Source: Candidatus Omnitrophota bacterium
Lineage (GTDB): Bacteria; Omnitrophota; Gorgyraeia; Zapsychrales; Zapsychraceae
Direction: 5' to 3'
Length of the DNA stretch: 64,000 nt
NCBI GenBank assembly: GCA_023247445.1
Contig: JAHFGL010000008.1
Location: forward strand, 13,774-77,773
Shown here: positions 1 to 64,000 of the stretch, one piece after another
Numbering within the stretch: the first letter of the stretch is position 1
Layout: each line of letters begins with the position of its first letter
The notes under the pieces: generated by a model
Told to the model about the DNA's origin: nothing
Seen by the model: the letters and a program-made list of their open reading frames with translations, nothing else
The model's database searches: none
Position numbers and translations under genes: made by a program

Positions 1-412
1 TGATTTCCTTGACAATAAATTCGATCTTGTTCATTCAAGTGGGATTCTCCATCTTAATTCCCGTTACCGGGATATTGTCAAAGAAATGTACAGAGTCTCT
101 GCAAAATATGTTTTATGCGACTTTCGGCTTACCGAAGGTTCTGATGTAATTGGTGAAATGGATGTAAATTTAGTCGGGCAAGAGAAATCTGTAGGAGCCC
201 TGCCTTATATTGTGCTCAATATAGAGCGCCATCTGGAATTTCTTAAGGCATTGCGACCTGCTGCTCTTTCAATTCAAGTCAGAGGATACGCGCACCCTCC
301 TTCAAAATTGGCGCGGATTAAAGTGGGCCGCATCTATATGGCTTTTTTTCTTATAACAAAAGAGAATTCGGCGAATCCTGCCACAAAAGTTGAAATAAAT
401 TTAAATGAGTGA
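1..412 (+). CDS. SAM-dependent methyltransferase, C-terminal fragment (5' end cut by the window edge)
   Basis: Open frame from nt 2 with no stop (DFLDNKFDLVHSSGILHL...), resembling the end of a class I methyltransferase fold. Ends TGA at 412, overlapping the next start. Confidence 0.35.
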   Translation, partial: DFLDNKFDLVHSSGILHLNSRYRDIVKEMYRVSAKYVLCDFRLTEGSDVIGEMDVNLVGQEKSVGALPYIVLNIERHLEFLKALRPAALSIQVRGYAHPPSKLARIKVGRIYMAFFLITKENSANPATKVEINLNE

Positions 413-1503
413 TTTTTATGATTGAACCCAAGGCACTTTTAAAAAAAATATCCCGAGTCTCTGGACATGGTGAGGCACGTATTGGCCGGGCTATGCGTTT
501 GGATCGCAACGAACGGACAACGCCATTAGCTAAGGATATTGTTGAAGCCGTATGGTCCCAAATTTCTCCGGAAGAAATTGTCGCTTATCCCGAACTGGAG
601 CCGCTTTATCAAAAACTGGCGCGATTTTTGAATGTTCTTCGCCAGAATATTCTTCTGTGCAGCGGTTCTGATACGGGTATTAAGAGTGTCTTTGAAACAT
701 ATGTGCAGCAAGGCGATGAAGTGGTCATTTTGACACCGAGTTATGGAATGTTTTCTGTCTATTGCGATATGTTTGGAGCCACGAAGATTCTTATGCACTA
801 CGATGAGGATTTTTTTCTGCCTGTAAAACGAATAACTGAGAAAATTAATCCCAAAACAAAGCTTGTCATATTAGCTAATCCTAACCATACCGGAACGGTT
901 ATCCAAGAGAAAGATATCCATTCCATCATCGAATACGCGGCCCAGTACAACACCCTCGTTCTGGTCGATGAGGCTTATCACCATTTTTATCCAGAGACCA
1001 TTATTTCTTATATCGGCCAATATGATAACTTAATTGTGGTCCGTAGCTTTTCTAAGGCTTTTGGCATTGCGGCGTTACGTGTAGGATATCTTATAAGTCA
1101 GACACAAAATATTCAAAATTTAGATAAAGTGCGATTGACGCACGAAATTACCAGTGTTTCGGCGAAGTTCGCGGCGTATCTTATTGATCATCCAGAAATT
1201 TATCAGGCATATGTGAAGGATGTTGAAGAGGGAAAAAGTTATATTGCCAAAGAATGTCAGAAAATAGGAATTACGGTGCTGCCATCAACGACTAATTTCT
1301 GTTTTTTTCGTCTGCCTGATTTTTGGGACGCGAAAGAAATGGTTCTTAGCTTAAAAAAACGAGATGTCCATATTAAAGGGCCGTTTCAAGAGGTTCCTCT
1401 TAATGGTCTTATACGGATTACCCTTGGTCCCGAAAAGCAGATGCGGGAATTTATGAATATTTTTAAAGAAATTTTAAAGGAGTGTCAAATTGAAGCGAAA
1501 TAA
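409..1503 (+). CDS. Class I/II PLP-dependent aminotransferase, histidinol-phosphate aminotransferase (HisC)/CobD-like
   Basis: Contains the SFSKAFGIAALRVGYLIS motif with the PLP lysine typical of HisC and threonine-phosphate decarboxylase. 364 aa. ATGA overlap with the upstream gene. Confidence 0.75.
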   Translation: MIFMIEPKALLKKISRVSGHGEARIGRAMRLDRNERTTPLAKDIVEAVWSQISPEEIVAYPELEPLYQKLARFLNVLRQNILLCSGSDTGIKSVFETYVQQGDEVVILTPSYGMFSVYCDMFGATKILMHYDEDFFLPVKRITEKINPKTKLVILANPNHTGTVIQEKDIHSIIEYAAQYNTLVLVDEAYHHFYPETIISYIGQYDNLIVVRSFSKAFGIAALRVGYLISQTQNIQNLDKVRLTHEITSVSAKFAAYLIDHPEIYQAYVKDVEEGKSYIAKECQKIGITVLPSTTNFCFFRLPDFWDAKEMVLSLKKRDVHIKGPFQEVPLNGLIRITLGPEKQMREFMNIFKEILKECQIEAK

Positions 1504-2287
1504 TTCTACCATCAAAAAAAGAACAAAAAGAATTCCAGTCCTTGGGGCTATCCCCGCCAGAATGGGTTCCAGCCGTTTTCCCGGGAAACCTCTAAAACTT
1601 ATCGCTGGAAAATCCATGATATGGCATGTTTGGCAGCGGGCTTTGTTAAGTGGTGTTCTGGATGACTTAGTAATTGCCACTTGTGATGAGGAGATTAAAA
1701 CAGCCGCTGAGGAGTTCGGGGCGAAAGTTGTAATGACCTCCGACAAACACACGCGGGCTAACGATCGGGTCGCTGAGGTCGCCAGTAAAATTCCCTGCGA
1801 AATTATTTTAAATATTCAGGGGGATGAACCATGCTTGAATCCACAATTAATCCGCGATGTGGTTAACCATATTCGTAAAAATCCGCATGTGCAATGTTCG
1901 AATCCCGTGGCGGTTATTGAAACAAAGGAAGAAAGAGAAACCCCCCATGATATTAAGGTTTGTTTTGATTTAAATGGAAGAATTGTTTATTTTTCCCGCT
2001 GTCCGGTTCCCTCAGATTCGGTCGTTGAGAGAAAATATCCTTGTTACCGGCAGATCCCTATCTTGGCATTCCGGAGTGAATTTTGTCAAAAATTGGCTAA
2101 GCTTAAACCGGGGCCCCTAGAGTTGCAGGAAGGCACCGATTTATTGCGGGCGGTTGAGCATAATTTACCGGTTCATATTTTAAAAACGAAATATCAAACC
2201 AAAGGCGTGGATATCCCTAGTGATATCCAAGAAGTGGAGAAACGCATGGAGAAAGATCCGATTTACAATCGGTATCGTTTCAAATAA
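1490..2287 (+). CDS. CMP-ulosonic acid synthetase family cytidylyltransferase (KdsB/NeuA-like, CTP_transf_3)
   Basis: N-terminus IPVLGAIPARMGSSRFPGKPL matches the KdsB/NeuA signature (IIPAR..S.RlPgKpL). 265 aa. Confidence 0.75.
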   Translation: MKRNNSTIKKRTKRIPVLGAIPARMGSSRFPGKPLKLIAGKSMIWHVWQRALLSGVLDDLVIATCDEEIKTAAEEFGAKVVMTSDKHTRANDRVAEVASKIPCEIILNIQGDEPCLNPQLIRDVVNHIRKNPHVQCSNPVAVIETKEERETPHDIKVCFDLNGRIVYFSRCPVPSDSVVERKYPCYRQIPILAFRSEFCQKLAKLKPGPLELQEGTDLLRAVEHNLPVHILKTKYQTKGVDIPSDIQEVEKRMEKDPIYNRYRFK

Positions 2288-2306
2288 CCATCAAGAGAGA
2301 TTACAA

Positions 2307-3407
2307 ATGAAAAAGAATATTAAAGTGGCGATTATTGGGTGCGGGCGGGTTTCTTTCCATCATGCAGAGATGCTGCGTGATGTATCCGAGGTTAAAGTAG
2401 TGGCCTGCTGCGATTTAATTAAAGAAAAAGTCGAGAAATTAGCTGGTGAACTTAACTGCCGGGCTTATCTTAATTATCATGAGATGTTGCAGGAAGAGGA
2501 AGTTGATCTTGTGACATTAGCCACACCCACTGGCGTCCATTTTGAGCATGTTCAAGATATATTAAACCATTATAAAGTGAATATCCTTTTGGAAAAACCG
2601 ATGGTTCTTAAAGTCTCGGATGGACTTGAATTAAAACGTTTAGCTGTTCAAAAAGAAGTACGGATATTTCCTGTCTATCAAAATCGTTTAAATAAGTCGG
2701 TTCAAAGAGTTAAAAGTGCCCTTTTGAATGGAGAACTGGGGGATATTGTATTGGGAACAGTAAGGGTTAGATGGTGCCGGCCCCAAAGGTATTATGATCT
2801 GGCCGCTTGGCGGGGAACGTATTCGATGGACGGCGGAGCGTATGTCAATCAGGGAATCCATTTTATTGATATTTTGAGATATTTGGCTGGAGAAATTCAA
2901 GCAGTGAACTCTTGTTTCGCTCGGCTTGGAGCTAAGCCTGAGGCTGAAGATACAGGGGTAAGTTTGCTTCGTTTTGAAAACGGCGCTTTAGGTCAATTAG
3001 AAATAACGATGGCCGCGCGTCCTCATGATTATGAAGCTTCTATTTCCATCGTTGGAAGTAAAGGATTGGCTGTTTTGGGAGGATGGTGCGCGAATAAGTT
3101 ATTGACGTTTTCTCCAAACCCGGAGGATGAACAGATTTTTAGTGAAGAAGTGCCCATGGCTTATGGATTTGGACACCGCGAGGTTTATCGTAGAGTCGCG
3201 AAGGTTTTATTAGAAGAAAATAATCCGCCAGTTGAATTTGAAGATGGGCTGAACACAATACGTTTACTGCACGCTCTTTACCGCAGTAACGAGGAACAAA
3301 AATGGATTAAGTTAGCCGATCAACTGGAATCGTTTCGTTTGGGGGAGCGCAATGAAAAGCTTTTAACCCCTTATCTAATCAAACCTCCACTGGTAAGTAC
3401 TAAATAG
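2307..3407 (+). CDS. Gfo/Idh/MocA family NAD(P)-dependent oxidoreductase
   Basis: N-terminal Rossmann KVAIIGCGRVSFHHAEML, a conserved EKP motif and ~365 aa. Start ATG 2307 with an AAGAGAG RBS. The track ORF extends upstream to 2220, inside the previous gene. Confidence 0.75.
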   Translation: MKKNIKVAIIGCGRVSFHHAEMLRDVSEVKVVACCDLIKEKVEKLAGELNCRAYLNYHEMLQEEEVDLVTLATPTGVHFEHVQDILNHYKVNILLEKPMVLKVSDGLELKRLAVQKEVRIFPVYQNRLNKSVQRVKSALLNGELGDIVLGTVRVRWCRPQRYYDLAAWRGTYSMDGGAYVNQGIHFIDILRYLAGEIQAVNSCFARLGAKPEAEDTGVSLLRFENGALGQLEITMAARPHDYEASISIVGSKGLAVLGGWCANKLLTFSPNPEDEQIFSEEVPMAYGFGHREVYRRVAKVLLEENNPPVEFEDGLNTIRLLHALYRSNEEQKWIKLADQLESFRLGERNEKLLTPYLIKPPLVSTK

Positions 3408-3413
3408 GAAAGC

Positions 3414-4472
3414 ATGGTATCCACAGATGAAAAATTAAAAGTCGGAATCGCCGGATATGGCGTTGTCGGTAAAAGAAGAAGACAATTTATCGATCAAAAT
3501 CTCCATATGAAGACTATCGCGGTATGCGATAAAACGCTGCGTAAATCAGATCTTTTTATCAATGGCGTTAAATGTTGTCGTCATTATAAAGAGCTTCTTA
3601 AAACTCCCTTGGATGTTTTATTTGTGTGTCTGCCTAATTATTTAGCCGCGGAGGTGACGATGGCGGGGTTAGAGAAGGGACTGCATGTCTTTTGTGAAAA
3701 GCCACCGGGACGAAGTGTTGCGGATATCGAAAAAGTTATTGAAGCCGAAAAAAAATATCCAAAGTTGAAATTGAAATACGGTTTTAATCATCGTTATCAT
3801 GATTCGGTGAAAGAAGCTTTAAGGATTATTCAGTCCAAAGAATTCGGCGAGATTATCAACATCAGGGGTGTTTATGGAAAAAGTAAAATCATTTCTTTTG
3901 CCAGTGGATGGCGCGCTAAACGCAAATACGCCGGCGGTGGGATACTCTTAGATCAAGGTATTCATATGGTGGATTTGATGCAGTTATTCTGTGGGAAATT
4001 TGTTGAGGTTAAAAGTTATGTTTCAAATAGCTATTGGCACCACGATGTCGAAGATAATGTTTACGCCATTTTGCGTGATAAGAACAATCGTATTGCTATG
4101 CTTCACTCGAGCGCCACACAATGGCAGCATCAGTTTTCTTTAGATATTACTTTAACCAAAGGATCTCTAAGGCTGCAAGGGATTCTTTCCGGCTCTAAAA
4201 GCTATGGACAAGAACAGCTCGTTAAGGTCCGCCGCAGTGAGGCGGATATCGGCACGCAAAGTGAAGAGGTCATTAATTATCTAAACGACAATTCCTGGCG
4301 GGATGAAGTCAATGAATTTGCCGATAGCATCGTTAATGATAAGCCTACCTATGCGGGAACAATCTTTGATGCCCTTTCCACTATGCAGTTAGTGTACAAA
4401 ATCTATAGCGCCGATGCCGAGTGGAAAGAGAAATTTCTCAAAGAAGATTCCGCTAAGATTTTAACAGTTTAG
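3414..4472 (+). CDS. Gfo/Idh/MocA family oxidoreductase
   Basis: KVGIAGYGVVGKRR Rossmann, CEKP motif, 352 aa. Confidence 0.7.
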   Translation: MVSTDEKLKVGIAGYGVVGKRRRQFIDQNLHMKTIAVCDKTLRKSDLFINGVKCCRHYKELLKTPLDVLFVCLPNYLAAEVTMAGLEKGLHVFCEKPPGRSVADIEKVIEAEKKYPKLKLKYGFNHRYHDSVKEALRIIQSKEFGEIINIRGVYGKSKIISFASGWRAKRKYAGGGILLDQGIHMVDLMQLFCGKFVEVKSYVSNSYWHHDVEDNVYAILRDKNNRIAMLHSSATQWQHQFSLDITLTKGSLRLQGILSGSKSYGQEQLVKVRRSEADIGTQSEEVINYLNDNSWRDEVNEFADSIVNDKPTYAGTIFDALSTMQLVYKIYSADAEWKEKFLKEDSAKILTV

Positions 4473-4486
4473 AAATAGGAGACACT

Positions 4487-5107
4487 ATGAATACATTAGA
4501 AGAAATTTTTAGAGAGAGCAGTCTGCAGACAGATTATTTCAAACGGTATTGTCATTATCTGCAAAAATTGATTTCTGAGATTGATGTTGAATCGGTTAAA
4601 AAAGTTGTGGATTGTTTTCTGGAAGCTCGATGTAATAACAAAACAATTTATTTCGCTGGTAATGGCGGCAGCGCGGCAACGGCCTCGCATTTTGCTCAGG
4701 ACATGGGGGAGATTGGAAGAAAAATCCGCGGCAAAGGCTTCCGAACGCAGAGTATCAATGATAATGTCGCCGCGCTAACGGCTATCAGCAATGACTACAG
4801 CTACGATAGTATTTTCTCTATGCAGATCCAATACAACTTTGACGAAAAGGACATTTTAGTTGTTATTTCAGCCAGCGGCAACAGTCCGAATGTCATTAAT
4901 GCCGTCAATCTGGCTAAAGCTAAAGGCGGAATAACAGTTTGTTTGGTGGGATTTGATGGTGGTCGTTTAGCCCAAATTTGCGACCAGGTCATTCATATCC
5001 AAAGCAAAAAAGGAGAATACGGTCCCGTGGAAGATATTCACCTTATTTTAAACCATATGATTGTTTCCTACTTGATGATGGAATTAAAAAAAGAGAGTGT
5101 GTCTTGA
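4487..5107 (+). CDS. gmhA: SIS-domain sedoheptulose-7-phosphate isomerase (GmhA family)
   Basis: GNGGSAATASHFAQD, ISASGNSPNVINA and VGFDGGRLA align motif-by-motif with E. coli GmhA. 206 aa. Confidence 0.75.
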   Translation: MNTLEEIFRESSLQTDYFKRYCHYLQKLISEIDVESVKKVVDCFLEARCNNKTIYFAGNGGSAATASHFAQDMGEIGRKIRGKGFRTQSINDNVAALTAISNDYSYDSIFSMQIQYNFDEKDILVVISASGNSPNVINAVNLAKAKGGITVCLVGFDGGRLAQICDQVIHIQSKKGEYGPVEDIHLILNHMIVSYLMMELKKESVS

Positions 5108-6030
5108 AACACAAAGTTCTTATATCGACATCAACTTTTGGAGTATCCGATGACACGCCTTTAAAACGGCTTGCCCAAGCGGGATTGGAGGCCAACATTA
5201 ATCCCTACAAGCGTAAACTTTCTAAAGAAGAATTGCTAAATTTGTTGCCTGAGGTGACAGGATTAATCGCGGGCCTGGAAACATTAGATGAGGAAGTAAT
5301 GTCCCGGTCGGATTTAAAAGTTATCTCGCGTTGCGGGTCAGGATTGTCCAATATTGACATGCGGGCCGCAGAGAGATTAGGCATTAAAGTATGTAGCACA
5401 CCGCGGGCGCCGACGCAAGCGGTAGCGGAATTAACAATCGCCTGTCTGTTAAATTTATTGCGAGGAGTTTCCACCATGGATCAGGATTTACATCAAGGCC
5501 GTTGGAATAAACAGACCGGATTGCAATTAGAGGGCAAGACTATTTTGATCGTAGGCTGGGGCAGGATCGGACGGCGTGTGGCTGAATTGTTAAGACCGTT
5601 TCATGTGCGGATTATCGTTGTGGATCCATTTGTGCAAAACATTACCAAGCAGTTTGAATTTTTAACGCTGGCTCAGGGTTTACCTTTAGCGGATGTTATT
5701 ACCCTGCACTGCAGCGGTGAAGATTGTTTTTTTTCCGCTGGCGAGTTTGCTTTGATGAAAAAAGGAGCGTTTCTTTTGAACGCGGCCCGGGGAGGATTAA
5801 TTGACGAAAAAGCGTTAATAAAAGCCATTGATGAAAGACTTGTTGCCGGAGCTTGGTTGGATACTTTTGAACAAGAACCTTATGTGGGAGAATTAATGCG
5901 TTATCATCAGGTCCTTTTGACGCCTCATGTAGGATCTTACACCGAAGAATGCCGAAGGCAAATGGAGTTAGAGGCGGTTGAGAATCTTATTTTTGCTTTT
6001 GAAGAAATAGAAAGTCGATGTCAGATATAG
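5104..6030 (+). CDS. D-isomer-specific 2-hydroxyacid dehydrogenase (phosphoglycerate/erythronate-4-P dehydrogenase-like)
   Basis: NAD-binding motif GKTILIVGWGRIGRRVAELL plus a catalytic-domain R/E/H pattern. Probable TTG start at 5104 after an AAAAAGAGAG RBS. The track ORF start at 4978 overlaps gmhA. Confidence 0.7.
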   Translation: MKHKVLISTSTFGVSDDTPLKRLAQAGLEANINPYKRKLSKEELLNLLPEVTGLIAGLETLDEEVMSRSDLKVISRCGSGLSNIDMRAAERLGIKVCSTPRAPTQAVAELTIACLLNLLRGVSTMDQDLHQGRWNKQTGLQLEGKTILIVGWGRIGRRVAELLRPFHVRIIVVDPFVQNITKQFEFLTLAQGLPLADVITLHCSGEDCFFSAGEFALMKKGAFLLNAARGGLIDEKALIKAIDERLVAGAWLDTFEQEPYVGELMRYHQVLLTPHVGSYTEECRRQMELEAVENLIFAFEEIESRCQI

Positions 6031-6764
6031 ATCTGCTGGAAAATTTAGATATCGCTAAAGTAGCGGCTAAGACAGCTGGACAATTTCTCATCAAGCAACA
6101 GCATTTGGCTCGACGTGTGTCTCAGGAACTCTTTCATGATGTGAAAATCAACGGAGACGTTGAGGCCGAGCAGATCATCCTGGAATATTTAAGGAGGCGC
6201 AGTAATTTTGCCATATTATCAGAAGAAACAGCTTCGCCAGATAAAGGGAATCAAGATTATCGTTGGATTGTTGATCCCATTGATGGGACTTTAAATTATT
6301 TTCAAAAGATTCCATTTTGTTGTGTTTCTATTGGTCTTTGGCAAGGGCAGAAGCCAATTTTAGGAGCCGTTTACGATTTTAATAGAGATGAACTATTCTC
6401 AGGAATCGCTGATGAGAAGGCATGGCTTAATGATGTTTTTGTGAAAGTGAGCAAAACCAAAACCAAAGAAAAAGCGGTTCTCTGTACAGGCTTTCCGGCT
6501 CTCACAGACTATTCTCAGGATGCTATACAAAATTTTGTCAAACAAATACAGAATTATAGAAAGATCCGTCTTTTGGGTTCCGCAGCTTTATCCATTGCGT
6601 ATGTCGCCTCAGGGAAGGTAGATGCTTATTGTGAGCGTGGTATTATGCTTTGGGATATCGCCGGTGGGATTCCTTTGTTGTTGGGCGCTGGTGGAAAAGT
6701 TCACATGGAAAAAGCAACCGAAGATAACAGTTTCAATGTTTATATCAGCAATGGATACATCTAA
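6018..6764 (+). CDS. Inositol monophosphatase family phosphatase (SuhB/CysQ/HisN-like)
   Basis: WIVDPIDGTLNY metal-binding motif. 248 aa. Confidence 0.7.
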   Translation: MSDIDLLENLDIAKVAAKTAGQFLIKQQHLARRVSQELFHDVKINGDVEAEQIILEYLRRRSNFAILSEETASPDKGNQDYRWIVDPIDGTLNYFQKIPFCCVSIGLWQGQKPILGAVYDFNRDELFSGIADEKAWLNDVFVKVSKTKTKEKAVLCTGFPALTDYSQDAIQNFVKQIQNYRKIRLLGSAALSIAYVASGKVDAYCERGIMLWDIAGGIPLLLGAGGKVHMEKATEDNSFNVYISNGYI

Positions 6765-6798
6765 TCCGATGTGAAGCAGAAAGTCATGGGTCATAACT

Positions 6799-7893
6799 AT
6801 GCCAGATTATTGTGAGTATTCTTTTTCTGCCGATTTTGTAAATCGGCTGCGTAAGTACGTAACATCAAGGGAATACCAAGATGTTGCAACTTATTCAAAA
6901 AGCGAATACTGGCAGCATTTTTCCGATGTTATTGACATTCGTTTCCTTGATAACAAGGTCATGTTAAAGGGGGAGTCAGGCTTTTATATCCCACAAAGAA
7001 AAGATGTGCAGAAGAGAGTCAAAAGAAATGTGACTAAGCTCATTCGGGAACCTTTGAGTTTAATACCATTTTTAAGAAGGAAAATTGGAATGCAGACATC
7101 AGAGATAAAATTATTAAATTATTTTGATGCTTTTGATAAAGTGATGGGCCACGATCGTGTTGCCAATATCGTCCTATCTCCCAATCGAATTAATTTCAAG
7201 GAATTGGCACAAAAACCGGGAATAATTTCTTCTGTTGATGATATGCGCCAGCAATTTTTTGCAAAAGACAAGTACAGTTTAAATGCTCAGATAGTTGAAG
7301 CTTATTATTATTACAACCTGTTGTCTGGTTTTCTAGACCCGACTTCAATTAAAACAGCATTGGAGATAGGTGGGGGAAACGGTAACCTGGCGTCATTATT
7401 TTATAGTTCAATGGATAATTGTACCATCATAAATGTAGATTTGCCCAAGACGCTTTGTCTGGCCATTGTGTTTATCGCAGATTTATTCCCGCAGGCAAAA
7501 ATGCTGTTGCCTCATGAAGAGCGTTCACAAGATTTGAATCATTACGATTTTATTTTTCTTACACCAAAGCAAATTTATATGATCGAGGATAACACCATTG
7601 ACTTGGCGATTAATACCGATTCATTTCAAGAAATGCCTCATCGGCAGATTAGTGAATATTTTAAGTTAATTCAAAGATGTTGTAAGAAGAATGCCTATTT
7701 CTTTACTTCTAATAGAGTAGAAAAGATTCCTTGTGGGCCCAATAATCAGCAAGAAACTTCTGAAACGCCCACCCGCTTTTCAGACTATCCATGGGATTCA
7801 GCCAATGAAGTGTTGGTTTACGAAATATGTAGACTAAAGAGGTTAGTTCAATTAGATGATGTGTTTATTCGTCTGGAGAGAGTAAAAAAATAA
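6799..7893 (+). CDS. Putative SAM-dependent (sugar O-)methyltransferase
   Basis: LEIGGGNGNLA looks like glycine-rich motif I of class I methyltransferases, followed by acidic INVDL. Otherwise unrecognised. 364 aa. Confidence 0.4.
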   Translation: MPDYCEYSFSADFVNRLRKYVTSREYQDVATYSKSEYWQHFSDVIDIRFLDNKVMLKGESGFYIPQRKDVQKRVKRNVTKLIREPLSLIPFLRRKIGMQTSEIKLLNYFDAFDKVMGHDRVANIVLSPNRINFKELAQKPGIISSVDDMRQQFFAKDKYSLNAQIVEAYYYYNLLSGFLDPTSIKTALEIGGGNGNLASLFYSSMDNCTIINVDLPKTLCLAIVFIADLFPQAKMLLPHEERSQDLNHYDFIFLTPKQIYMIEDNTIDLAINTDSFQEMPHRQISEYFKLIQRCCKKNAYFFTSNRVEKIPCGPNNQQETSETPTRFSDYPWDSANEVLVYEICRLKRLVQLDDVFIRLERVKK

Positions 7894-7935
7894 TTTTGTT
7901 GGATCTAGAACATCATATTGTAAAAGTTTACTTAT

Positions 7936-9891
7936 ATGTCTGTTGTGGAAAACAAAGGAGAACATAAAATTTTATGGGTATGCTGGGAGAAACCGGATAT
8001 TTCTCCAACGGCCGATATGGTGGCTTTAAGCTTTCTTAAACCCAGCGTTGAAGACGGGTTAAAGGGGCAATGGTCAGTTCCTTTGATTTCAGCGCGAGAA
8101 GTTGTTTCCGAGGTTAAAGAAAAAGCCTTAAATTTGTATATCGATATCATTGCCCAAATAGGCATCGTATCTTTAAATGGCATGACATTTCGCAAAGCTT
8201 TGTGTGGCAGTGATGAAGTGAGTTCTTGGTGGTTTCATAAAGCAGCCTGTAAGGATTGTGAAAGCGAACCGACATTTAATCAGATCATTCAGATTCTAAC
8301 TATTCAGCGGATTGCTCAGGAATATCAATGCACGGACATTATTCTTTGCGGCGGGCCATATGAAATCGCACAGGTTTTAAGCAATATGTTTCCCATAAAG
8401 ATTTTAAATTGTAAAAAGCAATCTTTATTATTTCTCTGCGGATTTTCACTGCTTCGCCGGTTTAAGTTCGTTCTGAAATTTTTATACGAGTGGATGTGTC
8501 TTAAGCGCTGTGTTTGTATTCCCGAGAATAGTATAGATATATTATTTTCCGGTTTCTGGGATTGGAGTGTCAAGGAAAATCCTTTAACGGCTAAACTCGA
8601 AGATCGGTATTTTCGGGCCGTCCCGGAAAAATTGCATAACCAGGGTATGCGGCTTGGTTGGTTAACATGGTTTTATAATAATTATGAAACGAATAAACCG
8701 CGACGATCCATTTTTAAGGTTATCGAACCTTTGGCGAAACATTCCCGCATTATCATCGCCCAATGTTTCTTAAGCATAGGGGAGATTTTTCGATCGGTGA
8801 CGCGGTTTAAGCCGTTCTTTACTTTTCTAAGGTATCAGCACCAGGAAGCGTTCAAAAATATTTTTAAACGGAACGGTTTAAATTTTTATCCGCTCCTCAA
8901 GAAATGGCTGTATGCCGGGTTTTTAGATGGGACACTTCCTTATCATGAATTAATTTGTTTGGCTCATAGAAAGGCAGTTCAAAAATATCAGCCTAAGGCC
9001 GTTGTGAGTTTTCTTAATTTTTTCCCGTATGCCCGTGCGTTGTGTGCCGGTGTCAAAAAAGGGTGTCCTTCATGTGCGGTGTATGATATGCAGCACGCGA
9101 GCTATGCATGGGAAGATACTATTGGAAGGCTCGATAGCCGTTGGGAATTCGATGGCATCCCGGATGGATGCTCAATACCGCATGCGGATTACATGTTTGT
9201 GATGGGGGAATTAGGCAGGGATATTTTTATGAAAAGCGGGTTTTCGGACAAACAAATACTATTGACAGGGTCATCCCGTTATGACGAGGCATCTTCGGTG
9301 GATGTGAATAATGGCCGAGACCGCAAATTTGGGAAAAATATTCTTATCGTGGCCGCGCTCAATAAGGAATTGGAGTTGGAGATGGTCGATTGTGTCTATA
9401 TGGTATTTTCTCAATTTCCCGATGTGTCAATTCATCTGCGTTCCCATCCTTTTTCTGATATCCGCTCAGCCATTCAGGCTCAACGATACGGGGACAAAAT
9501 TCATGTTACTTCTGGCACGGCACTCCATGAAGATTTGTCCCATGCCGATATCGTTATTTTTTCATATTCCACGGTTGCGGAAGAAGCTTTTATTCAAGGT
9601 GTTCCGGTTTGGCAGTGGATTTCCACGGGATATAATGCCTCGGCCTTTAGAGATATTAAAGTAGCTCCTGTTTTTTCTTCCGTTAAAGGACTTATTCAGT
9701 TGTATAAACAGTTTTTAAAAGATCCTCAACAGTTTATTCCGACTGTTGAACAGCGACAATTGGTCAAGAAAAAGTGTTTTTATATTAGAGAGGATGGTCT
9801 TCCTTCGGATAATATTGTAGAAGCCTTGGTTTTACAGTGTGGAATAGGAAAGGATCGCAATATTCCCGAACAAAAGGTGACGGTGGGATGA
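7936..9891 (+). CDS. Hypothetical protein with a TagF/KpsS-like GT-B C-terminal domain (possible CDP-alditol or CMP-sugar transferase)
   Basis: 651 aa. The C-terminal HADIVIFSYSTVAEEAFIQGVPVW parallels the TagF 'ADILITDYSSVFFDF...KPIIFY' motif. Confidence 0.35.
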   Translation: MSVVENKGEHKILWVCWEKPDISPTADMVALSFLKPSVEDGLKGQWSVPLISAREVVSEVKEKALNLYIDIIAQIGIVSLNGMTFRKALCGSDEVSSWWFHKAACKDCESEPTFNQIIQILTIQRIAQEYQCTDIILCGGPYEIAQVLSNMFPIKILNCKKQSLLFLCGFSLLRRFKFVLKFLYEWMCLKRCVCIPENSIDILFSGFWDWSVKENPLTAKLEDRYFRAVPEKLHNQGMRLGWLTWFYNNYETNKPRRSIFKVIEPLAKHSRIIIAQCFLSIGEIFRSVTRFKPFFTFLRYQHQEAFKNIFKRNGLNFYPLLKKWLYAGFLDGTLPYHELICLAHRKAVQKYQPKAVVSFLNFFPYARALCAGVKKGCPSCAVYDMQHASYAWEDTIGRLDSRWEFDGIPDGCSIPHADYMFVMGELGRDIFMKSGFSDKQILLTGSSRYDEASSVDVNNGRDRKFGKNILIVAALNKELELEMVDCVYMVFSQFPDVSIHLRSHPFSDIRSAIQAQRYGDKIHVTSGTALHEDLSHADIVIFSYSTVAEEAFIQGVPVWQWISTGYNASAFRDIKVAPVFSSVKGLIQLYKQFLKDPQQFIPTVEQRQLVKKKCFYIREDGLPSDNIVEALVLQCGIGKDRNIPEQKVTVG

Positions 9892-10985
9892 TGCAGAAAG
9901 CAAATGTTCTCATAACCGGTGGTGCAGGATTTATTGCCAGTCATTTGGTTGATCTTTTGGTTTCCCAGGGTCATACGGTTAGCATCATCGATAATTTTTC
10001 GACCGGAAGAAGAGAGAATCTCCTTCACCAAGAAGGTCAAGTGCATATCCTTGAAGCGGACATTACTGATTTCAATGCGATTTTCTCTTATTTTGCCGGT
10101 AAAGATATCGTTTTTCATCTGGCGGCTTTAGCCGATATTGTGCCATCTATCGTCAATCCGCGAGGGTATTATGCCTCGAATGTCATGGGAACGATGAATG
10201 TTGTTGAGGCGGCGCGGTTATGTGGTATTAAAAAAGTTGTATATGCGGCTTCATCATCCTGTTATGGTATCCCTACGGAAGAATTTTATCCCACTTCGGA
10301 AAAGGCGCCGAGTAGTCCGCAGTATCCCTATGCGTTGACGAAATATCTGGGTGAAAAAACTCTTCTTCATTGGGGAAAGGTTTATGATTTGGCGGTTATT
10401 TCTCTTCGGTTATTTAATGTGTATGGACCAAGATCAAGGACTTCAGGAACTTATGGTGCGGTTTTTGGCGTTTTTCTGGCGCAAAAATTGGATGGTAAGC
10501 CTTATACAGTTGTCGGCGATGGCAATCAGACCAGAGATTTTGTTTATGTTACGGATGTTGCCGAAGCATTTACCGTGGCCGCTTTTTCGAACGTCAAAAA
10601 TGAAATTTTCAACGTTGGAACGGGTGATCCGCAAAGTATTAATAAATTAGTCGCTCTTTTGGGAGGCAAAAAGGTTAATATTCCCAAACGTCCCGGAGAG
10701 CCCGACTGCACCTGGGCCGATATTCATAAAATTAAATCCATGTTAGGATGGCAGCCAAAGGTTTCTTTTGAAGAAGGCGTTGGAAAAATTTTGGAGCACA
10801 TTGATTATTGGAAGGAAGCTCCCGTTTGGACACCGGAAACAATTGAAAAGGCCACCGAAGAGTGGTTTAAATATTTGAATGGCCGGGAATTATCGACCAT
10901 TCATCCCGAGAAGCGAAGCGATGAGGGATCTACGCTTCGCGATCCTTTGCCATCCGGGCTTCAGGATGAACGCTTGGGTAAGTAA
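9888..10985 (+). CDS. NAD-dependent sugar-nucleotide epimerase/dehydratase (extended SDR)
   Basis: VLITGGAGFIASHLV Rossmann and YxxxK region. ATGATG start with ATGA overlap onto the upstream stop. Confidence 0.8.
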   Translation: MMQKANVLITGGAGFIASHLVDLLVSQGHTVSIIDNFSTGRRENLLHQEGQVHILEADITDFNAIFSYFAGKDIVFHLAALADIVPSIVNPRGYYASNVMGTMNVVEAARLCGIKKVVYAASSSCYGIPTEEFYPTSEKAPSSPQYPYALTKYLGEKTLLHWGKVYDLAVISLRLFNVYGPRSRTSGTYGAVFGVFLAQKLDGKPYTVVGDGNQTRDFVYVTDVAEAFTVAAFSNVKNEIFNVGTGDPQSINKLVALLGGKKVNIPKRPGEPDCTWADIHKIKSMLGWQPKVSFEEGVGKILEHIDYWKEAPVWTPETIEKATEEWFKYLNGRELSTIHPEKRSDEGSTLRDPLPSGLQDERLGK

Positions 10986-11014
10986 GTCTAATCCCGAGTG
11001 TTCAAAGGACTAAA

Positions 11015-12547
11015 ATGAATAACGGAATTCTAAAAAAAATACAATCACCAGAGAGATTGGCTAAAATCGTTGATGACCTCAAGAAAAAAGGGAAAAAGAT
11101 TGTTCTCTGTCATGGTGTGTTTGACATCGTTCATTTAGGACACATACGACATTTTAATCAAGCCAAACAAAACGGAGACATTCTTATCACCTCATTGACT
11201 AAGGATAAGTATGTCAAACGCGGGCCAGGACGTCCGTTCTTTAATGAGCGTCTGCGGGCTGAGACCTTGGCTTCGCTCGCTATGACCGATTATGTATCCA
11301 TGGTGGATTCACCGACCGCTGTGGATTTTATCAAAAAGGTTAAGCCTAATGTTTATGCCAAAGGCCCTGATTACAAAGCAAAGAATAAAGACGTCACGGG
11401 TAAAATATTTGATGAAGAAGATGCTATTGAAGCGGTGGGAGGAAGGCTTGTCTTTACCGATGATATCACATTCAGTTCCTCAAAACTCTTAAATGATTAT
11501 CTGGATGCGTATCCCGCGCGCACCGTTAAATACTTAAAGGCCATAAATAAGCGTTACACAATTGGCCAGATCGTTGAATCAATCGAGGCGTTAAAAAAAA
11601 TAAAAGTATTGGTGATTGGAGATGCCATCATCGACGAATATCATTACTGTTTCCCATTAGGCAAGTCATCCAAGGAGCATTTGGTTGTTAACCGTTACGA
11701 ATCGAAGGAAATGTTTGCCGGCGGTAGTTTGGCAACGGCTAATAACGCGGCGAGTGTCTGTGGTCAGGTAGATTTAGTGACGGTCCTGGGAAAAAAGAAA
11801 TCCTGCCAGGGCTTTATTGAAAATCATTTGAGTCTGAACGTCAGACCTAAATTTTTTTACCGCTTGGATACAGGAACAATCGTAAAAAGAAGATATGTCA
11901 GTAAGATACAAAATAGGAAGCTTTTTGAAATATGTTATATTAAAGATACGGATATTATTCAGAGCGAAGAAGATAAAATCATTGACCATCTTAAAAAAGT
12001 AATCAAAAATTATGACGTTGTGATCGTTTCCGATTATGGACATGGGTTTCTAACCAAGCGCATACGGGATTTAATTTGCTCCAAGGCCAGATATCTCGCC
12101 TTGAATGTTCAGACTAACAGCGCCAACATTGGATTTAATCTAGTGACAAAATACCCCAGGGCGGATTGCGTGTGCATTGATGAGTTAGAGTTGCGTTATG
12201 CCACTCACGAACGTTTTAGTGATCTGCGGGCGCATGCTAAGAAAGTGTATCAGCAGCTTAGATGCGAACATATCATCGCCACGCGCGGTTCATACGGGTC
12301 TTTGTGTTATTCGGTAAAAAATGGTTTTCATGAAACACCGGCCTTCTCCAGTCGTGTGGTAGACCCTATTGGGGCGGGGGATGCTTTTTTTGCTTTTATC
12401 GCCCCGTGTTTTGCCACCGGGATGCCGCAGGAATTGGTATCCTTTATCGGCAACGCCGTCGGTTCGCTGGCGGTGCAGATTGTTTGCAACCGCGAACCCG
12501 TAAAATCAGTGGATCTTATAAAGTTTATTACAAGATTATTAAAATGA
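11015..12547 (+). CDS. Bifunctional heptose-phosphate kinase/heptose-1-P nucleotidyltransferase, HldE(RfaE)-like with reversed domain order
   Basis: N-terminus LCHGVFDIVHLGHIRHF matches the HIGH-motif nucleotidyltransferase domain II of HldE. The C-terminal 330 aa is a PfkB-family carbohydrate kinase (VLVIGDAIIDEY...DPIGAGDAF). 510 aa. Confidence 0.7.
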   Translation: MNNGILKKIQSPERLAKIVDDLKKKGKKIVLCHGVFDIVHLGHIRHFNQAKQNGDILITSLTKDKYVKRGPGRPFFNERLRAETLASLAMTDYVSMVDSPTAVDFIKKVKPNVYAKGPDYKAKNKDVTGKIFDEEDAIEAVGGRLVFTDDITFSSSKLLNDYLDAYPARTVKYLKAINKRYTIGQIVESIEALKKIKVLVIGDAIIDEYHYCFPLGKSSKEHLVVNRYESKEMFAGGSLATANNAASVCGQVDLVTVLGKKKSCQGFIENHLSLNVRPKFFYRLDTGTIVKRRYVSKIQNRKLFEICYIKDTDIIQSEEDKIIDHLKKVIKNYDVVIVSDYGHGFLTKRIRDLICSKARYLALNVQTNSANIGFNLVTKYPRADCVCIDELELRYATHERFSDLRAHAKKVYQQLRCEHIIATRGSYGSLCYSVKNGFHETPAFSSRVVDPIGAGDAFFAFIAPCFATGMPQELVSFIGNAVGSLAVQIVCNREPVKSVDLIKFITRLLK

Positions 12548-12560
12548 AAGGTATCTCCCT

Positions 12561-13586
12561 ATGCGTAAATTGAATTCTGTTTTTGTGACCGGTGGGGCGG
12601 GATATGTCGGCGCCGTGCTGGTCCCGAAGTTATTAAAGAAAGGATACAAGGTTAAAGTTTTGGATTTATACACGTATGGGCTGGATGTCTTTGACGGTAT
12701 CGAGGATAAATCCAATCTTGAGGAAATTAAGGGGGATATTTGCGATGTAGATTTGTTGCAAAAAAGCCTGCGCGGTTGTGATAGTGTCATTCATTTGGCT
12801 TGTATTTCCAATGATCCGAGTTTTGAACTGAATCCCACGTTAAGCCGTAAAGTAAATTATGAAGCCTTTGAGCCGCTGGTACGTATCAGTAAAGAAAGCG
12901 GCGTGCGGCGTTTTATCTACGCTTCCACATGTAGTGTATACGGATTAAGTGATGCGGAAAATGTCACTGAGGATCATCCGCTGGTTCCTATCACGGATTA
13001 CAATAAATACAAAGGGTTATGTGAGCCTATCCTTTTTAAATACCAATCGCCGGAATTTACCGCTGTGACTATCCGGCCGGCCACTGTCTGCGGTTATTCT
13101 CCGCGGCAGCGATTTGACCTCACGGTCAACATTTTAACAAACCATGCGTATAACAACAATCATATCCTTGTCTTCGGCGGCAGTCAGGAGCGCCCGAATC
13201 TGCATATTGAAGATATGACGGATCTTTATGGCCTACTTCTGGAATTACCCGATGAAAAAATCGCCGGCAAGACCTACAACGCGGGTTATCAAAACCGCTC
13301 CGTTGCCGATATCGCTGAGATCGTTCGGCGTGTCATGGCCGAAGAATTGCCCGAGCGGCCCAAGATTACAGTTGAAACAAGACCTTCAGATGATATCCGC
13401 TCTTACCGCATTTCTTCAGAGAAGATAAAACGTGAATTAAATTTTGTCCCGCGGCACACAATTGAAGACGCGGTGCGGGATCTGATTAAAGCATTTAAGG
13501 CCGGTAAGTTTCAAGATTCCCTAAACAATATCCGGTATTTTAATATTAAAACGCTCAAATCAACGGAACCCCAATGCGCTGTCTAA
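12561..13586 (+). CDS. NAD-dependent epimerase/dehydratase (SDR)
   Basis: VFVTGGAGYVGAVLV. 341 aa. Confidence 0.75.
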   Translation: MRKLNSVFVTGGAGYVGAVLVPKLLKKGYKVKVLDLYTYGLDVFDGIEDKSNLEEIKGDICDVDLLQKSLRGCDSVIHLACISNDPSFELNPTLSRKVNYEAFEPLVRISKESGVRRFIYASTCSVYGLSDAENVTEDHPLVPITDYNKYKGLCEPILFKYQSPEFTAVTIRPATVCGYSPRQRFDLTVNILTNHAYNNNHILVFGGSQERPNLHIEDMTDLYGLLLELPDEKIAGKTYNAGYQNRSVADIAEIVRRVMAEELPERPKITVETRPSDDIRSYRISSEKIKRELNFVPRHTIEDAVRDLIKAFKAGKFQDSLNNIRYFNIKTLKSTEPQCAV

Positions 13587-14689
13587 TGAATATTCCTTAC
13601 GTGGATTTGGCCGAACAGCATACTTCCATTAAAGACGAATTACTAAACGCTGTGGCCAAAGTTTTAGATCATGGAAAATTTATTTTAGGAGAAGAGGTCG
13701 CCGAATTTGAAGAGCGTTTTGCTCAATTATGCGGCGTACAATATGCGGTGGGACTTAATTCGGGGACAGATGCGCTCATTTTAGCTTTACGGGCGCTTGG
13801 CATCGGTTCCGGGGATGAGGTCATTACGGCGGCCAATTCGTTTGTTTCTTCGGCAAGTTGCATTGTGTGTGCGGGTGCCAAGCCCATTTTTGTGGATGTC
13901 GGTGAAGATTATTTGATGGATCCCGCCTTAATTGAAAAAACGATCACGTCCAAGACAAAAGCGTTGTTGCCAGTCCATTGGACAGGTCGTCCGGGGGATA
14001 TGGAGGCTATTAAGACAATTGCTAAAAAATATAAATTAGCCGTCATTGAAGATTGTGCGCAGGCGGTAAATGCCGAGTATCAGGGACAAAAGGTTGGTTC
14101 ATTCGGCGATGCGGGCTGTTTTAGTCTGCATCCCCTTAAGACACTTAATGCCTGCGGCGATGGGGGAGTGCTTACAACTAACCGCCATGATCTTTATGAG
14201 AAAATATTGACGCTGCGGGATAATGGATTTTACCGGCGCAATGAGTGTGTTTCTTGGAGCAATAATTCCCGTCTTGATACAATTCAGGCGGCGATGTTAC
14301 TTGTCAAATTAAATTATCTGGAAAAATGGACGGAGCAACGGCGAAAGAATGCCCGCTTTTATCAACAGCATCTCAAGGATATATCCGGAATACAGTTGCC
14401 GCCTGAAGAAAAAGATATGCGCGCTGTTTATCATACGCTTATCATTCAGGCCGACCGCCGGGATGAATTACAGGCATTTCTCACCGAGCAGGGGATTGGG
14501 ACTAAGGTTCACTACGCTGTACCGATTCATCTGCAGCCGGTGGCTAAAGAATTGGGATATAAAGTGGGAAGCCTGCCAGTGACTGAGCGTCAGGCGGCCA
14601 GGGTTTTGAGTCTGCCGGTTTCTCAATCGTTGCAGCCGGAAATGCTGGAATATGTTGTTAATGCCATACGAGAATTCTACAAAAAATAA
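13574..14689 (+). CDS. DegT/DnrJ/EryC1/StrS family PLP-dependent sugar aminotransferase
   Basis: Typical family architecture with conserved Lys region (SFGDAGCFSLHPLKTL). 371 aa. Confidence 0.8.
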   Translation: MRCLMNIPYVDLAEQHTSIKDELLNAVAKVLDHGKFILGEEVAEFEERFAQLCGVQYAVGLNSGTDALILALRALGIGSGDEVITAANSFVSSASCIVCAGAKPIFVDVGEDYLMDPALIEKTITSKTKALLPVHWTGRPGDMEAIKTIAKKYKLAVIEDCAQAVNAEYQGQKVGSFGDAGCFSLHPLKTLNACGDGGVLTTNRHDLYEKILTLRDNGFYRRNECVSWSNNSRLDTIQAAMLLVKLNYLEKWTEQRRKNARFYQQHLKDISGIQLPPEEKDMRAVYHTLIIQADRRDELQAFLTEQGIGTKVHYAVPIHLQPVAKELGYKVGSLPVTERQAARVLSLPVSQSLQPEMLEYVVNAIREFYKK

Positions 14690-14697
14690 GGGAAATT

Positions 14698-15846
14698 ATG
14701 AACGTACCCTACTCTTATCTTGATGAACAGTTTGCTCAAATTGACGATTACCTTCAGGATGTCCGTAGATTGGTGCAAAGCGGCGATTTTACCTTGGGTC
14801 AAGCGGTGATGGAGTTTGAAGAACGTTTCGCCAAATTGTGCGGTTTGCCATATGCTATTGGTGTCGGGTCCGGTACGGATGCGCTTATCCTCTCTTTAAA
14901 AATTTTAGGGATCGGGCCTGGGGATGAAGTGATTACAACACCCAATACGTTTATCTCAACGGTGGGCGCTATCGCGATGACCGGAGCCCGTCCGGTTTTT
15001 GTCGATAACAATGACGAATACACCATTGATGTCAATCAAATTGAAAAGGCCATTACCTCGAAAACAAAGGCGATCTTGCCTGTGCATTTAACGGGCTGTC
15101 CAGCGGATATGCCGCGGATTATGGACACAGCCAAGAAGCATAAATTGCTTGTCGTGGAAGATGCCGCGCAGGCGATTCTTGCCAAAATCAACGGTAAACA
15201 CGTGGGTTCATGGGGTAAGACGGCCTGCTTTAGTCTGCACCCGCTAAAAAATTTAAATGTTTGGGGGGATGGCGGTGTCATCGTTACGCGTTCGGCTGAG
15301 CTGTGCCGGAAGTTAAAATTATTCCGTAACCATGGGATGACGACTCGCGATGAGATCGAGATGTTTTCACACAATTCTCGCCTGGATTCACTGCAGGCCG
15401 TGATTGGCAATCGGTTGATTAATGAGGTGGAGGATATCACTCAAAAACGCATCGCCAACGCCCGGCAATATGATGAAGCGTTCAAGGATATGAAAGAGTA
15501 CATCACTATTCCTCAACGGTATCCCAGCATTCAGCAGGTTTACCATACCTATGTGCTGCGGGTGAAGAACCGTGACGCGCTTTTGAATCATCTGATTGAA
15601 CGCGGAATTAAGGTCAAAATTCATTATCCCATTCCCGTGCATCTGCAGAAAGCGGCCTCGTATCTGGGTTATAAAAAAGGTGATTTCCCCGTTTGTGAGA
15701 AAGATTCTCAGGCGATTATTAGTTTGCCCGTACATCAGCATCTGACAGCTCAGCAAATAAATTATGTGATTGATTGCGCGCGGGAGTTTTACATTAAGCA
15801 CGACACTAGGAGAACCGCGGACAATGCGTTGTATACTCGGGGTTGA
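14698..15846 (+). CDS. DegT/DnrJ/EryC1/StrS family sugar aminotransferase (tandem paralogue)
   Basis: SWGKTACFSLHPLKNL. About 40% identical to the previous ORF by eye. 382 aa. Confidence 0.8.
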   Translation: MNVPYSYLDEQFAQIDDYLQDVRRLVQSGDFTLGQAVMEFEERFAKLCGLPYAIGVGSGTDALILSLKILGIGPGDEVITTPNTFISTVGAIAMTGARPVFVDNNDEYTIDVNQIEKAITSKTKAILPVHLTGCPADMPRIMDTAKKHKLLVVEDAAQAILAKINGKHVGSWGKTACFSLHPLKNLNVWGDGGVIVTRSAELCRKLKLFRNHGMTTRDEIEMFSHNSRLDSLQAVIGNRLINEVEDITQKRIANARQYDEAFKDMKEYITIPQRYPSIQQVYHTYVLRVKNRDALLNHLIERGIKVKIHYPIPVHLQKAASYLGYKKGDFPVCEKDSQAIISLPVHQHLTAQQINYVIDCAREFYIKHDTRRTADNALYTRG

Positions 15847-16474
15847 TTTTGATAATACCGTTGTTAATTACGACGATGTTCTGTTTAAAACAGCCATGCA
15901 TCTGGGTTTCATCGATTCTAGTGCGGCTAAGGGTAAGAAAAATATCCGTGATTGTATCCGTCAGTTACCAGGAGGGGAAATTAAATGGCAGAAATTACAG
16001 GCGTATGTCTATGGCAAAGCGATGGATGAGGCGATATTAATAGACGGGGTGCGAGAGTTTTTTAATTCTTGCCGGCGGGAGAGTGTCCGCGCTTACATCG
16101 TCAGTCATAAGACTGAATTTGCCGCTTTAGGTATCGAGAAGATCAATTTGAGGGAAACAGCGTTAAATTGGATGAGAAAAAATAATTTCTTCGAAGAGAA
16201 AGGATTGGGGATTTCTGCGGATATGGTGTATTTCGAAGCCAGCCGCTTAGCGAAGATTGAACGCGTTAAACAGTTAGGATGCACGCATTTTATTGATGAC
16301 CTAGAAGAGACGTTTGGTGAAGAGGCGTTCCCAGCGAATATTCATAAAATACTTTATTCTTCTCATCATCATCCTGACGTCGATGTTTGGTCGGCTGATG
16401 CTAAGCCCAATGGTGTAACCGTCATGCGTAATTGGAGGGAGATTTATGACTATTTCTTTAATAAAAGAAGATAG
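15824..16474 (+). CDS. HAD-superfamily hydrolase/phosphatase
   Basis: ILGVDFDNTVV DxD motif at the N-terminus. ATG 15824 preceded by AGGAGA. The track ORF starts at 15770. Confidence 0.5.
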   Translation: MRCILGVDFDNTVVNYDDVLFKTAMHLGFIDSSAAKGKKNIRDCIRQLPGGEIKWQKLQAYVYGKAMDEAILIDGVREFFNSCRRESVRAYIVSHKTEFAALGIEKINLRETALNWMRKNNFFEEKGLGISADMVYFEASRLAKIERVKQLGCTHFIDDLEETFGEEAFPANIHKILYSSHHHPDVDVWSADAKPNGVTVMRNWREIYDYFFNKRR

Positions 16475-17537
16475 CCGGACTATTTCAGAAATCCAAAATT
16501 TGGCGTCGCAGATGCTCAACAGCAGTGTTATTTTAGCCGAGCGTTTCGGTAACGGATCAAATAGCCGGGTATTCCGGCTTCTATGCACCGATTCCAAACA
16601 GTATGTGGCCAAATTTTATTTCCATCATCCGACTGATCCAAGAGACCGTTTAAATATCGAATATTCCAGCTTTTCTTTTTTAAAGGCTCAGGGTATCACG
16701 AATGTCCCTCATCCTATTATTTTGAATCAGGAGGAATCCTGCGCGATTTATGAATTTATTGAAGGGGAGAAAATCTCTTCCGAAAGTGTCACTGCCGAAA
16801 CGATCACCTCAGCCGTCGATTTTCTAGTAAAACTTAAAGAATTGAAAAAAAATCCGCAAAGCCAGAATTTACCACCGGCTTCGGAAGCGTGTTTTTCAAT
16901 TCAAGCGATTATTGACAACATTCTAGAACGGTTGAATCGATTATATAAATTGCCGGAAGAGACAGAAGGCTACGGTGAGTTTAAGTCTTTTCTTATAAGT
17001 GGCATTAGACCATTTCTAAATATCCTCCGGGAATGGGTGCATCGAAGAGCTGTCCAATTGCATATCCCTTTTAATACCGAGATACCATTCGGGCAAAGGA
17101 CATTAAGTCCATCGGACTTCGGATTTCATAATGCCGTTCGGGACAAAAATGGCCGTATCGTTTTTTTTGATTTTGAATATTTCGGCTGGGATGATCCGGC
17201 GAAACTGATTTGTGATTTTCTCCTTCATCCGGCTATGACATTAAGTGATGAGATAAAGAAGACATTTATTCTAGCTATGGCAGAAAGCTTTAAAGAAAAC
17301 GAACAGTTGATCAAGCGCGTGGCATTAATCTATCCTTTTTTGGGTATAAAATGGTGTTTGATATTTCTAAATGAATTTATTCCTGATGACTTTTCTCGGC
17401 GACTTTACGCCGCGGGCGGCCCCCTTGATCGCGCTAGTGTACGTCAAGAACAATTGTTAAAGGCAAGGAATTTGTATCGCAGGATTAAAGAAACGTATCA
17501 AGATTTTCCTTATCAAAAAGGACATAAATGGCTTTAG
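16446..17537 (+). CDS. Aminoglycoside-phosphotransferase/choline-kinase-fold small-molecule kinase
   Basis: HNAVRDKNGRIVFFDFEYFGWDDP is the catalytic-loop and DFG-like motif of the APH fold. 363 aa. Confidence 0.5.
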   Translation: MTISLIKEDSRTISEIQNLASQMLNSSVILAERFGNGSNSRVFRLLCTDSKQYVAKFYFHHPTDPRDRLNIEYSSFSFLKAQGITNVPHPIILNQEESCAIYEFIEGEKISSESVTAETITSAVDFLVKLKELKKNPQSQNLPPASEACFSIQAIIDNILERLNRLYKLPEETEGYGEFKSFLISGIRPFLNILREWVHRRAVQLHIPFNTEIPFGQRTLSPSDFGFHNAVRDKNGRIVFFDFEYFGWDDPAKLICDFLLHPAMTLSDEIKKTFILAMAESFKENEQLIKRVALIYPFLGIKWCLIFLNEFIPDDFSRRLYAAGGPLDRASVRQEQLLKARNLYRRIKETYQDFPYQKGHKWL

Positions 17538-18334
17538 ACCAAAGGTCAAAATATTTACGCCGAAGGATCATCGAAACACTCAATGCCGTGCGGCGCGGCC
17601 ATGTGGGAGCGGCTTTATCGCTTGTCGAGATTCTGCGCGTGCTTTACGATGATGTGCTGCATTACGATATTAATAATCCAAAATGGCCGCAGCGGGATCG
17701 CTGTATTTTAAGTAAAGGGCACGGTTGTTTGGCTCTTTATGTGGTTTTGGTGGATAAAGGATTCTTTGCCCAAGAAGAATTGTGGAAATTTTGCGAATCC
17801 GATGGGATTCTCGGTGGACACCCTGAAATTAAAGTGCCGGGAGTAGAGGCTTCCACGGGAAGTTTGGGTCATGGTTTTCCTATTGGTGTGGGATTTGCTT
17901 TAAACGCAAAATATGAGAAGGTAGATTATCGCACGTTTGTCGTTATAGGCGATGGCGAATGTAATGAAGGCTCGATATGGGAAGCGGCGATGTGTGCCAG
18001 TAAGCATAGATTGGATAATCTCATTGTTATTGTAGACCATAATCAATATCAGTCCTATGGACCCACATGTGGGGTCTTGAATTTGGAGCCTTTTGCGGAG
18101 AAATGGAAGGCCTTTGGGTTTGCCGTCGAAGAAGTGGATGGACATGATGTCGGTGCCATGCGCTCTGTTTTGGGGAGGGTTCCTCTTCAAGCAAATAAAC
18201 CAACAGTGATCATTTGTCATACACTTAAAGGCAAGGGGATACGTTGCACCGAAGGTAATTTAAAATGGCATCACAAAAGCGGGATCAGCGATGAAGAAAT
18301 TCAGCAGCTTTACGAAGCGCTGGAGGTGTCTTAA
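17528..18334 (+). CDS. Transketolase, N-terminal (ThDP-binding) subunit
   Basis: GHPEIKVPGVEASTGSLGHGFPIGVGFA and GDGECNEGSIWEA motifs. 268 aa, split form. Confidence 0.8.
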   Translation: MALDQRSKYLRRRIIETLNAVRRGHVGAALSLVEILRVLYDDVLHYDINNPKWPQRDRCILSKGHGCLALYVVLVDKGFFAQEELWKFCESDGILGGHPEIKVPGVEASTGSLGHGFPIGVGFALNAKYEKVDYRTFVVIGDGECNEGSIWEAAMCASKHRLDNLIVIVDHNQYQSYGPTCGVLNLEPFAEKWKAFGFAVEEVDGHDVGAMRSVLGRVPLQANKPTVIICHTLKGKGIRCTEGNLKWHHKSGISDEEIQQLYEALEVS

Positions 18335-19299
18335 TGCGTAAAATGTGTCTGGAAATGGTTTATGAATTGGCTCAAAAAGACGAGCGTGTTTTTTTTATCG
18401 GTTCGGATCTGGGTGTAGGAACGTTACAAAAATTTAAAAATGAAATGCCGGAGCGATTTTTTATGGAAGGAATTAGTGAAGCTAATATCATCGGTATGGC
18501 CGCCGGTTTGGCTATGGAAGGAAAAATTCCTTACGTAAATACAATTGCCACCTTTTTAACCCGACGCTGTTTCGAGCAAGTTGTGGTTGATTTGGGATTG
18601 CACAATTTGAATGTCCGTCTTTTAGGAAATGGCGGTGGGCTGGTATATGCACCTTTGGGACCAACCCATGAAGCGATCGATGACCTGGCTATTTTACGAA
18701 CGATTCCGAATATGACCGTTATTGCACCCTGTGATGCTAACGAAATGCACCGTGCTATGCTGCAAACGCTCGATTATCAAGGCCCGATCTATCTGCGCGT
18801 TGCCAAGGGCAATGATCCGATTGTCTCAAGAGACGATATTGCGTTTAAAATCGGCAAGGCACTTTTAATGAGTCCCGGATCGGATGCGCTTATTCTCACA
18901 ACAGGGACCACCTTAAGAATGGGTTTAGAGGCCTCGGCAATATTAAAAAAACGAGGATTAGAGGTGGGGGTTGTACATGTTCCAACCATCAAGCCATTGG
19001 ATAAGAGAACCCTCTTAGAATGTATGGAAAAAATACCGATTGTTGTTACCATTGAGGAGCATAGTGTTATCGGCGGGTTAGGGGGAGCTGTCGCTGAGAT
19101 TATGGCTGAAGCCAATTTTTCATCGGCAAAATATTTTAAACGCGTGGGGATTCCCGATGTTTTTCCTGACCAATATGGTTCTCAGGCGAGCTTGATGGAG
19201 TATTTCGGGATTACGACGGAGAATGTAGTTTCGATTATTCATCGATTCAATCAATCAGAAAAATCACAACAAATATTTGAACAGGAATTTGTTAAATAA
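18334..19299 (+). CDS. Transketolase, C-terminal (pyrimidine-binding) subunit
   Basis: EGISEANIIGMAAGLA. 321 aa. ATGA-type junction with the N-terminal subunit. Confidence 0.8.
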   Translation: MRKMCLEMVYELAQKDERVFFIGSDLGVGTLQKFKNEMPERFFMEGISEANIIGMAAGLAMEGKIPYVNTIATFLTRRCFEQVVVDLGLHNLNVRLLGNGGGLVYAPLGPTHEAIDDLAILRTIPNMTVIAPCDANEMHRAMLQTLDYQGPIYLRVAKGNDPIVSRDDIAFKIGKALLMSPGSDALILTTGTTLRMGLEASAILKKRGLEVGVVHVPTIKPLDKRTLLECMEKIPIVVTIEEHSVIGGLGGAVAEIMAEANFSSAKYFKRVGIPDVFPDQYGSQASLMEYFGITTENVVSIIHRFNQSEKSQQIFEQEFVK

Positions 19300-19312
19300 C
19301 AAGGGGGGAACG

Positions 19313-20386
19313 ATGCAAGACAAATTTAACATGGATGGACATAAACTTCATTGGCATCTCGATCGGGTTAATGATTTTATGCAGGGCAAAAGGATCGCGC
19401 CGCTTCACATCGATTTGGGAATCACCACTGGATGTAATATGGCCTGCACATATTGTTATGGCGTCATTCAAGGACGCACCGGTATGAGCACCCGTACCGA
19501 TATGCCGGCAGAAACGATTACCCGTTTTTTCAGAGATGCGAAAGAGGTAGGTGTTCGTTCAATTGCCATTATAGGGGAAGGGGAGAATACGGTTAACCCC
19601 GCTATTTGGGATGCCTTTGCCTGCGCTAAGGAGATTGGTTTGGACATCAGCCTTGCCACCAACGGCATGGTTGTTCCCAAAGATAAGATATATGACATGC
19701 TTTCAGCTTTGATGTGGATTAGAATCAATATCAGTGCCGCCGACCCGGAGGCATTTTACAAACTCCATAGGGTCAGACAATTTGAAAATGTTTGCAACAA
19801 TATTAAGGCGCTTGTGGCAGTCAAGAAGCAACATGGTTTGAAAACAACGATTGGAATGCAGATGGTTGTCATGGACAATAACATGGATCAAATTGTCCCT
19901 TTAGCCAAGTTAGGTAAGGAGCTAGGTGTTGACTATTTGGTCGTGAAAGCCTGTTCGGACACCAAAGAAAAAACTTTGGATTCACCCAGCGAAAAATATC
20001 TCGAAATTGAATCGACTTTAAAAGAAGCGGAGTCCTTAAGCGAAGGAGATTACCGCGTTATCATCAAGTGGCATAAGCTTCAGAATAAAGGAATTAAGGA
20101 TTATAAGGTCTGTTATGGAACAAATTTTATCCTCGCCATTAGCGGGAAGGGATGCGTGTATCCCTGCGGGCATTGGTTTGATATCCGATCGGATGAGTTT
20201 TTTATGGGTAATATCAATGAAACGTCTTTCAAGGACATCGTTGCCAGCGATCGCTACGCCGAGGTACAAAAGAGAATCCAAAAGGTCGATGTCAACTGTG
20301 AATGTGAGAGCAATTGCCGGCCGCACTATGTCAACCGATATTTGTGGCAATTAAAGAATCCGCCGGAACACGTCAATTTTGTTTAA
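19313..20386 (+). CDS. Radical SAM enzyme with a Cys-rich C-terminal (SPASM/twitch-like) region
   Basis: GCNMACTYCYG (CxxxCxxC), plus C-terminal CVYPCGHW and CECESNC. Start ATG 19313 after AAGGGGGG. The track ORF starts at 19277. Confidence 0.7.
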   Translation: MQDKFNMDGHKLHWHLDRVNDFMQGKRIAPLHIDLGITTGCNMACTYCYGVIQGRTGMSTRTDMPAETITRFFRDAKEVGVRSIAIIGEGENTVNPAIWDAFACAKEIGLDISLATNGMVVPKDKIYDMLSALMWIRINISAADPEAFYKLHRVRQFENVCNNIKALVAVKKQHGLKTTIGMQMVVMDNNMDQIVPLAKLGKELGVDYLVVKACSDTKEKTLDSPSEKYLEIESTLKEAESLSEGDYRVIIKWHKLQNKGIKDYKVCYGTNFILAISGKGCVYPCGHWFDIRSDEFFMGNINETSFKDIVASDRYAEVQKRIQKVDVNCECESNCRPHYVNRYLWQLKNPPEHVNFV

Positions 20387-20404
20387 TAGCAAAAAGGATT
20401 ATCT

Positions 20405-21271
20405 ATGAAAATTTTGGTTTTCGGTTCAACCGGGCTTATTGGCACGGCTCTTGAGATTGTGAGCCGTAAAAAAAACATCCAGTGTGTCGGTTTGGGACAT
20501 CACGATGTTGACGCAACGGATGAACAGGCTGTGCGTAAAGCAATCATTGAACACCGCCCAACGGTTGTGATTAATAGTGTCGTGATCATCGGCCCGCCGT
20601 GTGAAGAAGATCCATTAAAGGCATTTCAGGTAAATACATTAGCCGCTTATTACATGGCCAGGGTATGTGCTCAAGAAGATATCCTATTTATTCAACCAAG
20701 CACCCATGCTGTTTTTGACGGGACATTAGATGATTTCTACACGGAATCCGATGAGCCGCGGCCCATGAATATTTATAGCGGCAGTAAATACTTGGCAGAA
20801 ATTTTTGCAGCTAATTTATGTCCTAAACATTATATTGTACGTTTTCCGACGATGTTCGGCCCGCGCAGAAATCAGAAAGGAGGGTTCGTAGACAAGATGC
20901 TTGCTCGAATCAAAAGCGGACAGGAGTTAAGAGTAGTCGTTGATAAAATCGATTCTTTAAGTTATTCCATTGATATTGCCGGGCAGATACTCTTGATGCT
21001 AGACCGCCAGGTTCCTTATGGATTTTATCATCTGGCTAACGCGGGAAAGATTAGTTTTTATGAGTTCATCAGGAAAATGATGCAGTTGTTAGAGGTAAAA
21101 AATAACCTTGTACCGGCCAAGGCAGGCGATTTTTCGACGCAAGGTCATCAATCCTTAAAAACCGCCATGAAATCGGAAAAACTTCCTTCTTTGAGAAATT
21201 GGGAAGAGGCTTTATCCGAATACGTTTCCGTTTATTTAAAACCAGGAATTCATGAGGAGGTAAAAAAGTGA
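20405..21271 (+). CDS. RmlD-like (dTDP-4-dehydrorhamnose reductase family) SDR
   Basis: MKILVFGSTGLIGTAL. 288 aa, the length and N-terminus typical of RmlD. Confidence 0.55.
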   Translation: MKILVFGSTGLIGTALEIVSRKKNIQCVGLGHHDVDATDEQAVRKAIIEHRPTVVINSVVIIGPPCEEDPLKAFQVNTLAAYYMARVCAQEDILFIQPSTHAVFDGTLDDFYTESDEPRPMNIYSGSKYLAEIFAANLCPKHYIVRFPTMFGPRRNQKGGFVDKMLARIKSGQELRVVVDKIDSLSYSIDIAGQILLMLDRQVPYGFYHLANAGKISFYEFIRKMMQLLEVKNNLVPAKAGDFSTQGHQSLKTAMKSEKLPSLRNWEEALSEYVSVYLKPGIHEEVKK

Positions 21272-22497
21272 GCTTTTACGATGTTTCCATGGAAATTATT
21301 TCTCGAGAGATAAAAAATAGGGACAATTTGCAAAAGGTTATTAAAAAAATTGAGACCGCTTCTAAAAATGGAAAGAAAATCGCGTTTTATCCTTCTGGGG
21401 TATACAGCCGAGTTATGTTAAAAGAAATCCGTCAGTACGCGCCGGAGCTTCTCTCAAAGGTGCTCGGTTGCTTTGATCGCTCCTCTGAAGCCACGATGGA
21501 AGGTGATGTTAACGTCTATGAATTGGCGGAATTAAACAAACTTAAAGATAAAATTGGTCTATTGGTGGTTACATCCAATACCTTTCATGCCAAGGAAATG
21601 AGACATATCCAGGAATTGACCAGCTATAAAGGCCGGGTTTTAAACACCTCGCGTTTTGATATCACATTTCCCGAGAAAAATGATAAAGAAATTATTGCTG
21701 ATATTAAAAAAGTTTACGATCTGTTAGCGGATCAAAAATCAAAGATGGCCTATCTTATTACATGGTTGTCACGTTTGCTTAATGACGAAGATTTGACATA
21801 CATATTCGAAAGTGAAGATACCCGGGACGTCGATGTGAGTAATCCTATTTTGAAATATAAAAACTATATGATTGAAGGGTTAGATGATGTATGCAAACAA
21901 GAACTCAACGCTGAACTTTATGAGATGAAATATGTGAAATCTTTACCCGGGGATGTCGTTTTTGACGTCGGCGCTTATAAAGGCGATACCGCGGTCTATT
22001 TCGCCGATCGTGTCGGCAAAAAGGGAAAAGTTTATTCTTTTGAGCCGGTTAAAGCCAATTACAATACGCTCGTCAAAAATATCAAGAGAAATAAACTAGA
22101 AGATATCATCGTTCCCATCAATAAAGGCTGCGCGCCTAAAACGGGCTCTTTAAAAATTGTTTCTTCGAATTCTGGTGCGCCATGGTCTTTTGTGTCGGAA
22201 AACAAGGGCATTGAGAATGTGGAAATGATCGCCCTGGATGATTTTATCCGATCCAATAAAATTGATAAACTTGATTTTATCAAAATGGATGTCGAGGGAT
22301 TCGAAGAGAGCGCTCTTCTTGGCGCCCAAGAAACCATTAAACAGTTTAGGCCCAAATTGGCCATTTGTCTTTATCATCTATCCAGCGATATATTGCGTAT
22401 TCCGTTTATGATCCATAAGTTGGCGGATTACAAGCTGTATGTCCGCTGCCAAATGGAAGGGCCATACGGGATTAATCTATACGGAATTAAAAAATAA
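21268..22497 (+). CDS. FkbM-family methyltransferase with an N-terminal extension
   Basis: FDVGAYKGDTAVYFA and IDFIKMDVEGFEESAL motifs in the C-terminal half. The N-terminal ~200 aa are unassigned. GTGA start overlap. Confidence 0.6.
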   Translation: MSFYDVSMEIISREIKNRDNLQKVIKKIETASKNGKKIAFYPSGVYSRVMLKEIRQYAPELLSKVLGCFDRSSEATMEGDVNVYELAELNKLKDKIGLLVVTSNTFHAKEMRHIQELTSYKGRVLNTSRFDITFPEKNDKEIIADIKKVYDLLADQKSKMAYLITWLSRLLNDEDLTYIFESEDTRDVDVSNPILKYKNYMIEGLDDVCKQELNAELYEMKYVKSLPGDVVFDVGAYKGDTAVYFADRVGKKGKVYSFEPVKANYNTLVKNIKRNKLEDIIVPINKGCAPKTGSLKIVSSNSGAPWSFVSENKGIENVEMIALDDFIRSNKIDKLDFIKMDVEGFEESALLGAQETIKQFRPKLAICLYHLSSDILRIPFMIHKLADYKLYVRCQMEGPYGINLYGIKK

Positions 22498-23750
22498 TGC
22501 GTGAATTTTTAATTTGTCAAATAGAACAAGCGAAAAAAGACCCTTTTAGAGTTTTACCCAAAAAGATAGGCCGGTTTCTGTTACTGATATTGGTCCTGCC
22601 GATTATTGCGGTTATCCGCCTGATCAGTCCCTGGATACTTATTCGATTTGGTCAGTTGCCCAGTAGCCGCCTCGGACCTTTTTCCATGTGCCCGGAGCTG
22701 TATTTCTGCGAACGTGACCAAGGTCTTCAGCCCAAAAGCGTTGATTTTTTTTACTGCAACAATGAAAAGATTGCGAATTCCTATTTAAAGAAAATGTGGG
22801 GACGCTTGCTTCACGTATCTTCTTTGACAAAAACATTTATATCTGCCAGCAAGCTATTACCGGGCCATAAAAGACATGGAATTGAACTTCCCCATGAACA
22901 CGATTATCGCGCGCTACTGGCTACAACAGAGCGGACTCATATTTACTTTACTGATGAAGAAAAAGAAAAAGGAAAGCAGTTTTTGGTCCAAAGAGGAGTT
23001 TCAACGAATCAAAAATTTGTTTGTTTCGCATCCAGAGATTCGGTTTACCTTAATACGGTGCAGCCGCAAAACAATTGGGATTATCATAATTATCGTGATT
23101 TTAATATACACGATTGCCTTCCAGCAGCGGAAGAATTGACCAAAAGAGGCTACACGCTATTTCGTATGGGGGCAATCGTTCAGGAAACGCTTAAGACGGA
23201 TAATCCTCGGATTATTGACTACGCAACACAGTTTCGCAATGAGTTCTTAGATATTTTTTTGTTAGGCAGTTGCCGTTTTTATTTGGGTTCTTTAAGTGGG
23301 ATTAACAGCGTCTCTATGATATTCCGCCGTCCTAAAGCGGTTGTCAACGCCGTTCCCATGGAGACGGTTCATACATGGATGCCAAATGATTTATTTATCC
23401 CAAAAAAGATATGGCATCATCGGGAAGGTCGTTTTTTGACTTTCGAAGAGATGCTCGATTCTAATATTGGAGGTTTTCATCGCGGCGATCAATACGCACA
23501 ACACGATTTGGAAGTGGTTAATAATACGGCCGAAGAAATAATGTCGTTGGCTGTGGAAATGGATGAACGGTTAAACGGTATTTGGCAAACGGCCGAAGGA
23601 GATGAGGCCCTGCAGGAACAGTTTCGAGAAATTTTCAGGCGGAAAACATGCCATCGAAAAATTCTCGCGCGGATCGGCCGAAATTTTTTAAGACAAAACC
23701 GTTGGTTATTAGAGGGGGAAAAGAGTGAAATCGTTAGTATTCATTTGTGA
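22497..23750 (+). CDS. Hypothetical protein, possible GT-B-like transferase
   Basis: 417 aa, no recognised motif except DIFLLGSCRFYLGSLSGINSV, a GT-B-like nucleotide-binding stretch. TAATG coupling to the upstream gene. Confidence 0.3.
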   Translation: MREFLICQIEQAKKDPFRVLPKKIGRFLLLILVLPIIAVIRLISPWILIRFGQLPSSRLGPFSMCPELYFCERDQGLQPKSVDFFYCNNEKIANSYLKKMWGRLLHVSSLTKTFISASKLLPGHKRHGIELPHEHDYRALLATTERTHIYFTDEEKEKGKQFLVQRGVSTNQKFVCFASRDSVYLNTVQPQNNWDYHNYRDFNIHDCLPAAEELTKRGYTLFRMGAIVQETLKTDNPRIIDYATQFRNEFLDIFLLGSCRFYLGSLSGINSVSMIFRRPKAVVNAVPMETVHTWMPNDLFIPKKIWHHREGRFLTFEEMLDSNIGGFHRGDQYAQHDLEVVNNTAEEIMSLAVEMDERLNGIWQTAEGDEALQEQFREIFRRKTCHRKILARIGRNFLRQNRWLLEGEKSEIVSIHL

Positions 23751-25518
23751 AATTTTTAAGAAATTTCCGTTTTTGCTGACCGCCAATGTTCTTTTGTTCG
23801 TGGTGGTAGGCGTCTTGGGGGCATGTTCGCTGTTATCCGCCGGGCCTTTGGTTGATTTTTTTCTCGATCCGCAATTACACAACGCAAGTGCTCTGACGAA
23901 GAAGGCGGTAGCGTTTTTGGCATCTTGGGGAATTCCGGCAACGCTCGCCACTTGGACGATTGTCCTTATCGTTTTTGTTGCTTTGGTCAATGTGTTTCAG
24001 GTTTTAGCCAGGCATTCCATTCTTAAGACCAAATACGCCGTATTGCGGGATTTGATGCTTGGGACATTTGAAGATTTTTTCAATACACGCTGGTATTTTT
24101 TCAGCAGCGGCAGACAGGGAATGTTGCTTAATACCTTTACACGCGAAATTACCGTCATTGGAGATGCCTTTGGAGCCATGGCGCTTTTTTTTGCCAATAT
24201 ATTACAATTGGGTTTTGCTCTTGTTATTCCATTTTATCTGTCGTGGCAGGTTACGTTAATTAGCCTCAGCGCCGCCTTACTGTTCGCCCTGCCGTTTGCC
24301 TTATTTAGCAAATACAGTTATCGTTTGGGAAAGCTTAATACGGCAACGGCTAATGAGATGACTTCGGTCGTGCATGAGAATCTCGCCGCCGCTAAACTTT
24401 TATTGGGATTCGGCAACCAGAAAAAAGGCAATGACCGTTTCGCCGAGGCTTTTGACGCGCACCGTTGTGTGACGGTGAAGTCTCAAATCATCAACATAGC
24501 CATTCCAATTCTCTATCGTCCTTTTGCGATTATTACGGTTGTTATTGCTTTATTTGCGGCACAGCGGTTCCATGTGCCGTTTTCTGAGATAACTATATTG
24601 TTGTTTGCTCTTTTACAAGTGGCGATTTCACTCAGCAGTATTACGACCCAAAAAAACGCCTTGGAGAATTTTTTCCCAAGTTATGAACAAATTAAGCATC
24701 TGCGCGAGCGTGCGCGTGAAATGCGTCAACCGCTGGGCAAAAGAGAATTCAAAGGTTTTAAAGAGAATATTATGGTTGAGCATTTGTCTTTCTCTTATCC
24801 GGGCCATGCGCCTGTCTTAAAAGAAGTAAATATTCGTATTGCTAAAGGTAAAATGATTGCGCTCGTCGGAAAATCCGGCGCAGGTAAGTCAACCTTAATT
24901 GATATTCTCATGGGCTTTCATCAACAGACCGCAGGGCGCATTATGTTCGATGGAATCTCTTTTCAAGAGTATGATACCAATTCATATCGTTGCTGTATTG
25001 GCTATGTGCCGCAGGACAGTGTTTTATTTAACATGAGCATTCGTGACAATTTGTTATGGGCAAACCCGAAAGCATCACAAAAGCAATTAGAAGAGGCTTG
25101 TCGTTTGGCTTATGCCGATGAATTTATCAGCCGTTTGCCGGAAGGGGATAACACCGTTGTTGGAGACCGTGGGGTGCGGCTTTCAGGCGGACAAATCCAG
25201 AGGATGGCCTTAGCCAGGGCTTTTGTCCGCTGTCCGGAACTTTTGATTTTAGATGAAGCGACCAGTTCGCTGGATACGCATTCCGAGAGGTTTATTCAAA
25301 AAGCTATTGAAAATATCGCAACCCAGACGACTGTGGTTGTTGTCGCGCATCGTCTTTCAACTATTAAGAAAGCGGATTGTATTTATGTTATGGAAAACGG
25401 CCAGATCGCAGAAGAAGGGACGTATGCGGATCTTGTTGGCAGCGAGGGCCGTTTTAATTCCATGGTTAAGCTTCAGGAGCTGGAAGTTCTTTCTACGAAT
25501 AATATGATCAAAATATGA
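23725..25518 (+). CDS. ABC exporter, fused permease-ATPase (MsbA/type I exporter-like)
   Basis: About 6 TM helices at the N-terminus. Walker A GKSGAGKST, signature LSGGQIQR and Walker B ILDEATS. GTG start after AGAGGGGGAA. Confidence 0.85.
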   Translation: MKSLVFICEIFKKFPFLLTANVLLFVVVGVLGACSLLSAGPLVDFFLDPQLHNASALTKKAVAFLASWGIPATLATWTIVLIVFVALVNVFQVLARHSILKTKYAVLRDLMLGTFEDFFNTRWYFFSSGRQGMLLNTFTREITVIGDAFGAMALFFANILQLGFALVIPFYLSWQVTLISLSAALLFALPFALFSKYSYRLGKLNTATANEMTSVVHENLAAAKLLLGFGNQKKGNDRFAEAFDAHRCVTVKSQIINIAIPILYRPFAIITVVIALFAAQRFHVPFSEITILLFALLQVAISLSSITTQKNALENFFPSYEQIKHLRERAREMRQPLGKREFKGFKENIMVEHLSFSYPGHAPVLKEVNIRIAKGKMIALVGKSGAGKSTLIDILMGFHQQTAGRIMFDGISFQEYDTNSYRCCIGYVPQDSVLFNMSIRDNLLWANPKASQKQLEEACRLAYADEFISRLPEGDNTVVGDRGVRLSGGQIQRMALARAFVRCPELLILDEATSSLDTHSERFIQKAIENIATQTTVVVVAHRLSTIKKADCIYVMENGQIAEEGTYADLVGSEGRFNSMVKLQELEVLSTNNMIKI

Positions 25519-26630
25519 GTAAAAATCCTTATATAAAAATAGCCAATCGTTTAGTCGGCCAAGACTATCCACCTTTAGTGATCGCTGAAATCGGCATTAA
25601 CCATGAAGGGAGTCTTAAAAAAGCGCTTCAAATGGTCGATGACGCGAAAAAAGCCGAATGTGAGTGCGTTAAGTTTCAATGTCATGTCATTGAAGATGAA
25701 ATGATTCCGGCGGCTAAATCCGTTATTCCAGGAAATGCTAAAGAAAGTATTTGGAATATTATGGAAAGATGCGCCCTTAGCGAAAAAGAGGAGGCGCATT
25801 TAAAAAAATACGTTGAATCGAAAGGCATGATTTATCTTTCAACGCCGTTTTCGCGCTCGGCGGCGGAAAGGTTAGAAAAAATGAAAGTAATAGCGTATAA
25901 AATTGGTTCCGGCGAATGTAATAATTATCCTTTAATCGAGCATATAGCTTCCTACGGCAAGCTCGTCATTCTTAGCACGGGTATGAATGATCTCTCAACT
26001 ATAACGCCAGCGGTTAAAATCTTAAGAAAGATGAGAGTTCCCTTTGCTTTAATGCATTGTACGTCCATGTATCCCACTCCTTACGCGAAGGTACGCTTGG
26101 GCGCTGTTTCCGAATTGGCTAAAACCTTTCCGGATGCCGTTCTTGGCTTAAGCGATCATTCATTGGGAATTTATACATGTCTTGCCTCGGTGGTTTTGGG
26201 CGCTAGTATTCTTGAGAAACATTTCACCTCCGATAAGACTTGGTCTGGCCCGGATGTTCCTATTTCCATAGATCCATTGGAGCTTAAAGAATTAATCGAG
26301 GGATCAAAAGCTATTCACCAGGCTCTGGGCGGGCAAAAAGATATTTTAGCTCAGGAACAGCCGACGATTGATTTTGCCTATGCGTGTGTTGTCTCAACGC
26401 GAGACATCCGCCAAGCAGAAGCGTTAACGAGGGAAAATATTTGGGTAAAACGTCCTGGAACGGGAGAGATTAAGGCAAAAGACTTTAATAATCTTTTAGG
26501 AAAAAAAGTCAACGTTAGTATTAAAAAAAATGAACAGTTAAAGTGGAATCAAATAATCCATGGTAAATATAGTTTAAACTTTAAGGAGGAAGAGTCCAAT
26601 GCGAATTTATCTCGCGCAATTAACACATGA
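25515..26630 (+). CDS. N-acylneuraminate/nonulosonate synthase (NeuB family) with C-terminal SAF domain
   Basis: IAEIGINHEGS signature. 371 aa, consistent with a TIM barrel plus antifreeze-like domain. Confidence 0.8.
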   Translation: MSKNPYIKIANRLVGQDYPPLVIAEIGINHEGSLKKALQMVDDAKKAECECVKFQCHVIEDEMIPAAKSVIPGNAKESIWNIMERCALSEKEEAHLKKYVESKGMIYLSTPFSRSAAERLEKMKVIAYKIGSGECNNYPLIEHIASYGKLVILSTGMNDLSTITPAVKILRKMRVPFALMHCTSMYPTPYAKVRLGAVSELAKTFPDAVLGLSDHSLGIYTCLASVVLGASILEKHFTSDKTWSGPDVPISIDPLELKELIEGSKAIHQALGGQKDILAQEQPTIDFAYACVVSTRDIRQAEALTRENIWVKRPGTGEIKAKDFNNLLGKKVNVSIKKNEQLKWNQIIHGKYSLNFKEEESNANLSRAINT

Positions 26631-28644
26631 AAGAAATAGCGTGTTTCAAAATCATTGCTTTCCTCTCGCGGTTGGTTTTATCGGATCGTATCTTAAAAAA
26701 GAGTTTGGAGAACAGGTTGACATTGAACTCTTTAAATCGACTAAAGATTTAAACGAGGCCTTTGCTAGGGCAACCCCGGATGTGCTTATGTTAAGTAGTT
26801 ATATGTGGAACTATAATCTTACTCTTTCTTACACCGAAGAAGCCCGGGCGCAATGTAAAGATTTATTGATTATCGTTGGTGGTCCTCATATTAGTCTCGA
26901 TCCGGCAGAACGCCAAAGATTTTTAAGAGAACACCCAGCCATTGATGCGTATGTACTATTTGAAGGGGAGAGGGTAGCTAAAGAAATCATAACCACGTTT
27001 CTAAACACCAAAAGCAGGGAAGCTGTTAAAAGACTGGCCGTAACACAGTCGGCAATTATTGCTGTTAATGCCAATGAAGATGTCGCTAAGACTTCAGGCG
27101 ATGTTGACCGCTTCAGCCGGATAGGCCTTAAAGGCTCCTCGCTTTCTTTGAATGATATTCCTTCTCCGTATTTAAATGGTATGTTTGATAAGTTCTTTAA
27201 AGATGCCGAGATCCCTTTGATTGAAACCAACCGTGGGTGTCCCTTTACCTGCTCGTTTTGCCAGCAAGGCGGTGAGTATTATACCAAGGTCGTTCATTTT
27301 GACGTTGAGCGTGTACGTCAAGAGATCATGTATATAGCAGACAAAATTGATAAAGAAAAAATTGATGCCTACGTGTTGGAGGTTGCGGATCCGAACTTTG
27401 GGATGTTTGAACGCGACCGCGAGATATGCGCCGCCATTAGAGAAGCTCAGGAGAAAACAGGTTATCCTAAATATGTCGGGTGTTCAACTGGAAAGAATAA
27501 GGCCGATGTCATTATCGAGAACACTTCTTTACTGCAGTTAGGGACCATTCAATTAAGAAGCGCCATGCAATCTTTGCACACAGAAACCTTGGATGCCATT
27601 AAGCGTAAAAATATAAAAGTAGACGCCTATTATCAGATTCAGAAAGATATGGATGCTAAGGGACTCGAAAATAATACCGACATGATGCTCGGGTTGCCTT
27701 TGGAAACCAAGAGCTCGCATTTTAAAGGGATTTTTGATTTGATTGATGCTGGCATCAGAGAATTTTCCTGCGTGCAAACAATAGTTCTTCCAGGGATAGA
27801 AATGGAACTTAAATCCTACAAGGAAAAATATGGCATAAAGACAAAATACCGTTTTATTCCAGAAGGGATCGGCCAGTACAACATTCTCGGTAAAGAGAAA
27901 AATGTCGCTGAAATAGAAGAAATCATTGTTCAGACAAACACGATGTCTTACGAGGATTATTTTGAATGCCGAAAATTGCATTTATTGTTAATGATATTCC
28001 ATAACACGAGATTATTGTCGACTGTTTATAAATACCTGGAAGACTTAAATATTAAAAAATCCGAAATCGTAAAACGCCTGTACGAATATTATCCTCAAAA
28101 CCAAACGCTTAAGAGTTTGCTTGAGGTTTTTAAACAGGACACAGAGAGCGAATTGTTCAATCAGTTAAGTGATATCAATTTTGATTCTCCCAATAATGAG
28201 GCTGTTTCTTACAATAAGATATTTAAACACTTATCCATTGTCTGGTTTGAACATAAAGATATTATCCTCGAGACTTTGACAACCGTTTTGTTGGATATTT
28301 TAGGCCCAGAAAATGCTTCTGAAATAGATGAATTGGTCGAAATTATCAGAATCGGAATGGTTGATCCCTTCCAATATCTTGAAAGGCGAGTGATTCAAAT
28401 TCAATCCAAGAAGCTGCAACGTGTTTTATCATCGCAGCTTGAATATTATCCCTCAGATAGGCAATTAACGACGATACGGATCATTAATAATTTGTATAAA
28501 ACACCTGAGGATAGGATCAATAAAATGGTTTATAAGCTAAGGCCGGTTAATTTGATGCTAAAGATTAGCTTGACCAAAAGTGAAGAGAGCTCGAACTCGA
28601 TGGCAACCTCGATGGCAACAGAGACCTCCGAAGCAGCTTATTAA
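26599..28644 (+). CDS. B12-binding radical SAM enzyme (class B-like) with a long C-terminal extension
   Basis: N-terminal cobalamin-binding-like domain, RGCPFTCSFCQQG cluster motif. 681 aa. AAGGAGGA RBS. Confidence 0.7.
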   Translation: MRIYLAQLTHERNSVFQNHCFPLAVGFIGSYLKKEFGEQVDIELFKSTKDLNEAFARATPDVLMLSSYMWNYNLTLSYTEEARAQCKDLLIIVGGPHISLDPAERQRFLREHPAIDAYVLFEGERVAKEIITTFLNTKSREAVKRLAVTQSAIIAVNANEDVAKTSGDVDRFSRIGLKGSSLSLNDIPSPYLNGMFDKFFKDAEIPLIETNRGCPFTCSFCQQGGEYYTKVVHFDVERVRQEIMYIADKIDKEKIDAYVLEVADPNFGMFERDREICAAIREAQEKTGYPKYVGCSTGKNKADVIIENTSLLQLGTIQLRSAMQSLHTETLDAIKRKNIKVDAYYQIQKDMDAKGLENNTDMMLGLPLETKSSHFKGIFDLIDAGIREFSCVQTIVLPGIEMELKSYKEKYGIKTKYRFIPEGIGQYNILGKEKNVAEIEEIIVQTNTMSYEDYFECRKLHLLLMIFHNTRLLSTVYKYLEDLNIKKSEIVKRLYEYYPQNQTLKSLLEVFKQDTESELFNQLSDINFDSPNNEAVSYNKIFKHLSIVWFEHKDIILETLTTVLLDILGPENASEIDELVEIIRIGMVDPFQYLERRVIQIQSKKLQRVLSSQLEYYPSDRQLTTIRIINNLYKTPEDRINKMVYKLRPVNLMLKISLTKSEESSNSMATSMATETSEAAY

Positions 28645-29801
28645 TGGGAGAATTAGAAACGATGCCTAAAAAAATACTTTTTATTACGAGTACTCGCGCC
28701 GATTTTGGCAAACTGAAACCGCTGATGAGAAAAGTTGAACAATCATCCGCGTTTGAATGTTATATCTTTGTTACGGGGATGCACATGCTTTCTCGTTACG
28801 GCTCAACGATTAATGAAATCAAAAAAAGTAATTTTAAGAATATTTTTCCCTATATGAACCAGATGGACAATAACGGTTTTGATATGGATATCGTTTTAGC
28901 AAATACCATCCAAGGTATCGGTCATTATAGTCGAGAATATAAGCCGGATATGATTGTTGTTCATGGGGATCGTGTGGAGGCTCTCGCTGGTGCTATTGTG
29001 GGAACATTAAATAATATCCTTGTGGCGCATATTGAGGGAGGTGAGGTATCCGGTACGGTGGATGAACTGATCCGTCACGCGGTCAGTAAATTGGCTCATC
29101 TTCATTTTGTCGCTAATGATGAAGCGCGTATGCGCTTGATTCAGATGGGAGAGACCAAGGATTCGATTTTCGTGATAGGCTCACCGGATATCGACGTAAT
29201 GCTTTCCGAGAGCCTGCCTACTTTACAGGAAGTTAAACAAAGATATGATATCCCGTTTGAGGAATATTTTATTTTTTCCTATCATCCCGTGACAACAGCT
29301 CTCCATAAATTGATACAGGATATTGATGTTGTGGTAGACACGATAAAAGATTCCAGACTCAATTTTATCATCATTTATCCCAACAATGACCGTGGTTCGG
29401 ATATTATTCTGGAATCGTTGAAACGTTTAGAAAACAACATGCGTTTTAAGCTTTTTTCTTCTCTGCGCTTTGAATATTTTTTAACGCTTCTTAAACACGC
29501 TAAGGCTATCGTGGGCAACTCCAGTGCTGGAATAAGGGAAGCGCCGGTTTACGGAGTCCCAACCATCAATATAGGCAATAGACAAATCAATCGATACCAG
29601 TATCCATCCATCGTGGATGTCCGCGAGAATAAGAGTGATATCCTTGGCGCTTTAAGAAATCTTCCTACGGGGATAAAACCGTCTTTGCATTTTGGCGACG
29701 GTAATAGCGCTGAAGCTTTTTTACAATACTTGCAAGATCCTGGATTTTGGTCAAGATCGTGCCAAAAACAATTCCAAAATTTTTCTGATGTTGTTTTATA
29801 G
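28644..29801 (+). CDS. neuC: UDP-N-acetylglucosamine 2-epimerase, hydrolysing (NeuC family)
   Basis: KILFITSTRADFGKL, GDRVEALAGAIVG and HIEGGEVSGTVDE. 385 aa. Confidence 0.8.
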   Translation: MGELETMPKKILFITSTRADFGKLKPLMRKVEQSSAFECYIFVTGMHMLSRYGSTINEIKKSNFKNIFPYMNQMDNNGFDMDIVLANTIQGIGHYSREYKPDMIVVHGDRVEALAGAIVGTLNNILVAHIEGGEVSGTVDELIRHAVSKLAHLHFVANDEARMRLIQMGETKDSIFVIGSPDIDVMLSESLPTLQEVKQRYDIPFEEYFIFSYHPVTTALHKLIQDIDVVVDTIKDSRLNFIIIYPNNDRGSDIILESLKRLENNMRFKLFSSLRFEYFLTLLKHAKAIVGNSSAGIREAPVYGVPTINIGNRQINRYQYPSIVDVRENKSDILGALRNLPTGIKPSLHFGDGNSAEAFLQYLQDPGFWSRSCQKQFQNFSDVVL

Positions 29802-29811
29802 AAAAAGTTAA

Positions 29812-30312
29812 ATGACTGCTCTTAAACATAAAAGAAAACGATTAGAATTTAAGAATATTGATTTAATCGTTTATGATTTTGACGGAGTCATGACCGACAA
29901 CCGTGTTTTGGTTTTTGATGACGGCCAAGAGGCTGTCTGGTGTAACCGCGCTGATGGATTGGCGATCAGTTTAATTAAAAAGGCAGGGATTCCCCAGATT
30001 ATTCTTTCCATGGAAGAGAACCCGGTTGTTGAGATCAGGGCCCATAAGCTCGGAATTGATGTTTTTTACGCAATAGAGGATAAAAAGACGGTGTTAATGG
30101 ATTATTGCCGCAAGAGTAATTATGATTTAAAGAAGGTCGTTTATGTTGGCAACGACATTAATGATTTGGAGGCTATGAAATTAGTTGGCTACGCGTTTGC
30201 GCCGCAAGACGCTAATATCCAAGTCAAGAATATAGCCATGATAGTTACAGAGAAAAAAGGCGGAGATGGTGTTATAAAAGAAATTTATGATCAATTTTTG
30301 AACCTTTCATAG
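29812..30312 (+). CDS. KdsC-family HAD phosphatase (ulosonate-phosphate phosphatase)
   Basis: IDLIVYDFDGVMTDN and GNDINDL. 166 aa. Confidence 0.75.
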   Translation: MTALKHKRKRLEFKNIDLIVYDFDGVMTDNRVLVFDDGQEAVWCNRADGLAISLIKKAGIPQIILSMEENPVVEIRAHKLGIDVFYAIEDKKTVLMDYCRKSNYDLKKVVYVGNDINDLEAMKLVGYAFAPQDANIQVKNIAMIVTEKKGGDGVIKEIYDQFLNLS

Positions 30313-30321
30313 GAGGAGACC

Positions 30322-31170
30322 ATGAGTATTTTTGTCATTGCTGAAATAGGGATTAATCATAATGGCGATGTTAATATAGCCAGACAGCTTATTGATGTCG
30401 CTAAAGATGCTGGTGCCGATGCGGTTAAATTCCAGAAAAGAACGATTGATTTAGTTTATTCTAAAGAATTCTTGGATTCACCGCGCGAAAGTCCATGGGG
30501 AATAACTCAGCGTCATCAAAAGGAAGGTCTCGAATTTGGCAAAAAAGGATACGACCAAATTGACGCTTATTGCAAAGAAAAGGATATCATCTGGTTTGCT
30601 TCCACCTGGGATCTAGAAAGCCAGAAGTTTCTTAGGCAGTATAAGCTTGCTTATAATAAAATTGCTTCCGCTATGCTGACTTACCGTGAGTTGTTGGAAA
30701 TGGTCGCTGAGGAGAGAAAAGACACATTTATTTCAACGGGCATGAGCGGGGAAAAAGAGATTGAAACTGCCATCAAGATATTTAGAAACGCGGGATGCCC
30801 GTTCGAATTGATGCACTGTGTTTCGACGTATCCTATGAACGATGAGGACGCTAATTTAAACTGCATTAAAACATTGCAGGAACGATTTCAATGTAAGGTT
30901 GGATACAGCGGCCATGAAGTCGGTTTAGCCATCTCTTATGCGGCGGCTGCGTTAGGGATTACTTCGCTGGAACGCCATATCACCTTAAGCCGGGCAATGT
31001 ATGGTTCCGATCAGGCGGCATCGGTTGAGCCGGCTGGTTTCCGGCAGTTAGTTGGCGCGGTAAGAAAAATTGAGAAGGCTCTAGGAAATGGGGAAATTAG
31101 CATTCACGAGAAAGAAATTCCTATCGCCCAGAAGTTAAGGGCGCATATCCCTTTAATGGTTAGTAAATAA
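30322..31170 (+). CDS. NeuB-family synthase paralogue lacking the SAF domain
   Basis: IAEIGINHNGD signature. 282 aa, TIM barrel only. Confidence 0.7.
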   Translation: MSIFVIAEIGINHNGDVNIARQLIDVAKDAGADAVKFQKRTIDLVYSKEFLDSPRESPWGITQRHQKEGLEFGKKGYDQIDAYCKEKDIIWFASTWDLESQKFLRQYKLAYNKIASAMLTYRELLEMVAEERKDTFISTGMSGEKEIETAIKIFRNAGCPFELMHCVSTYPMNDEDANLNCIKTLQERFQCKVGYSGHEVGLAISYAAAALGITSLERHITLSRAMYGSDQAASVEPAGFRQLVGAVRKIEKALGNGEISIHEKEIPIAQKLRAHIPLMVSK

Positions 31171-31184
31171 CTTAGAGATTTAAG

Positions 31185-31874
31185 ATGATAGAGATCAATA
31201 AAAAAAGACATGTTGTGGTGATTCCCGCACGCAGAGGGAGCAAAGGGTTTCCATTTAAGAACCGTCTTTTATTTGATGAGACGGCTGATTTTATCGATCG
31301 ACACGGCTGGTTTGATCAGGTGATTGTTTCGACTGATGATGAAATCGTTGAAGAAAAGACCATGGCCAGAGGGTATGTAATCCATGCTCGTCCGCAAGAG
31401 CTTAGCGGCGATGCCGTTTCCATCAAAAGGGTAATGCAATCTGTTATCCATGACTTGAAATTATCAAAAGATACTATCATGTGGTTGTTTTATTTGTCTA
31501 TTGTGTATAAAAATATATCAGATTTTCTAAAGGCAAAACAGATTATAGAAGAAGGGAAAGTCTTGAGCATATGTGGTTTTGTTCCGGCTAAATCGCACCC
31601 CTTCACATGTTGGTCTTATGACCAGAGGAATGGTATATTAAAGCAGTATATTAATAACGATATCTACCGCCGGCAGGATCGTCCCCGGGCTTGGACGTAT
31701 CACCATTACATCAGCTGTTTTAAAACCGCAGAAATAGAGCACCTTAACAGCGAACTTATTAATAATAAGACGTATCCCTTTTTTCTACAAAAGCAGAGGA
31801 TAGATCAACTGCTGGAAATCGATACTCCCGAGGAATATGAACAATGGAAGTCATTAGCTCAAAAAATCGTTTAA
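31185..31874 (+). CDS. Acylneuraminate cytidylyltransferase family (NeuA-like CMP-nonulosonate synthetase)
   Basis: VVIPARRGSKGFPFKN. 229 aa. Confidence 0.75.
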   Translation: MIEINKKRHVVVIPARRGSKGFPFKNRLLFDETADFIDRHGWFDQVIVSTDDEIVEEKTMARGYVIHARPQELSGDAVSIKRVMQSVIHDLKLSKDTIMWLFYLSIVYKNISDFLKAKQIIEEGKVLSICGFVPAKSHPFTCWSYDQRNGILKQYINNDIYRRQDRPRAWTYHHYISCFKTAEIEHLNSELINNKTYPFFLQKQRIDQLLEIDTPEEYEQWKSLAQKIV

Positions 31875-32761
31875 GAAGACAGCCCATTCTCGATAAAACA
31901 GCCGCTATTTACCGCAGATTGGGTATTATTCAAGGCAGATTGTCACCGGCGGTTGACAATAAAATACAATCCTTTCCTAAAGGACAGTGGCAGAATGAAT
32001 TTTTGTTGTGTAAGGAATTAGGGATCAGTTGTATCGAATGGATTTTTGAGTATGATGGAGCAGGAAATAATCCATTGTGTTCAGATTCCGGTATCAGGGA
32101 AATGCTAAGGGTGCAGCAGCAATACGGCGTGGTGATTAATTCCGTATTGGCTGATTATTTTATGGTTAAAAAATTATTTAGTGAGGATAAAAAAGAGACT
32201 GAGGAAGCGATCAGCACTTTAAATTTTATCATTACTCAATGCCAACTGTGTCATATCCCTATAATTGAAATTCCCTTTGTGGATTCCTCTTCTTTAAACA
32301 CAGAAAAAGACAAAGAAAGAGCAGTGCATAATTTAAAACAACCGCTAAGGTATGCTCAGGAGTGCGGCATAAAAATCAGCATGGAAACCTCTTTGGCGCC
32401 AAAGGAGTTTAAAGGATTTATTCATGCCCTTGATTCATCGGCAGTAGGAGCCAATTACGATACGGGTAACAGCGCATCATTAGGTTATGATCCCTATGAG
32501 GAGATTGATGTTCTTGGTGAATATATTGTCAATGTGCATATCAAAGATAGACTAAAAGCTGCAGGAACGGTGCCTTTGGGTTGTGGTGACACAGACTTCT
32601 CTGCTGTTTTTAAAGCTTTAAAAGCTAAGAATTATAGGGGAGATTTTATGCTGCAAGGAGCACGTCAATATCTCGAAGGATTGGAAACAAAAAAAGATAT
32701 TAAAGAAACCATCTGTAGTTATATAAATTTTGTGAAGCCGTTTTTGAGGGAATTCGCATGA
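31844..32761 (+). CDS. Sugar-phosphate isomerase/epimerase (xylose-isomerase-like TIM barrel)
   Basis: IVNVHIKD motif. 305 aa. The true start may be TTG 31919. Confidence 0.6.
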   Translation: MEVISSKNRLRRQPILDKTAAIYRRLGIIQGRLSPAVDNKIQSFPKGQWQNEFLLCKELGISCIEWIFEYDGAGNNPLCSDSGIREMLRVQQQYGVVINSVLADYFMVKKLFSEDKKETEEAISTLNFIITQCQLCHIPIIEIPFVDSSSLNTEKDKERAVHNLKQPLRYAQECGIKISMETSLAPKEFKGFIHALDSSAVGANYDTGNSASLGYDPYEEIDVLGEYIVNVHIKDRLKAAGTVPLGCGDTDFSAVFKALKAKNYRGDFMLQGARQYLEGLETKKDIKETICSYINFVKPFLREFA

Positions 32762-33816
32762 ACGTACTATTTTTTGGTTTAGGCAGTGTTGGACAGCGGC
32801 ATTTGCGCAATTTGTTGAAAATAAATCCGGACGCCCGTATCGCCGCGATAAGAAAAAAGGGACGATTATTTGAAATCGGATATGATTTACAACCCGATTA
32901 TAATACTGATATTGTCAGGAAATATAAGATTGAGCTCTTTTCATCGCTGAAGGAGGCAAAAGCCTTTAACCCTGATTTTGCTATTGTGGCTAATCCAACA
33001 AGCCAGCATGTACCTACAGCGCTGGAATTGGCAGCCAATGATATCCCGATTTTTTTGGAAAAACCTATTTCGGAGAGTTTTGATCAGCTTCAAGACTTGG
33101 TACAGCTTGCTCAAGAACGAGACGTCCCCATCATGGTCGGATATATGATGAGATTTCATCCAGGCGCTATCAAAATGAAAGAATTGATTGACAATAAAAA
33201 AATCGGAAAAATTTATTCGGTTATTTTGATCGTCAATTCTTACATGCCCTCCTGGCATAAGTATGAGCAATACAATGAATCTTACGCCGGGAAAAAATCG
33301 TTGGGTGGTGGAGTGGTGGTTACCGAAATCCATGAACTCGATCTTTTAAACTGGTATTTTGGATCTCCCCAAAGGCTCTGGGCAGTGGGAGGTAAATTGA
33401 GCTCCCTTGATATTGATGTGGAAGATACCGTTGGTATTTTGTTTGAACAAGAGTTCGATAGAGAAAAATTCCCCATTGTGATTAATATGTCATTTGCCCA
33501 AAAGGCCATGTCACGTAAAATGCTGATCCATGGAGAACGCGGAAAAATTGAGTGGGATATTCTTGCCTCAAAAATAACGGTTGAAGATAAGGCGGATAAC
33601 CAACAGCAAGTGTATGACTATCCTGAGTTTCAGCGTAACGACATGTTTATCACCGAGCTTAAATATTTTATAGAATGTCTTAATAAAAAAACAGAGCCGT
33701 CGACTTCTTTGAATAAAGTTCTGGGGGGACATTCAACGGCATTGGCTATAAAGGATTCGCTGGATACCAAATCAATCGTCGAATACCCCGATGTACTAAG
33801 ACGGGTGACAGTGTAA
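32758..33816 (+). CDS. Gfo/Idh/MocA family oxidoreductase
   Basis: VLFFGLGSVGQRH Rossmann, EKP motif. ATGA overlap. Confidence 0.7.
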   Translation: MNVLFFGLGSVGQRHLRNLLKINPDARIAAIRKKGRLFEIGYDLQPDYNTDIVRKYKIELFSSLKEAKAFNPDFAIVANPTSQHVPTALELAANDIPIFLEKPISESFDQLQDLVQLAQERDVPIMVGYMMRFHPGAIKMKELIDNKKIGKIYSVILIVNSYMPSWHKYEQYNESYAGKKSLGGGVVVTEIHELDLLNWYFGSPQRLWAVGGKLSSLDIDVEDTVGILFEQEFDREKFPIVINMSFAQKAMSRKMLIHGERGKIEWDILASKITVEDKADNQQQVYDYPEFQRNDMFITELKYFIECLNKKTEPSTSLNKVLGGHSTALAIKDSLDTKSIVEYPDVLRRVTV

Positions 33817-33826
33817 GGATAGAAAA

Positions 33827-35650
33827 ATGGTCATTCTAGGACTTCATGACAATCATGGTGCAAGTGCCGCGCTTCTTGTGGATGGAAAAGTTGTCGCGGC
33901 CGTTGAAGAGGAGCGTTTCACTCGGCTTAAAATGGATTCTGGATTTCCAAAGATGGCCATAGACTATCTTCGCGGCCAATATAAAGAAGAATTCCGTAAT
34001 CTAGACTATGTCGCCATTGGATGTGTTTATCAATCCCTTAAAGATTTTGCCACTAAACGCTACCCGTTGTTTGGAATCAAAGATTTCTTAATTGAAGAAG
34101 AAAAATTTTGGATTCCGGTTCTTGAAGGAAAGAATCCAAATTACATGGATGTTATGAAAGAATATGTGAATTCCTCTCTCTGCCATTATCCTCTTGATAC
34201 AATTAAAAATCCTTCCAATCATAATGAAATTCGAAAGATACGCCAGACATTTATCGCCGAGTATTTAAACATACCCATCGAAAAAGTTGGATTTGTTGAC
34301 CATCATGCCTGCCACGCGCATCACGCTTATTTCTCGAGCCCATTACGTAAGGATGTCCTTATATTTACCATCGATGGATGGGGGGATTTTACCAATGCTA
34401 CCGTGCACTCTGTAGAAAAGAATGGTGAATTAAAATGTCTTTACCGCACAGAAAATTGCCACATTGGCCACGTTTATCGTTTTATTACGATGCTTTTAGG
34501 CATGAAACCCGCGGAACACGAATATAAGGTAATGGGGCTGGCTGCTTACGCCAAGGAACATTACATCCGTGAACCTTTAAAGGTCTTTGAACAAACATAT
34601 TATGTTGATGGACTTGAATTTAAAATCGGCACGCCAATTAAAAATCACTATCAATATTTTAAGAAGCGTTTGGAAGGATTCCGTTTTGATGCTATCGCCG
34701 GTGCCGTACAGCGTTATACGGAAAATATGCTTGTCCAATGGGTCAAGAATTGGGTGGAACATACCGGATTTTCCAATGTTGTGTTTAGCGGTGGATTAGC
34801 CTTAAATATCAAAGCATCCAAACGGATTTCAGAATTGCCGCAGATTAAAGACATGTTTGTGTGTATGGCCAGCGGAGACGAATCGTTATCCATAGGAGCG
34901 GCTCAGAAAAAGTGGGTGGATTTGGCCGGCGCCGCTGAACTGCAACCAATCACAGCACCTTATTTGGGGCCGGGGTTCGATGAAAAGGATATCAAAGAGG
35001 CCCTGACTCATCCATTTGTCCGTGATCATTACAAGATTATTGAGAAAATTTCTCTTGTGGATATTGCCAAGCTTCTTGTACGCGGGGAAATTGTGGCTTT
35101 TATGATGTCCAATATGGAATTTGGGCCGCGGGCACTAGGCCACAGATCCATTCTCGCAGATCCACGGGATGAAAAGATCGTGCGAGTGATTAATGAAGCG
35201 ATCAAAAACCGGGATTTTTGGATGCCATTTACACCGAGTATCCTAGAAGAGCGCGCCGAGGATTATTTAATAAATCCAAAAAAGCTTAAGGCCCCGTATA
35301 TGACGATGGCTTTTGACGCGACGCAGAAAGCTAAAGACGAACTTAAAGCGGCAATCCATCCTTATGATATGACATTGCGCCCCCAAGTTGTCATGAAAAA
35401 ATACTCTCCCCGTTACCATGCTTTGATCCGTGAGTTTGAATGTTTGACCGGCGTCGGTGGGTTGCTTAATACGTCTTTTAATATTCATGGGAAACCCATT
35501 GTGCGTAAACCCATTGATGCGATTCGTGAGGTGATATCTCATGAGCTAGTGGATTTAAAATATGTCGTTTTGGATGATGTTTTGCTGGAAAAAAATATGG
35601 CGCGCAAACAGAAAACAATTATTAAACAGGAACAGCTGGCAGAGTTATGA
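33827..35650 (+). CDS. Carbamoyltransferase (NodU/CmcH family)
   Basis: MVILGLHDNHGASAALLVDGKVVAAVEEERFTR is the canonical N-terminus. 607 aa. Confidence 0.8.
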   Translation: MVILGLHDNHGASAALLVDGKVVAAVEEERFTRLKMDSGFPKMAIDYLRGQYKEEFRNLDYVAIGCVYQSLKDFATKRYPLFGIKDFLIEEEKFWIPVLEGKNPNYMDVMKEYVNSSLCHYPLDTIKNPSNHNEIRKIRQTFIAEYLNIPIEKVGFVDHHACHAHHAYFSSPLRKDVLIFTIDGWGDFTNATVHSVEKNGELKCLYRTENCHIGHVYRFITMLLGMKPAEHEYKVMGLAAYAKEHYIREPLKVFEQTYYVDGLEFKIGTPIKNHYQYFKKRLEGFRFDAIAGAVQRYTENMLVQWVKNWVEHTGFSNVVFSGGLALNIKASKRISELPQIKDMFVCMASGDESLSIGAAQKKWVDLAGAAELQPITAPYLGPGFDEKDIKEALTHPFVRDHYKIIEKISLVDIAKLLVRGEIVAFMMSNMEFGPRALGHRSILADPRDEKIVRVINEAIKNRDFWMPFTPSILEERAEDYLINPKKLKAPYMTMAFDATQKAKDELKAAIHPYDMTLRPQVVMKKYSPRYHALIREFECLTGVGGLLNTSFNIHGKPIVRKPIDAIREVISHELVDLKYVVLDDVLLEKNMARKQKTIIKQEQLAEL

Positions 35651-36474
35651 ATACTTTAGGAAAATTTCGACTGGATGGAAAAATTGCCGTTATTACTGGC
35701 GGAGCCGGTCTTTTGGGCGTTAAACATGCAACAGTGATCGCCGAAGCTGGAGGCATTCCAGTTCTATGGGATGTTAATGAAAAAGCCATGCAAGATTGTG
35801 CTAAGAAAATGAAGCGTCAATATGATGCGGATTGCTTGGCTATAGATGTTGATATTACCAATCTCGGATCGATTCGCAATGGCCTCAAAAAAGTGTTAAA
35901 AAAGTTTAATAAAATTGACGTCCTTATTAACAATGCTGCCAATAATCCCAAAATGGATGGAAAAAGTAATCCAGCCTGGGGCCGCTTAGAGAATTTCGCT
36001 TTTGATTTATGGCAGAAGGATATTTCCGTTGGATTGACAGGCGCTTTTCTTTGCAGTCAAGTTATCGGATCACATATGGCTGAACATAACGGCGGGATTA
36101 TCCTCAATGTCGCTTCCGATCTTGGCGTTATTGCGCCTGATCAAAGGGTATATCAGAGAAAAGGATTGAGGGACTATGAACAACCAGTTAAACCAGTTAC
36201 GTATTCTGTTGTTAAACACGGTATCATCGGTTTGACGAAATATTTAGCGACCTATTGGGCGCATAAAAGTATCCGTGTGAATGCCATCTCCCCAGGAGGA
36301 ATTTACGCTGGTCAGTCAATAGAATTTGTTCGAAAATTAATTGATAGGATTCCCTTAGGGCGTATGGCTAATCAAGATGAGTATATGGCCGCTGTCCTTT
36401 TTTTGGTCTCGGATGCCTCGGCGTATATGACGGGGTCTAATCTTGTTATGGACGGCGGCAGGACATGTTGGTAG
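35647..36474 (+). CDS. Classical short-chain dehydrogenase/reductase
   Basis: KIAVITGGAGLLG, NNAA and YxxxK. 275 aa. Confidence 0.8.
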   Translation: MNTLGKFRLDGKIAVITGGAGLLGVKHATVIAEAGGIPVLWDVNEKAMQDCAKKMKRQYDADCLAIDVDITNLGSIRNGLKKVLKKFNKIDVLINNAANNPKMDGKSNPAWGRLENFAFDLWQKDISVGLTGAFLCSQVIGSHMAEHNGGIILNVASDLGVIAPDQRVYQRKGLRDYEQPVKPVTYSVVKHGIIGLTKYLATYWAHKSIRVNAISPGGIYAGQSIEFVRKLIDRIPLGRMANQDEYMAAVLFLVSDASAYMTGSNLVMDGGRTCW

Positions 36475-36511
36475 AGATAATGTTGCAGCAGACAGATTTT
36501 AAAGATATAAA

Positions 36512-37693
36512 ATGATTAAAAGAATAATTTTTTTAAGAGAAACTCATTTTAACTTCACGAGAAATCAGACCGCCTGTCTCGACCTTTTAAAAAAGAACGG
36601 TTTCCGAGTTGAAGTGTGGGATATGATGCCTGTGTTACATGCTGAATTTCTAAAAAGTTATACTTATCCGCATTCTTATAATTATGATGAGTTAACTGTG
36701 TTTCATGATAAGACACAAGCGTATCGTGTTTTATCGAATTTGTCGCAAAGTGATTTTGTCATTAATGATATTAGTTATTTATTCTGGAACTTAGGAATCT
36801 ATCAGGCACTAAGCAAATCAAAGGCACTGTACGCCGTTTTTTATGCTAACGCTGTGCCCATCTATAAAGACGGCCGAAAGCAGCTGCTTAAAAAAAGACT
36901 GAGACTCTTTTTGGGTTTTAAGCGCCCCCATTCAAAATTTTTAGTCCTATGGAAAAAATTATATATGCGGTTACCTTTTCGCTGGCTTGGGATTCGGCCA
37001 GCGAGTTTGATTCTCGCTGGCGGCGAACGGTGTTTTATTTACCGCTATCCGGTTGATAAAAATACCAAAGTTCTTCAAATCCATTCCTTAGATTATGATT
37101 TGTATTTAAGAGATAAAGAAAAGCCAACTACGGTAAAACCCACAGCTGTTTTTATAGATGAATTTCTCCCTTTTGCGCATGATAGTCTTTTTGACGGCAG
37201 GGGAATTCCCATCACTGCCGAAAAATATTATCCGTTGCTTAACCGTTTTTTTGATCGAGTCGAAGAGAAGACAGGTTTAAAGGTGATTATCGCGGCCGGT
37301 CCGCGGTCTTATTACGAAAGTTTGCCGGATTATTTTAATGGCCGCCAATGTATTAGAGGAAAAACAATTGATTTGATTAAAGAATCATCCTTGGTTTTAG
37401 CGCATCGCAGTACGGCTGTGAGTTTCTGTAATCTTTATAATAAACCGGTTATTTTCTTGACCTGTTCTGATTTGGAGAAACAATGTGATGGTGGTGAAAT
37501 TAAAGAAATGGCCGAATGGTTTGGCAAAAAACCCGTATTTGTGGAAGATGGCAACACAATTAATTGGCAGGAAGAATTAACTGTCAGTAAAGTTCATTAC
37601 GATCGTTATCGCCAGAGCTATATAAAAACAAAAGATTCCCCGGAATTACCTTTTTGGCAGGTCGTAGCCGATCAATTGAAAGAGAATTTCTAA
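36512..37693 (+). CDS. Hypothetical protein with a TagF/KpsS-like GT-B C-terminal motif
   Basis: 393 aa. ESSLVLAHRSTAVSFCNLYNKPVIFL resembles the TagF nucleotide-binding motif. Confidence 0.35.
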   Translation: MIKRIIFLRETHFNFTRNQTACLDLLKKNGFRVEVWDMMPVLHAEFLKSYTYPHSYNYDELTVFHDKTQAYRVLSNLSQSDFVINDISYLFWNLGIYQALSKSKALYAVFYANAVPIYKDGRKQLLKKRLRLFLGFKRPHSKFLVLWKKLYMRLPFRWLGIRPASLILAGGERCFIYRYPVDKNTKVLQIHSLDYDLYLRDKEKPTTVKPTAVFIDEFLPFAHDSLFDGRGIPITAEKYYPLLNRFFDRVEEKTGLKVIIAAGPRSYYESLPDYFNGRQCIRGKTIDLIKESSLVLAHRSTAVSFCNLYNKPVIFLTCSDLEKQCDGGEIKEMAEWFGKKPVFVEDGNTINWQEELTVSKVHYDRYRQSYIKTKDSPELPFWQVVADQLKENF

Positions 37694-37694
37694 A

Positions 37695-39578
37695 ATGGAT
37701 AAAAATATGGATTCAAATTTGAATAAAGAGTATATCATTATATGCGGGGAAAATAAATTTCAAGGCTTATGGCTTTTTTTGTGGTGCTGGATAAAGAAAT
37801 GCAAGGGTTTGATTATGGATAATGGAAAGAAATCTAGTTTTGCTAGAAATTTGTTGTGGTTTCCTCCTTTCAAGAAATATATCATGGAGCAGGTAAGAGA
37901 AAATCAGGTTGGGTTAGGCCAGTATAAAGGTTTATGGTATAAAGTCAATAAAGAAGCCATTGATCTTACCATAGAATTTTATAATCAGGAAATCGCATCC
38001 AAACCAGCATTCATCGGTTACTACAACAAAATTTTGCGTACCGTTAAATTTGAAGCCTATATTAAAAAAGAAATTTCTTTTCAAATATTTTCTGTGCTTA
38101 AGGAGCTGCACCTTGTAAGGTTACAATCCTTATGTGACACTTCGATTTTAATAGCCCAAACCCCTCTTAATGAGTTTATTGTTGAATACATGTTGAAAAA
38201 TTACGGGACGAAATACCGAGTGAAATATATACGTCCGAGAATCAATCTATTTATTTTATTTTTTTATTACGGTCAATTATTAAAAGAGTTTGTCCATAGA
38301 GGGATAGCCTTTGGAAAGACAAGAAGGAAGTATAAAATTTCCAAGGAGGCTACATGGAATTTTTTTCGGGGGACATTACGGGATGATATCTTGGTCGATG
38401 GCAATCAAATTACGCAGAAGGATGTATTGCTCTTGGAAATCGATTCTGATTCTCCTCAGAGAGCCAGGTCATTTCAGGAAGCAAGAGAGAAAGGATTTGA
38501 TACGGTTTCCTTGCACAAAATTAAAATAAATATTAATAAAGATATTTATCATATCTTATATTTTTATCTATTTGTTCCTTTGATTTTGTATGTTCAATTG
38601 TTTTGGGCGCGCAGAACATATCTTTTTAATTTTATTGTTTTGTTTCATTGGAGATGCTTCCCATGGGAGGTGTTTCTTAATGCTTTTGATGTCGATTATT
38701 ATATCTCTGTTCGAGATTGGGGCGACGTGGAGGAGACAATTATTCTTAACCGCTATGATGCCAAAAGTGTCTTTTTTCAGAGAAGCGATCTCTCTTTTCC
38801 TCACTCACATCTGCACGCTTTTATTGCTCATAATCTCTATTTTATCTGGGGAGATATACATTATGATTTTCATGCGAAGAATTATTTTGTAGATAAAAAG
38901 ATTGATATCGGATGCATCTATAAAAGGGCTTGCAATCAGGCTGTCGATAAAGCGGATAGCGTGCGAAACCGCATCCCATTGTTTAACAAACAGAAAAAAA
39001 CAGTCACTTTTTTTGATAATTCGTTTCAGGATACGATCCATATTACCACGGCTTTTTTCCTGGAATTTTTGGAAATGGTCAAGAAATTCTGCCAGACCCA
39101 TAAGGACGTGAATGTACTATTTAAACCTAAAAAAGATCAAGAGGATGTCTTGCGGATGTTGGATGGCTCGGCGCGGCAGTATAACTTAATTTGGGATGGA
39201 CTTAAAGAATGTGAAAATTTCATTTATTTGGATCCGTGGGAATGGAGCATAGAGAGTGTCATTGCCATTTCCAATGTGTGTGTTAACATGGGAATCACGA
39301 GTCCTTCGACGATTGCCTTAATATGCGGCAAAAATGCTCTTTATTACGATAGCACCGGTAATAGCGAAGAGCATATATTGTTTAGAAAACACGCAGGAAC
39401 AATTGTTTTTGATAATAAGGAGGATTTGTTTCGACAGATCGATAATATTTTGGAAGGCAGATTTAATTGCCTGGATGTTTTTAGCAAAAAAGAGCTTAGA
39501 GAATATGATATATTCGATGATGACAAAGCGCTGGAGAGATTAAATACTTATTTGTCTGATGGTTTAGCCAAAAATTAA
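37695..39578 (+). CDS. Hypothetical protein, possible GT-B-like transferase with a central TM segment
   Basis: 627 aa. Hydrophobic stretch LILYVQLFW. C-terminal ISNVCVNMGITSPSTIALICGKNALYY is GT-B-like. Confidence 0.3.
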   Translation: MDKNMDSNLNKEYIIICGENKFQGLWLFLWCWIKKCKGLIMDNGKKSSFARNLLWFPPFKKYIMEQVRENQVGLGQYKGLWYKVNKEAIDLTIEFYNQEIASKPAFIGYYNKILRTVKFEAYIKKEISFQIFSVLKELHLVRLQSLCDTSILIAQTPLNEFIVEYMLKNYGTKYRVKYIRPRINLFILFFYYGQLLKEFVHRGIAFGKTRRKYKISKEATWNFFRGTLRDDILVDGNQITQKDVLLLEIDSDSPQRARSFQEAREKGFDTVSLHKIKININKDIYHILYFYLFVPLILYVQLFWARRTYLFNFIVLFHWRCFPWEVFLNAFDVDYYISVRDWGDVEETIILNRYDAKSVFFQRSDLSFPHSHLHAFIAHNLYFIWGDIHYDFHAKNYFVDKKIDIGCIYKRACNQAVDKADSVRNRIPLFNKQKKTVTFFDNSFQDTIHITTAFFLEFLEMVKKFCQTHKDVNVLFKPKKDQEDVLRMLDGSARQYNLIWDGLKECENFIYLDPWEWSIESVIAISNVCVNMGITSPSTIALICGKNALYYDSTGNSEEHILFRKHAGTIVFDNKEDLFRQIDNILEGRFNCLDVFSKKELREYDIFDDDKALERLNTYLSDGLAKN

Positions 39579-39592
39579 TAATGGGGGTTGAT

Positions 39593-39769
39593 ATGGCAGA
39601 AGAGCTATTGAAAGGAAATTTTAAAGTTAAAAATCCCGTTAAGGTAGAGAAGCAAGCAAAAAGTGAGCCAGTTCACGAACAGCTTCGTAAAAGGGCGCTT
39701 GCTTCCCTTGGTGGGAGTATGGTTTACATGGAACGAAAAAATCTCACTTGGGACGGAGAAAAAGGTTAA
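39593..39769 (+). CDS. Small Lys-rich hypothetical protein (58 aa), translationally coupled
   Basis: GGGGGTTGAT RBS before ATG 39593. Its stop TAA overlaps the ATG of the next gene (TAATG). Confidence 0.3.
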   Translation: MAEELLKGNFKVKNPVKVEKQAKSEPVHEQLRKRALASLGGSMVYMERKNLTWDGEKG

Positions 39770-40791
39770 TGCTAGATACAGCCGTAAAAGAATTTGAAAA
39801 TATTGTCGAAAAGATCCCACAGATTGGGATAAAGGTTCATGGCCAGAGGATATTAGAGCATGCCCGGTTGAACTTGCCTGATATGACTAAAACGATTAAA
39901 GATTTGCCCGTGCTTGATTCCGTAAAGGCTCGTTCGGCCGTCATTATTAGTGCTGGTCCAAGCGTCCGGCGGCAGAATTCCATCCAGCGTATCGTAGAAT
40001 CAAAATATAAAGGAACAATTATCGTCACGGACGGTTCTTATGCGGCTTCTATTAAAGCAGGTTTATTTCCGGATTTTATGCTGACCCTTGATCCTCATCC
40101 TACCAGAATGGTCCGCTGGGTTGGGGATCATGACTTTGAAAAGCACACGGCTAACGATGATTATTTTACCCGGCAGGATTTAAATATCGAATTCCGCCAG
40201 AATTCCATTCAGCAAAATGAAGAACATATTATTCTTGTTAACAAGCATGGACATTTAACCAAAGCTATTGTGGCCTCTACCGCGCCGCGTAATCTTGTGG
40301 CGCGTTTAAAAGAAGCCAAGTTTGATATGTATTGGTGGCATCCTCTCGTGGATGATCCGTACGCGCCGCAGAGCTTGACGCGCAAACTGTATGCTATAAA
40401 AAAAATTCCTTGCATGAATACGGGGGGAACCGTTGGCGTAGCGGCTTGGGTGTTCGCTAATTCTATTTTAAAAATACCAACCATTGGCCTTGTGGGCATG
40501 GACTTTGGTTACCCTGCAGAAACGCCTATTGAAAAAACTCAGACGTATTATGAGCTTATTGAACATTTAGGCGGCAAAGAAGAGCTAGAACAATGTTTTA
40601 TCGAATATGAGTTTCCATTGACGAAAGAAAAATTTTATACCGATCCGACGTATTTTTGGTACAGAAAAAATTTTTTGGAACTGTTTGCGTATTCGACGAC
40701 GAAAGCCTATAATTGCACGGAAGGGGGGACGCTCATCGACGAGCGCATCCCTTGCGTTACGTTGGAAAAATTTATCAACCACACTAAGTAA
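39769..40791 (+). CDS. MptE-like/DUF115 protein (Maf-like putative nonulosonic-acid transferase)
   Basis: AVIISAGPSV...VTDGSYAASIKAGLFPDFMLTLDPH and GGTVGVAAWVFANSILKIPTIGLVGMDFG match the MptE/Maf fold pattern. The track ORF starts at 39748. Confidence 0.5.
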   Translation: MLDTAVKEFENIVEKIPQIGIKVHGQRILEHARLNLPDMTKTIKDLPVLDSVKARSAVIISAGPSVRRQNSIQRIVESKYKGTIIVTDGSYAASIKAGLFPDFMLTLDPHPTRMVRWVGDHDFEKHTANDDYFTRQDLNIEFRQNSIQQNEEHIILVNKHGHLTKAIVASTAPRNLVARLKEAKFDMYWWHPLVDDPYAPQSLTRKLYAIKKIPCMNTGGTVGVAAWVFANSILKIPTIGLVGMDFGYPAETPIEKTQTYYELIEHLGGKEELEQCFIEYEFPLTKEKFYTDPTYFWYRKNFLELFAYSTTKAYNCTEGGTLIDERIPCVTLEKFINHTK

Positions 40792-40811
40792 AAAGACCAA
40801 AGGGAGAGGAA

Positions 40812-42392
40812 ATGGCCAAAATTTTAATGATCAATCCAGTTATTCGGGAAGAAAGCGCCCCCCAGAATATTCCCTATGGGCTTACTCTCTTAGCTGGTAT
40901 CGCCTTAGAAAAAGGTCATCAAGTCCAATTTTATGATGAAAATGCTTGGCGTAAAGGGGATAAAGTCATCGCTGAGGTCTGTAAAGCTGACGATTGGGAT
41001 GTGATCGCTATCGGCGGTCTGACAACGACGTATGGATCGATAAAAAAGATTTTGAGGATTGTAAAAGAGGTCTCACCGAAATCATTTATTATTGCTGGCG
41101 GAGGTATTATCACCAGCATGCCCAAAGAGATTATGGCATGGTTAAAGGACATCGATCTGGGAATTATCGGTGAGGCTTTTGTTACCTGGCCGGAGGTTTT
41201 AGCTAAGATTGACGATAAAGATTTTGATTTTTCTAAAACCCTTGGTGTCTGTTATCGCGATAAAGAAGGAAATCCGATTCTAACAAACGTTCGTCCAAAT
41301 ATCAAAGATTTGGATGTCCTTCCGTATCCCGCTTGGGATTTGTTGCCGCTGGAAATTTATTTTAAAAATTCCCAGAACCTGTTAAGTGAAGCCGCTTTCA
41401 TGGCTAAAAGACGCATTGATGTCATGGGAAGTCTGGGATGCAGTCTCATCTGCAAATTCTGTTGGCATTTAGGAACAACAGGAGATATGCTTGTTGAGGA
41501 AAATGAGGCAGGCATTAAAGATGTCCGGTTTACCTATGGACGTAATATCCGTTATTTCAGTCCTCGATACATTGTCGACATGGTTAAAATTCTTGTGAAG
41601 AAGTACAATGTTGACCATGCTTATTTTGTTGATGAGAATTTTATGACCATGGATGTTGCCAGCGGCCGCACGTGGCTGAAGGAACTTAGTGATTTATGGA
41701 TCAAGGAGGGATTGCAGCCCACATCGCGCAGGGATGGTGTGCCTGATGACCAGAATAAGGGGGGTGTTTTTTGGTCAGGGACCAGTCATGCCAGTTTGGC
41801 CCAGAAAGAAACTTTGGATAAAATGTATCAGGCGGGTTGCTCGTCATTAGTCTACGGCATTGAGTCATTCGATCCAGTTATCCTCAAGAACCTAGGAAAG
41901 GGTGTCACCCAAAAACATAATCTAGAGGCGCCTAGAATATGTATGGAATCGGGTATTATCCCTGTTCCCAATATTATGATTGGTTTTCCGCAGGAGACAT
42001 TTTTCAGTATACGCACCACTATTGAATGCATGATAAAGCTAGGGATTCATGCCAAACCTCATTTCGCCACACCCTATCCGGGATCAGAATGGTACTATAC
42101 TTATAAAGACAGTATTCTTGAACAATATAATGGTGATCTTGAAGCTTTTATTGAAGATTTAGGGGACGCCTCGAAAATCACGGCTGTTATTTCCCATAAT
42201 TTTTCTCCAGCACAATTGTTAGGATTGCAGATGATTGTCATGCAGCGAAATTTACGCCTATTAGACCAAACAGAAAAACAATGGGCGGCAGCTAATGCGC
42301 TTATGAAACCGCTGGCTGTTCCAAAGGGATCATTTCATATGGTAAACAAGAAAATCCAAGCACCCATAGAAGAGGCCTCCAGGGCGCTATAA
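40812..42392 (+). CDS. B12-binding radical SAM enzyme
   Basis: N-terminal B12-binding-like domain, LGCSLICKFCWH cluster motif. 526 aa. Confidence 0.7.
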   Translation: MAKILMINPVIREESAPQNIPYGLTLLAGIALEKGHQVQFYDENAWRKGDKVIAEVCKADDWDVIAIGGLTTTYGSIKKILRIVKEVSPKSFIIAGGGIITSMPKEIMAWLKDIDLGIIGEAFVTWPEVLAKIDDKDFDFSKTLGVCYRDKEGNPILTNVRPNIKDLDVLPYPAWDLLPLEIYFKNSQNLLSEAAFMAKRRIDVMGSLGCSLICKFCWHLGTTGDMLVEENEAGIKDVRFTYGRNIRYFSPRYIVDMVKILVKKYNVDHAYFVDENFMTMDVASGRTWLKELSDLWIKEGLQPTSRRDGVPDDQNKGGVFWSGTSHASLAQKETLDKMYQAGCSSLVYGIESFDPVILKNLGKGVTQKHNLEAPRICMESGIIPVPNIMIGFPQETFFSIRTTIECMIKLGIHAKPHFATPYPGSEWYYTYKDSILEQYNGDLEAFIEDLGDASKITAVISHNFSPAQLLGLQMIVMQRNLRLLDQTEKQWAAANALMKPLAVPKGSFHMVNKKIQAPIEEASRAL

Positions 42393-42408
42393 TATTCATT
42401 TATTTGTT

Positions 42409-43131
42409 ATGTATGAATCTCTAAAAATTTTATCTTTTATCGGGGCCAGGGTCGGGTCTAAAGGACTGAAAAATAAAAATATTCTTGATCTTGCAGGTAA
42501 ACCCTTGATCGCGTGGACAATTGAAGCTTCCCGATGCTCAAAATATATCGACCGCACCATCGTCTCAACTGATGGCAAGCAGATTGCCGAGATCGCCAAG
42601 CAGGCGGGAGCGGATGTGCCATTTTTGCGTCCCACGGAATTAGCAACGGATGAATCTCTGCTTGATGAGGCGATGCAACATTGCGTCCAATGGCTGGCCA
42701 ACAACGAGCATCGTGTTTATGATTATATTTTGCTTCTTCAGCCGACTTCACCATTAAGAACGGCAGAACACATTGATCAAGCCGTGGAATATTATTTTAA
42801 AAATAAAAAGACACGACAGGATATTCTGATATCCGTTACAAGGGCCCCGAAAAAGGTGGGATGGTTAATGCAGCAGAATCAGTCTGGATATATCGGCTTT
42901 TGCTTTGATGACTCTCAACGAGGTTCGCGGCGCCAAGATTTGCCCGAGTATTATTTTCCTAACGGCGTTATTTATTTGGGGCTAACAACGGTAATGCAGC
43001 ATTTGAGCAAGAATGTTTCCCGCCTGCTGCCATTTATGATGGAAAGCGAAGTTTCCATAGACATTGACTCAAAAAAAGATTTGCAAGAAGCCATGAAAAT
43101 TTTGAGAAATCGGATTGGAATCAATGTATGA
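42409..43131 (+). CDS. Cytidylyltransferase, CTP_transf_3 family (NeuA/PseF/LegF-like)
   Basis: ILSFIGARVGSKGLKNKN. 240 aa. Confidence 0.7.
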   Translation: MYESLKILSFIGARVGSKGLKNKNILDLAGKPLIAWTIEASRCSKYIDRTIVSTDGKQIAEIAKQAGADVPFLRPTELATDESLLDEAMQHCVQWLANNEHRVYDYILLLQPTSPLRTAEHIDQAVEYYFKNKKTRQDILISVTRAPKKVGWLMQQNQSGYIGFCFDDSQRGSRRQDLPEYYFPNGVIYLGLTTVMQHLSKNVSRLLPFMMESEVSIDIDSKKDLQEAMKILRNRIGINV

Positions 43132-43940
43132 ATGTTCTCGGAGAAAAAACTATAACTTCGTATAATATCAGGAAAATAATTCTTGAACAATCAAAGCGTG
43201 CTAATGTTGGTCATATTGGCTCGGCTTTATCTATCGTAGATATTATAGCTGTTTTATATGAGAATATTCTTAGTATTGCTTATCCCGAGGATCTTGAACG
43301 AGATCGTTTTGTTTTATCTAAAGGCCATGCGGCTTTAGCCCTTTACGCGGCTTTTTTTTTAAAAGGATGGTTAACACAAAAAGAGCTGGATAGTTATTGC
43401 GCAGATGGTGGTTGTTTAGGAGTTCATCCAGAGCATTTTCTAAAAGGGGTTGATTTTTCTACCGGCTCCCTTGGGCAGGGTTTGTCGATGGGAGCCGGAG
43501 CCGCTTTAGCGGCCTCTATTAAAAAGAGTTCCTACCGCACGTTTGTCTTGATGAGTGATGCCGAATGCAATGAAGGATCTGTATGGGAGGCTATTATGTT
43601 CGCTGCACAACATAAATTATCTAATCTTATTGTTATCATCGATTACAATCGGCAACAGGCGTTTGGGTACACGAAAGATGTTCTAAATCTTGATCCTTTA
43701 AATAAACGCTGGGAGGCCTTTGGCTGGGATGTACGGCAGGTGGATGGGCATGATGTTTCTGAAATCATGCGAACGATACAAGGGCTCTCTTTGCAAAGTG
43801 GATCGCCCCATGTCATTATTGCTAATACAATTTTTGGTAAAGGGGTTTCCTATATGGAAAATAAAATTAAATGGCATTATTGGCCGATGTCTGATCAGGA
43901 GTATCAATTAGCTTTACAAGAGATCAAGGCTGTAAAATGA
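43128..43940 (+). CDS. Transketolase N-terminal subunit (second copy)
   Basis: FSTGSLGQGLSMGAGAA and DAECNEGSVWEA. 270 aa. Confidence 0.8.
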   Translation: MNVLGEKTITSYNIRKIILEQSKRANVGHIGSALSIVDIIAVLYENILSIAYPEDLERDRFVLSKGHAALALYAAFFLKGWLTQKELDSYCADGGCLGVHPEHFLKGVDFSTGSLGQGLSMGAGAALAASIKKSSYRTFVLMSDAECNEGSVWEAIMFAAQHKLSNLIVIIDYNRQQAFGYTKDVLNLDPLNKRWEAFGWDVRQVDGHDVSEIMRTIQGLSLQSGSPHVIIANTIFGKGVSYMENKIKWHYWPMSDQEYQLALQEIKAVK

Positions 43941-44899
43941 GAAACATATTTATTGAGACATTGATTAAATTGGCCGAAAAAGATAACCGTATTTTATTGT
44001 TAACCGCTGATTTAGGTTATACGGTTATTGAACCTTTCGCAGAGAAGTTCCCACAAAGGTTTTTCAATGTTGGGGTCGCTGAACAAAATATGGTTGGGAT
44101 GTCTACCGGCTTAGCGCAAGCAGGTTTTATTCCGTTTTTGTATTCTATCAATAATTTTGTTTCTATCCGGCCATATGAATTTATTCGTAACGGTCCTATT
44201 CTCCATCAGTTGCCGGTGCGCATCATTGGAGTAGGCGGAGGGTTTGATTACGGATCAGCAGGTGTTACTCATTATGGTTTGGAGGATATTGGTCTTATGC
44301 GTCTTCAAAAAGGCATCGGTGTCGTTGTCCCAGCTGACCGTAATCAGACACAGGCAGCACTTTTAAAAACATGGGATTTACCGGGACCGGTATATTATCG
44401 GCTTGGTAAAGGCAATAAAAATTCTATTGATGGTCTTAATGGAAGGTTTGATTTTGGGGGTCTTCAGCATATCCGCCAGGGAAATGATTTTGTTTTTATT
44501 TCTATAGGGAGTATCACGCAAGAAGTTGTCAGTGCAGCGGATCAACTAGAACAAAAAGGCATTTCGGCTTCGATCGTTGTTGTGTCCAGTTTTAATCCTT
44601 CGCCAACGACGGATTTGATTAAAATTCTTAAAAAATTTCCGTTAGCCATTACAGTAGAGGATCATTATGTGACTGGCGGAGTCGGCTCTTTTGTTGCCGA
44701 AGTAGTTGCCGAAAATAACATCTCTTGCCAGATTAAACGCTGTGCAGTCGATACGCTTATTCCCAATGTGACAGGCAGCAGGGAATTTATGAATAGTCAC
44801 TATGGTATCTCAGCAGCGAAATTGGTCGAAATAGCCTGGCATTGTTTAAGAAATGATAAATTCACATTAAGTAAGGCTGATCTTTTTTTAGAGAAATGA
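43937..44899 (+). CDS. Transketolase C-terminal subunit (second copy)
   Basis: VGVAEQNMVGMSTGLA. 320 aa. Confidence 0.8.
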   Translation: MRNIFIETLIKLAEKDNRILLLTADLGYTVIEPFAEKFPQRFFNVGVAEQNMVGMSTGLAQAGFIPFLYSINNFVSIRPYEFIRNGPILHQLPVRIIGVGGGFDYGSAGVTHYGLEDIGLMRLQKGIGVVVPADRNQTQAALLKTWDLPGPVYYRLGKGNKNSIDGLNGRFDFGGLQHIRQGNDFVFISIGSITQEVVSAADQLEQKGISASIVVVSSFNPSPTTDLIKILKKFPLAITVEDHYVTGGVGSFVAEVVAENNISCQIKRCAVDTLIPNVTGSREFMNSHYGISAAKLVEIAWHCLRNDKFTLSKADLFLEK

Positions 44900-45618
44900 A
44901 AGAATCTTTTGTCTCGATTATACTTCCAGTATATAATCAGGCTGACCACATAAGTGCCGTGATTGAGTGCTACAAAAATGCCCTCTCAAAAATCGCCGTA
45001 CCTAATGAAATGCTTTTGGTTGTTAACGGGTGTCGTGATAATTCCTTAGAGATTTGCCAAAATCTACAAAAAAAATATGACGCCTTAAAAGTTATTCATA
45101 GTGAGAAGGGTGGCTGGGGCCGTGCCATTAAATTAGGGTTAAAAGAGGCTCAAGGTGACTTTATTTGTTATACTAATTCGGCCCGCACATCGGCTGCAGA
45201 ACTTCGGCAGGCCATACTCTATGCCTTAGATAATCCTAATGGAGTGATCAAAGCTAACCGAAAAATCCGGTATAACCTTATGAGGATGCTCGGATCTTAT
45301 TTATTCAATTTTCAATGTCGTTTTCTGTTCGATTTAACCGTTTGGGATATAAACGGTACGCCAAAAGTTTTTCCCCGCAAGTTTGATTATTTGTGCAGAC
45401 TCTCCCGTAACGATGATTTGATAGACCTTGAATTTAATTTTATTTGTAAAATGAAAAATTATCCCATGCTGGAAGTACCCATTTTTTCTTCCAAGCGCCA
45501 TGATGGACGTTCCACAACAGGATGGCATTCTGCTTTAGGAATGTATATGGGGGCTCTAGTCATGTGGCGTGCTAGCCGAAAAGGTCTTAAAGAATATGAA
45601 AGGACACTTGACGAATAA
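44896..45618 (+). CDS. Family 2 glycosyltransferase (GT-A)
   Basis: VSIILPVYNQADHI. 240 aa. Confidence 0.7.
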   Translation: MKESFVSIILPVYNQADHISAVIECYKNALSKIAVPNEMLLVVNGCRDNSLEICQNLQKKYDALKVIHSEKGGWGRAIKLGLKEAQGDFICYTNSARTSAAELRQAILYALDNPNGVIKANRKIRYNLMRMLGSYLFNFQCRFLFDLTVWDINGTPKVFPRKFDYLCRLSRNDDLIDLEFNFICKMKNYPMLEVPIFSSKRHDGRSTTGWHSALGMYMGALVMWRASRKGLKEYERTLDE

Positions 45619-46789
45619 AGAGCAAATGTGGGCTCAACATAACGAGGAATGGCGCGATCCTGCGCAGATTATCAGTCAATGGGAAGATGCCCATCAGTTA
45701 GATCGGAGGTTGCTGGATTATAACATCAAAGGTCAATGGTGGGCTATTTTAAATAGATTGAAGATATATCTTCTGGTCTCCCGCGAATATGAACATTTGA
45801 TGCTGGCAATAGGTGCTAAGGCGCATGGTCCAGAAATATCTTACATGCGCATACCACATCCTTCTGGCATTGTGGTTAATCACAGAAGAGATTTAATTTA
45901 TATTGCCAGCACACGCAACCCCAACCAAATTTTTGAGATGGGGTTAAGTAAGGGACTTGCTGATAGAAAAGATATTCTCAGAAAAAGGACACGGAAGCCA
46001 ATCGGATATAATGTCATGGTCCCTTTAAGGACTTTCTTTTATCCAGGAAGTTTATATATTCATGACCTTGCCATCATTGGGAATAATCTGTACGCTAACG
46101 CTGTTGGACACAATGCGGTTGTTCGGCTTTCTTTATCTTTCGATGGAAGATATGAATATGTGTGGTGGCCAGTATGTATGGAAAATGGAAAAGGCCCCAT
46201 TACTGAAGCGAATTATATTCAATTGAATTCTATTGCTGCGGGACAAACGATTCAAGATTCTTTTTTTTCGGCTTCGGCGGATTCTATCTCTCAGCGTAGA
46301 CCAGGGCATATAAATTTTCCCGTGAACAAGCGGGGTGTCGTATTTTCGGGAAAAACGCGTAAACCTATCTGTTATGGGCTGACTCGGCCGCATTCAGCGC
46401 GCTGCTATGACGGGAAAATATGGGTTGATAACAGCGGTTACGGAGAATTTGGATACATCGAAAAAGAAAAATTTGTGTCTATCGTATCACTTCCGGGTTG
46501 GACACGGGGTCTTTATATAGAGGGGGGAGTTGCCTTTGTCGGTGCCTCGAAAGTGATTCCGCGATTTTACCGCTATGCCCCGGGACTTGATATTGCCAGG
46601 AGTCGCTGTGGAATATATGCCATAGAGTTAAAGACAGGGAAGATTTTGGGGAGTATACAATGGCCGCATGGGAATCAAATCTTTGCTGTTGAAGGGATTT
46701 CAGATAGATTTTGCCATGGGTTCGTCCATCAGTATTTGTCCTGCAGATCTTCTGTGCAAATAAAAAATTTATTTTATGCGTTCAAATAA
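45596..46789 (+). CDS. Hypothetical protein, possibly beta-propeller-like
   Basis: 397 aa. Repeated G-x-hydrophobic strand-like segments. Start ATG 45596, in frame with the track GTG at 45569. Confidence 0.3.
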   Translation: MKGHLTNKEQMWAQHNEEWRDPAQIISQWEDAHQLDRRLLDYNIKGQWWAILNRLKIYLLVSREYEHLMLAIGAKAHGPEISYMRIPHPSGIVVNHRRDLIYIASTRNPNQIFEMGLSKGLADRKDILRKRTRKPIGYNVMVPLRTFFYPGSLYIHDLAIIGNNLYANAVGHNAVVRLSLSFDGRYEYVWWPVCMENGKGPITEANYIQLNSIAAGQTIQDSFFSASADSISQRRPGHINFPVNKRGVVFSGKTRKPICYGLTRPHSARCYDGKIWVDNSGYGEFGYIEKEKFVSIVSLPGWTRGLYIEGGVAFVGASKVIPRFYRYAPGLDIARSRCGIYAIELKTGKILGSIQWPHGNQIFAVEGISDRFCHGFVHQYLSCRSSVQIKNLFYAFK

Positions 46790-46800
46790 AGGAGTGATAG

Positions 46801-47727
46801 ATGACTGAAAAATTTAAACTTCTCATGTTAGGGGCTATGTACGAAAACGGAGGTAACACAACACATCGATTTTTGGATGGACATCCTGAAATGTTTGTTT
46901 ATCCATTCGAATCCCAGCTCGGGACGCGGTTTGTTATTGACAGTTTATCTTCTTTGTTTCCATTAAAATACCGCTGGCCAGTTTTTCCGCTGGAAGGGAG
47001 TCCCTATGAAGATTATAAGTTGATTATCGATGAAGAAGGAAAAGTCCGCACGCGCACTGCGCATGTGAGTAAATTCCGTCATATGCCATTCGAGTTATCT
47101 GATGATGAGCGCTGCTTGATATATCAAAAATATATCCAGCGTCTGGGACGCTCACGCGCGCACAATGTACAAGCATTTTTTCAAAGTATTTTTGATGCCT
47201 GGAAAAATTATAAACGGACCGGGAAAGAAAAATTTTATGTTGGGTATAGTCCCATTTTAGTCGTTGACGCCGGGAAGATTCTGGAGGAATTGCCCGGAGC
47301 GCATTTTCTTCATGTCGTACGTAATCCCTGGTCAGCTTATGCCGATACCAAAAAAAGACCTGTTCCTTTGTCTTTAGAAAACTATATTTTCTGTTGGAAT
47401 ATAAATCAGTATTTCGCTTTACTCTGCCAAAAAAAATACCCTCGTCGCATGCATATCCTACGTTTGGAAGATATATTGCAAAATCCTTACAAAGAGCTGG
47501 GGACGTTATGTGAGAAATTAGGCCTCAAAAAAAGCAATTCTTTAGAAATTCCCAGTTGGAATGGCCAAGAATTAGAAGAAATTTATCCATGGGGAACCAT
47601 CCGTAAGGCGACGCCGAAAGCTAATAAGGAAACAGCGAGGGAGCTCTCTAAAGAAGAACAGCAAGAAATTCGGGAAAGGACATGGCAGTATCTTAAAGAA
47701 TACCGCTATGATAAATTTTTGGCCTAA
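46801..47727 (+). CDS. Putative sulfotransferase
   Basis: LGAMYENGGNTTH is a PAPS 5'-phosphate (PSB) loop-like motif, and HVVRNPWSAYAD is RNP-type 3'-PB-like. 308 aa. Confidence 0.4.
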   Translation: MTEKFKLLMLGAMYENGGNTTHRFLDGHPEMFVYPFESQLGTRFVIDSLSSLFPLKYRWPVFPLEGSPYEDYKLIIDEEGKVRTRTAHVSKFRHMPFELSDDERCLIYQKYIQRLGRSRAHNVQAFFQSIFDAWKNYKRTGKEKFYVGYSPILVVDAGKILEELPGAHFLHVVRNPWSAYADTKKRPVPLSLENYIFCWNINQYFALLCQKKYPRRMHILRLEDILQNPYKELGTLCEKLGLKKSNSLEIPSWNGQELEEIYPWGTIRKATPKANKETARELSKEEQQEIRERTWQYLKEYRYDKFLA

Positions 47728-47742
47728 AAATAAGGCTGACTT

Positions 47743-48726
47743 ATGAAAAAAATTGTGTTAACCGGCGGGACAGGATTCATCGGGGCTAATTTGGCACGAC
47801 GCCTTTTGCGTGATGGACATCAAGTCCATCTCTTTGTGCGTAAAGGATGCCAAAATTGGCGCATCGATGAAATTCGCAAGGATATTGTTTTATATGAATT
47901 GGACTTTAATGATCAAGTCCAGTTAGAGAAAACTCTCAAACAAGTCAGCCCGAATTGGATATTTCATTTAGCCGCTTACGGGGCCTATTCGGTGCAAGAT
48001 AATTTGCGCCAGATGATAAGTACGAATATCCTTGCAACGGTCAATTTAGTAGAAGCCGCTTTAAAAATTGGATTTCAAGCGTTCATCAATATCGGTTCAT
48101 CATCCGAATACGGCTGGAAAGATTATCCCCCAACGGAAACGGAATGGTTAGATCCCAATAGTCATTATGCATTAACCAAGGCTAGCTCGACGATGTTTTG
48201 CCGATACACAGCTATAGCTAGGAAGGCCAATATAATAACGCTTCGCCCCTATGCTGTATTTGGTCCTTATGAAGATTTTGGTCGATTTATGCCGACTCTT
48301 ATTGTTAAAGCTTTGGATGGTTATTTGCCGCATTTGGTAAATCCACGCGTCGCCCGTGATTTTCTTTATGTGGATGATTTTGTGGAAGCTTGTATCTTGG
48401 CCGCGACCCATATCAATCAAGAGCCCGGTTCTATTTATAATTGCGGCACAGGAATTCAAACAACTATTCAAGAGGTTGTTGAATTAGCCAAGCGCTTACT
48501 GCCTATTATCGATGAACCAAAGTGGGGATCTATGGAAAACAGAATTTGGGATACGCAAGTCTGGGTCAGCGACACTCAGCGAATACAAGAAGTTTTAGGT
48601 TGGCGCCCGCGTTATAATTTAGAGGAAGGATTTAAATGTATGATTTCTTGGTTTAGGGATAATCCATCATTTTTGAAGATTTATAAAAACATTATTAGCC
48701 CCGAAAGGATCCAGCAAGAAGCATGA
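47743..48726 (+). CDS. NAD-dependent epimerase/dehydratase (SDR)
   Basis: IVLTGGTGFIGANLARRLL. 327 aa. Confidence 0.8.
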   Translation: MKKIVLTGGTGFIGANLARRLLRDGHQVHLFVRKGCQNWRIDEIRKDIVLYELDFNDQVQLEKTLKQVSPNWIFHLAAYGAYSVQDNLRQMISTNILATVNLVEAALKIGFQAFINIGSSSEYGWKDYPPTETEWLDPNSHYALTKASSTMFCRYTAIARKANIITLRPYAVFGPYEDFGRFMPTLIVKALDGYLPHLVNPRVARDFLYVDDFVEACILAATHINQEPGSIYNCGTGIQTTIQEVVELAKRLLPIIDEPKWGSMENRIWDTQVWVSDTQRIQEVLGWRPRYNLEEGFKCMISWFRDNPSFLKIYKNIISPERIQQEA

Positions 48727-50948
48727 AAGATTTAAAGACATTTATTCGGCAAAAATTTTCGCCTTTAACATGGGTTGGTTTAATTATTATCGGCTATGCT
48801 GTCCTCTTTTTCCGCAATGTTATGCAACCGAATTGGGTATTTGTCGGTGACACGCTCAATAATTTTGGTGTCTATTATTATCAATATGCGGGATTTGCCA
48901 GGGGTGAATATCCGCTATGGAATCCACTGGTCAGATCCGGCCAGCCGGAGATCATCCATCAAGGTATGCAGTTGGCAAATCCCATTTCTAATATGGTGAT
49001 GCTTATTTCTGTTTTAAGTGGAATTCAAAGCATAATTTTTTCTTACGCCATCTGCATCTTTGTTTATATTGCACTCTATGTCTCAGGGGTTTATTTGCTG
49101 GTTTCCTGCTGGACGAATAACCGTTATGCCGGGGTTTTTGCGTCTTTTTTAGCGATAGGTTCTTCCACGGTTTTCTATGGTACGTACCACGTGTCCTTTA
49201 TTCTTATGGTTCATGCGGTCCCATGGATATTTTACTCTTTTATGATGTATTTTCGAACGTTTCGATTTAAATATTTACTTATTTTTATTTTAGCGAGCAT
49301 CTCGATGTTATATTCCTATGAATTTTTTCTGGGGGGCGCATATATTCTAATGCTTTCAGTCGCGCTAATGTTTTTTTATTATAAAAAACTACCAGGTGTT
49401 GTTGACACATTTAAAAAAATTCCACTTCGGCATATAGTGATTGCGGCGGGTATTTTGGTTATCGCCATACTTCCCAATTTAATTATATTTACGCAGCTAA
49501 GAGAGAAATTTCTGGTTTTTTCAAGGTTAAGCAATGTTAATCTAACGGAACAATACACCTTAACGTTCCAGAATTTGTTTCATGGCAGACATTTTTCATT
49601 CCCGATTATTTTCTCCGGATTTTGGGCGTCGCTATTTACCGGGGTCTTTAGAAATACTTTTGAATCTCTGCGGCATTACGTTGGGCCTTTAACTTTTCCT
49701 TTCATTCTTCTCGCGTTATTCTCTAAAAAAAAAATTGTCTGGTGCCTAGTCTTATCGGGGATTCTTATTGCGATGCTGGCCGGAAATATTTTTCCCGCTA
49801 ATCTTCTTCTAGAACTACCCATTTTTTCTCTTATAGGCAATGCCCATTTTTTGTTACAATTTTTTGTTCTCGTTTTAATTGTTATTGCTGGTTTTGGTTT
49901 TGATGTCCTGATTCAGGAAAAGGATAAAAAGGTATTTAACGCCGCTTCTATCTTGTTAATCCTTATATCATTTATAATACTCTTTTCACGATTTGTTTCT
50001 TCTCCTTATAATGATGGGATTTTATGGATAACAATTGTATCAATTTTAGGAAGTCTTTTGCTTGTCAATTTTTGTCCATCAAGATTTTTTATCCATTCTT
50101 TTTTTGCTTTAGCCTTTATAACTACTTTGCTATCGGTGTTTTGGATTTTTCATCTGCCGATGTCGGGCTATATAAGCCGTAACCCTTCAACGGCTATTGT
50201 TTCCAACCGTTCGGATTATTCTCTGCAATTCCAATACGAAAGACCGCGGGATATCGAAACGATTAAACTATCCAATGAATCCGCATCTTTTGGATACGAC
50301 GAATTTTCTTCTTATGTAACTTTAAAAGATAATTCGTATAAAACAGCAAAAGGAGTTGAGGGGGGGCTTTCCACTTACCCGGTCATGCAATCCTATTATT
50401 TGTTTTTATTTCTGCCATGGCATGAAGGAATCATGAGTAAAAAATTTTTCTTTTTCCCACGGTCCTATATCTCCGATAACCCAAAACAGATGATCGCATT
50501 CCGGGATGTCCGTGTTCTTTCTGCCATGCTTGCTCAAGGCATAGGAATCGTCGATAAACTTAAGAATACAGATATTTCTCTTGGGCCTTTTTATCCGGAA
50601 TCTGCTGCAGGTTTGGTCAATAAGACTTTTGAAAACAAGTGGGATGTTCATGTAACCGAATATAAGGCAAATAGTCTGCGGGCTAGTGTGTCTATAAAAC
50701 AGCCTGGTCTATTTATGTATACAGACCTTTGGGATAATGGGTGGAGAGTGCGTGTGGATGGAAAAGAAGCGCCTTTGAGAAAAGTCTTTCATACATTTAA
50801 GGGTGTTGAACTGCCGGTGGGAATTCATGAAATTTTATTTTATTACAACAATCAACTTTTCTTTTTTATTATGCTTATGAATGCCACTTTCATTTTGTGT
50901 GTTTTATTGCTAATCTTTAATAGAAGAGGGCTGGAAGCAATTTCTTAA
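48723..50948 (+). CDS. Polytopic membrane protein with a C-terminal extracytoplasmic domain (YfhO/GT-C-like)
   Basis: 741 aa. At least 12 hydrophobic helices in the first ~470 aa, then a soluble domain. GEYPLWNPLVRSGQPE near the N-terminus. Confidence 0.4.
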   Translation: MKDLKTFIRQKFSPLTWVGLIIIGYAVLFFRNVMQPNWVFVGDTLNNFGVYYYQYAGFARGEYPLWNPLVRSGQPEIIHQGMQLANPISNMVMLISVLSGIQSIIFSYAICIFVYIALYVSGVYLLVSCWTNNRYAGVFASFLAIGSSTVFYGTYHVSFILMVHAVPWIFYSFMMYFRTFRFKYLLIFILASISMLYSYEFFLGGAYILMLSVALMFFYYKKLPGVVDTFKKIPLRHIVIAAGILVIAILPNLIIFTQLREKFLVFSRLSNVNLTEQYTLTFQNLFHGRHFSFPIIFSGFWASLFTGVFRNTFESLRHYVGPLTFPFILLALFSKKKIVWCLVLSGILIAMLAGNIFPANLLLELPIFSLIGNAHFLLQFFVLVLIVIAGFGFDVLIQEKDKKVFNAASILLILISFIILFSRFVSSPYNDGILWITIVSILGSLLLVNFCPSRFFIHSFFALAFITTLLSVFWIFHLPMSGYISRNPSTAIVSNRSDYSLQFQYERPRDIETIKLSNESASFGYDEFSSYVTLKDNSYKTAKGVEGGLSTYPVMQSYYLFLFLPWHEGIMSKKFFFFPRSYISDNPKQMIAFRDVRVLSAMLAQGIGIVDKLKNTDISLGPFYPESAAGLVNKTFENKWDVHVTEYKANSLRASVSIKQPGLFMYTDLWDNGWRVRVDGKEAPLRKVFHTFKGVELPVGIHEILFYYNNQLFFFIMLMNATFILCVLLLIFNRRGLEAIS

Positions 50949-51064
50949 CGAAGCACAAATTTTATATGAAAAGAATATTAGTCGCTGGTGGTTGCAGATT
51001 TTAGGTTCAAGAAAGCCAGGGGTTAAAGGTCATTTAATATTTCCATTAATATTTCAATTATTCC

Positions 51065-51093
51065 TTGACAATACTTTTGGGCACGAGTATAGT
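51065..51093 (+). promoter_or_regulatory. Sigma70-like promoter: TTGACA, 17-nt spacer, TATAGT
   Basis: Consensus -35 at 51065-51070 and -10 at 51088-51093, in the only >150-nt intergenic gap, about 40 nt upstream of the AAGGAG RBS of the 51135 gene. Confidence 0.4.
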
Positions 51094-51134
51094 ACATCTT
51101 ATATTTAATAAAAAATTTTAAAAGATAAAGGAGA

Positions 51135-52769
51135 TTGATGTTACTAATTAATCCTTGTCAAGAAAAATTCGGCGGTTTTCTCTCTCGTTATATGCAAGTC
51201 GGCATCCCAGTTGCCATAGGTATTATATGCGCCTACATGGAAAAATATGGTGTTAAAACTAAGGTTTTTGATGAGGAAATTGCAGAACTTACTCCTTCTA
51301 TCTTGAATGATCTTGTCAAAGATATGGAAAAGCCTTATGTTTTCGGCTTTACCTGTATGACCGCCCATGTTGTACGTGGTTATCAATTGACTAAAATGTT
51401 AAAAACACTTTATCCGGATTGCTATGTGATTGCCGGAGGTCTCCAGGCAACCGCTTTACCGGAAGAACCATTATCTTACGGGGTCGATTTTGTTATCCGC
51501 GGCGAAGGTGAAGAGGTCTTATTGCAGCTGTACAGGGCTATACGCGGTGATAAAGATTACACTCAGATTAAGGGGATCACCTACATGCCGGATGGTAAAG
51601 TTGTCCATAATTGTGATGCCCCGCTTATTCCTGATCTTAATTCAATTCCCATATTTCCTTACCAATATTTTGAGCACCCTAAATATGACAGAGGATTTAT
51701 GGTTTCTTCACGAGGCTGTCCATACCGCTGTAATTACTGCAGTATCCGCATGATGAATGGAACAACATACCGTTTTCTTTCTCCCGAACGTATTGTTACC
51801 GAACTGGATATTTTGATTAACAAATATGGTCAGAAACAGGTCGTGTTTTATGATGATAATTTTTGTTTCAAAAAACGTCGTGTCAAGGAAGTCTGTGATG
51901 CGATCATTAAAGCAGACCTGCATAAAAAATGCGCCTTTTCAATCCAGACCCGCGCAGACAATTTCTATCCTGATGTTGTTCCCATGATGGCTGAAGCCGG
52001 ATTTAAACATGCGGGATTTGGGATGGAAACAGGTATTGACCGGTTGCATCATATTATTAACAAAGAAGAAACCGTCCAGCAGCACCGCGATGCCGTCAAT
52101 CTGGCTAAAAAATACGGCATGACAACTGCTCTTTTTATGATTTTCGGCTTGCCAACAGAAACTCACGAAGATCGTAGGGAATCATTTAAGATCGTTGACT
52201 CCATGGGAACAACGGAATCTAAATATAATAATTTGATTCCTTATCCAGGAACACCAATGTATAAAACTTTAAGCACTAACGATCGGATTCATATTCAACC
52301 GGCTTGGGCAAATTTTATCAGTACTCTCTCGATAACGCGCAGTATTTTTGATAAGACGCCGCTTCCTTATGTTCCTGATTCAGCTTCAGAATGGGAACTT
52401 AAACGAGATATTATTTTATTTAATTTAAAAACATATTTTACTCCGCGAGTTATGTTCAGCATAGTAACCGGTAAAAAGGGGATGGGATGGACGAAGTTGC
52501 CTGCTCGTTGGTACTTGAATCCCGTGGAGCTTTATCATCTAACGAAAACCGTTTTTGCATTAATGACCAATTTGATTATTGCCGTTTTGCCTTTGTGGAT
52601 AACCGAACCTATTATGTGTGCGTTTAATCCTGTTTTAAGAAGACGTCAACGCATTCCTAATGCGCCCAAAGAAGCAGAAATTGAAGGTTGGGACGCTGTT
52701 TCCGCAGTACGTTACCGTCCTGGTCCTGTTACTCAAGTCAAAGAAAAGTCTCAACCTGCCTTAACTTAG
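51135..52769 (+). CDS. B12-binding radical SAM enzyme
   Basis: B12-binding-like N-terminal domain, RGCPYRCNYCSI cluster motif. 544 aa. Confidence 0.7.
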   Translation: MMLLINPCQEKFGGFLSRYMQVGIPVAIGIICAYMEKYGVKTKVFDEEIAELTPSILNDLVKDMEKPYVFGFTCMTAHVVRGYQLTKMLKTLYPDCYVIAGGLQATALPEEPLSYGVDFVIRGEGEEVLLQLYRAIRGDKDYTQIKGITYMPDGKVVHNCDAPLIPDLNSIPIFPYQYFEHPKYDRGFMVSSRGCPYRCNYCSIRMMNGTTYRFLSPERIVTELDILINKYGQKQVVFYDDNFCFKKRRVKEVCDAIIKADLHKKCAFSIQTRADNFYPDVVPMMAEAGFKHAGFGMETGIDRLHHIINKEETVQQHRDAVNLAKKYGMTTALFMIFGLPTETHEDRRESFKIVDSMGTTESKYNNLIPYPGTPMYKTLSTNDRIHIQPAWANFISTLSITRSIFDKTPLPYVPDSASEWELKRDIILFNLKTYFTPRVMFSIVTGKKGMGWTKLPARWYLNPVELYHLTKTVFALMTNLIIAVLPLWITEPIMCAFNPVLRRRQRIPNAPKEAEIEGWDAVSAVRYRPGPVTQVKEKSQPALT

Positions 52770-52816
52770 TTAATTAGAATTCCGAAAAATATCTTATTAA
52801 ATGGAGGTCACCTTGT

Positions 52817-53590
52817 ATGAAAGTCGTTATTCTCTGCGGCGGGCAGGGTATGCGGTTAAGGGAAGAAACAGAAGTTAGACCTAAGCCAATGATCTCTATC
52901 GGGGGCATGCCTGTTTTATGGCACATCATGAAGACATATGCCTATTATGGATTTAAGGATTTCATTCTTTGTCTGGGGTATAAAGGAGAAGCCATTAAGG
53001 AATATTTTTATAACTATGAAATGTTATCCAATAATTTTACGATTGAACTTGGCACCAAAAATATTGAATTTTACCCAAAGCATGATGAAAATGGTTGGAG
53101 AGTAACTTTAGTGGACACGGGGCTTCAAGCGATGACAGGCGCCCGGGTTAAGAGAATAGAAAAATTCATCGATTCAGATATCTTTATGCTCACTTACGGC
53201 GATGGTGTCACAGACTTAAACATTAATACTTTGGTGAAATTTCATCAAGCGCATGGGAAAATTGGAACAGTGACGGGAGTATTCCCGCAATCGCGTTATG
53301 GTGAGCTTTCCATTCAGGACGATCATATCTTAGCCTTTGACGAGAAGCCAGTTAACCATAAAAATTTTATCAGCGGCGGCTACTTTGTCTTTAACAAAAG
53401 ATTTTTTAATTATCTCAAGGGTGATGATTCCTGTATCCTCGAACAGGAAGCAGTGCAAAAATTGGCTGCTGAGGGACAACTGAAAGTTTTTGCTCATAAC
53501 GGATTCTGGCAATGCATGGATACCTATCGGGATTATGTTTACTTACAGGACTTGTGGGAGAAAGGTAATCCTTCATGGAAAAAATGGTAA
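52817..53590 (+). CDS. rfbF: Glucose-1-phosphate cytidylyltransferase
   Basis: MKVVILCGGQGMRLREETEVRPKPMISIGGMPVLWHIM matches RfbF/DdhA. 257 aa. GGAGGT RBS. Confidence 0.85.
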   Translation: MKVVILCGGQGMRLREETEVRPKPMISIGGMPVLWHIMKTYAYYGFKDFILCLGYKGEAIKEYFYNYEMLSNNFTIELGTKNIEFYPKHDENGWRVTLVDTGLQAMTGARVKRIEKFIDSDIFMLTYGDGVTDLNINTLVKFHQAHGKIGTVTGVFPQSRYGELSIQDDHILAFDEKPVNHKNFISGGYFVFNKRFFNYLKGDDSCILEQEAVQKLAAEGQLKVFAHNGFWQCMDTYRDYVYLQDLWEKGNPSWKKW

Positions 53591-54708
53591 ATCATTCAGA
53601 ACATTTTCTGGGAGTTTATAGAAACAAAAGGGTCTTAGTCAGCGGTCATACAGGATTCAAGGGATCCTGGCTGAGCCTATGGCTTCTTAAACTGGGTGCC
53701 GATGTCGCCGGTTTTTCCAAATATCTTCCATCGCAGCCTTCTCATTTTGAAGTGACCCGGCTGCGCCAAAAAATGGTTCACTATGAAGGCGATATCTGTA
53801 ATATTAACGAGTTAAAAAGAGTGTTTAAAAAATTTCAGCCTCAGATCGTTTTTCATCTGGCGGCGCAGCCTATCGTCCGCACCGCGTACGATGCTCCTAA
53901 ATTGACCTTTGATACTAATTTGGGAGGGACCGTCAACATTTTGGAATGTATCAAAGAAAATCCCTGTGTGAAAGCAGGAGTTATCATTACAAGCGATAAG
54001 TGCTACCAAAACGTCGGCTGGGATTGGGGATATCGCGAGAGTGATCGGCTGGGAGGAGATGATCCGTATAGCGCCTCAAAGGCATGTGTGGAAATGGCGT
54101 GTCAGGCTTATTTCAAATCATTTTTTCATCAGAAAAATGCTTCTCAAATCGCCACAACGCGGGCCGGGAATGTGATCGGCGGCGGCGATTGGGCGAAAGA
54201 TAGAGTTGTTCCGGATTGCGTTAGGGCATGGAGTCGAAACAAAGTGCCTCTTATTCGTAAACCCAAGGCCACGCGGCCGTGGCAGCATGTTCTAGAGCCG
54301 GTGAGCGGTTATTTATGGTTAGGGGCCCGCCTGGTAAAGAAGCCGGAGGGATTGGCCGGCGAGGCATTCAATTTTGGGCCGGATGGAGAAATCGTCAAGT
54401 CTGTCGGAGAGCTGGTGGATACGTTTTTGCAATATTGGGGTAAAGGAAACTGGAAACACGATCCCTGGGACGGGCAAAAGAAAGAAGCTTCTTTATTAAA
54501 GTTGTCATGCGATAAGGCGTTGCGCAGACTGGCATGGCGGCCTCTTTTGAGTTTTGAGGAAACAGTCGAATTCACGGTTGAATGGTATAAAAATTATTAT
54601 CGTACTCCTAATGATGCTTACGGCTGTACAAATCGTCAAATCGATCGGTATATTTATAAAGCGATTAGTGAAAAGATGGCGTGGGCCGGTAACGGGAGCG
54701 GCCGATGA
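53575..54708 (+). CDS. rfbG: CDP-glucose 4,6-dehydratase
   Basis: YRNKRVLVSGHTGFKGSWLSLWL matches RfbG/DdhB. 377 aa. Confidence 0.85.
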   Translation: MEKMVNHSEHFLGVYRNKRVLVSGHTGFKGSWLSLWLLKLGADVAGFSKYLPSQPSHFEVTRLRQKMVHYEGDICNINELKRVFKKFQPQIVFHLAAQPIVRTAYDAPKLTFDTNLGGTVNILECIKENPCVKAGVIITSDKCYQNVGWDWGYRESDRLGGDDPYSASKACVEMACQAYFKSFFHQKNASQIATTRAGNVIGGGDWAKDRVVPDCVRAWSRNKVPLIRKPKATRPWQHVLEPVSGYLWLGARLVKKPEGLAGEAFNFGPDGEIVKSVGELVDTFLQYWGKGNWKHDPWDGQKKEASLLKLSCDKALRRLAWRPLLSFEETVEFTVEWYKNYYRTPNDAYGCTNRQIDRYIYKAISEKMAWAGNGSGR

Positions 54709-55154
54709 TCGAAGGTGTAAGAATCGAGCCCCGTAAAATATTACCTTACGAAAAGGGCGACGTGATGCAGATGTTGCGCGCTGATGAAAATTTTTTAAAA
54801 CAGTTTGGGGAGATATATTTCTCGTTTATTCATCCTGGCTTTGTCAAAGGATGGAAAAAGCATCAAAAACAGACCCAGCATTTTGTGGTGCCCGTTGGTA
54901 CAATCAAGCTGGTCTTGTACGATGATCGGCTTTTTTCGCGAACCAAAGGACAGTTGCAGGAAATAGAATTAGGAAGATCAAGATATCAATTAGTACGCAT
55001 ACCTCCCGAAGTGTGGTATGCCTTTCAGTCCATAGGTCAAGAAAGTGCCCTCATCGCTAATTGCACGGACATACCTCATGATCCCGCGGAAGCTGTAACA
55101 ATCGACCTTACTGATCAAACTGTTCCTTATACGTGGGATTTGGTAAAACGATGA
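54705..55154 (+). CDS. Cupin-fold NDP-4-keto-6-deoxyhexose epimerase/isomerase (RmlC/FdtA-like)
   Basis: 149 aa. GEIYFSFIHPGFVKGWKKHQ pattern. ATGA overlap with rfbG. Confidence 0.5.
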   Translation: MIEGVRIEPRKILPYEKGDVMQMLRADENFLKQFGEIYFSFIHPGFVKGWKKHQKQTQHFVVPVGTIKLVLYDDRLFSRTKGQLQEIELGRSRYQLVRIPPEVWYAFQSIGQESALIANCTDIPHDPAEAVTIDLTDQTVPYTWDLVKR

Positions 55155-56113
55155 GCATTTTGATCACAGGAGGGCTCGGATATATAGGCGGACGGTTAGC
55201 ATTTTTTTTAAAAGAAGAGACGAATGAAAAAATCTATCTGACCACAACAAGAGAGAAAGAACAATTACCGGTATGGGCTGAAAAATTCAATGTGTTGGCA
55301 ATGAATTTAGAGGATAAAGATTCGATTGGACACTGCCTTAAACAGGTCAGAGTGGATACGATCATTCATCTGGGAGCCATGAATCAAGCGCAGTGTCAAA
55401 AAAATCCTGAACCGGCTGTAGATGTGAATGTGAAAGGAACAGAACGATTATTGGAGGCTGCTCTTTTTAATGGACTAAAACGTTTTATCTATTTATCGAC
55501 ATTTCATGTTTATGGAAAATTTTCGGGCGAGATTACGGAGCAGACGTTAACTTCTCCAGGTAATCCATATTCGCTGAGCAAACGCGCTGCAGAAGATGTT
55601 ATAAGTGATTACCGAAATTCCCATAATCTTCAAACTCTCATTTTAAGATTGTCTAATGTCTATGGCTATCCGATGGATCGTAACGTCAACGCGTGGTCGC
55701 TTGCCTTTAATGCGTTTTGCCGTCAGGTGATGGCCGGTGGTCAGTTGGTCGTCCAATCCAACCCGTATCGGGATTTTATTCCCATGAGGGACGTTGTGAG
55801 AGCGGTTCATCATTTTCTTTTTATTGTCCCCGCTGAGGACTGGGCAGATGGTTTATTTAATTTAGGAGGGGATTGTTGTTTGTCTATTTCTCAAGTAGCC
55901 GACCACGTGGCTGCGGTTTACCAAAGAAAATATAATAAGGCGCTAATTTCCATCGAATATCCTACAAAAGGCGGCCAAAATCCGCAAGATCAACCCTTTC
56001 AATACAATGTCGATAAATTAAAGCGCACGGGATTTAAATGGGTTAACAACATGGAAGAGGAAATTACGAAGACCTTGGTGTTGTGTGAAGAATTTCAAAA
56101 TAAAAGAGCATAA
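55151..56113 (+). CDS. NAD(P)-dependent SDR reductase/epimerase, likely completing the CDP-6-deoxyhexose pathway
   Basis: ILITGGLGYIGGRL. ATGA overlap. The track ORF starts at 55133. Confidence 0.7.
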   Translation: MSILITGGLGYIGGRLAFFLKEETNEKIYLTTTREKEQLPVWAEKFNVLAMNLEDKDSIGHCLKQVRVDTIIHLGAMNQAQCQKNPEPAVDVNVKGTERLLEAALFNGLKRFIYLSTFHVYGKFSGEITEQTLTSPGNPYSLSKRAAEDVISDYRNSHNLQTLILRLSNVYGYPMDRNVNAWSLAFNAFCRQVMAGGQLVVQSNPYRDFIPMRDVVRAVHHFLFIVPAEDWADGLFNLGGDCCLSISQVADHVAAVYQRKYNKALISIEYPTKGGQNPQDQPFQYNVDKLKRTGFKWVNNMEEEITKTLVLCEEFQNKRA

Positions 56114-56114
56114 A

Positions 56115-57080
56115 ATGTCTAGCCCGTTTATATCTGTTATTATGCCAACGTATAATCAGGCCGAATTTATCGGCGAGGCTATCGAATCGGTTTTGAATCA
56201 AACTTATCAATCTCTTGAGCTTATCGTTGTTGATAATTATTCTCAAGATAAGACCCAGGGAATTGTAGAGGCATTCAACGACCAAAGGATAAAATATTAT
56301 AAATTTTCTAATCAAGGAATCATTGCCGCCTCGCGGAATTATGGTATTCGCCAGGCGAATGGTAAGTACATCGCTTTTATTGATTCGGATGATATTTGGT
56401 TTGCCGATAAGCTAAGATTACAAATCGATATGATGGAGAATGACGAGAGCTGTCAAATGGTATTCTGCCAGTTCCAAGCCGCCGATGCGAACGGGCGGAC
56501 TTTGGGTAAGATTTTTGGTCCCAAAGATATCAAGGTCGGTGGATATATTTATGATAAATTGATTCGATACAATTTTGTTGTTTCTTCCTCGGTCGTTGTA
56601 AGAAGAATGTTTTTAAATGAAAGCGGCGGTTTTGATGAAGCGGCGAACCTGCGATGTGTCGAGGATTTTGATCTATGGCTGCGCATCGCGCGCCGCCATA
56701 AAGCCCTATTTCTTCCGAAAGTTCTGGGGATGTCTCGGATACATTCTTGTAATACGAATGTCGGCAGCCAGCGCCTGCAAAAAGCTTTGAATGTTATCGA
56801 CAAACAGCTTGCGGATGGATTTGTATCGAAACCTAGGGCCGATCGGGCAAAGGCGAATTTTTATTTCCGGGAAGGGTGGTTTTCTATCAACAGAGATACT
56901 CAATTGGCACGGTCTTGTTTTTGGAAAGCATGCGAGTTAAACGCGTATAATCCTAAAATCATTTTTTTAAGCCTGCTAGGTGCGGGAATTTCATTTTTCC
57001 CATCCCTGTATAATCGTATTAGAAAAAATGAATTAGACAAAAAAATTGCCTGGTCATTTTTCAATTCACAGAACCTTTAA
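56115..57080 (+). CDS. Family 2 glycosyltransferase
   Basis: ISVIMPTYNQAEFIGEAIESVLNQTY and a DSDD motif. Start ATG 56115 immediately after the upstream TAA. Confidence 0.75.
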   Translation: MSSPFISVIMPTYNQAEFIGEAIESVLNQTYQSLELIVVDNYSQDKTQGIVEAFNDQRIKYYKFSNQGIIAASRNYGIRQANGKYIAFIDSDDIWFADKLRLQIDMMENDESCQMVFCQFQAADANGRTLGKIFGPKDIKVGGYIYDKLIRYNFVVSSSVVVRRMFLNESGGFDEAANLRCVEDFDLWLRIARRHKALFLPKVLGMSRIHSCNTNVGSQRLQKALNVIDKQLADGFVSKPRADRAKANFYFREGWFSINRDTQLARSCFWKACELNAYNPKIIFLSLLGAGISFFPSLYNRIRKNELDKKIAWSFFNSQNL

Positions 57081-57082
57081 AT

Positions 57083-58570
57083 ATGAATAAAACTACTAAG
57101 TTTCTTGATTTGTTTGGTTTAATAAGTATAGGGATATTCTCTCTAGGATATATCTGGCTCAATGTCCCATTGGCTGAACTTCATATCCAATTGTCTTTTT
57201 TGGACTTCCCAATATTTATTGGTGAAATATTACTGTTTATATGCCTAGTGATATTTATTTTTAGATGTGGAATCACGCCCCTCAAACTTAACCGATGGTA
57301 TTATGTGTTGATCCCTTATTTAATTTTTGTCATTACTAAAGCGCTCATAGGATACACACAATATGGCCCGTTGGCATTTCGAGACGCGGCCTTATTTTAT
57401 TATCCTCTCTTTATTCTTTTAGGTTATTGTTTTTATCAACGCGATTATTTTAGCAGCCCATGGATTTTCTTGATTTTCTTACCTATTGTATTAATTTTAT
57501 TTTCTATGGAAAGCACATTTACCGTTCATTGGGCACTGAGTTGTTCTATCCTAGGATTTGCCCTGCTCGTGGCATATCCGAATAAACTCTGGAGATACGC
57601 CCTGTTAGCTGTCCTAGTGGCAGTCACTCCGTATAAACTTTTTTTTCACACGTCTCGAATGATGCTGGTAAGCAATATTATCACGGGAATATATTTGATA
57701 ATTGTCTTCTATATTATTATACCGTTTAATAGAAAAATTAAGCTGATGTTTGTTATTTTAGGAATCCTTTTCTTTGGTGCTGGAACGTTTATGTTGTCAT
57801 ATACAGCTAGAGCAAAATCCATCATCAGTTTGAGAGAATTGATTATTTTGTACAATGAATACGATAAGGTTATTCAACAAAAGATGGATCATTATAAATT
57901 AATGAAGGTAAATAAAATTAGACTATTTAACGAGGAGAGTAAAGAAAACGATTTATATGCGTATTTTAAGATGGAAGAATTTAGGAAAAAAGAACTGCCG
58001 GATTCCCATACAGAAATATCAGACGCCGGTATGCCTAAGGATTTTAAGGGATATTCTACACCCATAGAGATAATACAGGTGGGAGAAAAAGTTGTTAAAC
58101 AATATGGAATCCCAATTGGGTATTATCATAATGCGCTTTTTCGTCTTTTTATTTGGAGAGATATGATAAATGAATTGAAGAAAGGTAAACCCATTTTCGG
58201 CTTTAGTTTTGGGAAGCCATTGCGTTCAATCAGCCTGGAAATTCTTAATTGGGGAACAGTCGAGTGGGAACGAGATGGCTGGATCGCCCCGCATAACTCA
58301 TATTTGCATATCATTTATCGATCAGGTCTTGTGGGAATTCTATTTATATTAACTATCCTTATTATGTTGTTTAGGATGATTATAATATTTATCCAAGCAA
58401 AATCAGTTATCGGCGTACTATTGTGCGGGATTATTATCAATTGGTTTGTAGCGGCGAATTTTTTATTGATATTCGAACTTCCCTACACGGCAATACCTAT
58501 TTGGAGTTTGTACGGGATAACATTGGCTTATTGTTATAAACCTCCTTTGGATAAAAAGAAAGATTCGTAA
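57083..58570 (+). CDS. O-antigen ligase/polymerase family membrane protein (Wzy_C domain)
   Basis: About 10 TM helices. WIAPHNSYLHIIYRSGLVGI matches the Wzy_C 'HNsyL..l.e.G..G' signature. 495 aa. Confidence 0.55.
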   Translation: MNKTTKFLDLFGLISIGIFSLGYIWLNVPLAELHIQLSFLDFPIFIGEILLFICLVIFIFRCGITPLKLNRWYYVLIPYLIFVITKALIGYTQYGPLAFRDAALFYYPLFILLGYCFYQRDYFSSPWIFLIFLPIVLILFSMESTFTVHWALSCSILGFALLVAYPNKLWRYALLAVLVAVTPYKLFFHTSRMMLVSNIITGIYLIIVFYIIIPFNRKIKLMFVILGILFFGAGTFMLSYTARAKSIISLRELIILYNEYDKVIQQKMDHYKLMKVNKIRLFNEESKENDLYAYFKMEEFRKKELPDSHTEISDAGMPKDFKGYSTPIEIIQVGEKVVKQYGIPIGYYHNALFRLFIWRDMINELKKGKPIFGFSFGKPLRSISLEILNWGTVEWERDGWIAPHNSYLHIIYRSGLVGILFILTILIMLFRMIIIFIQAKSVIGVLLCGIIINWFVAANFLLIFELPYTAIPIWSLYGITLAYCYKPPLDKKKDS

Positions 58571-58571
58571 T

Positions 58572-59564
58572 ATGTATTGGAGAAATAAAAAAGTTCTAGT
58601 GACAGGTGCCGATGGTTTTATCGGAAGCCATTTGGTTGAGGAGTTGTTGGCTCGCGGGGCTAAAGTAAAGGCTTTCGTGTATTATAACGCGTTCAATAGC
58701 TGGGGATGGCTGGATACCTTGCCCGAAGAGTTCATGAAGAAAGTTGAAGTGTTTACCGGTGATGTGCGGGATTCCAATGGGGTTTTAAAGGCGTTTGAAA
58801 AAGCAGATGTTGTTTTCCATTTGGCGGCATTGATTGGAATTCCCTTCAGCTATCACTCACCAGATAGCTATGTCGATACCAATATTAAAGGAACGCTTAA
58901 TATTTTACAGGCGGCTAAGAAAAGCCGCGTGGAAAAAGTGATACACACTTCGACGAGCGAGGTTTATGGAACAGCGCAATACACTCCTATCGATGAATCG
59001 CATCCGATTAACCCGCAGTCCCCTTACGCGGCGACAAAATCGGCTGCCGATGATCTGGTCTTGTCATTTTACCGATCCTTTGATGTTCCGGTGGCCATCT
59101 TGCGTCCTTTTAATACTTTCGGGCCGCGGCAGTCCGCGAGAGCGGTTATTCCCACTATTTTATCCCAAATATGCGCGGGCCATAAAGTGATTAGACTTGG
59201 TAATCTGAAAGCTACGCGGGATTTTAATTATGTTAGCGATACTGTTGAAGCTTTCTTGAAAGTCGCTGAAGCTAAACAAACACCGGGTCAAGTTTTTAAC
59301 GCCGGCAGTAATACCGAAATCTCCATTCAAGAACTAGTTGACGTCATTCAAAACATAGCCAAGAGAAAAATAAAAGTGATTACGCAGGACCAGCGTCTTC
59401 GGCCGGAAAAAAGTGAAGTACAGCGGCTGGTTTGTAACGCAGATAAAATCAAGTCGGTCTGCGGCTGGGAAAGTCAAGTTTCTCTTAAAGAAGGGTTAAA
59501 GTTAACCTTGACCTGGATGAAGAAGAATTTACAACGATACAAAACAGGTATTTATAATGTCTAA
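58572..59564 (+). CDS. NAD-dependent sugar-nucleotide 4,6-dehydratase/decarboxylase-type SDR
   Basis: VLVTGADGFIGSHLVEELL and YAATK. 330 aa. Confidence 0.8.
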   Translation: MYWRNKKVLVTGADGFIGSHLVEELLARGAKVKAFVYYNAFNSWGWLDTLPEEFMKKVEVFTGDVRDSNGVLKAFEKADVVFHLAALIGIPFSYHSPDSYVDTNIKGTLNILQAAKKSRVEKVIHTSTSEVYGTAQYTPIDESHPINPQSPYAATKSAADDLVLSFYRSFDVPVAILRPFNTFGPRQSARAVIPTILSQICAGHKVIRLGNLKATRDFNYVSDTVEAFLKVAEAKQTPGQVFNAGSNTEISIQELVDVIQNIAKRKIKVITQDQRLRPEKSEVQRLVCNADKIKSVCGWESQVSLKEGLKLTLTWMKKNLQRYKTGIYNV

Positions 59565-60273
59565 AATCCAAGCGGTTATACTCGCTGGAGGAAAAGGCTC
59601 ACGGCTAAGACCATATACGACCATCTTACCTAAACCTTTAATGCCGTTAGGGGGATTCCCCATCGCCGAGATAATCATCCGGCGGTTACGGCGGTTTGGT
59701 ATTACGAATATTGTTATCTCGACGGGTCATCTAGCTGAACTGATTGAGGCTTTTTTTGGCAGCGGGAAAAAGTGGGGTGTCAAAATTAGCTATATTCGTG
59801 AGGATACGCCTCGAGGAACGGCCGGGGCACTGCGGTTAGTGAAAAATCCGGAAAAAGATTTTCTGGTTATTAATGGAGACATATTGACGGACATATCTTT
59901 TAGCGAGTTACTTAAATTCCATAAAATTAAAGATAATATCGCGACCATTACCATTAAAGAACGCAAGGTTTTGACTGATTTCGGGGTTATTGAAACAAAC
60001 GCCCTCGGGGAGCTCACCGACTACATTGAGAAGCCGGAGCATAAGTCTTTTGTCAGCACCGGAATTTATATTTTCAATACAAGATGCCTGGAATACATCA
60101 GGCCAAACGAATCGGTTGGCATGCCCAAATTAATGTTAAGGATGAAAAACGCGGGTGAAACCATCAGCTGTTTTCCCACAAATTCGTTATGGCTTGATCT
60201 AGGAAGATTAGATGATTTCGAAGAGGCCCAGGCAATATTTACCAAGCACCAAAAGAGATTTCTCGTTGAATAA
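59557..60273 (+). CDS. Sugar-1-phosphate nucleotidyltransferase
   Basis: ILAGGKGSRLRPYTTILPKPLMP. 238 aa. Confidence 0.75.
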   Translation: MSKIQAVILAGGKGSRLRPYTTILPKPLMPLGGFPIAEIIIRRLRRFGITNIVISTGHLAELIEAFFGSGKKWGVKISYIREDTPRGTAGALRLVKNPEKDFLVINGDILTDISFSELLKFHKIKDNIATITIKERKVLTDFGVIETNALGELTDYIEKPEHKSFVSTGIYIFNTRCLEYIRPNESVGMPKLMLRMKNAGETISCFPTNSLWLDLGRLDDFEEAQAIFTKHQKRFLVE

Positions 60274-61198
60274 ATTGAAAGTTCTTATTACTGGGATCAG
60301 TGGTTTTTTAGGCTGCGCGCTATGGCGGTATTTTGAGCGCAGCAAATTTAATGTCCAAGTCTATGGACTGGATAAAGCGATCAAGAATGATACACGTAAG
60401 CTGTTCGGCTGTGACTTGGCGAAAAAAAGTAAACTCCGCCCCATTCTTCACTCTATTAAGCCAGATTTTATTTTTCATTTGGCTGGCGGCCGTATGCCCA
60501 ACTATAAAGCCTTATTTCAATCCAACTATTTGACAACCAAATGTTTACTGGAAACAATTATGGAAATCAGGCACTATAGTCCAAGAGTTGTCATCCCCGG
60601 TTCAGCGGTAGAATATGGACCTAGTCGCGGGAGCCGAAGAAGAATGAAGGAAACGGATATCCCTGCTCCAGAGACGACCTACGGGAGAATTAAACTTAAA
60701 CAGACTCATTTAGGACTGCGGTTTGCGAAGCAGGGAGCCGATGTAATAATTGCCAGAATTTTTAACGTAATGGGAGAGGGGACACCATCGGCTTTAGCCA
60801 TAGGCCAATTCGCCAAGCAGATTGTGATGATAGAACAGGGATGTAAAGAAAAGATAATATATACAAAAAATCTAGAAGGCAAAAGAGATTTTCTAGATGT
60901 TGATGATATCTCTGCGGCGCTTTGGGCTGTTGCGCGCTATGGTCAGTCAGGTGAGATTTATAATGTATGCTCCGGACGGCCATTTGAAATCAGAAAGGCA
61001 TTAAAGAAGCTTTTGTCTTTTTCGCGGGTAAAAAAGACCCTTGTTGTAGAAAATAAAAATAGTGGTTCATCAAGTTTTGATGTCATCGGGTCCAACGCGA
61101 AATTAAGGTCTATATCCGGATGGGTTCCCCAAGTTACTCTAGAACGCAGCTTGATCAACACCTTACACTGGTACCAAAATCAGAAAAATATCAATTAA
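60266..61198 (+). CDS. NAD-dependent epimerase/reductase (SDR)
   Basis: KVLITGISGFLGCAL. Start uncertain: TTG 60266 or 60275, or track ATG 60212. Confidence 0.65.
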   Translation: MNKLKVLITGISGFLGCALWRYFERSKFNVQVYGLDKAIKNDTRKLFGCDLAKKSKLRPILHSIKPDFIFHLAGGRMPNYKALFQSNYLTTKCLLETIMEIRHYSPRVVIPGSAVEYGPSRGSRRRMKETDIPAPETTYGRIKLKQTHLGLRFAKQGADVIIARIFNVMGEGTPSALAIGQFAKQIVMIEQGCKEKIIYTKNLEGKRDFLDVDDISAALWAVARYGQSGEIYNVCSGRPFEIRKALKKLLSFSRVKKTLVVENKNSGSSSFDVIGSNAKLRSISGWVPQVTLERSLINTLHWYQNQKNIN

Positions 61199-61202
61199 TA
61201 CA

Positions 61203-62429
61203 ATGCGAATATTAATCTGTCACAATTATTATAAAGTTCCGGGAGGGGAGGATAGTGTTGTTGAAGCGGAATATTCTCTTTTAAAGGATTTTGGCCACGA
61301 AGTTATTTTGTATAAACGCAGCAATACTGAATTGGATTCTTGTTCCCCAGCAGGTAAACTTAAGCATTTATTTAGCCTGGGATGGTCTTCCCAGACCCAC
61401 AAAGATATAAAGGCTTTGATTGAAAAGTTTAAGCCCGATGTAGCACATTTTCATAATATTTTTTATGTGATCACTCCGGCGGCGTATTTCGCCTGCAAAG
61501 AGCAAGGCGTCAGCGTTGTTCAAAGTCAGCATAATTTTAGGTTATCCTGTTCCAACGGCCTTTTTTACAGAAAAAATAGAGTTTGTGAGGATTGTTTAAA
61601 AAAATCGTTGTGGGAAGGGGTTTATCATGGTTGCTATAGAAATTCGTGTGTCCTAACTACTTTTATCGCTGGTATGCTGATGGACCACTGGAAAAAAGGG
61701 ACGTGGCAAAAAATGGTTGATGTTTATGTTACGGCTTCCCAGTTCGGCCGGCAGAAATTGGCTATGGCTGGTATTCCCGCGGATAAAATTGTTGTAAAAC
61801 CAAATTTTGTTTATCCAGATCCTGGAATGCGTGAAAGATTGCAGACCAAAGGGTATGCTCTTTATGTGGGTCGTTTGAGTCCAGAGAAGGGTGTTAAAGT
61901 CCTCATAGAAGCATGGCGATCTATACCTAATTTTACGCTTCGCGTCATCGGCGTCGGGCCGTTATCGGATTTTTTGAAGTCTTATGTTAAGCAGCATAAC
62001 ATTTCCAATGTGGAATTTCGTGGGTATGTTAATCACGAGGAATATGATAAGAGTATGCGGCAAGCCGCTTTTTTGATTGTGCCATCATTGGCCTACGAGA
62101 ATTTTCCCAGAGTGGTCGCTGAAGCCTTCGCTTATGGGGTTCCGGTCTTGGCAAGCCGTTTAGGGAGCTTGGAGGAAATTATTAAAGAAGAGGAGATGGG
62201 TTTATTGTCTGCACCTGGAGATATTTCGGAACTTAGCCAAAAAATTCATTGGATGATAACACATGAAGATGAATTATTGAAAATTTCTGCCAATGTCCGT
62301 CGGTTGTATGAAGAAAAATATACGGCAAAGAAGAATTATGAATGTTTGGTCAACATATATAACAAAGCTATGGGGCATCGGCAGAATAGCTGTGAGTCAT
62401 TAAGCTGCTTAGGAGGAGCGGATCAATGA
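61203..62429 (+). CDS. Family 4 (GT-B) glycosyltransferase
   Basis: MRILICHNYYKVPGGEDSVV, and the C-terminal EXFP-like region NFPRVVAEAFAYGVPV. Confidence 0.7.
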   Translation: MRILICHNYYKVPGGEDSVVEAEYSLLKDFGHEVILYKRSNTELDSCSPAGKLKHLFSLGWSSQTHKDIKALIEKFKPDVAHFHNIFYVITPAAYFACKEQGVSVVQSQHNFRLSCSNGLFYRKNRVCEDCLKKSLWEGVYHGCYRNSCVLTTFIAGMLMDHWKKGTWQKMVDVYVTASQFGRQKLAMAGIPADKIVVKPNFVYPDPGMRERLQTKGYALYVGRLSPEKGVKVLIEAWRSIPNFTLRVIGVGPLSDFLKSYVKQHNISNVEFRGYVNHEEYDKSMRQAAFLIVPSLAYENFPRVVAEAFAYGVPVLASRLGSLEEIIKEEEMGLLSAPGDISELSQKIHWMITHEDELLKISANVRRLYEEKYTAKKNYECLVNIYNKAMGHRQNSCESLSCLGGADQ

Positions 62430-63886
62430 AAAGAATAGTTCATTTTTTAAAATCACAAAAAGCCTTTATCATCATTTTTTTGTTGTGTTTTTCCTATTGG
62501 GGTTATCTTTTCGTTAATTCCCAAATGGAAATAAAGTATGACGCCGTGGATTACGAGTATCTCGGTACGGTCATTTATCAACATGGGTGGGGACAATTTT
62601 TCAAACAGGGGCCTAACCGCGAACCTCTCTATCCATGGCTGATTGCTTCTTCAATGAATATTGCTCATGGGCTTGATATTCCCTACCAGCAAGTACAGAA
62701 GTTTTTGCAGATTATAATTTTGTTTATAACACAGCTGATGCTTCTTGCGCTGTTAAAGAAGGCAAAAATCCATAACGCCATCATCGGGGCGACGATTTTG
62801 TATTTTGGTTTTTCTCCAGCCATTGTTAATTCCACCTTTAGTCTTTATTCGGAAATAGCAGCTTATCCGTTTGTTCTTGGTATGATTTATTTTGGATATC
62901 TTTCGTGGAGAGATATCCATGTCGGTACCCTCTCCAAAGTTATGTGGTGGGGGATATTAATTTCTTTATCATTTATGGGCGCGGCATTTGTTAAGGCAAT
63001 ATTCCAATACATTTTTTTAATTTACTTGATTCCTTATGGTTATGTCGTACTATATTCTTTGATTAAAAAGGATAAAGGGGTTTTTGTTAAGGCATTCATC
63101 TTCATTATTGTTTCTAGTTCCATGCTTGTGTCGTCCGTTATTTCTTATCGATTTTTGAATAAATATTATAACGGCACGTTTGATTTTACGAACCGCTATG
63201 ATGTAAATCTCTTCGGCACAATAGCCAAACGAGTGGATCATCTAAGTCCGCAGTTGATGATGGCGCATCTGGCTTCGGTGCCAGGAACGGGGGTCTGCCG
63301 TGCATTCTTTAGCGAGGAGAACTGTAAATATTGTGAGTTTTTTGGCATGGATCAATATAGGGCAGCTATCTTGCCAGAGCTTCTTAGAAACAGGAGTATT
63401 ACAGATGGGGAAGATAGAAAGAGGGCAACGCTGTCCTTTGCTTTTGAGAAAATCAGCGAGAATCCTTTGCAGTATTTTTTTCTCACCGCTATTGAGAGTC
63501 TCAAAATGGCCTTTTGGGAATCAACACAGATAGGGTTCGTCCTTTATCCGCATTTTTTAAAACAACTTTTTAATTCCATGCCGATTAAAAATGGGATTAG
63601 ACTTTTAGTGTCATTGTTAACATATTTTTCTTTATTTTATATTATTGGTCAATTATACCGTTGGAGATCAAAACTTCGCGATTTTAAATCGGATGAGGTT
63701 GCGGGAATTCAGATTGGATTTTTTGTTTTGTTGATCATTGTGCCATTTACGGGTTTTTATGCTTTGTTTCCTATATTAACCCGTTTTGCTTTGCCTATTG
63801 CCGCGCTTTATCTGTTTTGCATCGCTTTTACAGCGCAGGGTCTCACATTCGGGAAAAAATTGCATAAGAAACCCGCGCAGGTATAA
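62426..63886 (+). CDS. GT-C-like membrane glycosyltransferase (ArnT/PMT_2-like)
   Basis: About 11 TM helices. First-loop DAVDYEY...REPLYPWL resembles the PMT/ArnT acidic motif and PPL region. ATGA overlap. Confidence 0.45.
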   Translation: MKRIVHFLKSQKAFIIIFLLCFSYWGYLFVNSQMEIKYDAVDYEYLGTVIYQHGWGQFFKQGPNREPLYPWLIASSMNIAHGLDIPYQQVQKFLQIIILFITQLMLLALLKKAKIHNAIIGATILYFGFSPAIVNSTFSLYSEIAAYPFVLGMIYFGYLSWRDIHVGTLSKVMWWGILISLSFMGAAFVKAIFQYIFLIYLIPYGYVVLYSLIKKDKGVFVKAFIFIIVSSSMLVSSVISYRFLNKYYNGTFDFTNRYDVNLFGTIAKRVDHLSPQLMMAHLASVPGTGVCRAFFSEENCKYCEFFGMDQYRAAILPELLRNRSITDGEDRKRATLSFAFEKISENPLQYFFLTAIESLKMAFWESTQIGFVLYPHFLKQLFNSMPIKNGIRLLVSLLTYFSLFYIIGQLYRWRSKLRDFKSDEVAGIQIGFFVLLIIVPFTGFYALFPILTRFALPIAALYLFCIAFTAQGLTFGKKLHKKPAQV

Positions 63887-63928
63887 TCAGAAGATTTCCC
63901 CTAATAACAAAAGATTAAGGAGCTGAGA

Positions 63929-64000
63929 TTGATTAATATCGGAATTATTGGTTGCGGCCATTGGGGGCCCAATTATATACGCGTCTTTTCTCAATTACCA
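63929..64000 (+). CDS. Gfo/Idh/MocA oxidoreductase, N-terminal fragment (3' end cut by the window edge)
   Basis: TTG start after TAAGGAG. INIGIIGCGHWGPNY Rossmann. Confidence 0.45.
   Translation, partial: MINIGIIGCGHWGPNYIRVFSQLP

Follow-up and report, generated by a model that had tools for sequence, protein, structure and literature searches.

Gene organization of the locus

The window (the whole 64-kb stretch of DNA that was analyzed) contains the following features:

4487-5107, + strand: SIS isomerase, GmhA-like, variant subfamily (206 aa, ATG start; Pfam SIS_2)
9888-10985, + strand: GalE-like extended SDR of the epimerase type (Pfam Epimerase), directly upstream of the fusion gene
11015-12547, + strand: reverse-order HldE-like fusion (510 aa, ATG start)
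11066-11509: nucleotidyltransferase (NT) domain of the fusion (about residues 18-165)
11579-12481: PfkB kinase domain of the fusion (about residues 189-489)
12561-13586, + strand: extended SDR, closest in the PDB to 6vo6/6vo8
13574-14689, + strand: DegT/PseC-type sugar aminotransferase (Pfam DegT_DnrJ_EryC1, E 8e-115)
14698-15846, + strand: second DegT/PseC-type sugar aminotransferase (Pfam, E 1.6e-104)
15824-16474, + strand: HAD-like protein, complete set of HAD catalytic motifs, DFDNT among them
16446-17537, + strand: APH-family (protein-kinase-like) small-molecule kinase (Pfam APH, E 7e-10)
17528-18334, + strand: split transketolase, N-terminal (ThDP-binding) subunit (Pfam Transketolase_N)
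18334-19299, + strand: split transketolase, C-terminal subunit (Pfam Transket_pyr and Transketolase_C)
19277-20386, + strand: radical SAM/SPASM enzyme (Pfam Radical_SAM and SPASM)
22497-23750, + strand: TIGR04372-family glycosyltransferase (NCBIfam TIGR04372, 218 bits, cut-off 45)

The first-pass annotation had taken positions 4487-12547 as one unit. This delimitation had to be abandoned: the genes at about 5107-9891, an IMPase among them, are a lineage-specific insertion common only to locus L009, and conserved partners extend further downstream. The conserved cassette spans 9888 to about 20386, with all its genes on one strand and either overlapping or separated by gaps of at most 29 bp. In loci L013 and L014, the gene immediately preceding the fusion gene encodes an orthologue of the SIS protein of the window (80-85% identity), which indicates that the SIS and fusion genes are functionally paired.

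Gene linkage was surveyed in 88 related loci, 71 of them with at least 700 bp downstream of the fusion gene and 23, the stricter subset, flanked by 5 kb or more in each direction. A GmhA-like SIS gene starts within 150 bp 3′ of the fusion stop in 45 of the 71, and of the 23, 20 contain a SIS gene, 21 an adjacent SDR and 19 a ThDP enzyme. The GalE-like SDR type occurs in 58 of the 88 loci, its start lying a median of 1050 bp upstream of the fusion gene, and the 6vo6-like type in 42, mostly immediately 3′ of the SIS gene. DegT genes were found in 20/88. Radical SAM homologues are also recurrent members (21 loci), frequently with the SIS gene on one side and the ThDP enzyme on the other. The APH-like kinase, with invariant catalytic D..N and DFE positions, appears in 12 loci, in every case paired with the HAD gene.

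Concerning the individual tailoring genes, the ORF of the GalE-like SDR was listed from a GTG at 9837, the Met at 9888 being its likely start. Its best PDB matches are UDP-glucose 4-epimerases (193 bits), and it contains the motifs ASSSCYG and YALTK, while the Asp-Glu dehydratase dyad is absent from its sequence. The aminotransferases reached 268 bits (13574-14689) and 244 bits (14698-15846) with the NCBIfam PseC model, both under its cut-off. The SDR at 12561-13586 matched 6vo6 with 147 bits and 33% identity, the second PDB match having 105 bits. As we take 6vo6 to be the GDP-heptose C4 dehydrogenase Cj1427 of C. jejuni, this SDR is a candidate NDP-heptose C4 dehydrogenase by sequence similarity.

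The fusion protein

E. coli HldE (RfaE) is a bifunctional heptose 7-phosphate kinase/heptose 1-phosphate adenylyltransferase. The 510-residue protein combines the same two families, a PfkB kinase and a cytidylyltransferase-like NT, in the opposite order and with a two-helix linker between them. This domain swap, proposed in the first-pass annotation, was corroborated in two ways. Pfam placed CTP_transf_like at residues 32-123 (E 5.8e-13), with the motif HGVFDIVHLGH at residues 33-43, and PfkB at residues 197-488 (E 2.2e-20). In BLASTP against HldE of E. coli K-12, fusion residues 9-123 aligned with HldE 322-438 (33% identity) and residues 189-487 with HldE 4-295 (23% identity), so that the C-terminal half of HldE corresponds to the N-terminus of the fusion and vice versa. 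The motifs conserved in the fusion family are HGVFD..H.GH, GPGRP, TFSS(S/T), GG and GAGD. GAGD and HxGH are kept from HldE, as is the genetic coupling to a GmhA-type isomerase, but the STT-type motif TFSS(S/T) replaces GCSTT of E. coli, and in the nucleotide/sugar region of the kinase NVQTNSAN stands where HldE has LIDPKG.

The best NCBIfam and PDB match of each half is of the HldE/HldA/HldC type. The kinase domain scored 128 bits with HldE domain I versus 37 bits with ribokinase, the family whose match would have spoken against a heptose kinase, and the NT domain scored 104 bits with HldE domain II versus 34 bits with TagD, although both halves stay far under the NCBI equivalog cut-offs (345 and 181.5 bits, respectively). 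A PDB sequence search retrieved HldA (E 8e-16) and HldC (E 8e-11), and with the AlphaFold model of the fusion (pLDDT 78.8) the top seven Foldseek matches were all B. cenocepacia HldA (E 1e-21 to 1e-19), followed in eighth place by a ribokinase (E 1.5e-16). The E-values of the fusion and of the SIS protein to their domain families are far beyond chance. The nearest solved structures of the two domains, Burkholderia HldA and HldC (PDB 4e84 and 5x9q), are separate kinase and adenylyltransferase polypeptides, and the identity of HldA to the fusion is low (21-23% in the Foldseek alignment).

Since TagD and ECT are members of the same cytidylyltransferase superfamily as the NT domain, we also considered activation of a non-anomeric phosphate of a sugar or polyol, as in the formation of CDP-glycerol or CDP-ribitol. 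The kinase would then form a terminal phosphate ester and the NT domain would add CMP, with no need for a phosphatase, which is consistent with the lack of a nearby phosphatase gene in most loci. We regard this as very improbable: the HldC-type models score about three times as high as TagD, and the tight coupling to a GmhA-type isomerase, like the GmhB-type fusions and adjacency, would be left unexplained. Such arrangements occur in several relatives. In L036 and L038 the gene immediately 5′ of the fusion gene is a canonical gmhB (the ORF of L038 reaches 178.7 bits, the cut-off being 178), P0125 joins a GmhB-like HAD-IIIA domain, NT and PfkB in one protein, and P0151 joins NT, PfkB and a GmhA-like SIS domain.

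No paper describing a reversed, NT-then-kinase fusion was found in the literature. The NDP-heptose enzymes of Tang et al., as summarized in PMC11573728, comprise mono-domain NT, kinase/NT and isomerase/kinase/NT types. They resemble the present system in their four-step scheme (isomerase, kinase, phosphatase, nucleotidyltransferase) and in being widespread outside the classical Proteobacteria. That summary mentions neither the NT-kinase order nor the arrangements of P0125 and P0151, and the invariant Phe at the 'R5' position of the STT motif distinguishes the fusion family from the types given there.

The SIS isomerase

Canonical GmhA is a sedoheptulose 7-phosphate isomerase. The 206-residue SIS protein shares with GmhA of E. 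coli, B. pseudomallei and N. gonorrhoeae the SIS_2 fold (Pfam, E 3e-18) and about 34% identity, and its best PDB match is B. pseudomallei GmhA (95 bits). Its top NCBIfam matches were GmhA models, with 109 bits (under the equivalog cut-off of 209); DiaA reached 69 bits. The assignment as GmhA-like thus stood, and the DiaA alternative did not.

By comparison with the GmhA ligand residues taken from PMC5387315, the zinc-ligand positions are H/D/E/H instead of H/E/Q/H. The changes, Glu65 to Asp and Gln172 to Glu, extend throughout the cassette-linked subfamily (52 and 49 of 53 SIS proteins, respectively), in which the phosphate-binding serine cluster and both zinc histidines are kept. The changed ligands may point to another substrate or another stereochemistry of the product. 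With all matches of the fusion and the isomerase under equivalog cut-offs and two zinc ligands changed, it can be said that these proteins are divergent relatives rather than proven HldE and GmhA.

The proposed phosphatase step

The first-pass annotation had seen no dedicated GmhB, and a tblastn search of the window with E. coli GmhB (E≤1e-3) indeed returned none. Of the two substitutes it had suggested, the IMPase was not supported: the 23 loci of the stricter subset revealed no homologue next to the fusion gene. The HAD-like protein, starting at a Met at 15824 inside ORF 15770-16474, gave no family match in Pfam, NCBIfam or the PDB. Its DxDxT, S/T, K and DD positions are invariant among 13 homologues, and the gene is co-located with the fusion gene in 13/88 loci (6 of the 23). 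It is, by its motifs and linkage, a candidate non-orthologous 7-phosphatase.

ThDP enzymes and sugar chain length

The N-terminal subunit of the split transketolase scored 265 bits with the NCBIfam transketolase model and has conserved catalytic His, Asp and Asn residues; in the PDB, the C-terminal subunit is closest to the split transketolase of C. hydrogenoformans (201 bits). Of the 37 loci with a downstream flank of 5 kb or more, 33 encode a ThDP enzyme. This frequency, together with the bona fide nature of the transketolase, which retains equivalents of the phosphate-binding Arg358 and Arg520, allows another interpretation: the transketolase would build a longer ketose phosphate, such as octulose 8-phosphate from a hexose 6-phosphate, to be processed by the variant isomerase, kinase, phosphatase and nucleotidyltransferase to an NDP-octose or other non-heptose sugar. 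The lincosamide route (LmbR/N/P/K/O) is a parallel, and the altered SIS metal ligands and sub-threshold family scores leave room for a changed substrate.

Nevertheless, this seems unlikely. Of 43 loci, 19 have a ThDP enzyme of the PDH-E1 alpha/beta type instead of a transketolase, and the SIS gene is equally frequent there (16/19 versus 20/24 of the other ThDP loci). A pyruvate-type donor would yield a 1-deoxyketose, unusable by an aldose-ketose isomerase. Moreover, the canonical GmhB genes and GmhB fusions indicate a heptose bisphosphate, and 6vo6, the PDB entry closest to the downstream SDR, is presumably heptose-specific.

ThDP-dependent two-carbon branching of keto-sugar nucleotides is carried out by YerE in yersiniose formation and by the PDH-E1-like AviB1/AviB2. 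In those systems, as here, the gene of the ThDP enzyme adjoins that of a sugar-nucleotide oxidoreductase; E1 alpha/beta-type enzymes take the place of the transketolase in the 19 loci, and L007 also encodes an ALS/YerE-like enzyme. To our knowledge, no transketolase-type enzyme performs such branching.

Destination of the product

The absence of heptosyltransferases noted in the first-pass annotation was borne out: no GT9 was found in the window, either by Pfam in all ORFs of at least 150 aa or by tblastn with WaaC/WaaF (E≤1), and GT9 genes were also absent from 87 of the 88 related loci. The exception, L040, carries three GT9-like genes at distances of 2.4-5.5 kb from the fusion gene. This locus bears on whether the 510-residue protein is the housekeeping HldE of the lineage, supplying ADP-heptose for the LPS inner core, with its position in an O-antigen-like cluster being incidental. 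The bacterium is uncultivated and probably one of the Omnitrophota, which are diderm; the fusion family is very common across these phyla, and no canonical-order HldE was found in any of the related loci retrieved. Against these points stands, besides the scarcity of GT9, a consistent set of variable-surface-glycan neighbours (SDRs, aminotransferases, ThDP and radical SAM enzymes, methyltransferases and GT2). The neighbourhood also differs by lineage, as that of a core-LPS locus would not. The housekeeping role is thus clearly improbable, and a product destined for a glycan instead of the LPS core, unlike that of E. coli HldE, is plausible from the context. The glycosyltransferase at 22497-23750 is a possible transferase for it, weakly linked through a homologue in L004 (36% identity).

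Proposed pathway

We consider it rather likely that the conserved cassette of the window makes a sugar nucleotide and that it begins with steps parallel to those of the ADP-heptose pathway, catalysed by differently built enzymes. The heptose interpretation of the fusion and the isomerase is well, though indirectly, supported. The analysis establishes which domains are present and in what order, which families match best, and that the gene linkage is conserved. We infer the identity of the sugar and the other substrates, the nucleotide used (ADP, CDP or other) and the order of the tailoring steps. Sedoheptulose 7-phosphate would be converted to heptose 7-phosphate by the variant isomerase and phosphorylated at O-1 by the C-terminal PfkB domain. 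The 7-phosphate would be removed, here probably by the HAD-like protein and in other lineages by canonical or fused GmhB, and the N-terminal NT domain would form the NDP-heptose. C4 oxidation would probably follow by the 6vo6-like SDR and epimerization by the GalE-like SDR, the two aminotransferases, the split transketolase and the radical SAM enzyme being also among the flanking genes that would tailor the product.

The closest parallel to the oxidation step is the modification of capsular GDP-heptose in C. jejuni, where the C4 dehydrogenase Cj1427 acts with epimerases and reductases (PMC10680097): there too an extended SDR oxidizes C4 of an NDP-heptose before tailoring. However, in C. jejuni a GHMP kinase (HddA) and a GDP-transferase (HddC) give the alpha-anomer, and the pathway includes no ThDP enzyme, radical SAM enzyme or aminotransferase.

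The fusion is part of a large uncharacterized family accompanied by a variant isomerase, sugar oxidoreductases and thiamine-dependent enzymes. It probably activates a seven-carbon sugar, whose end use would be a surface glycan rather than a GT9-built LPS core.

Domain order and affiliation of the fusion protein

The 510-aa protein encoded at 11015-12547 (plus strand) was annotated by Pfam with a nucleotidyltransferase domain (CTP_transf_like, PF01467, aa 32-123), containing the motif HGVFDIVHLGH at aa 33-43, followed by a PfkB kinase domain (PF00294, aa 197-488). When compared by BLASTP with E. coli K-12 HldE (taken from NC_000913.3), aa 9-123 aligned with HldE 322-438 (33% identity) and aa 189-487 with HldE 4-295 (23% identity). 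This crossed alignment indicates that the domain order is the reverse of the kinase-first, nucleotidyltransferase-last order of HldE, and it upholds the first-pass annotation, which had described a domain-swapped HldE.

Concerning the affiliation of each domain, the top family for the kinase was HldE domain I (TIGR02198), with 128 bits versus 37 for ribokinase, as expected if the kinase is not of the ribokinase type, and that for the nucleotidyltransferase was HldE domain II (TIGR02199), with 104 bits versus 34 for TagD. These scores lie well under the NCBI equivalog cut-offs (345 and 181.5, respectively), as does that of the isomerase treated below (209 for GmhA), so the proteins are to be regarded as divergent relatives and not as certified orthologues. 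The full-length HldE model NF008454, whose cut-off is 521, gave the protein 177 bits. A PDB sequence search with the fusion retrieved Burkholderia HldA (E 8e-16) and HldC (E 8e-11), HldC (5x9q) being the top PDB match for the nucleotidyltransferase domain. When the AlphaFold2 model (mean pLDDT 78.8) was run with Foldseek against the PDB, the top seven matches were HldA chains (E 1e-21 to 1e-19), followed by ribokinase (1.5e-16).

The HldE-type catalytic motifs HGVFDIVHLGH, TFSSS, FAGGS and GAGDAF are present in the protein and conserved in its family, TFSSS being a variant form of the (I/G)STT-type nucleotidyltransferase motif of HldE and GAGD holding the catalytic Asp of the kinase. Residues H33, G34, H40, G42, H43, F153, S154 and S155 were invariant in both family alignments, as were G236, G237, G453, A454, G455 and D456 of the kinase.

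Size and spread of the reversed family

Over 5,000 relatives were returned by a word-indexed search; the top 120 were 68-99% identical to the query, every one with the precomputed architecture PF01467 followed by PF00294. When 1.84 billion representatives of 50% identity clusters were scanned exhaustively with HMMER, up to 1,286 of them matched at E ≤ 1e-30. The best 150 of these, with identities down to 32%, all showed the same N-to-C order as the query: 139 aligned in one stretch over most of it and 11 in two stretches, and Pfam verified the nucleotidyltransferase-then-kinase order for the members ranked 1 and 150. The reversed fusion is thus a large family and not a one-off, and the HldE activities have apparently been fused separately, in opposite order. 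The nearest relatives belong to Candidatus Omnitrophota MAGs and to two MAGs labelled 'uncultured Planctomycetales', and the database names of the relatives are generic (e.g., 'PfkB family carbohydrate kinase', 'rfaE bifunctional protein...'). A literature search found no published description of a reversed nucleotidyltransferase-kinase fusion.

Gene linkage across related loci

The gene neighbourhood was studied in 88 related loci, with neighbours scored by tblastn and by unbiased ORF clustering. Of the 71 loci for which 700 bp or more of downstream sequence was available, 45 have a GmhA-like SIS gene that starts at most 150 bp past the stop of the fusion gene. Among the 23 loci flanked by 5 kb or more on each side, 20 have an SIS gene, 21 an adjacent SDR and 19 a ThDP enzyme within 6 kb. 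Canonical gmhB genes, with products 38-41% identical to E. coli GmhB, lie directly upstream of the fusion gene in two loci (L036 and L038), and with the GmhB equivalog model (cut-off 178) the one in L038 reached 178.7 bits. Moreover, one homologous protein (P0125, 699 aa) consists of a GmhB-like HAD-IIIA domain plus nucleotidyltransferase and PfkB, and another (P0151, 764 aa) of nucleotidyltransferase, PfkB and a GmhA-like SIS domain. The adjacent SIS genes, the adjacent gmhB genes and these two larger fusions tie the reversed enzyme to an isomerase and a 7-phosphatase, a linkage that matches the ADP-heptose scheme exactly and supports its four-step logic. The summary of a survey of heptose-nucleotide enzymes lists only mono-domain nucleotidyltransferase, kinase/nucleotidyltransferase and isomerase/kinase/nucleotidyltransferase types (PMC11573728); the GmhB-nucleotidyltransferase-kinase and nucleotidyltransferase-kinase-SIS architectures are absent from the type list of that summary (PMC11573728).

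In the window, successive genes between 9888 and 20386 either overlap or lie no more than 29 bp apart.

Genes of the conserved cassette, in order
9888-10985, plus strand, GalE-like SDR, upstream of the fusion gene; top PDB matches are UDP-glucose 4-epimerases
11015-12547, plus strand, nucleotidyltransferase-PfkB fusion
12561-13586, plus strand, 6vo6-like SDR, downstream of the fusion gene; PDB 6vo6/6vo8, 147 bits, 33% identity
Next, plus strand, two DegT aminotransferases
From 15824, plus strand, HAD-like protein, then APH-like kinase
17528-19299, plus strand, split transketolase
Last, plus strand, radical SAM/SPASM enzyme

The heptose pathway had initially been drawn as a unit spanning 4487-12547. 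The pairing of SIS and fusion genes in it is sustained by the comparison, while its boundaries are not: the conserved cassette is 9888-20386, and 5107-9891 is inserted.

The GmhA-like isomerase

ORF 4487-5107 (plus strand) encodes a 206-aa SIS_2 protein (Pfam). Its top NCBIfam matches were GmhA models, with 109 bits (cut-off 209-276) versus 69 for DiaA, and the PDB search gave 95 bits for GmhA versus 66 for DiaA, so that its designation as GmhA-like, and not as a DiaA, was retained. The phosphate-binding Ser cluster and the NGGS loop of GmhA are present in it, the equivalents of N52, G53, S55, D94, S119, S121 and S124 being kept in the window protein and in at least 51 of 53 cassette-linked homologues.

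The metal site is different. The zinc ligands of N. gonorrhoeae GmhA are His61, Glu65 and His183 of one subunit plus Gln175 of the neighbouring subunit (PMC5387315), and their counterparts in E. coli GmhA are H61, E65, Q172 and H180. Instead of this H/E/Q/H pattern, the zinc positions read H/D/E/H in the window SIS and in the 53 cassette-linked SIS proteins: both histidines are kept, Glu65 is changed to Asp in 52 of the 53 and Gln172 to Glu in 49. Since all four positions of H/D/E/H are able to ligate metal, the altered site probably still binds a metal. A different substrate, or a product of different stereochemistry, could lie behind the systematic Asp/Glu change, and this change is the main reason why the sugar is treated as a putative heptose.

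The window holds a single SIS gene, located 5.9 kb from the fusion gene, and its product shares only 33-35% identity with the SIS encoded just after the fusion gene in most loci. In the closest clade of the window, its orthologues (80-85% identity) adjoin the fusion gene on the upstream side in L013 and L014, and precede it by 2.7 kb in L011 and L027 and by 6.3 kb in L009, a locus syntenic with the window. The idea that the window SIS is unrelated to the fusion gene was ruled out by the orthologues that abut it in L013 and L014 and by the variant active-site signature common to the window SIS and the cassette SIS proteins. On these sequence comparisons, the window SIS gene is the true partner of the fusion gene, displaced from it.

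Candidates for the missing 7-phosphatase

No GmhB-type HAD-IIIA protein was found in the window by tblastn with E. coli GmhB, in agreement with the earlier remark that no dedicated GmhB was obvious. As possible substitutes, the first-pass annotation had named an IMPase-family enzyme and the HAD at 15824. The genes between the SIS and the cassette encode a PGDH-like dehydrogenase, the IMPase (6018-6764), an NanM-type O-methyltransferase and a 651-aa TIGR04326-like protein, and the block 5107-9891 is common only to the window and L009. Homologues of the IMPase, the 2-hydroxyacid dehydrogenase and KdsB were near the fusion gene in none of the 23 well-flanked loci. As nothing corresponding to these intervening genes lies beside the fusion gene in other loci, the IMPase is a poor candidate and was rejected.

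Concerning the HAD-like protein at 15824, its DxDxT, S/T, K and DD motifs are invariant, and its gene is found alongside the fusion gene in 13 loci, in every case accompanied by the APH-family kinase and usually by the transketolase. The HAD-like protein had no NCBIfam, Pfam or PDB family match, PDB profile searches with the HAD-like and APH-like proteins yielded nothing useful, and neither of the two matches any curated family or solved structure. From its motifs and linkage we infer that the HAD-like protein is a candidate 7-phosphatase. A second HAD in the window, at 29812 (166 aa), is a KdsC-like Hydrolase_3 protein that adjoins NeuB.

The HAD-like, APH-family kinase and split transketolase genes travel as a block (15824-19299 in the window), seen also in ten related loci (L001, L002, L003, L006, L010, L011, L014, L020, L027 and L035); in the alphaproteobacterial L006 it lies upstream of the fusion gene and not downstream. 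The HAD gene is present in 10 of the 24 loci with transketolase versus 1 of the 19 with PDH-E1.

Tailoring enzymes and the ThDP enzyme

The GalE-like SDR type encoded at 9888-10985 was found in 58 of the 88 loci; the window protein has ASSSCYG and YALTK motifs, without the dehydratase Asp-Glu dyad. The SDR type encoded at 12561-13586 was found in 42 loci, typically straight after the SIS gene, and the next PDB match of the window protein after 6vo6/6vo8 scored 105 bits. We take 6VO6 to be C. jejuni Cj1427. Cj1427 is a GDP-heptose C4 dehydrogenase that opens capsular heptose tailoring in this organism (PMC10680097). By its similarity to Cj1427, the SDR is a candidate NDP-heptose C4 dehydrogenase. 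With the two DegT aminotransferases that follow it, it may recall the septacidin route, in which a heptosamine is made by oxidation and then transamination (PMC9978623).

Among the members of the cassette, the ThDP enzyme is both the most interesting and the least understood. Judging from its score of 201 bits to the C. hydrogenoformans enzyme and from the catalytic residues kept, that of the window is a genuine split transketolase; among the residues considered for acceptor specificity, the equivalents of E. coli transketolase His461 and Asp469 are changed and those of Arg358 and Arg520 kept, at positions where the split-transketolase alignment is uncertain. A ThDP enzyme occurs in 33 of the 37 loci that extend 5 kb or more downstream, and it is a transketolase in 24 loci and a PDH-E1 alpha/beta in 19. 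The SIS gene is equally frequent with both types, and the order SIS, radical SAM, ThDP enzyme recurs with either.

A transketolase could merely supply sedoheptulose 7-phosphate, and a dedicated supply of this kind accounts for the transketolase loci. It fails, however, for those where enzymes of the PDH-E1 type substitute with the same gene order (19 of 43), and this replacement weakens the explanation. As an alternative, a keto-heptose nucleotide may receive a two-carbon unit from both ThDP types, which would fit the interchangeability of the two types and the adjoining candidate C4 dehydrogenase. A transfer of this sort would resemble sugar branching by YerE or of the AviB1/AviB2 type. No report of a transketolase in heptose or O-antigen clusters was found in the literature search.

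The Elusimicrobia-labelled locus L007 (14745-20442), where PDH-E1 alpha/beta genes stand in for transketolase, also has an acetolactate-synthase-like ThDP enzyme (TPP_enzyme_N/M/C), and YerE belongs to this ThDP family. Well away from the heptose genes, the window encodes a second split transketolase (N subunit 43128-43940, C subunit 43937-44899), flanked by a CTP_transf_3 cytidylyltransferase (42409-43131) and a GT2 (44896-45618), so transketolase-type enzymes are used more than once in the glycan cluster.

Surrounding glycan cluster and destination of the product

The window is a single uninterrupted run of plus-strand genes with a GC content of about 0.41 and a GC skew positive throughout. 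All 57 listed long ORFs are on the plus strand and the cumulative GC skew climbs monotonically, an unusually long co-directional block. Nearly all the genes encode sugar-nucleotide or glycan enzymes.

The sub-block 409-7893 encodes an HisC-like aminotransferase, two GFO/IDH/MocA oxidoreductases, a PGDH-like 2-hydroxyacid dehydrogenase, an IMPase/HisN-like phosphatase, an NanM-type O-methyltransferase and a KdsB-like cytidylyltransferase (242 bits, cut-off 193). By analogy with SerA/SerC/SerB, its dehydrogenase, aminotransferase and phosphatase may serve to make an amino-acid-like or amino-alcohol substituent. Genes of the nonulosonic-acid type occupy 25515-31874, and three B12-binding radical SAM enzymes are found in the cluster, genes of this kind recurring in 10 related loci.

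Other glycan genes of the window (plus strand)
25515-26630, NeuB homologue with SAF domain
26599-28644, B12-binding radical SAM enzyme
28644-29801, UDP-GlcNAc 2-epimerase
29812-30312, KdsC-like HAD
30322-31170, NeuB homologue
31185-31874, cytidylyltransferase of the nonulosonic-acid block
33827-35650, carbamoyltransferase
40812-42392, B12-binding radical SAM enzyme
45569-46789, DUF4915 protein
46801-47727, sulfotransferase-like protein
51135-52769, B12-binding radical SAM enzyme

Three ORFs of 393-627 aa (36512-37693, 37695-39578 and 62426-63886) had no Pfam match.

No GT9 heptosyltransferase (WaaC/WaaF type, PF01075) was found by Pfam among the window ORFs of at least 150 aa, nor by tblastn at E ≤ 1, and the earlier statement to this effect stands. 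The context includes GT2, GT4 and TIGR04372 glycosyltransferases, a Wzy-like protein, an ABC exporter and the NeuB genes. The lack of GT9 in the window and the variable surface-glycan context make a glycan other than the LPS core the likelier target of the product. The only related locus with GT9-like genes nearby is L040 (4483-7629), where three of them, encoded on the opposite strand, precede the fusion gene by 2.4-5.5 kb; this hints that the reversed enzyme may feed ADP-heptose-type transferases in some lineages.

Proposed pathway and its significance

The heptose interpretation of the cassette is partly supported, its main idea being well backed by comparative evidence. By gene content and linkage, the cassette would work like the GmhA/HldE/GmhB pathway, and it differs from strict members in domain order, equivalog scores and two zinc ligands. 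In the boldest scheme, the reverse-fused nucleotidyltransferase-kinase and the Asp/Glu-variant GmhA would define a widespread, uncharacterised NDP-heptose pathway of uncultivated phyla. The Cj1427-like SDR would oxidise the NDP-heptose at C4, the ThDP enzyme, of transketolase or PDH-E1 type interchangeably, would then add a two-carbon unit, and the radical SAM enzyme, aminotransferases and methyltransferases would carry out further tailoring. This would yield a heptose derivative with nine carbons, branched or chain-extended, of a previously undescribed type. That all of this holds, as a widespread new pathway from C4 oxidation through two-carbon addition and tailoring to a novel nine-carbon derivative, seems to us rather unlikely.

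NDP-heptoses serve the bacterial envelope as building blocks and are also innate-immune agonists, recognised by ALPK1. Should the scheme above hold and the cytidylyltransferase-like domain use CTP, there would also be a physiological role for CDP-heptose. In the summary of their survey, the authors of the work on heptose-nucleotide enzymes consider that conserved neighbour genes may hint at physiological roles (PMC11573728). The fusion, locked to a variant isomerase, an SDR resembling heptose dehydrogenases and a ThDP enzyme, offers enzymes that are concrete and cheap targets for expression. Beyond that, it illustrates cleanly how the same two activities have apparently been fused separately in opposite order, and how non-orthologous phosphatases are recruited. 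The prediction for the organisms is that Omnitrophota and their neighbours would decorate their surface with a modified heptose so far undescribed.

What the first reader, a model, noticed from the sequence alone, without database searches (positions are those of the whole stretch)
7936..9891. Family of uncharacterised TagF/KpsS-like GT-B proteins (four members across the locus)
ORFs 7936-9891, 22497-23750, 36512-37693 and 37695-39578 have no obvious family assignment. Each ends with a hydrophobic stretch followed by an S/T-rich segment resembling the TagF 'ITDYSSV...KPIIF' donor-binding motif (ADIVIFSYSTVAEE...GVPV, SSLVLAHRSTAVSF...KPVIFL, ISNVCVNMGITSPST, FLLGSCRFYLGSLSGINSV). TagF, KpsC/KpsS and sialyltransferases all use CMP- or CDP-activated donors. 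With three CMP-synthetase genes present, these are prime candidates for the missing ulosonate or alditol-phosphate transferases.
Basis: inference. Interest (0 to 1): 0.6.

Follow-up and report, generated by a model that had tools for sequence, protein, structure and literature searches.

The report
Four unrelated GT-B sugar-acid transferase candidates
The four unnamed genes are real and three of them demonstrably fold like glycosyltransferases, but they are four separate, mostly already-catalogued yet biochemically untested families rather than one family, and the flagged gene (7936-9891) is most likely the enzyme that attaches a CMP-activated sugar acid made by the conserved gene cassette just upstream of it.

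Summary
They are not one family. There is no pairwise BLAST or profile-profile similarity among them.

- **B (22497-23750)** is a clear TIGR04372 member.
- **D (37695-39578)** carries Pfam PF27878 (PFTS_polysacc).
- **A (7936-9891)** is a divergent relative of TIGR04326, TIGR04396 and BFO_1060.
- **C (36512-37693)** is the only one with no family.

A has an invariant R-x-H-P, the (K/R)XHP CMP-binding motif of sialyl- and Kdo-transferases. It aligns at E 1.5e-7 with a protein annotated as TagF-like that lies in a Bacillus Pse locus. In 26 of 27 related loci from many phyla, A's homologue sits just downstream of a KdsB-type CMP-synthetase cassette.

KpsC/KpsS-type membership is not supported: there is no QXXXD motif, no PF05159 match and no structural hit.

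Best reading: these are GT-B transferases for CMP-activated ulosonic or nonulosonic acids, and A serves the upstream cassette. B's fold was not tested, and no activity has been shown for any of the four.

The parts
7936..9891 (+). Protein A (651 aa). GT-B fold enzyme with an extra N-terminal domain of about 200 aa. Candidate transferase for the CMP-activated product of the upstream cassette.
22497..23750 (+). Protein B (417 aa). TIGR04372-family putative glycosyltransferase with a hydrophobic N-terminal segment (residues 27-45).
   Evidence: TIGR04372 at 218 bits against a cut-off of 45. 32.6% identical homologue annotated 'TIGR04372 family glycosyltransferase' on S. carbinolicus pDCAR1, in a Pse-type locus. 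Homologues are followed by an ABC exporter, NeuB and CTP_transf_3 genes. Hydropathy. Fold not tested.
36512..37693 (+). Protein C (393 aa). Two-Rossmann (GT-B) protein with no Pfam or NCBIfam family. The family consensus is AAHPRS, but this copy has Gly263 in place of the His.
37695..39578 (+). Protein D (627 aa). PFTS_polysacc (PF27878) protein: an N-terminal helical region plus a C-terminal GT-B module. It has K477-P-K479 where A has R-x-H-P.
   Evidence: Precomputed PF27878 hit. TIGR04417 at 34.9 bits, below the cut-off of 100. 29 of 39 homologues hit TIGR04417, 3 hit TIGR04396 and 1 hits BFO_1060. Model topology. Foldseek alignments to two-module TagF-like multienzymes and to OGT-type proteins. 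NeuB genes flank homologues.
1490..2287 (+). KdsB-type cytidylyltransferase. First gene of the conserved cassette that precedes A.
   Evidence: PF02348 at 2.8e-48. NF003952 at 242 bits against a cut-off of 193, and TIGR00466 kdsB at 155.0 against 155.2. It is the best match for the cytidylyltransferase found upstream of A homologues in 26 of 27 loci.
2220..7893 (+). Rest of the cassette: two GFO/IDH/MocA oxidoreductases, a GmhA-like SIS isomerase, a PGDH/PdxB-like D-2-hydroxyacid dehydrogenase, an IMPase-family phosphatase and a TIGR04371 sugar O-methyltransferase. There is no KdsA or NeuB aldolase.
   Evidence: The same order (CTP_transf_3, GFO, SIS, 2-Hacid_dh, IMPase, A) recurs in loci from many phyla.
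23725..25518 (+). HepA/MsbA/PglK-like ABC exporter directly downstream of B. The pairing is conserved.
   Evidence: In L039 a B homologue is followed by a homologue of this exporter (E 6e-222).
25515..26630 (+). NeuB-family nonulosonic acid synthase, first of two. The second is at 30322-31170.
   Evidence: PF03102 at 2.3e-72 and 4.2e-70.
31185..31874 (+). Second CTP_transf_3-like gene (weak, N-terminal match only).
   Evidence: PF02348 at 1.5e-6, residues 10-85.
42409..43131 (+). Third CTP_transf_3 cytidylyltransferase (NulO type). This is the type found near B, C and D homologues.
   Evidence: PF02348 at 3.6e-27. Best match of the cytidylyltransferases next to B and C homologues, and of the one 7 kb upstream of the D homologue in L041.
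39748..40791 (+). MptE-like / PseD(Maf)-like protein directly downstream of D. Another candidate nonulosonic acid transferase.
   Evidence: PF01973 at 5.4e-16. NF050051 FlagModPseD domain at 2.5e-13, far below its cut-off.

Best explanation
The four ORFs encode four different families of peripheral or membrane-anchored GT-B-fold enzymes. They recur in surface-polysaccharide loci of uncultivated bacteria that are rich in ulosonic and nonulosonic acid genes.

**Protein A.** A is the dedicated transferase of a conserved operon.
- The upstream cassette holds a SIS isomerase, GFO-type and PGDH/PdxB-type dehydrogenases, an IMPase-type phosphatase and a KdsB-type cytidylyltransferase. I infer that it makes a CMP-activated 2-ulosonic acid.
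- A's C-terminal Rossmann domain would bind the CMP moiety. R502 would contact the cytosine, H504-P505 the phosphate, the S-Y-S-T loop the phosphate, and E549/E550 the ribose.
- A base in the N-terminal domain would activate the acceptor hydroxyl. The invariant Q386-H387 is the candidate.
- The extra N-terminal domain of about 200 aa would recognise the acceptor glycan or lipid.

**Proteins B, C and D.** They probably play the analogous role for the NeuB-derived nonulosonic acids activated by the two other cytidylyltransferases.

**Shown versus inferred.** The fold, the motifs, the homology links and the synteny are shown. Donor identity, the transferase activity itself and the residue roles are inferred.
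For: **Fold**
- The AF2 models are confident.

**Motif**
- R-x-H-P is invariant in 61 A homologues, directly after the second strand of the C-terminal domain.
- PMC12887879 describes (K/R)XHP as conserved in sialyltransferases (GT29, 38, 42, 52, 80) and in retaining Kdo transferases (GT99, 107). The K/R bonds the cytosine ring.

**Homology**
- A hits BFO_1060 (E 4.5e-6) and TIGR04396 (E 2e-13).
- D-family members hit the same two models.
- BFO_1060-family proteins of Tannerella forsythia are genetically required for Pse/Leg transfer (PMC5420450).
- The A profile aligns at E 1.5e-7 to a protein annotated as TagF-like and located next to pseC in Bacillus mycoides. R-S-H-P lines up with K-P-H-P, and S-Y-S-T-V-A-E-E with S-N-S-T-V-G-L-E.

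**Synteny**
- 26 of 27 A-family loci with at least 6 kb of upstream flank carry a KdsB-type cytidylyltransferase within 8 kb upstream on the same strand. GFO, 2-Hacid_dh, SIS and IMPase homologues accompany it in 18, 15, 10 and 8 of the 27 loci.
- These loci come from Omnitrophota, Planctomycetota, Nitrospirota, Elusimicrobiota, Acidobacteriota, Thermodesulfobacteriota and Zetaproteobacteria.
- B, C and D homologues lie next to NeuB and NulO-type CTP_transf_3 genes.
Against: - No activity has been measured for any member of these families.
- A scores far below the curated cut-offs of every NCBIfam model it touches: 63.6 against 250, 50 against 125, and 26 against 200.
- The Bacillus bridge protein is TagF-like by annotation only. 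It has no PDB sequence hit.
- C in this window lacks the family's His at the HP position.
- D has K-P-K instead of HP.
- B's fold was not modelled.
- The chemistry proposed for the cassette is inference from family names only.
Confidence: 0.6

Rival explanations
1. Some or all of the four (especially C and D, possibly A) are TagF-type phosphotransferases. They would transfer an alditol-phosphate or sugar-phosphate from a CDP-activated donor rather than a glycosyl residue from a CMP-ulosonate.
For: - A aligns to a protein annotated as a CDP-glycerol glycerophosphotransferase family member.
- TagF-like enzymes rely on two invariant His residues, one in each domain (PMC10901376). A has invariant H387 and H504. 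C has invariant H191 plus H263/H298 in its family.
- The window encodes a protein at 11015-12547 that combines a PF01467 cytidylyltransferase-like domain with a PfkB kinase domain. It could make a CDP-activated compound.
Against: - No PF04464 hit for any of the four. Only 2 of 61 A homologues touch it, at E 0.14.
- The 11015-12547 type of gene accompanies A in only one other locus (L006). The KdsB-type cassette accompanies it in 26 of 27.
- B, C and D homologues sit beside NeuB and CMP-synthetase genes rather than TagD/TarI-type genes.
- The T. forsythia relatives that look like TagB transfer Pse/Leg, not polyol phosphate.
Confidence: 0.2
2. A is not a transferase. It would be a GT-B-fold nucleotide-sugar 2-epimerase or hydrolase-like enzyme acting inside the precursor pathway of the cassette.
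For: - 10 of 61 homologues give weak Epimerase_2 hits, best E 0.0019.
Against: - hhalign against the window's own NeuC-type epimerase finds only the generic nucleotide-loop segment (E 0.12).
- The link to a TagF-like annotated protein is far stronger (E 1.5e-7), as are the links to BFO_1060 and TIGR04396.
- In the window's epimerase the H-P dipeptide lies about 24 residues upstream of the next hydrophobic (presumed strand) segment (sequence). In A, R-x-H-P follows the second strand of the C-terminal domain, as in the aligned K-P-H-P of the TagF-like protein. The epimerase strand positions are inferred, not modelled.
- A is 651 aa with an extra domain and is always the last gene after a complete activation pathway.
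Confidence: 0.12
3. The four proteins are paralogues of one family that diverged within this locus.
For: - All weak hhalign alignments place the same C-terminal-domain elements in register: the HP region and the S/T loop followed by a (K/G)-P strand.
- A and D both touch TIGR04396 and BFO_1060.
- 4 of 59 C homologues touch B's family TIGR04372, at E of about 0.03.
Against: - No significant pairwise similarity.
- hhalign E 0.039 to 0.51.
- Family HMMs find no second member in the window or in related loci, even at E of 10 or less.
- Each family has its own wide distribution and its own gene context.
- The shared element is the generic GT-B nucleotide-binding segment. It is also shared with the window's NeuC-type epimerase.
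Confidence: 0.05

Closest known systems
Tannerella forsythia Pse/Leg-derivative transferases Tanf_01245 / TFUB4_00887 (NCBIfam NF046086, BFO_1060 family)
   Same: - The C-terminal domain of A (residues 447-616) and one D-family member match this model.
- These proteins sit next to CMP-nonulosonate biosynthesis genes, carry an HP motif and look like TagB or GT-B. Knock-outs lose the terminal Pse/Leg residue (PMC5420450).
   Different: - A scores 26 bits against a cut-off of 200.
- A is 651 aa against about 445 aa and has an additional N-terminal domain.
- A is linked to a KdsB-type cytidylyltransferase, not a PseF/LegF-type one, and to a cassette without NeuB.
TagF-like polyol-phosphate polymerases (S. 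epidermidis TagF 3L7I, S. aureus TarL 8VA1, Bcs3, Cps3D)
   Same: - GT-B fold with a conserved His in each domain and a cytidine-nucleotide donor.
- The A profile aligns to a protein annotated as belonging to this family.
   Different: - No PF04464 match and no PDB sequence match.
- The gene context points to CMP-sugar acids rather than CDP-glycerol or CDP-ribitol.
- D replaces the C-domain His by Lys, and the window's C replaces it by Gly.
Sialyltransferases GT38/GT52/GT80 and retaining Kdo/Pse transferases GT99, GT107, GT140, GT118 (WbbB, KpsC/KpsS, KrkA, KpsS1)
   Same: - They use CMP-activated ulosonic acid donors.
- They share the (K/R)XHP motif in the C-terminal Rossmann domain, which is invariant in A.
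   Different: - No QXXXD nucleophile motif is seen in A's consensus or among its ≥90%-conserved columns.
- A has a full-size N-terminal Rossmann domain, not the reduced one of GT99/GT107.
- No PF05159 hit.
NCBIfam/TIGRFAM 'surface carbohydrate biosynthesis' families TIGR04326, TIGR04396, TIGR04372, TIGR04417 (= Pfam PF27878 PFTS_polysacc)
   Same: - B is a member of TIGR04372.
- D carries PF27878.
- Several A homologues at 36-40% identity are labelled TIGR04326 by JGI.
- All of these are uncharacterised families defined from polysaccharide loci.
   Different: - A and D fall well below the curated NCBIfam cut-offs.
- C matches none of them.
- None of these families has a demonstrated reaction, and the full-text search found no paper naming them.

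Membership tests
GT-B fold glycosyltransferase superfamily | Two Rossmann-like beta/alpha/beta domains facing a cleft | tested here: met
   [not shown]
   At least 90% conserved: F542, S545, T546, A548, E549 and E550 in A; H298, S300, K311 and P312 in C; S526, D527, P537 and T539 in D. For B the motif is present in the sequence only.
TagF-like CDP-polyol phosphotransferases (PF04464) | Match to Pfam PF04464 Glyphos_transf | tested here: not met
   No hit for any of the four at E of 1 or less. 2 of 61 A homologues hit at E 0.14.
TagF-like CDP-polyol phosphotransferases (PF04464) | Closest structural neighbours are TagF or TarL | tested here: inconclusive
   [not shown]
TagF-like CDP-polyol phosphotransferases (PF04464) | Two invariant catalytic His residues, one per domain (TarL H300/H433; PMC10901376) | tested here: inconclusive
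   A has H387 and H504 invariant. C has H191 invariant, and H263 in 46 of 59 homologues but Gly in the window. D has H379/H389 at 90% or more, and Lys479 at the C-domain position. Structural equivalence of these residues was not checked.
Retaining Kdo/Pse transferases GT99/GT107/GT140/GT118 (KpsC/KpsS-like) | (K/R)XHP motif | tested here: met
   A: R502-S-H504-P505 invariant. C: A-A-H-P in the family and A-A-G-P in the window. D: K-P-K. B: none.
Retaining Kdo/Pse transferases GT99/GT107/GT140/GT118 (KpsC/KpsS-like) | QXXXD motif with nucleophilic Asp | tested here: not met
   No QXXXD is apparent in the consensus or in the lists of invariant and ≥90%-conserved columns of A, C or D (read by eye, no motif scan run).
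Retaining Kdo/Pse transferases GT99/GT107/GT140/GT118 (KpsC/KpsS-like) | Pfam PF05159 match, or structural similarity to KpsC/WbbB/KrkA | tested here: not met
   [not shown]
Bacterial sialyltransferases GT38/GT52/GT80 | HP motif plus D/E-D/E-G motif (Freiberger 2007, as cited in PMC5420450), and structural similarity | tested here: inconclusive
   [not shown]
TIGR04372 family glycosyltransferase | Score above the curated cut-off | tested here: met
   B scores 218.1 bits against a cut-off of 45, covering profile positions 1-207 of 207. A RefSeq homologue carries the same name.
PFTS_polysacc (PF27878 / TIGR04417) | Pfam or NCBIfam match | tested here: inconclusive
   D carries a precomputed PF27878 hit, but that model is absent from the local Pfam copy. 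TIGR04417 scores 34.9 bits against a cut-off of 100. 29 of 39 homologues hit it.
TIGR04326 / TIGR04396 / BFO_1060 group | Score above the curated cut-off | tested here: not met
   A scores 63.6 against 250, 50.1 against 125 and 26 against 200. The homology is real (E 1e-17 to 5e-6), but A lies outside the curated families.

The most novel reading that the evidence does not exclude
Protein A and the cassette in front of it form a widespread, undescribed pathway. The cassette holds a KdsB-type cytidylyltransferase, GFO-type dehydrogenase(s), a GmhA-like isomerase, a PGDH/PdxB-like 2-hydroxyacid dehydrogenase and an IMPase-type phosphatase.

The pathway would build a 2-ulosonic acid by oxidising a sugar phosphate, in the order aldose-P, aldonate-P, 2-ulosonate-P, ulosonate. 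This would replace the PEP aldol condensation used for Kdo and all nonulosonic acids. The product would then be activated with CMP. [quoted passage not shown]

C would likewise found a second new GT-B family.
Probability: 0.25. Interest if true: 0.75.

Novelty: new member of a known kind. Interest (0 to 1): 0.5.

Why it matters
Transferases for nonulosonic and other ulosonic acids are the least known step of bacterial 'sialic-acid-like' glycan synthesis. Only a few are characterised: Maf proteins, KpsS1, the T. forsythia enzymes and the Kdo transferases.

- This locus places four candidate GT-B families next to their probable donor pathways.
- For A it gives a specific, testable pairing of enzyme and donor pathway that is conserved across at least seven phyla of mostly uncultivated bacteria.
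- If the aldolase-free cassette really makes a CMP-ulosonic acid, that would be a new route to this sugar class and a new CAZy family.
- If it does not, the work still corrects the annotation. Three of the four proteins already belong to, or border on, named but uncharacterised families, and they are not paralogues.

Tried and rejected
- **Pairwise similarity.** blastp and hhalign among the four families gave nothing significant, so the single-family idea is rejected.
- **PDB sequence searches.** Each protein or profile was searched against PDB sequences, with no real hit.
- **First fused C+D alignment (A4).** It was misaligned by MAFFT.
- **Second fused alignment (A5).** I then tested compositions locally. 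I used the fused query plus 20 C and 38 D homologues (A6), which was accepted.
- **C-D gene pair.** The adjacency looked conserved from shared contig lengths, but it is absent in L003, L004, L040, L005 and L041. I dropped the idea of an obligate pair.
- **Paralogues in neighbouring unknown ORFs.** HMM searches of related loci found none.
- **Metagenome scan for B.** It returned only two loci.
- **tblastn of C and D against plasmids.** No match.
- **The Bacillus bridge protein.** It has no PDB sequence relative even at E of 10. Its TagF-family status rests on its RefSeq name only.
- **Literature.** No paper names TIGR04326, TIGR04396, TIGR04372 or TIGR04417.
Full report
**Observation**

The window is a single, densely packed, all-plus-strand polysaccharide locus. 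The four ORFs exist exactly as given:
- A, 7936-9891, 651 aa.
- B, 22497-23750, 417 aa.
- C, 36512-37693, 393 aa.
- D, 37695-39578, 627 aa.

None of the four hits the local Pfam-A copy. The locus holds three PF02348 cytidylyltransferase genes (1490-2287 strong, 31185-31874 weak, 42409-43131), two NeuB genes, a hydrolysing-type UDP-GlcNAc 2-epimerase and many sugar-modifying enzymes. The factual part of the finding holds, apart from two points below: 'no family assignment' and 'family of four'.

**Are they one family?**

No.
- Pairwise blastp finds nothing.
- I built alignments of 61, 59 and 39 homologues for A, C and D. Profile-profile comparison gives E 0.039 (A against C), 0.51 (A against D) and 0.07 (C against D).
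- HMMs of the three families find only their own member in the window and in related loci, even at E of 10 or less.
- The weak alignments do put the same elements in register.
- The same element also aligns with the window's own NeuC-type epimerase. It is the generic nucleotide-binding segment of GT-B proteins, not a family signature.

**Family labels**

- B is a full-length, high-scoring TIGR04372 'family glycosyltransferase' (218 bits, cut-off 45).
- D hits TIGR04417 'PFTS motif protein' weakly (34.9 against 100). In the big protein database it and all its homologues carry PF27878, which a later output names PFTS_polysacc.
- A hits TIGR04326 (E 1e-17), TIGR04396 (E 2e-13) and NF046086 BFO_1060 (E 4.5e-6), all far below their cut-offs. 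Several A homologues at 36-40% identity are labelled TIGR04326 by JGI.
- C has nothing. All of its more than 150 homologues are 'hypothetical' without Pfam. Four of 59 touch TIGR04372 at E of about 0.03.
- D-family members also touch TIGR04396 (3 of 39) and BFO_1060 (1 of 39, E 4e-7). A and D are therefore remotely linked through those models.
- A phmmer scan of 1.84 billion representatives with fused C+D returns 3,634 hits at E of 1e-3 or less. These are large families.

**Structure**

- The first alignment was misaligned.
- After local MAFFT tests, an alignment of the fused query with 20 C and 38 D homologues was correct and accepted.
- The model has pLDDT 88.8, and both halves show two beta/alpha domains.
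- Foldseek aligns more than 1,100 columns to the two-module TagF-like multienzymes Cps3D and Bcs3, and 630-770 columns to OGT-type proteins (helical repeats plus GT-B). This implies that both halves are matched.
- The outputs give no query ranges, so I cannot say whether C or D produces the TagF hit.

**Motifs**

In A, R502-x-H504-P505 is invariant in all 61 sequences and follows the second strand of the C-terminal domain. PMC12887879 states that a (K/R)XHP motif is conserved in sialyltransferases (GT29, 38, 42, 52, 80) and in retaining Kdo transferases (GT99, 107). The K/R hydrogen-bonds the cytosine ring. A therefore carries the sequence signature of CMP-donor enzymes.

Retaining Kdo transferases also need a QXXXD nucleophile motif. 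None is apparent in A's consensus or among its ≥90%-conserved columns.

At the corresponding place, C's family has A-A-H-P-R-S. The His is present in 46 of 59 members, and the window's copy has Gly. D has K477-P-K479, each Lys conserved in 38 of 39.

TagF-like enzymes depend on one His in each domain (PMC10901376).
- A has invariant H387 and H504.
- C has invariant H191.
- D has H379 and H389 at 90% or more.

**A sequence bridge to TagF-like proteins**

tblastn of A against plasmids gave one weak hit (E 0.07). It is a Bacillus mycoides gene annotated 'CDP-glycerol glycerophosphotransferase family protein', which sits beside pseC and other Pse-type genes.

hhalign of the A profile against that protein gives probability 93.9% and E 1.5e-7 over 135 columns. 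R-S-H-P aligns to K-P-H-P, and F-S-Y-S-T-V-A-E-E-A aligns to I-S-N-S-T-V-G-L-E-A. The C profile aligns in the same register but not significantly (E 0.11). D does not align.

The Bacillus protein has no PDB sequence relative. Its TagF-family status is by annotation only.

The T. forsythia BFO_1060-family proteins were likewise described as TagB-like or GT-B with an HP motif. Knock-outs lose the terminal Pse or Leg derivative (PMC5420450).

**Gene context**

This is the strongest functional evidence for A. Thirty-two species genomes encode an A homologue. All are MAGs, from Omnitrophota, Planctomycetota, Nitrospirota, Elusimicrobiota, Acidobacteriota, Thermodesulfobacteriota, Zetaproteobacteria and others.

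Together with L001 and L002 from the encoding-contig look-ups, 27 loci have at least 6 kb upstream. Of these, 26 carry a cytidylyltransferase within 8 kb upstream on the same strand. In every case its best window match is the 1490-2287 type. GFO/IDH/MocA, 2-hydroxyacid dehydrogenase, SIS and IMPase homologues accompany it in 18, 15, 10 and 8 of the 27 loci, in the window's order.

NCBIfam identifies the cassette members as follows:
- 1490-2287 is KdsB-type (242 bits, cut-off 193).
- The SIS protein is GmhA-like.
- The dehydrogenase is PGDH/PdxB-like.
- The phosphatase is IMPase-like.
- 6799-7893 is a TIGR04371 sugar O-methyltransferase.

There is no KdsA or NeuB aldolase in the cassette. My inference, which is not shown, is that the cassette converts a ketose phosphate in four steps. 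The SIS isomerase gives the aldose phosphate. The GFO enzyme gives the aldonate phosphate. The PGDH/PdxB-like enzyme, whose relatives act on phosphorylated 2-hydroxy acids, gives the 2-ulosonate phosphate. The IMPase-type phosphatase gives the free ulosonate. The KdsB-like enzyme would then activate the ulosonate with CMP, and A would transfer it.

For the other three families the sample is small but consistent.
- B homologues are followed by the same ABC exporter, NeuB, an epimerase and CTP_transf_3 genes.
- In Solidesulfovibrio carbinolicus pDCAR1, a B homologue lies in a module matching window 16.4-23.7 kb: pseC, APH-kinase, transketolase, methyltransferases, radical-SAM and RmlD-like genes.
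- C homologues have an NulO-type CTP_transf_3 within 6.2 kb: upstream in L003 (3.9 kb) and L004 (adjacent), downstream in L040.
- D homologues are flanked by NeuB genes.
- The C-D adjacency seen here is not conserved in those loci.

**Rivals**

- **TagF-type phosphodiester transfer from CDP donors.** It stays open, above all for C and D. The window does encode a protein at 11015-12547 with cytidylyltransferase-like and PfkB domains. That gene type accompanies A in only one other locus.

**Verdict**

The GT-B fold is confirmed for A and for the C+D model. TagF-likeness is supported by structure for C and/or D and by sequence for A. A CMP-type donor is supported for A by motif and synteny.

These are four separate families. 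Two already have names, and a third borders on named families. KpsC/KpsS-type membership fails its defining tests.

In kind this is a new set of members of known but uncharacterised GT-B families. The conserved pairing of the aldolase-free KdsB cassette with A is the part most worth an experiment.

Noticed in passing
window 409-7893 (and L001, L006, L008, L014, L016, L018, L032 and others): A conserved cassette lies directly upstream of A-family genes in many phyla. It holds a KdsB-type cytidylyltransferase, GFO/IDH/MocA enzyme(s), a GmhA-like SIS isomerase, a PGDH/PdxB-like 2-hydroxyacid dehydrogenase and an IMPase-type phosphatase. It has no KdsA or NeuB aldolase. It may be an aldolase-free route to a CMP-activated 2-ulosonic acid.
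   Followed up: partly
window 36512-37693, residue 263: The window's copy of C has Gly where 46 of 59 homologues have the His of the A-A-H-P-R-S motif. Other members have S, D, C or N at this position. The His is therefore not essential in this family, or this copy is impaired.
   Followed up: partly
window 16446-25518; L043 (S. carbinolicus pDCAR1); L039: The module of APH-type kinase, split transketolase, radical SAM, RmlD-like protein, methyltransferase and TIGR04372 protein recurs on a Solidesulfovibrio plasmid next to pseC. The pairing of B with an ABC exporter recurs in L039, where the exporter homologue scores E 6e-222.
   Followed up: partly
window 39748-40791: An MptE-like (PF01973) protein with a weak PseD/Maf-type domain lies directly after D. 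It is a fifth candidate nonulosonic acid transferase that the finding did not list.
   Followed up: no
L005 6089-7987 and L041 6068-8026; L005 2311-3486 and 4880-6076; L003 5608-6906 and 6893-8008: Two further families without any Pfam hit recur in related nonulosonic acid loci. One is about 640 aa and lies directly upstream of D homologues (mutual E about 1e-230). The other is 370-430 aa. Neither is present in the window.
   Followed up: partly
window 11015-12547: A bifunctional protein has a PF01467 cytidylyltransferase-like domain at the N-terminus and a PfkB kinase domain at the C-terminus. From memory, this is the reverse of the HldE domain order. It could make a CDP- or ADP-activated compound. 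It accompanies A only here and in L006.
   Followed up: no
window 26599-28644, 40812-42392, 51135-52769; 17528-19299 and 43128-44899: The locus holds three B12-binding radical SAM enzymes and two split transketolase-like pairs. This suggests unusually heavy C-alkylation or chain modification of the sugars made here.
   Followed up: no
window 86-412, 15770-16474, 62426-63886: Three more ORFs have no Pfam family at all. A DUF4915 protein lies at 45569-46789 and a sulfotransferase at 46801-47727.
   Followed up: no
window 2220-3407, 4978-6030, 9837-10985: The mechanical ORF starts are too long. Gene calls on the ENA copy of this contig start at positions equivalent to window 2307, 5104 and 9888. 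That gives 4-nt ATGA-type overlaps with the preceding genes, so the genes appear translationally coupled.
   Followed up: partly
whole window: The source is an uncultivated bacterium. All four proteins are singletons or near-singletons on an 81.6 kb NCBI/ENA contig. The best homologues (51-78% identity) come from metagenomes and Omnitrophota MAGs.
   Followed up: partly

Follow-up and report, generated by a model that had tools for sequence, protein, structure and literature searches.

Two diverged split-transketolase pairs with altered substrate pockets in glycan gene cassettes

We found that two split-transketolase pairs encoded in a 64-kb window (the whole stretch of DNA that was analysed) do not look like ordinary pentose-phosphate enzymes. 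Each pair lies in its own large, horizontally scattered gene cassette. As read from alignments, the predicted machinery for forming the dihydroxyethyl-ThDP carbanion is intact, and the residues predicted to hold the sugar phosphate and the acceptor 2-hydroxyl have been replaced, the replacements being fixed by family. Each pair probably makes an unusual surface sugar. Beyond the description "ThDP enzyme with an altered pocket in a glycan cassette", the functions given below for both pairs are ones that we infer from sequence.

Genes, domains and active-site residues of the two pairs

ORF calls and Pfam searches of the window identified intact N and C subunits for both pairs. The sequence-only reading had placed two N/C split transketolases at 17528-19299 and 43128-44899, and the ORFs lie exactly there with the right domains:

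17528..18334, + strand: pair 1 N subunit, 268 aa; ThDP diphosphate-binding (PP) domain; PF00456 Transketolase_N, E = 1e-46
18334..19299, + strand: pair 1 C subunit, 321 aa; pyrimidine-binding and transketolase C-terminal domains; Transket_pyr 4e-33, Transketolase_C 2e-27
43128..43940, + strand: pair 2 N subunit, 270 aa; Transketolase_N 2e-43
43937..44899, + strand: pair 2 C subunit, 320 aa; Transket_pyr 1e-27, Transketolase_C 5e-19

Pfam scores of all four proteins were far over the gathering scores, with E-values well past chance. In both pairs Transketolase_N stands alone on one polypeptide and Transket_pyr plus Transketolase_C are found on the neighbouring one, as in the split (alpha2-beta2) transketolase fold. 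The best solved-structure match was the Carboxydothermus split transketolase 6YAK/6YAJ (pair 1: N subunit E = 3e-67, C subunit 2e-58). The pairs are diverged from each other, as had been claimed, with 48% identity between the N subunits and 32% between the C subunits; the pair 1 and pair 2 families were separated by identity values and residue signatures. The overlap of start and stop codons between the APH-fold kinase and N-subunit genes (10 nt), the N- and C-subunit genes (1 or 4 nt) and the C-subunit and GT2 genes (4 nt) suggests translational coupling.

Residues were mapped by sequence alignment to E. coli TktA and 6YAK and are numbered as in E. coli; positions 358-386 were read off an alignment anchored on pair 1. 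The ThDP and catalytic residues H26, H66, H100, D155, N185, H261, E411 and H473 are intact in both families. Both N subunits have equivalents of H26, H66, H100, G114, D155, E160, N185 and H261, as do 61-62 of the 62 pair 1 family members, and E411 and H473 were found in 120/120 representatives of the pair 1 family and 120/120 of the pair 2 family. The pair 2 N subunit carries S-D-A for G-D-G in its ThDP motif, with the metal-binding Asp (D155) and Asn (N185) and the catalytic His retained; S-D-A is also found in the pair 2 family members of loci L005 and L007. In DXS, whose donor is pyruvate, the H100 position is a Phe that controls pyruvate use (PMC7661550). Since H100 is retained here, the alignment points to a hydroxylated, glycolaldehyde-type donor for both pairs.

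The substrate pocket is different. The pair 1 C subunit retains R358 (with E411 and H473) and has S385 replaced by G, H461 by G, D469 by L and R520 by K. These changes are fixed in the pair 1 family: all 120 representatives have G for both S385 and H461, and 119 each have L for D469 and K for R520. All 120 pair 2 representatives likewise have G for H461 and K for R520. The pair 2 C subunit itself has T at position 385 and A at position 469. At position 469, 88 of the 120 pair 2 representatives have A, 22 have N, 4 have G and 2 have D. Unlike the rest of the sugar-phosphate set, position 385 varies in this family, with T in 56 representatives, M in 46 and L in 9. Of the sugar-phosphate set R358/S385/H461/R520, R358 alone is retained in both pairs, and D469, which contacts the acceptor 2-hydroxyl (the donor 4-hydroxyl), is lost in both; this is not the residue pattern of housekeeping transketolase (EC 2.2.1.1). 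The sequence-only reading had taken the pairs to be housekeeping if both kept the whole phosphate-binding set and were the genome's only transketolase genes, and had argued for a non-housekeeping role of one pair or more. The residue patterns and gene contexts extend this conclusion, since both pairs look non-housekeeping. With R358 kept and Lys at position 520, the predicted pocket may still bind an anionic group (phosphate, diphosphate or carboxylate).

We also compared 128 representatives of the wider family, clustered at 50% identity. All of them have E411 and H473; 94 have G at position 461, just 9 retain D at position 469, and 7 have the canonical H461/D469/R520 triple. Judged by these alignments, the wider neighbourhood of both pairs is a large radiation. 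Two fusions were found: P0277, in which a non-canonical C subunit is joined to the cassette Zn-ADH, and P0314, in which a C subunit with canonical residues is joined to a GmhA-like domain.

The gene cassettes

The pair 1 cassette has the order (GmhA-like)-SDR-HldE-like-SDR-(2 DegT)-HAD-like-APH kinase-TK_N-TK_C, after which a methyltransferase and a Zn-ADH usually come. It was found at 322 or more loci in species genomes from many bacterial and archaeal phyla. Co-occurrence with the transketolase pair was counted in the best 80 of these at least 322 related loci, in which the order is fixed, and the counts out of 80 are given with the genes of the window:

4487..5107, + strand: GmhA-like SIS isomerase; gmhA model 109 bits against a cut-off of 209
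9837..10985, + strand: SDR (GalE/LegB-like); 60/80 loci
11015..12547, + strand: HldE-like bifunctional protein (Pfam); 57/80 loci
12561..13586, + strand: SDR epimerase/dehydratase (PF01370); 59/80 loci
13574-14689, + strand: first of two tandem DegT-family aminotransferases (PF01041, 8e-115); PseC-like, under cut-off
14698-15846, + strand: second DegT-family aminotransferase (PF01041, 2e-104); PseC-like, under cut-off
15824..16474, + strand: HAD-like protein with phosphatase-type motifs; 70/80 loci
16446..17537, + strand: APH-fold kinase (PF01636), upstream of pair 1; adjoins the transketolase pair in 75/80 loci
19277-20386, + strand: radical SAM/SPASM gene, downstream of pair 1
20405-21271, + strand: RmlD-like reductase (SDR), downstream of the radical SAM/SPASM gene

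The 220-aa methyltransferase was found in 53 of the 80 loci, the Zn-ADH in 49 and the SIS isomerase in 32. Hosts include Planctomycetales, Omnitrophota, Dehalococcoidia, Acidobacteria, Nitrospirae, cyanobacteria, CPR and archaea. The scatter of the cassette over these phyla at 59-78% identity indicates a mobile module.

The APH-fold kinase is the tightest partner of pair 1, and its catalytic motif D224/N229/D242 is invariant in the kinase alignment (A4). In the HAD-like alignment (A3) the DxDxT, S-H-K and DD motifs are invariant. The HAD-like protein had no Pfam match and just a weak e(P4) HAD match in NCBIfam, and translation of its gene likely starts from the ATG at 15824 and not from the TTG at 15770. 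Neither the HAD-like protein nor the kinase had a significant match in the PDB, whether searched as a single sequence or as a profile. Assignment of the HAD-like protein as GmhB was rejected, a canonical GmhB being present alongside the HAD-like gene in 8 loci. The DegT pair is an optional part of the cassette (25/80 loci), always lying between an SDR and the HAD-like gene; both translations contain the PLP lysine motif SLHPLK.

The GmhA-like and HldE-like genes named in the sequence-only reading are present, though both score under the NCBIfam equivalog cut-offs. In the HldE-like protein the domain order is swapped, with the nucleotidyltransferase N-terminal and the PfkB kinase C-terminal, and the HldE models gave 177, 128 and 104 bits, all under their cut-offs (177 vs 521). 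The heptose_epim model gave 117 and 67 bits on the two SDRs, against 275. The GmhA-like gene is a looser member of the cassette, with a homologue no more than 10 kb from the transketolase in 32/80 loci. By these scores the GmhA-like, HldE-like and SDR genes are predicted relatives of the ADP-heptose enzymes, not equivalogs.

Pair 1 lies, as previously read, between the APH-fold kinase and the radical SAM/SPASM gene. The latter and the RmlD-like gene fill the slot that is usually taken by the methyltransferase and Zn-ADH; homologues of the radical SAM protein (cluster c30) were found in 6 loci and of the RmlD-like SDR (c15) in 14. Tblastn of the 64-kb window detected neither the 220-aa methyltransferase nor the Zn-ADH. 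Since these two usually follow pair 1, the product of this locus may differ from the family norm. Action of pair 1 on a free 2-acetamido sugar (sialic-acid-like release) was also considered, and the idea was weakened by the count of hydrolysing 2-epimerases, 0 in the 80 loci.

The cassettes are compact, with 4-10 genes. The pair 2 cassette has the order TK_N-TK_C-GT2-DUF4915-sulfotransferase-SDR, with a YfhO-type membrane transferase next in the window:

42409-43131: PseF-like CMP-sugar cytidylyltransferase, upstream of pair 2
44896-45618, + strand: GT2 (Pfam), pair 2 partner
45569-46789, + strand: DUF4915/TIGR03032 (Pfam), pair 2 partner
46801-47727, + strand: sulfotransferase (Pfam), pair 2 partner
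47743-48726, + strand: SDR (Pfam), pair 2 partner
48723..50948, + strand: YfhO-type (GT-C) membrane glycosyltransferase, 741 aa; PF09586 34.4 bits against a cut-off of 28.5

The pair 2 family was found at 570 or more metagenome loci, and some of its members carry the NCBI annotation DXS. An identical gene order occurs in L005, L006 and L007 and in about 20 metagenome loci. In Anaerolineales and cyanobacteria the operon is compact and surrounded by unrelated genes. Among 30 loci with at least 5 kb downstream of the transketolase, 28 have the cassette SDR. A second cassette type has an ArnC/GtrB-like GT2 with membrane helices, and a few loci encode an SDR-GT2 fusion. The YfhO-type transferase is the probable end-user of the pair 2 module; in the closest pair 2 relative, P0123, a PMT_2 GT-C and a GT2 adjoin. 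The CMP-sugar synthetase-like gene noted earlier before pair 2 is indeed there, as the PseF-like gene, with a link that proved incidental, the conserved partners being the downstream genes. A joint role of pair 2 and this upstream gene was rejected, the gene being missing from related cassettes. Throughout the 64-kb window, the context of both pairs is glycan biosynthesis.

Proposed function and rival explanations

We propose, giving it about an even chance, that both pairs are active ThDP enzymes of the split fold that have been recruited to surface-glycan synthesis for ketol transfer to a non-canonical acceptor. A two-carbon ketol (glycolaldehyde) unit would be taken from a 1-hydroxy-2-keto compound (a ketose or hydroxypyruvate) and joined to a non-canonical carbonyl acceptor, either an aldehyde without a recognised 2-hydroxyl or a keto group on a sugar that is nucleotide-linked or not phosphorylated. 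The new ketone would then be reduced by a neighbouring reductase, namely the Zn-ADH in most relatives (transketolase-fused in P0277) and, in the window, the RmlD-like SDR for pair 1 and the SDR at 47743 for pair 2. The end product would be a chain-extended or C-branched sugar. Pair 1 would act within an NDP-heptose-like route together with the GmhA-like and HldE-like proteins, two SDRs and two aminotransferases. The APH-fold kinase and the HAD-like phosphatase, its obligate partners, probably phosphorylate and later dephosphorylate the transketolase substrate or product; simple branching on a nucleotide sugar leaves the roles of these two proteins unexplained. Pair 2 most likely feeds the GT2/sulfotransferase/YfhO module, which would load a modified, possibly sulfated, sugar on a lipid carrier, from which it would most likely be transferred outside the membrane.

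More tentatively, and with a good deal less confidence, both families could be C-C bond formers of undescribed C8/C9 or dihydroxyethyl/hydroxyacetyl-branched surface-glycan sugars in many, mostly uncultivated phyla, and the tip of a split-transketolase radiation with diversified pockets. If so, they would in effect parallel NeuB-type chain extension, but with ThDP and independently of PEP, their acceptor pockets having diversified at positions 385, 461, 469 and 520 for specialised sugar chemistry.

The sequence-only reading had offered two rationales, and ketol transfer to build a higher-carbon or branched sugar, which we infer, fits better than supply of sedoheptulose-7-phosphate. The supply rationale, which we now consider unlikely, has ordinary chemistry (xylulose-5-P plus ribose-5-P) feeding a GmhA/HldE-like heptose route, the mobile cassette carrying its own transketolase so as to work in hosts with weak pentose-phosphate pathways. 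Heptose-type genes do stand near pair 1 and occur in about 70% of pair 1 loci (HldE-like in 57/80, GmhA-like in 32/80), the P0314 fusion ties a C subunit to GmhA, reduced-genome lineages (Woesearchaeota, Nanoarchaeia, WWE3) are among the hosts, and R358 and a basic residue at 520 are kept. The rationale is weakened because H461, S385 and D469 are replaced in essentially all members, whereas the GmhA-fused P0314 and 6YAK keep them, and because the kinase and HAD-like genes, not GmhA, are linked most tightly to pair 1. In addition, the core in locus L047 lacks the HldE-like gene and has a CMP-type cytidylyltransferase instead, and heptose genes are absent altogether from the pair 2 cassette. Both families also have members in cyanobacteria, where the Calvin cycle already calls for a canonical transketolase. 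That a housekeeping transketolase is merely located in a glycan locus, one pair being a redundant paralogue, is extremely unlikely. Some anaerobes and archaea do have a split transketolase as their sole transketolase (PMC7661550). Here the gene order near each pair is conserved across phyla and the recognition residues are non-canonical. On NF004559, the best transketolase equivalog model (a 627-aa fused protein, cut-off 488 bits), pair 1 scored 264.7 + 198.4 bits and pair 2 252.6 + 180.0 bits, giving sums of 463 and 433 that fall below 488, the adding of subunit scores being a rough test.

A DXS/E1-like decarboxylating carboligase would draw its donor unit from pyruvate or another 2-oxoacid and place an acetyl or hydroxyethyl branch on a keto sugar, as enzymes of the YerE or AviB1/AviB2 type are thought to do; we regard this as improbable. 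Several pair 2 family members are annotated DXS by NCBI, and dxs models also give scores for the C subunits (189 and 132 bits). The G-x-G-G-G segment in place of T-H461 presumably resembles E1-beta sequences. On the other side, the best matches are all to transketolase models and the split transketolase structure, the subunits reach 39 to 189 bits on dxs TIGR00204 against a cut-off of 466, E1 model scores are far under their cut-offs, and the H100 position (Phe in DXS; PMC7661550) is His in both pairs and in 61/62 family members. A hydroxypyruvate donor is possible; as transketolase-type chemistry it is part of the ketol-transfer reading. A very unlikely alternative is cleavage in place of synthesis, with a C2 unit taken off a ketose to shorten its chain, as in the catabolic pathways of sulfo-transketolase and apulose-4-P transketolase. 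Transketolase reactions are reversible, and the literature describes specialised enzymes of the split type by which unusual ketoses are cleaved, such as 6-deoxy-6-sulfofructose transketolase. The surroundings, however, are all biosynthetic (nucleotidyltransferases, glycosyltransferases, aminotransferases, methyltransferases), neither transporters nor catabolic enzymes are found around the pairs, and the C2 unit would still require an acceptor.

Transketolase is treated as an enzyme of central metabolism, and automatic annotation labels these proteins "transketolase" or "DXS". The present analysis sets apart two large families that each span phyla, with at least 322 loci in species genomes for pair 1 and at least 570 loci in metagenomes for pair 2; in both, the catalytic core is kept, the substrate pocket rebuilt and the glycan-pathway partners fixed. 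If ketol transfer does give extended or branched sugars, the envelopes of Planctomycetes, Omnitrophota, Acidobacteria, cyanobacteria, DPANN archaea and other groups would contain new monosaccharides. These would also be natural transketolases for biocatalysis, pre-adapted to non-phosphorylated, non-alpha-hydroxylated acceptors; enzyme engineers seek such changes by mutating E. coli transketolase at R358, S385, D469 and R520 (PMC7661550).

Comparison with known systems

The biochemically characterised split transketolase of Carboxydothermus hydrogenoformans (6YAK/6YAJ; PMC7661550) has the same ThDP/metal-binding and catalytic His/Glu residues as both pairs. In the 6YAK sequence stretch compared, which excludes the R358 position, S385, H461, D469 and R520 are kept, whereas the window pairs have G/T, G, L/A and K there. 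Identity of the C subunits to 6YAK is just about 37%, and the window pairs lie in glycan cassettes. The literature yielded neither a characterised split transketolase of a glycan cluster nor a characterised member of either family; the Actinoplanes wps-2 cluster provides an example of a split transketolase by annotation only.

The miharamycin and amipurimycin split transketolases, which we set beside the window pairs by description only, are likewise two-gene transketolases in sugar-tailoring clusters. They are uncharacterised in vitro; the reaction proposed for them is hydroxyacetyl branching of a keto sugar by C2 ketol transfer to a sugar carbonyl, not to a pentose phosphate (PMC12247030). 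The context is loosely similar, with SDRs adjoining both window pairs, but those clusters are Streptomyces nucleoside-antibiotic clusters with different partner genes. YerE (yersiniose A) is a functional analogue for the branching reading, being a ThDP-dependent C-C bond former that acts on a nucleotide-linked 4-keto O-antigen sugar. Unlike the window pairs, it is a single polypeptide of unrelated architecture, with a decarboxylase (acetolactate-synthase-like) ThDP fold and a pyruvate donor.

The pair 1 cassette shares with the ADP-heptose pathway (GmhA/HldE/GmhB/HldD) its GmhA-like and HldE-like genes, its SDRs and, in some loci, a canonical GmhB, but the cassette genes are under the equivalog cut-offs and the HldE-like domains are reversed. 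To our knowledge, the canonical pathway has no transketolase, APH kinase or second HAD protein. Known three-component extracytoplasmic glycosylation systems transfer ordinary sugars or Ara4N, and we know of none with a transketolase, DUF4915 or sulfotransferase. No GtrA-type flippase was identified for the pair 2 system. Like GtrB/CsbB-type GT2 plus GT-C (YfhO, ArnT) systems, the pair 2 cassette has a small GT2, joined in the window by a YfhO protein that passes its Pfam cut-off, and related cassettes carry ArnC/GtrB-like GT2s, one of them with a PMT_2 GT-C.

Active sites of the two transketolase pairs

The window encodes four transketolase ORFs, at exactly the coordinates that an earlier, sequence-only reading had given for two pairs of N- and C-subunit genes (TK_N and TK_C):

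17528-18334, + strand, pair 1 TK_N, 268 aa; Pfam Transketolase_N, E 1e-46
18334-19299, + strand, pair 1 TK_C, 321 aa; Pfam Transket_pyr and Transketolase_C
43128-43940, + strand, pair 2 TK_N, 270 aa; Pfam Transketolase_N, E 2e-43
43937-44899, + strand, pair 2 TK_C, 320 aa; Pfam Transket_pyr and Transketolase_C

The top solved-structure matches (E 3e-67 and 2e-58) were both chains of the split transketolase from Carboxydothermus hydrogenoformans (6YAK/6YAJ). The two pairs share 48% identity in the N subunits and 32% in the C subunits, in agreement with the divergence claimed in that reading. Its neighbours were also recovered: pair 1 lies between an APH kinase (upstream) and a radical SAM/SPASM gene (downstream), and the CMP-sugar synthetase-like gene before pair 2 is a PseF-like cytidylyltransferase.

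In transketolase, the substrate phosphate is held by R358, S385, H461 and R520, and the acceptor 2-hydroxyl is bound by D469. We aligned the subunits with E. coli TktA (from NC_000913.3, numbering verified and used throughout) and 6YAK. Both N subunits retain H26, H66, H100, G114, L116, D155, E160, N185 and H261, a set also retained in 61-62 of 62 pair 1 family members. In the pair 2 family the ThDP motif reads S-D-A where G-D-G is near-universal, with the metal-binding Asp and Asn retained; S-D-A is seen at 43128-43940 in the window, and at 9204-10004 and 17914-18705 in the related loci L005 and L007. The C subunits keep R358, D381, L382, E411 and H473, and the remaining pocket positions are as follows.

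Pocket residues of the C subunits in 6YAK and in the two families (n=120 each)
S385: S in 6YAK; pair 1 family, G 120/120; pair 2 family, T 56, M 46, L 9
H461: H in 6YAK; pair 1 family, G 120/120; pair 2 family, G 120/120
D469: D in 6YAK; pair 1 family, L 119/120; pair 2 family, A 88, N 22, G 4
R520: R in 6YAK; pair 1 family, K 119/120; pair 2 family, K 120/120

Mutations at R358, S385, D469 and R520 open E. coli transketolase to non-natural aromatic aldehydes (PMC7661550). By fold and architecture both pairs are split transketolases; as aligned, neither has the features by which EC 2.2.1.1 recognises its substrate.

A set of 1.84 billion representatives, searched exhaustively with HMMER, returned 2017 proteins at E up to 1e-30. 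Of the best 150, 128 are full-length, and residues were read in these. E411 and H473 were invariant in all 128. At position 461, 94 had G and 12 had H; at position 469 the counts were 68 for L, 16 for A and only 9 for D. The canonical H461/D469/R520 triple occurred in only 7 of the 128, those nearest the Carboxydothermus enzyme at 49-56% identity. The constancy of E411 and H473 beside the variation at 461 and 469 places pairs 1 and 2 in a large split transketolase-fold radiation whose catalytic core is constant and whose acceptor pocket varies.

Gene cassettes around each pair

For pair 1 TK_C there are over 120 cluster representatives (66-79% identity), and the same gene neighbourhood recurs on three long contigs. 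A scan of one genome per species gave 322 related loci. The best 80 of these (59-78% identity) come from bacteria (Planctomycetales, Omnitrophota, Dehalococcoidia, Acidobacteria, Nitrospirae, Verrucomicrobia, the cyanobacteria Microcoleus and Richelia, and candidate division WWE3) and from archaea (Woesearchaeota, Methanosarcinales, Nanoarchaeia).

Homologues of window proteins in the best 80 of 322 pair 1 loci (tblastn; lower bounds, because several contigs are short)
TK_N: 80/80
APH kinase: 75/80
HAD-like protein: 70/80
SDR 9837: 60/80
SDR 12561: 59/80
HldE-like protein: 57/80
GmhA-like SIS: 32/80
DegT aminotransferases: 25/80

When all ORFs of the loci were clustered without bias, the consensus order was (SIS) SDR HldE-like SDR (DegT DegT) HAD-like APH TK_N TK_C. 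Next come a 220-aa methyltransferase (53 loci) and then a Zn-dependent alcohol dehydrogenase (Zn-ADH; 49 loci). WbuC cupin, C-methyltransferases and SDRs are common extra tailoring genes. The window is a variant of this cassette: the 220-aa methyltransferase and the Zn-ADH are absent from it, and their place is taken by the radical SAM/SPASM gene, an RmlD-like reductase, an FkbM methyltransferase and a TIGR04372 glycosyltransferase. In one locus (L047) the four-gene core stands without an HldE-like gene; close by are glycosyltransferases, a MotB gene and a cytidylyltransferase of the CMP type.

The catalytic Asp/Asn/Asp set of the APH kinase is invariant, as are the DxDxT, S-H-K and DD motifs in the family alignment of the HAD-like protein. 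That alignment favours a start at ATG 15824 (MRCILGVDFDNT...) over the TTG at 15770 where the mechanical ORF begins; starting from this ATG, the ORF shares 23 nt with the 3' end of the DegT gene before it. Identity of the HAD-like protein with GmhB was ruled out because eight loci hold a canonical GmhB as well.

A 270-aa neighbour (cluster c23; L023, L027, L028, L056, L060), frequent in pair 1 loci directly after the 220-aa methyltransferase, passed the curated cut-off of TIGR04324, the TIGRFAM "sporadic carbohydrate cluster 2OG-Fe(II) oxygenase" (292 bits vs. 150). Parts of the pair 1 neighbourhood have therefore already been catalogued, without function. Window ORF 7936-9891 weakly matches TIGR04326 (Leptospira LIC13510 family).

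The Nitrospirae contig JAJRZK010000024.1 carries the entire pair 1-type cassette twice (L076, 3981-24874; L077, 42839-63732), inverted and identical in gene order, which may reflect a true inverted duplication or an artefact of assembly. Two transketolase pairs also occur in L017, L022, L070 and L089, and double pairs are therefore not confined to the window.

The pair 2 cassette differs from that of pair 1. For its TK_C, over 120 representatives (56-73% identity) come from Anaerolineae, Chloroflexota, Planctomycetota, Acidobacteria and cyanobacteria; some of these carry a DXS annotation. A metagenome scan found at least 570 pair 2 relatives. Amid unrelated genes, the relatives have a compact operon, TK_N TK_C GT2 DUF4915 sulfotransferase SDR, the gene order of the window from 43128 to 48726. 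Among the 30 pair 2 loci with enough flank, 28 have the SDR and 14 the GT2, DUF4915 and sulfotransferase trio. Gene-order analysis separated type A loci with the window's order (∼20) from type B loci (∼11). Type B combines the SDR and methyltransferases with an ArnC/GtrB-like GT2 that ends in C-terminal membrane helices; a few loci carry an SDR-GT2 fusion. When related loci were compared, the upstream CMP-sugar synthetase fell outside the conserved gene set. The next gene after the operon is

48723-50948, + strand, YfhO, GT-C membrane transferase (Pfam cut-off passed)

and P0123, the closest pair 2 relative, adjoins a PMT_2 GT-C and a GT2. The GT2 and the YfhO-type protein suggest lipid-carrier transfer to an extracytoplasmic target, with sulfation en route.

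The surrounding glycan locus

The window has 56 ORFs of 150 aa or more, all on the + strand and with frequent stop/start overlaps; almost all are sugar-pathway genes. Further sugar genes (GFO_IDH_MocA, GT2, radical SAM/SPASM) follow past its end; the window is part of an unusually long one-directional glycan supercluster. It includes a nonulosonic-acid block at 25515-31874.

Other features of the locus (all + strand)
1490-2287 and 42409-43131 (the PseF-like gene before pair 2), CMP-type cytidylyltransferases
25515-26630, NeuB-family synthase with SAF domain
26599-28644, B12-binding radical SAM gene, one of three (others at 40812 and 51135)
28644-29801, UDP-GlcNAc 2-epimerase
29812-30312, small HAD hydrolase
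30322-31170, NeuB-family synthase without SAF domain
31185-31874, cytidylyltransferase, weak CTP_transf_3
33827, carbamoyltransferase
39748-40791, MptE-like/DUF115 protein, weak match to flagellin modification protein PseD (Maf family)
52817-54708, glucose-1-phosphate cytidylyltransferase, then GDP-mannose/CDP-glucose dehydratase-like SDR

As CMP-type cytidylyltransferases also lie outside the nonulosonic-acid block, two or more ulosonic acids may be made by the locus. The PseD-like match suggests that part of it may glycosylate protein, e.g., flagellin, rather than build LPS or capsule. The glucose-1-phosphate cytidylyltransferase passed its equivalog cut-off (336 bits vs. 300), and with the adjoining SDR it probably forms a separate CDP-hexose branch.

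Predicted chemistry, rival readings and precedents

Alignment and gene-order comparison show that in both pairs the ThDP catalytic apparatus is intact, that the substrate channel is remodelled and that each has fixed partners from glycan pathways. Each pair would load ThDP from a 1-hydroxy-2-keto donor, giving dihydroxyethyl-ThDP, and pass the dihydroxyethyl unit to a carbonyl other than an ordinary aldose phosphate. Reduction of the new ketone by a neighbouring reductase would then leave either a polyol tail of three carbons or a dihydroxyethyl branch. The NDP-heptose-like genes near pair 1 suggest two candidate routes: the acceptor may be an oxidised nucleotide sugar, or the transketolase may act early on a free sugar. 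In the latter case the APH kinase would phosphorylate the product and the SIS protein isomerise it; the HldE-like protein would 1-phosphorylate and nucleotidylate it, and the HAD-like protein would remove the distal phosphate, a series of steps that parallels ADP-heptose synthesis. For pair 2, the SDR may make the keto acceptor or reduce the product. The sequence-only reading had already raised ketol transfer, and the altered pocket and partners fit that idea; the chemistry itself is what we infer.

That reading had also proposed sedoheptulose-7-P supply, which for pair 1 is possible but disfavoured. Heptose genes do accompany this pair, but its pocket residues are changed, and the kinase and HAD-like protein are linked to it more tightly than the heptose genes are. 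Both families also occur in cyanobacteria, which already need a canonical enzyme. The HMMER set also holds three informative fusion proteins. In P0314 a canonical-residue TK_C is joined to a GmhA-like isomerase, an apparent example of a transketolase coupled to sedoheptulose-7-P isomerisation, and here the canonical pocket is kept, whereas pair 1 has lost it. In P0277 the Zn-ADH of the cassette is fused to a non-canonical TK_C (G461, L469, K520), which ties the transketolase step to a redox step on one intermediate; P0334 carries a TK_C with a methyltransferase-like tail.

DXS, whose donor is pyruvate, has Phe at the H100 position (PMC7661550). Both pairs have His there, and a hydroxylated donor is therefore to be expected; this and the model scores disfavour a DXS/E1-like, pyruvate-using carboligase. 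Chain shortening does not fit the biosynthetic surroundings, nor does a plain housekeeping transketolase, as judged from the window, fit the conserved synteny around the pairs. The two families are very large and mis-annotated, and they lend themselves to direct testing.

The pairs thus appear to combine a known fold and type of chemistry with a new substrate pocket and new partners. We found no characterised glycan-cluster split transketolase in the literature searched, and one in an Actinoplanes exopolysaccharide cluster is annotated without function. The split transketolases of miharamycin and amipurimycin biosynthesis, whose proposed hydroxyacetyl branching is unproven in vitro according to a 2025 review (PMC12247030), are the closest functional precedent for the two pairs.
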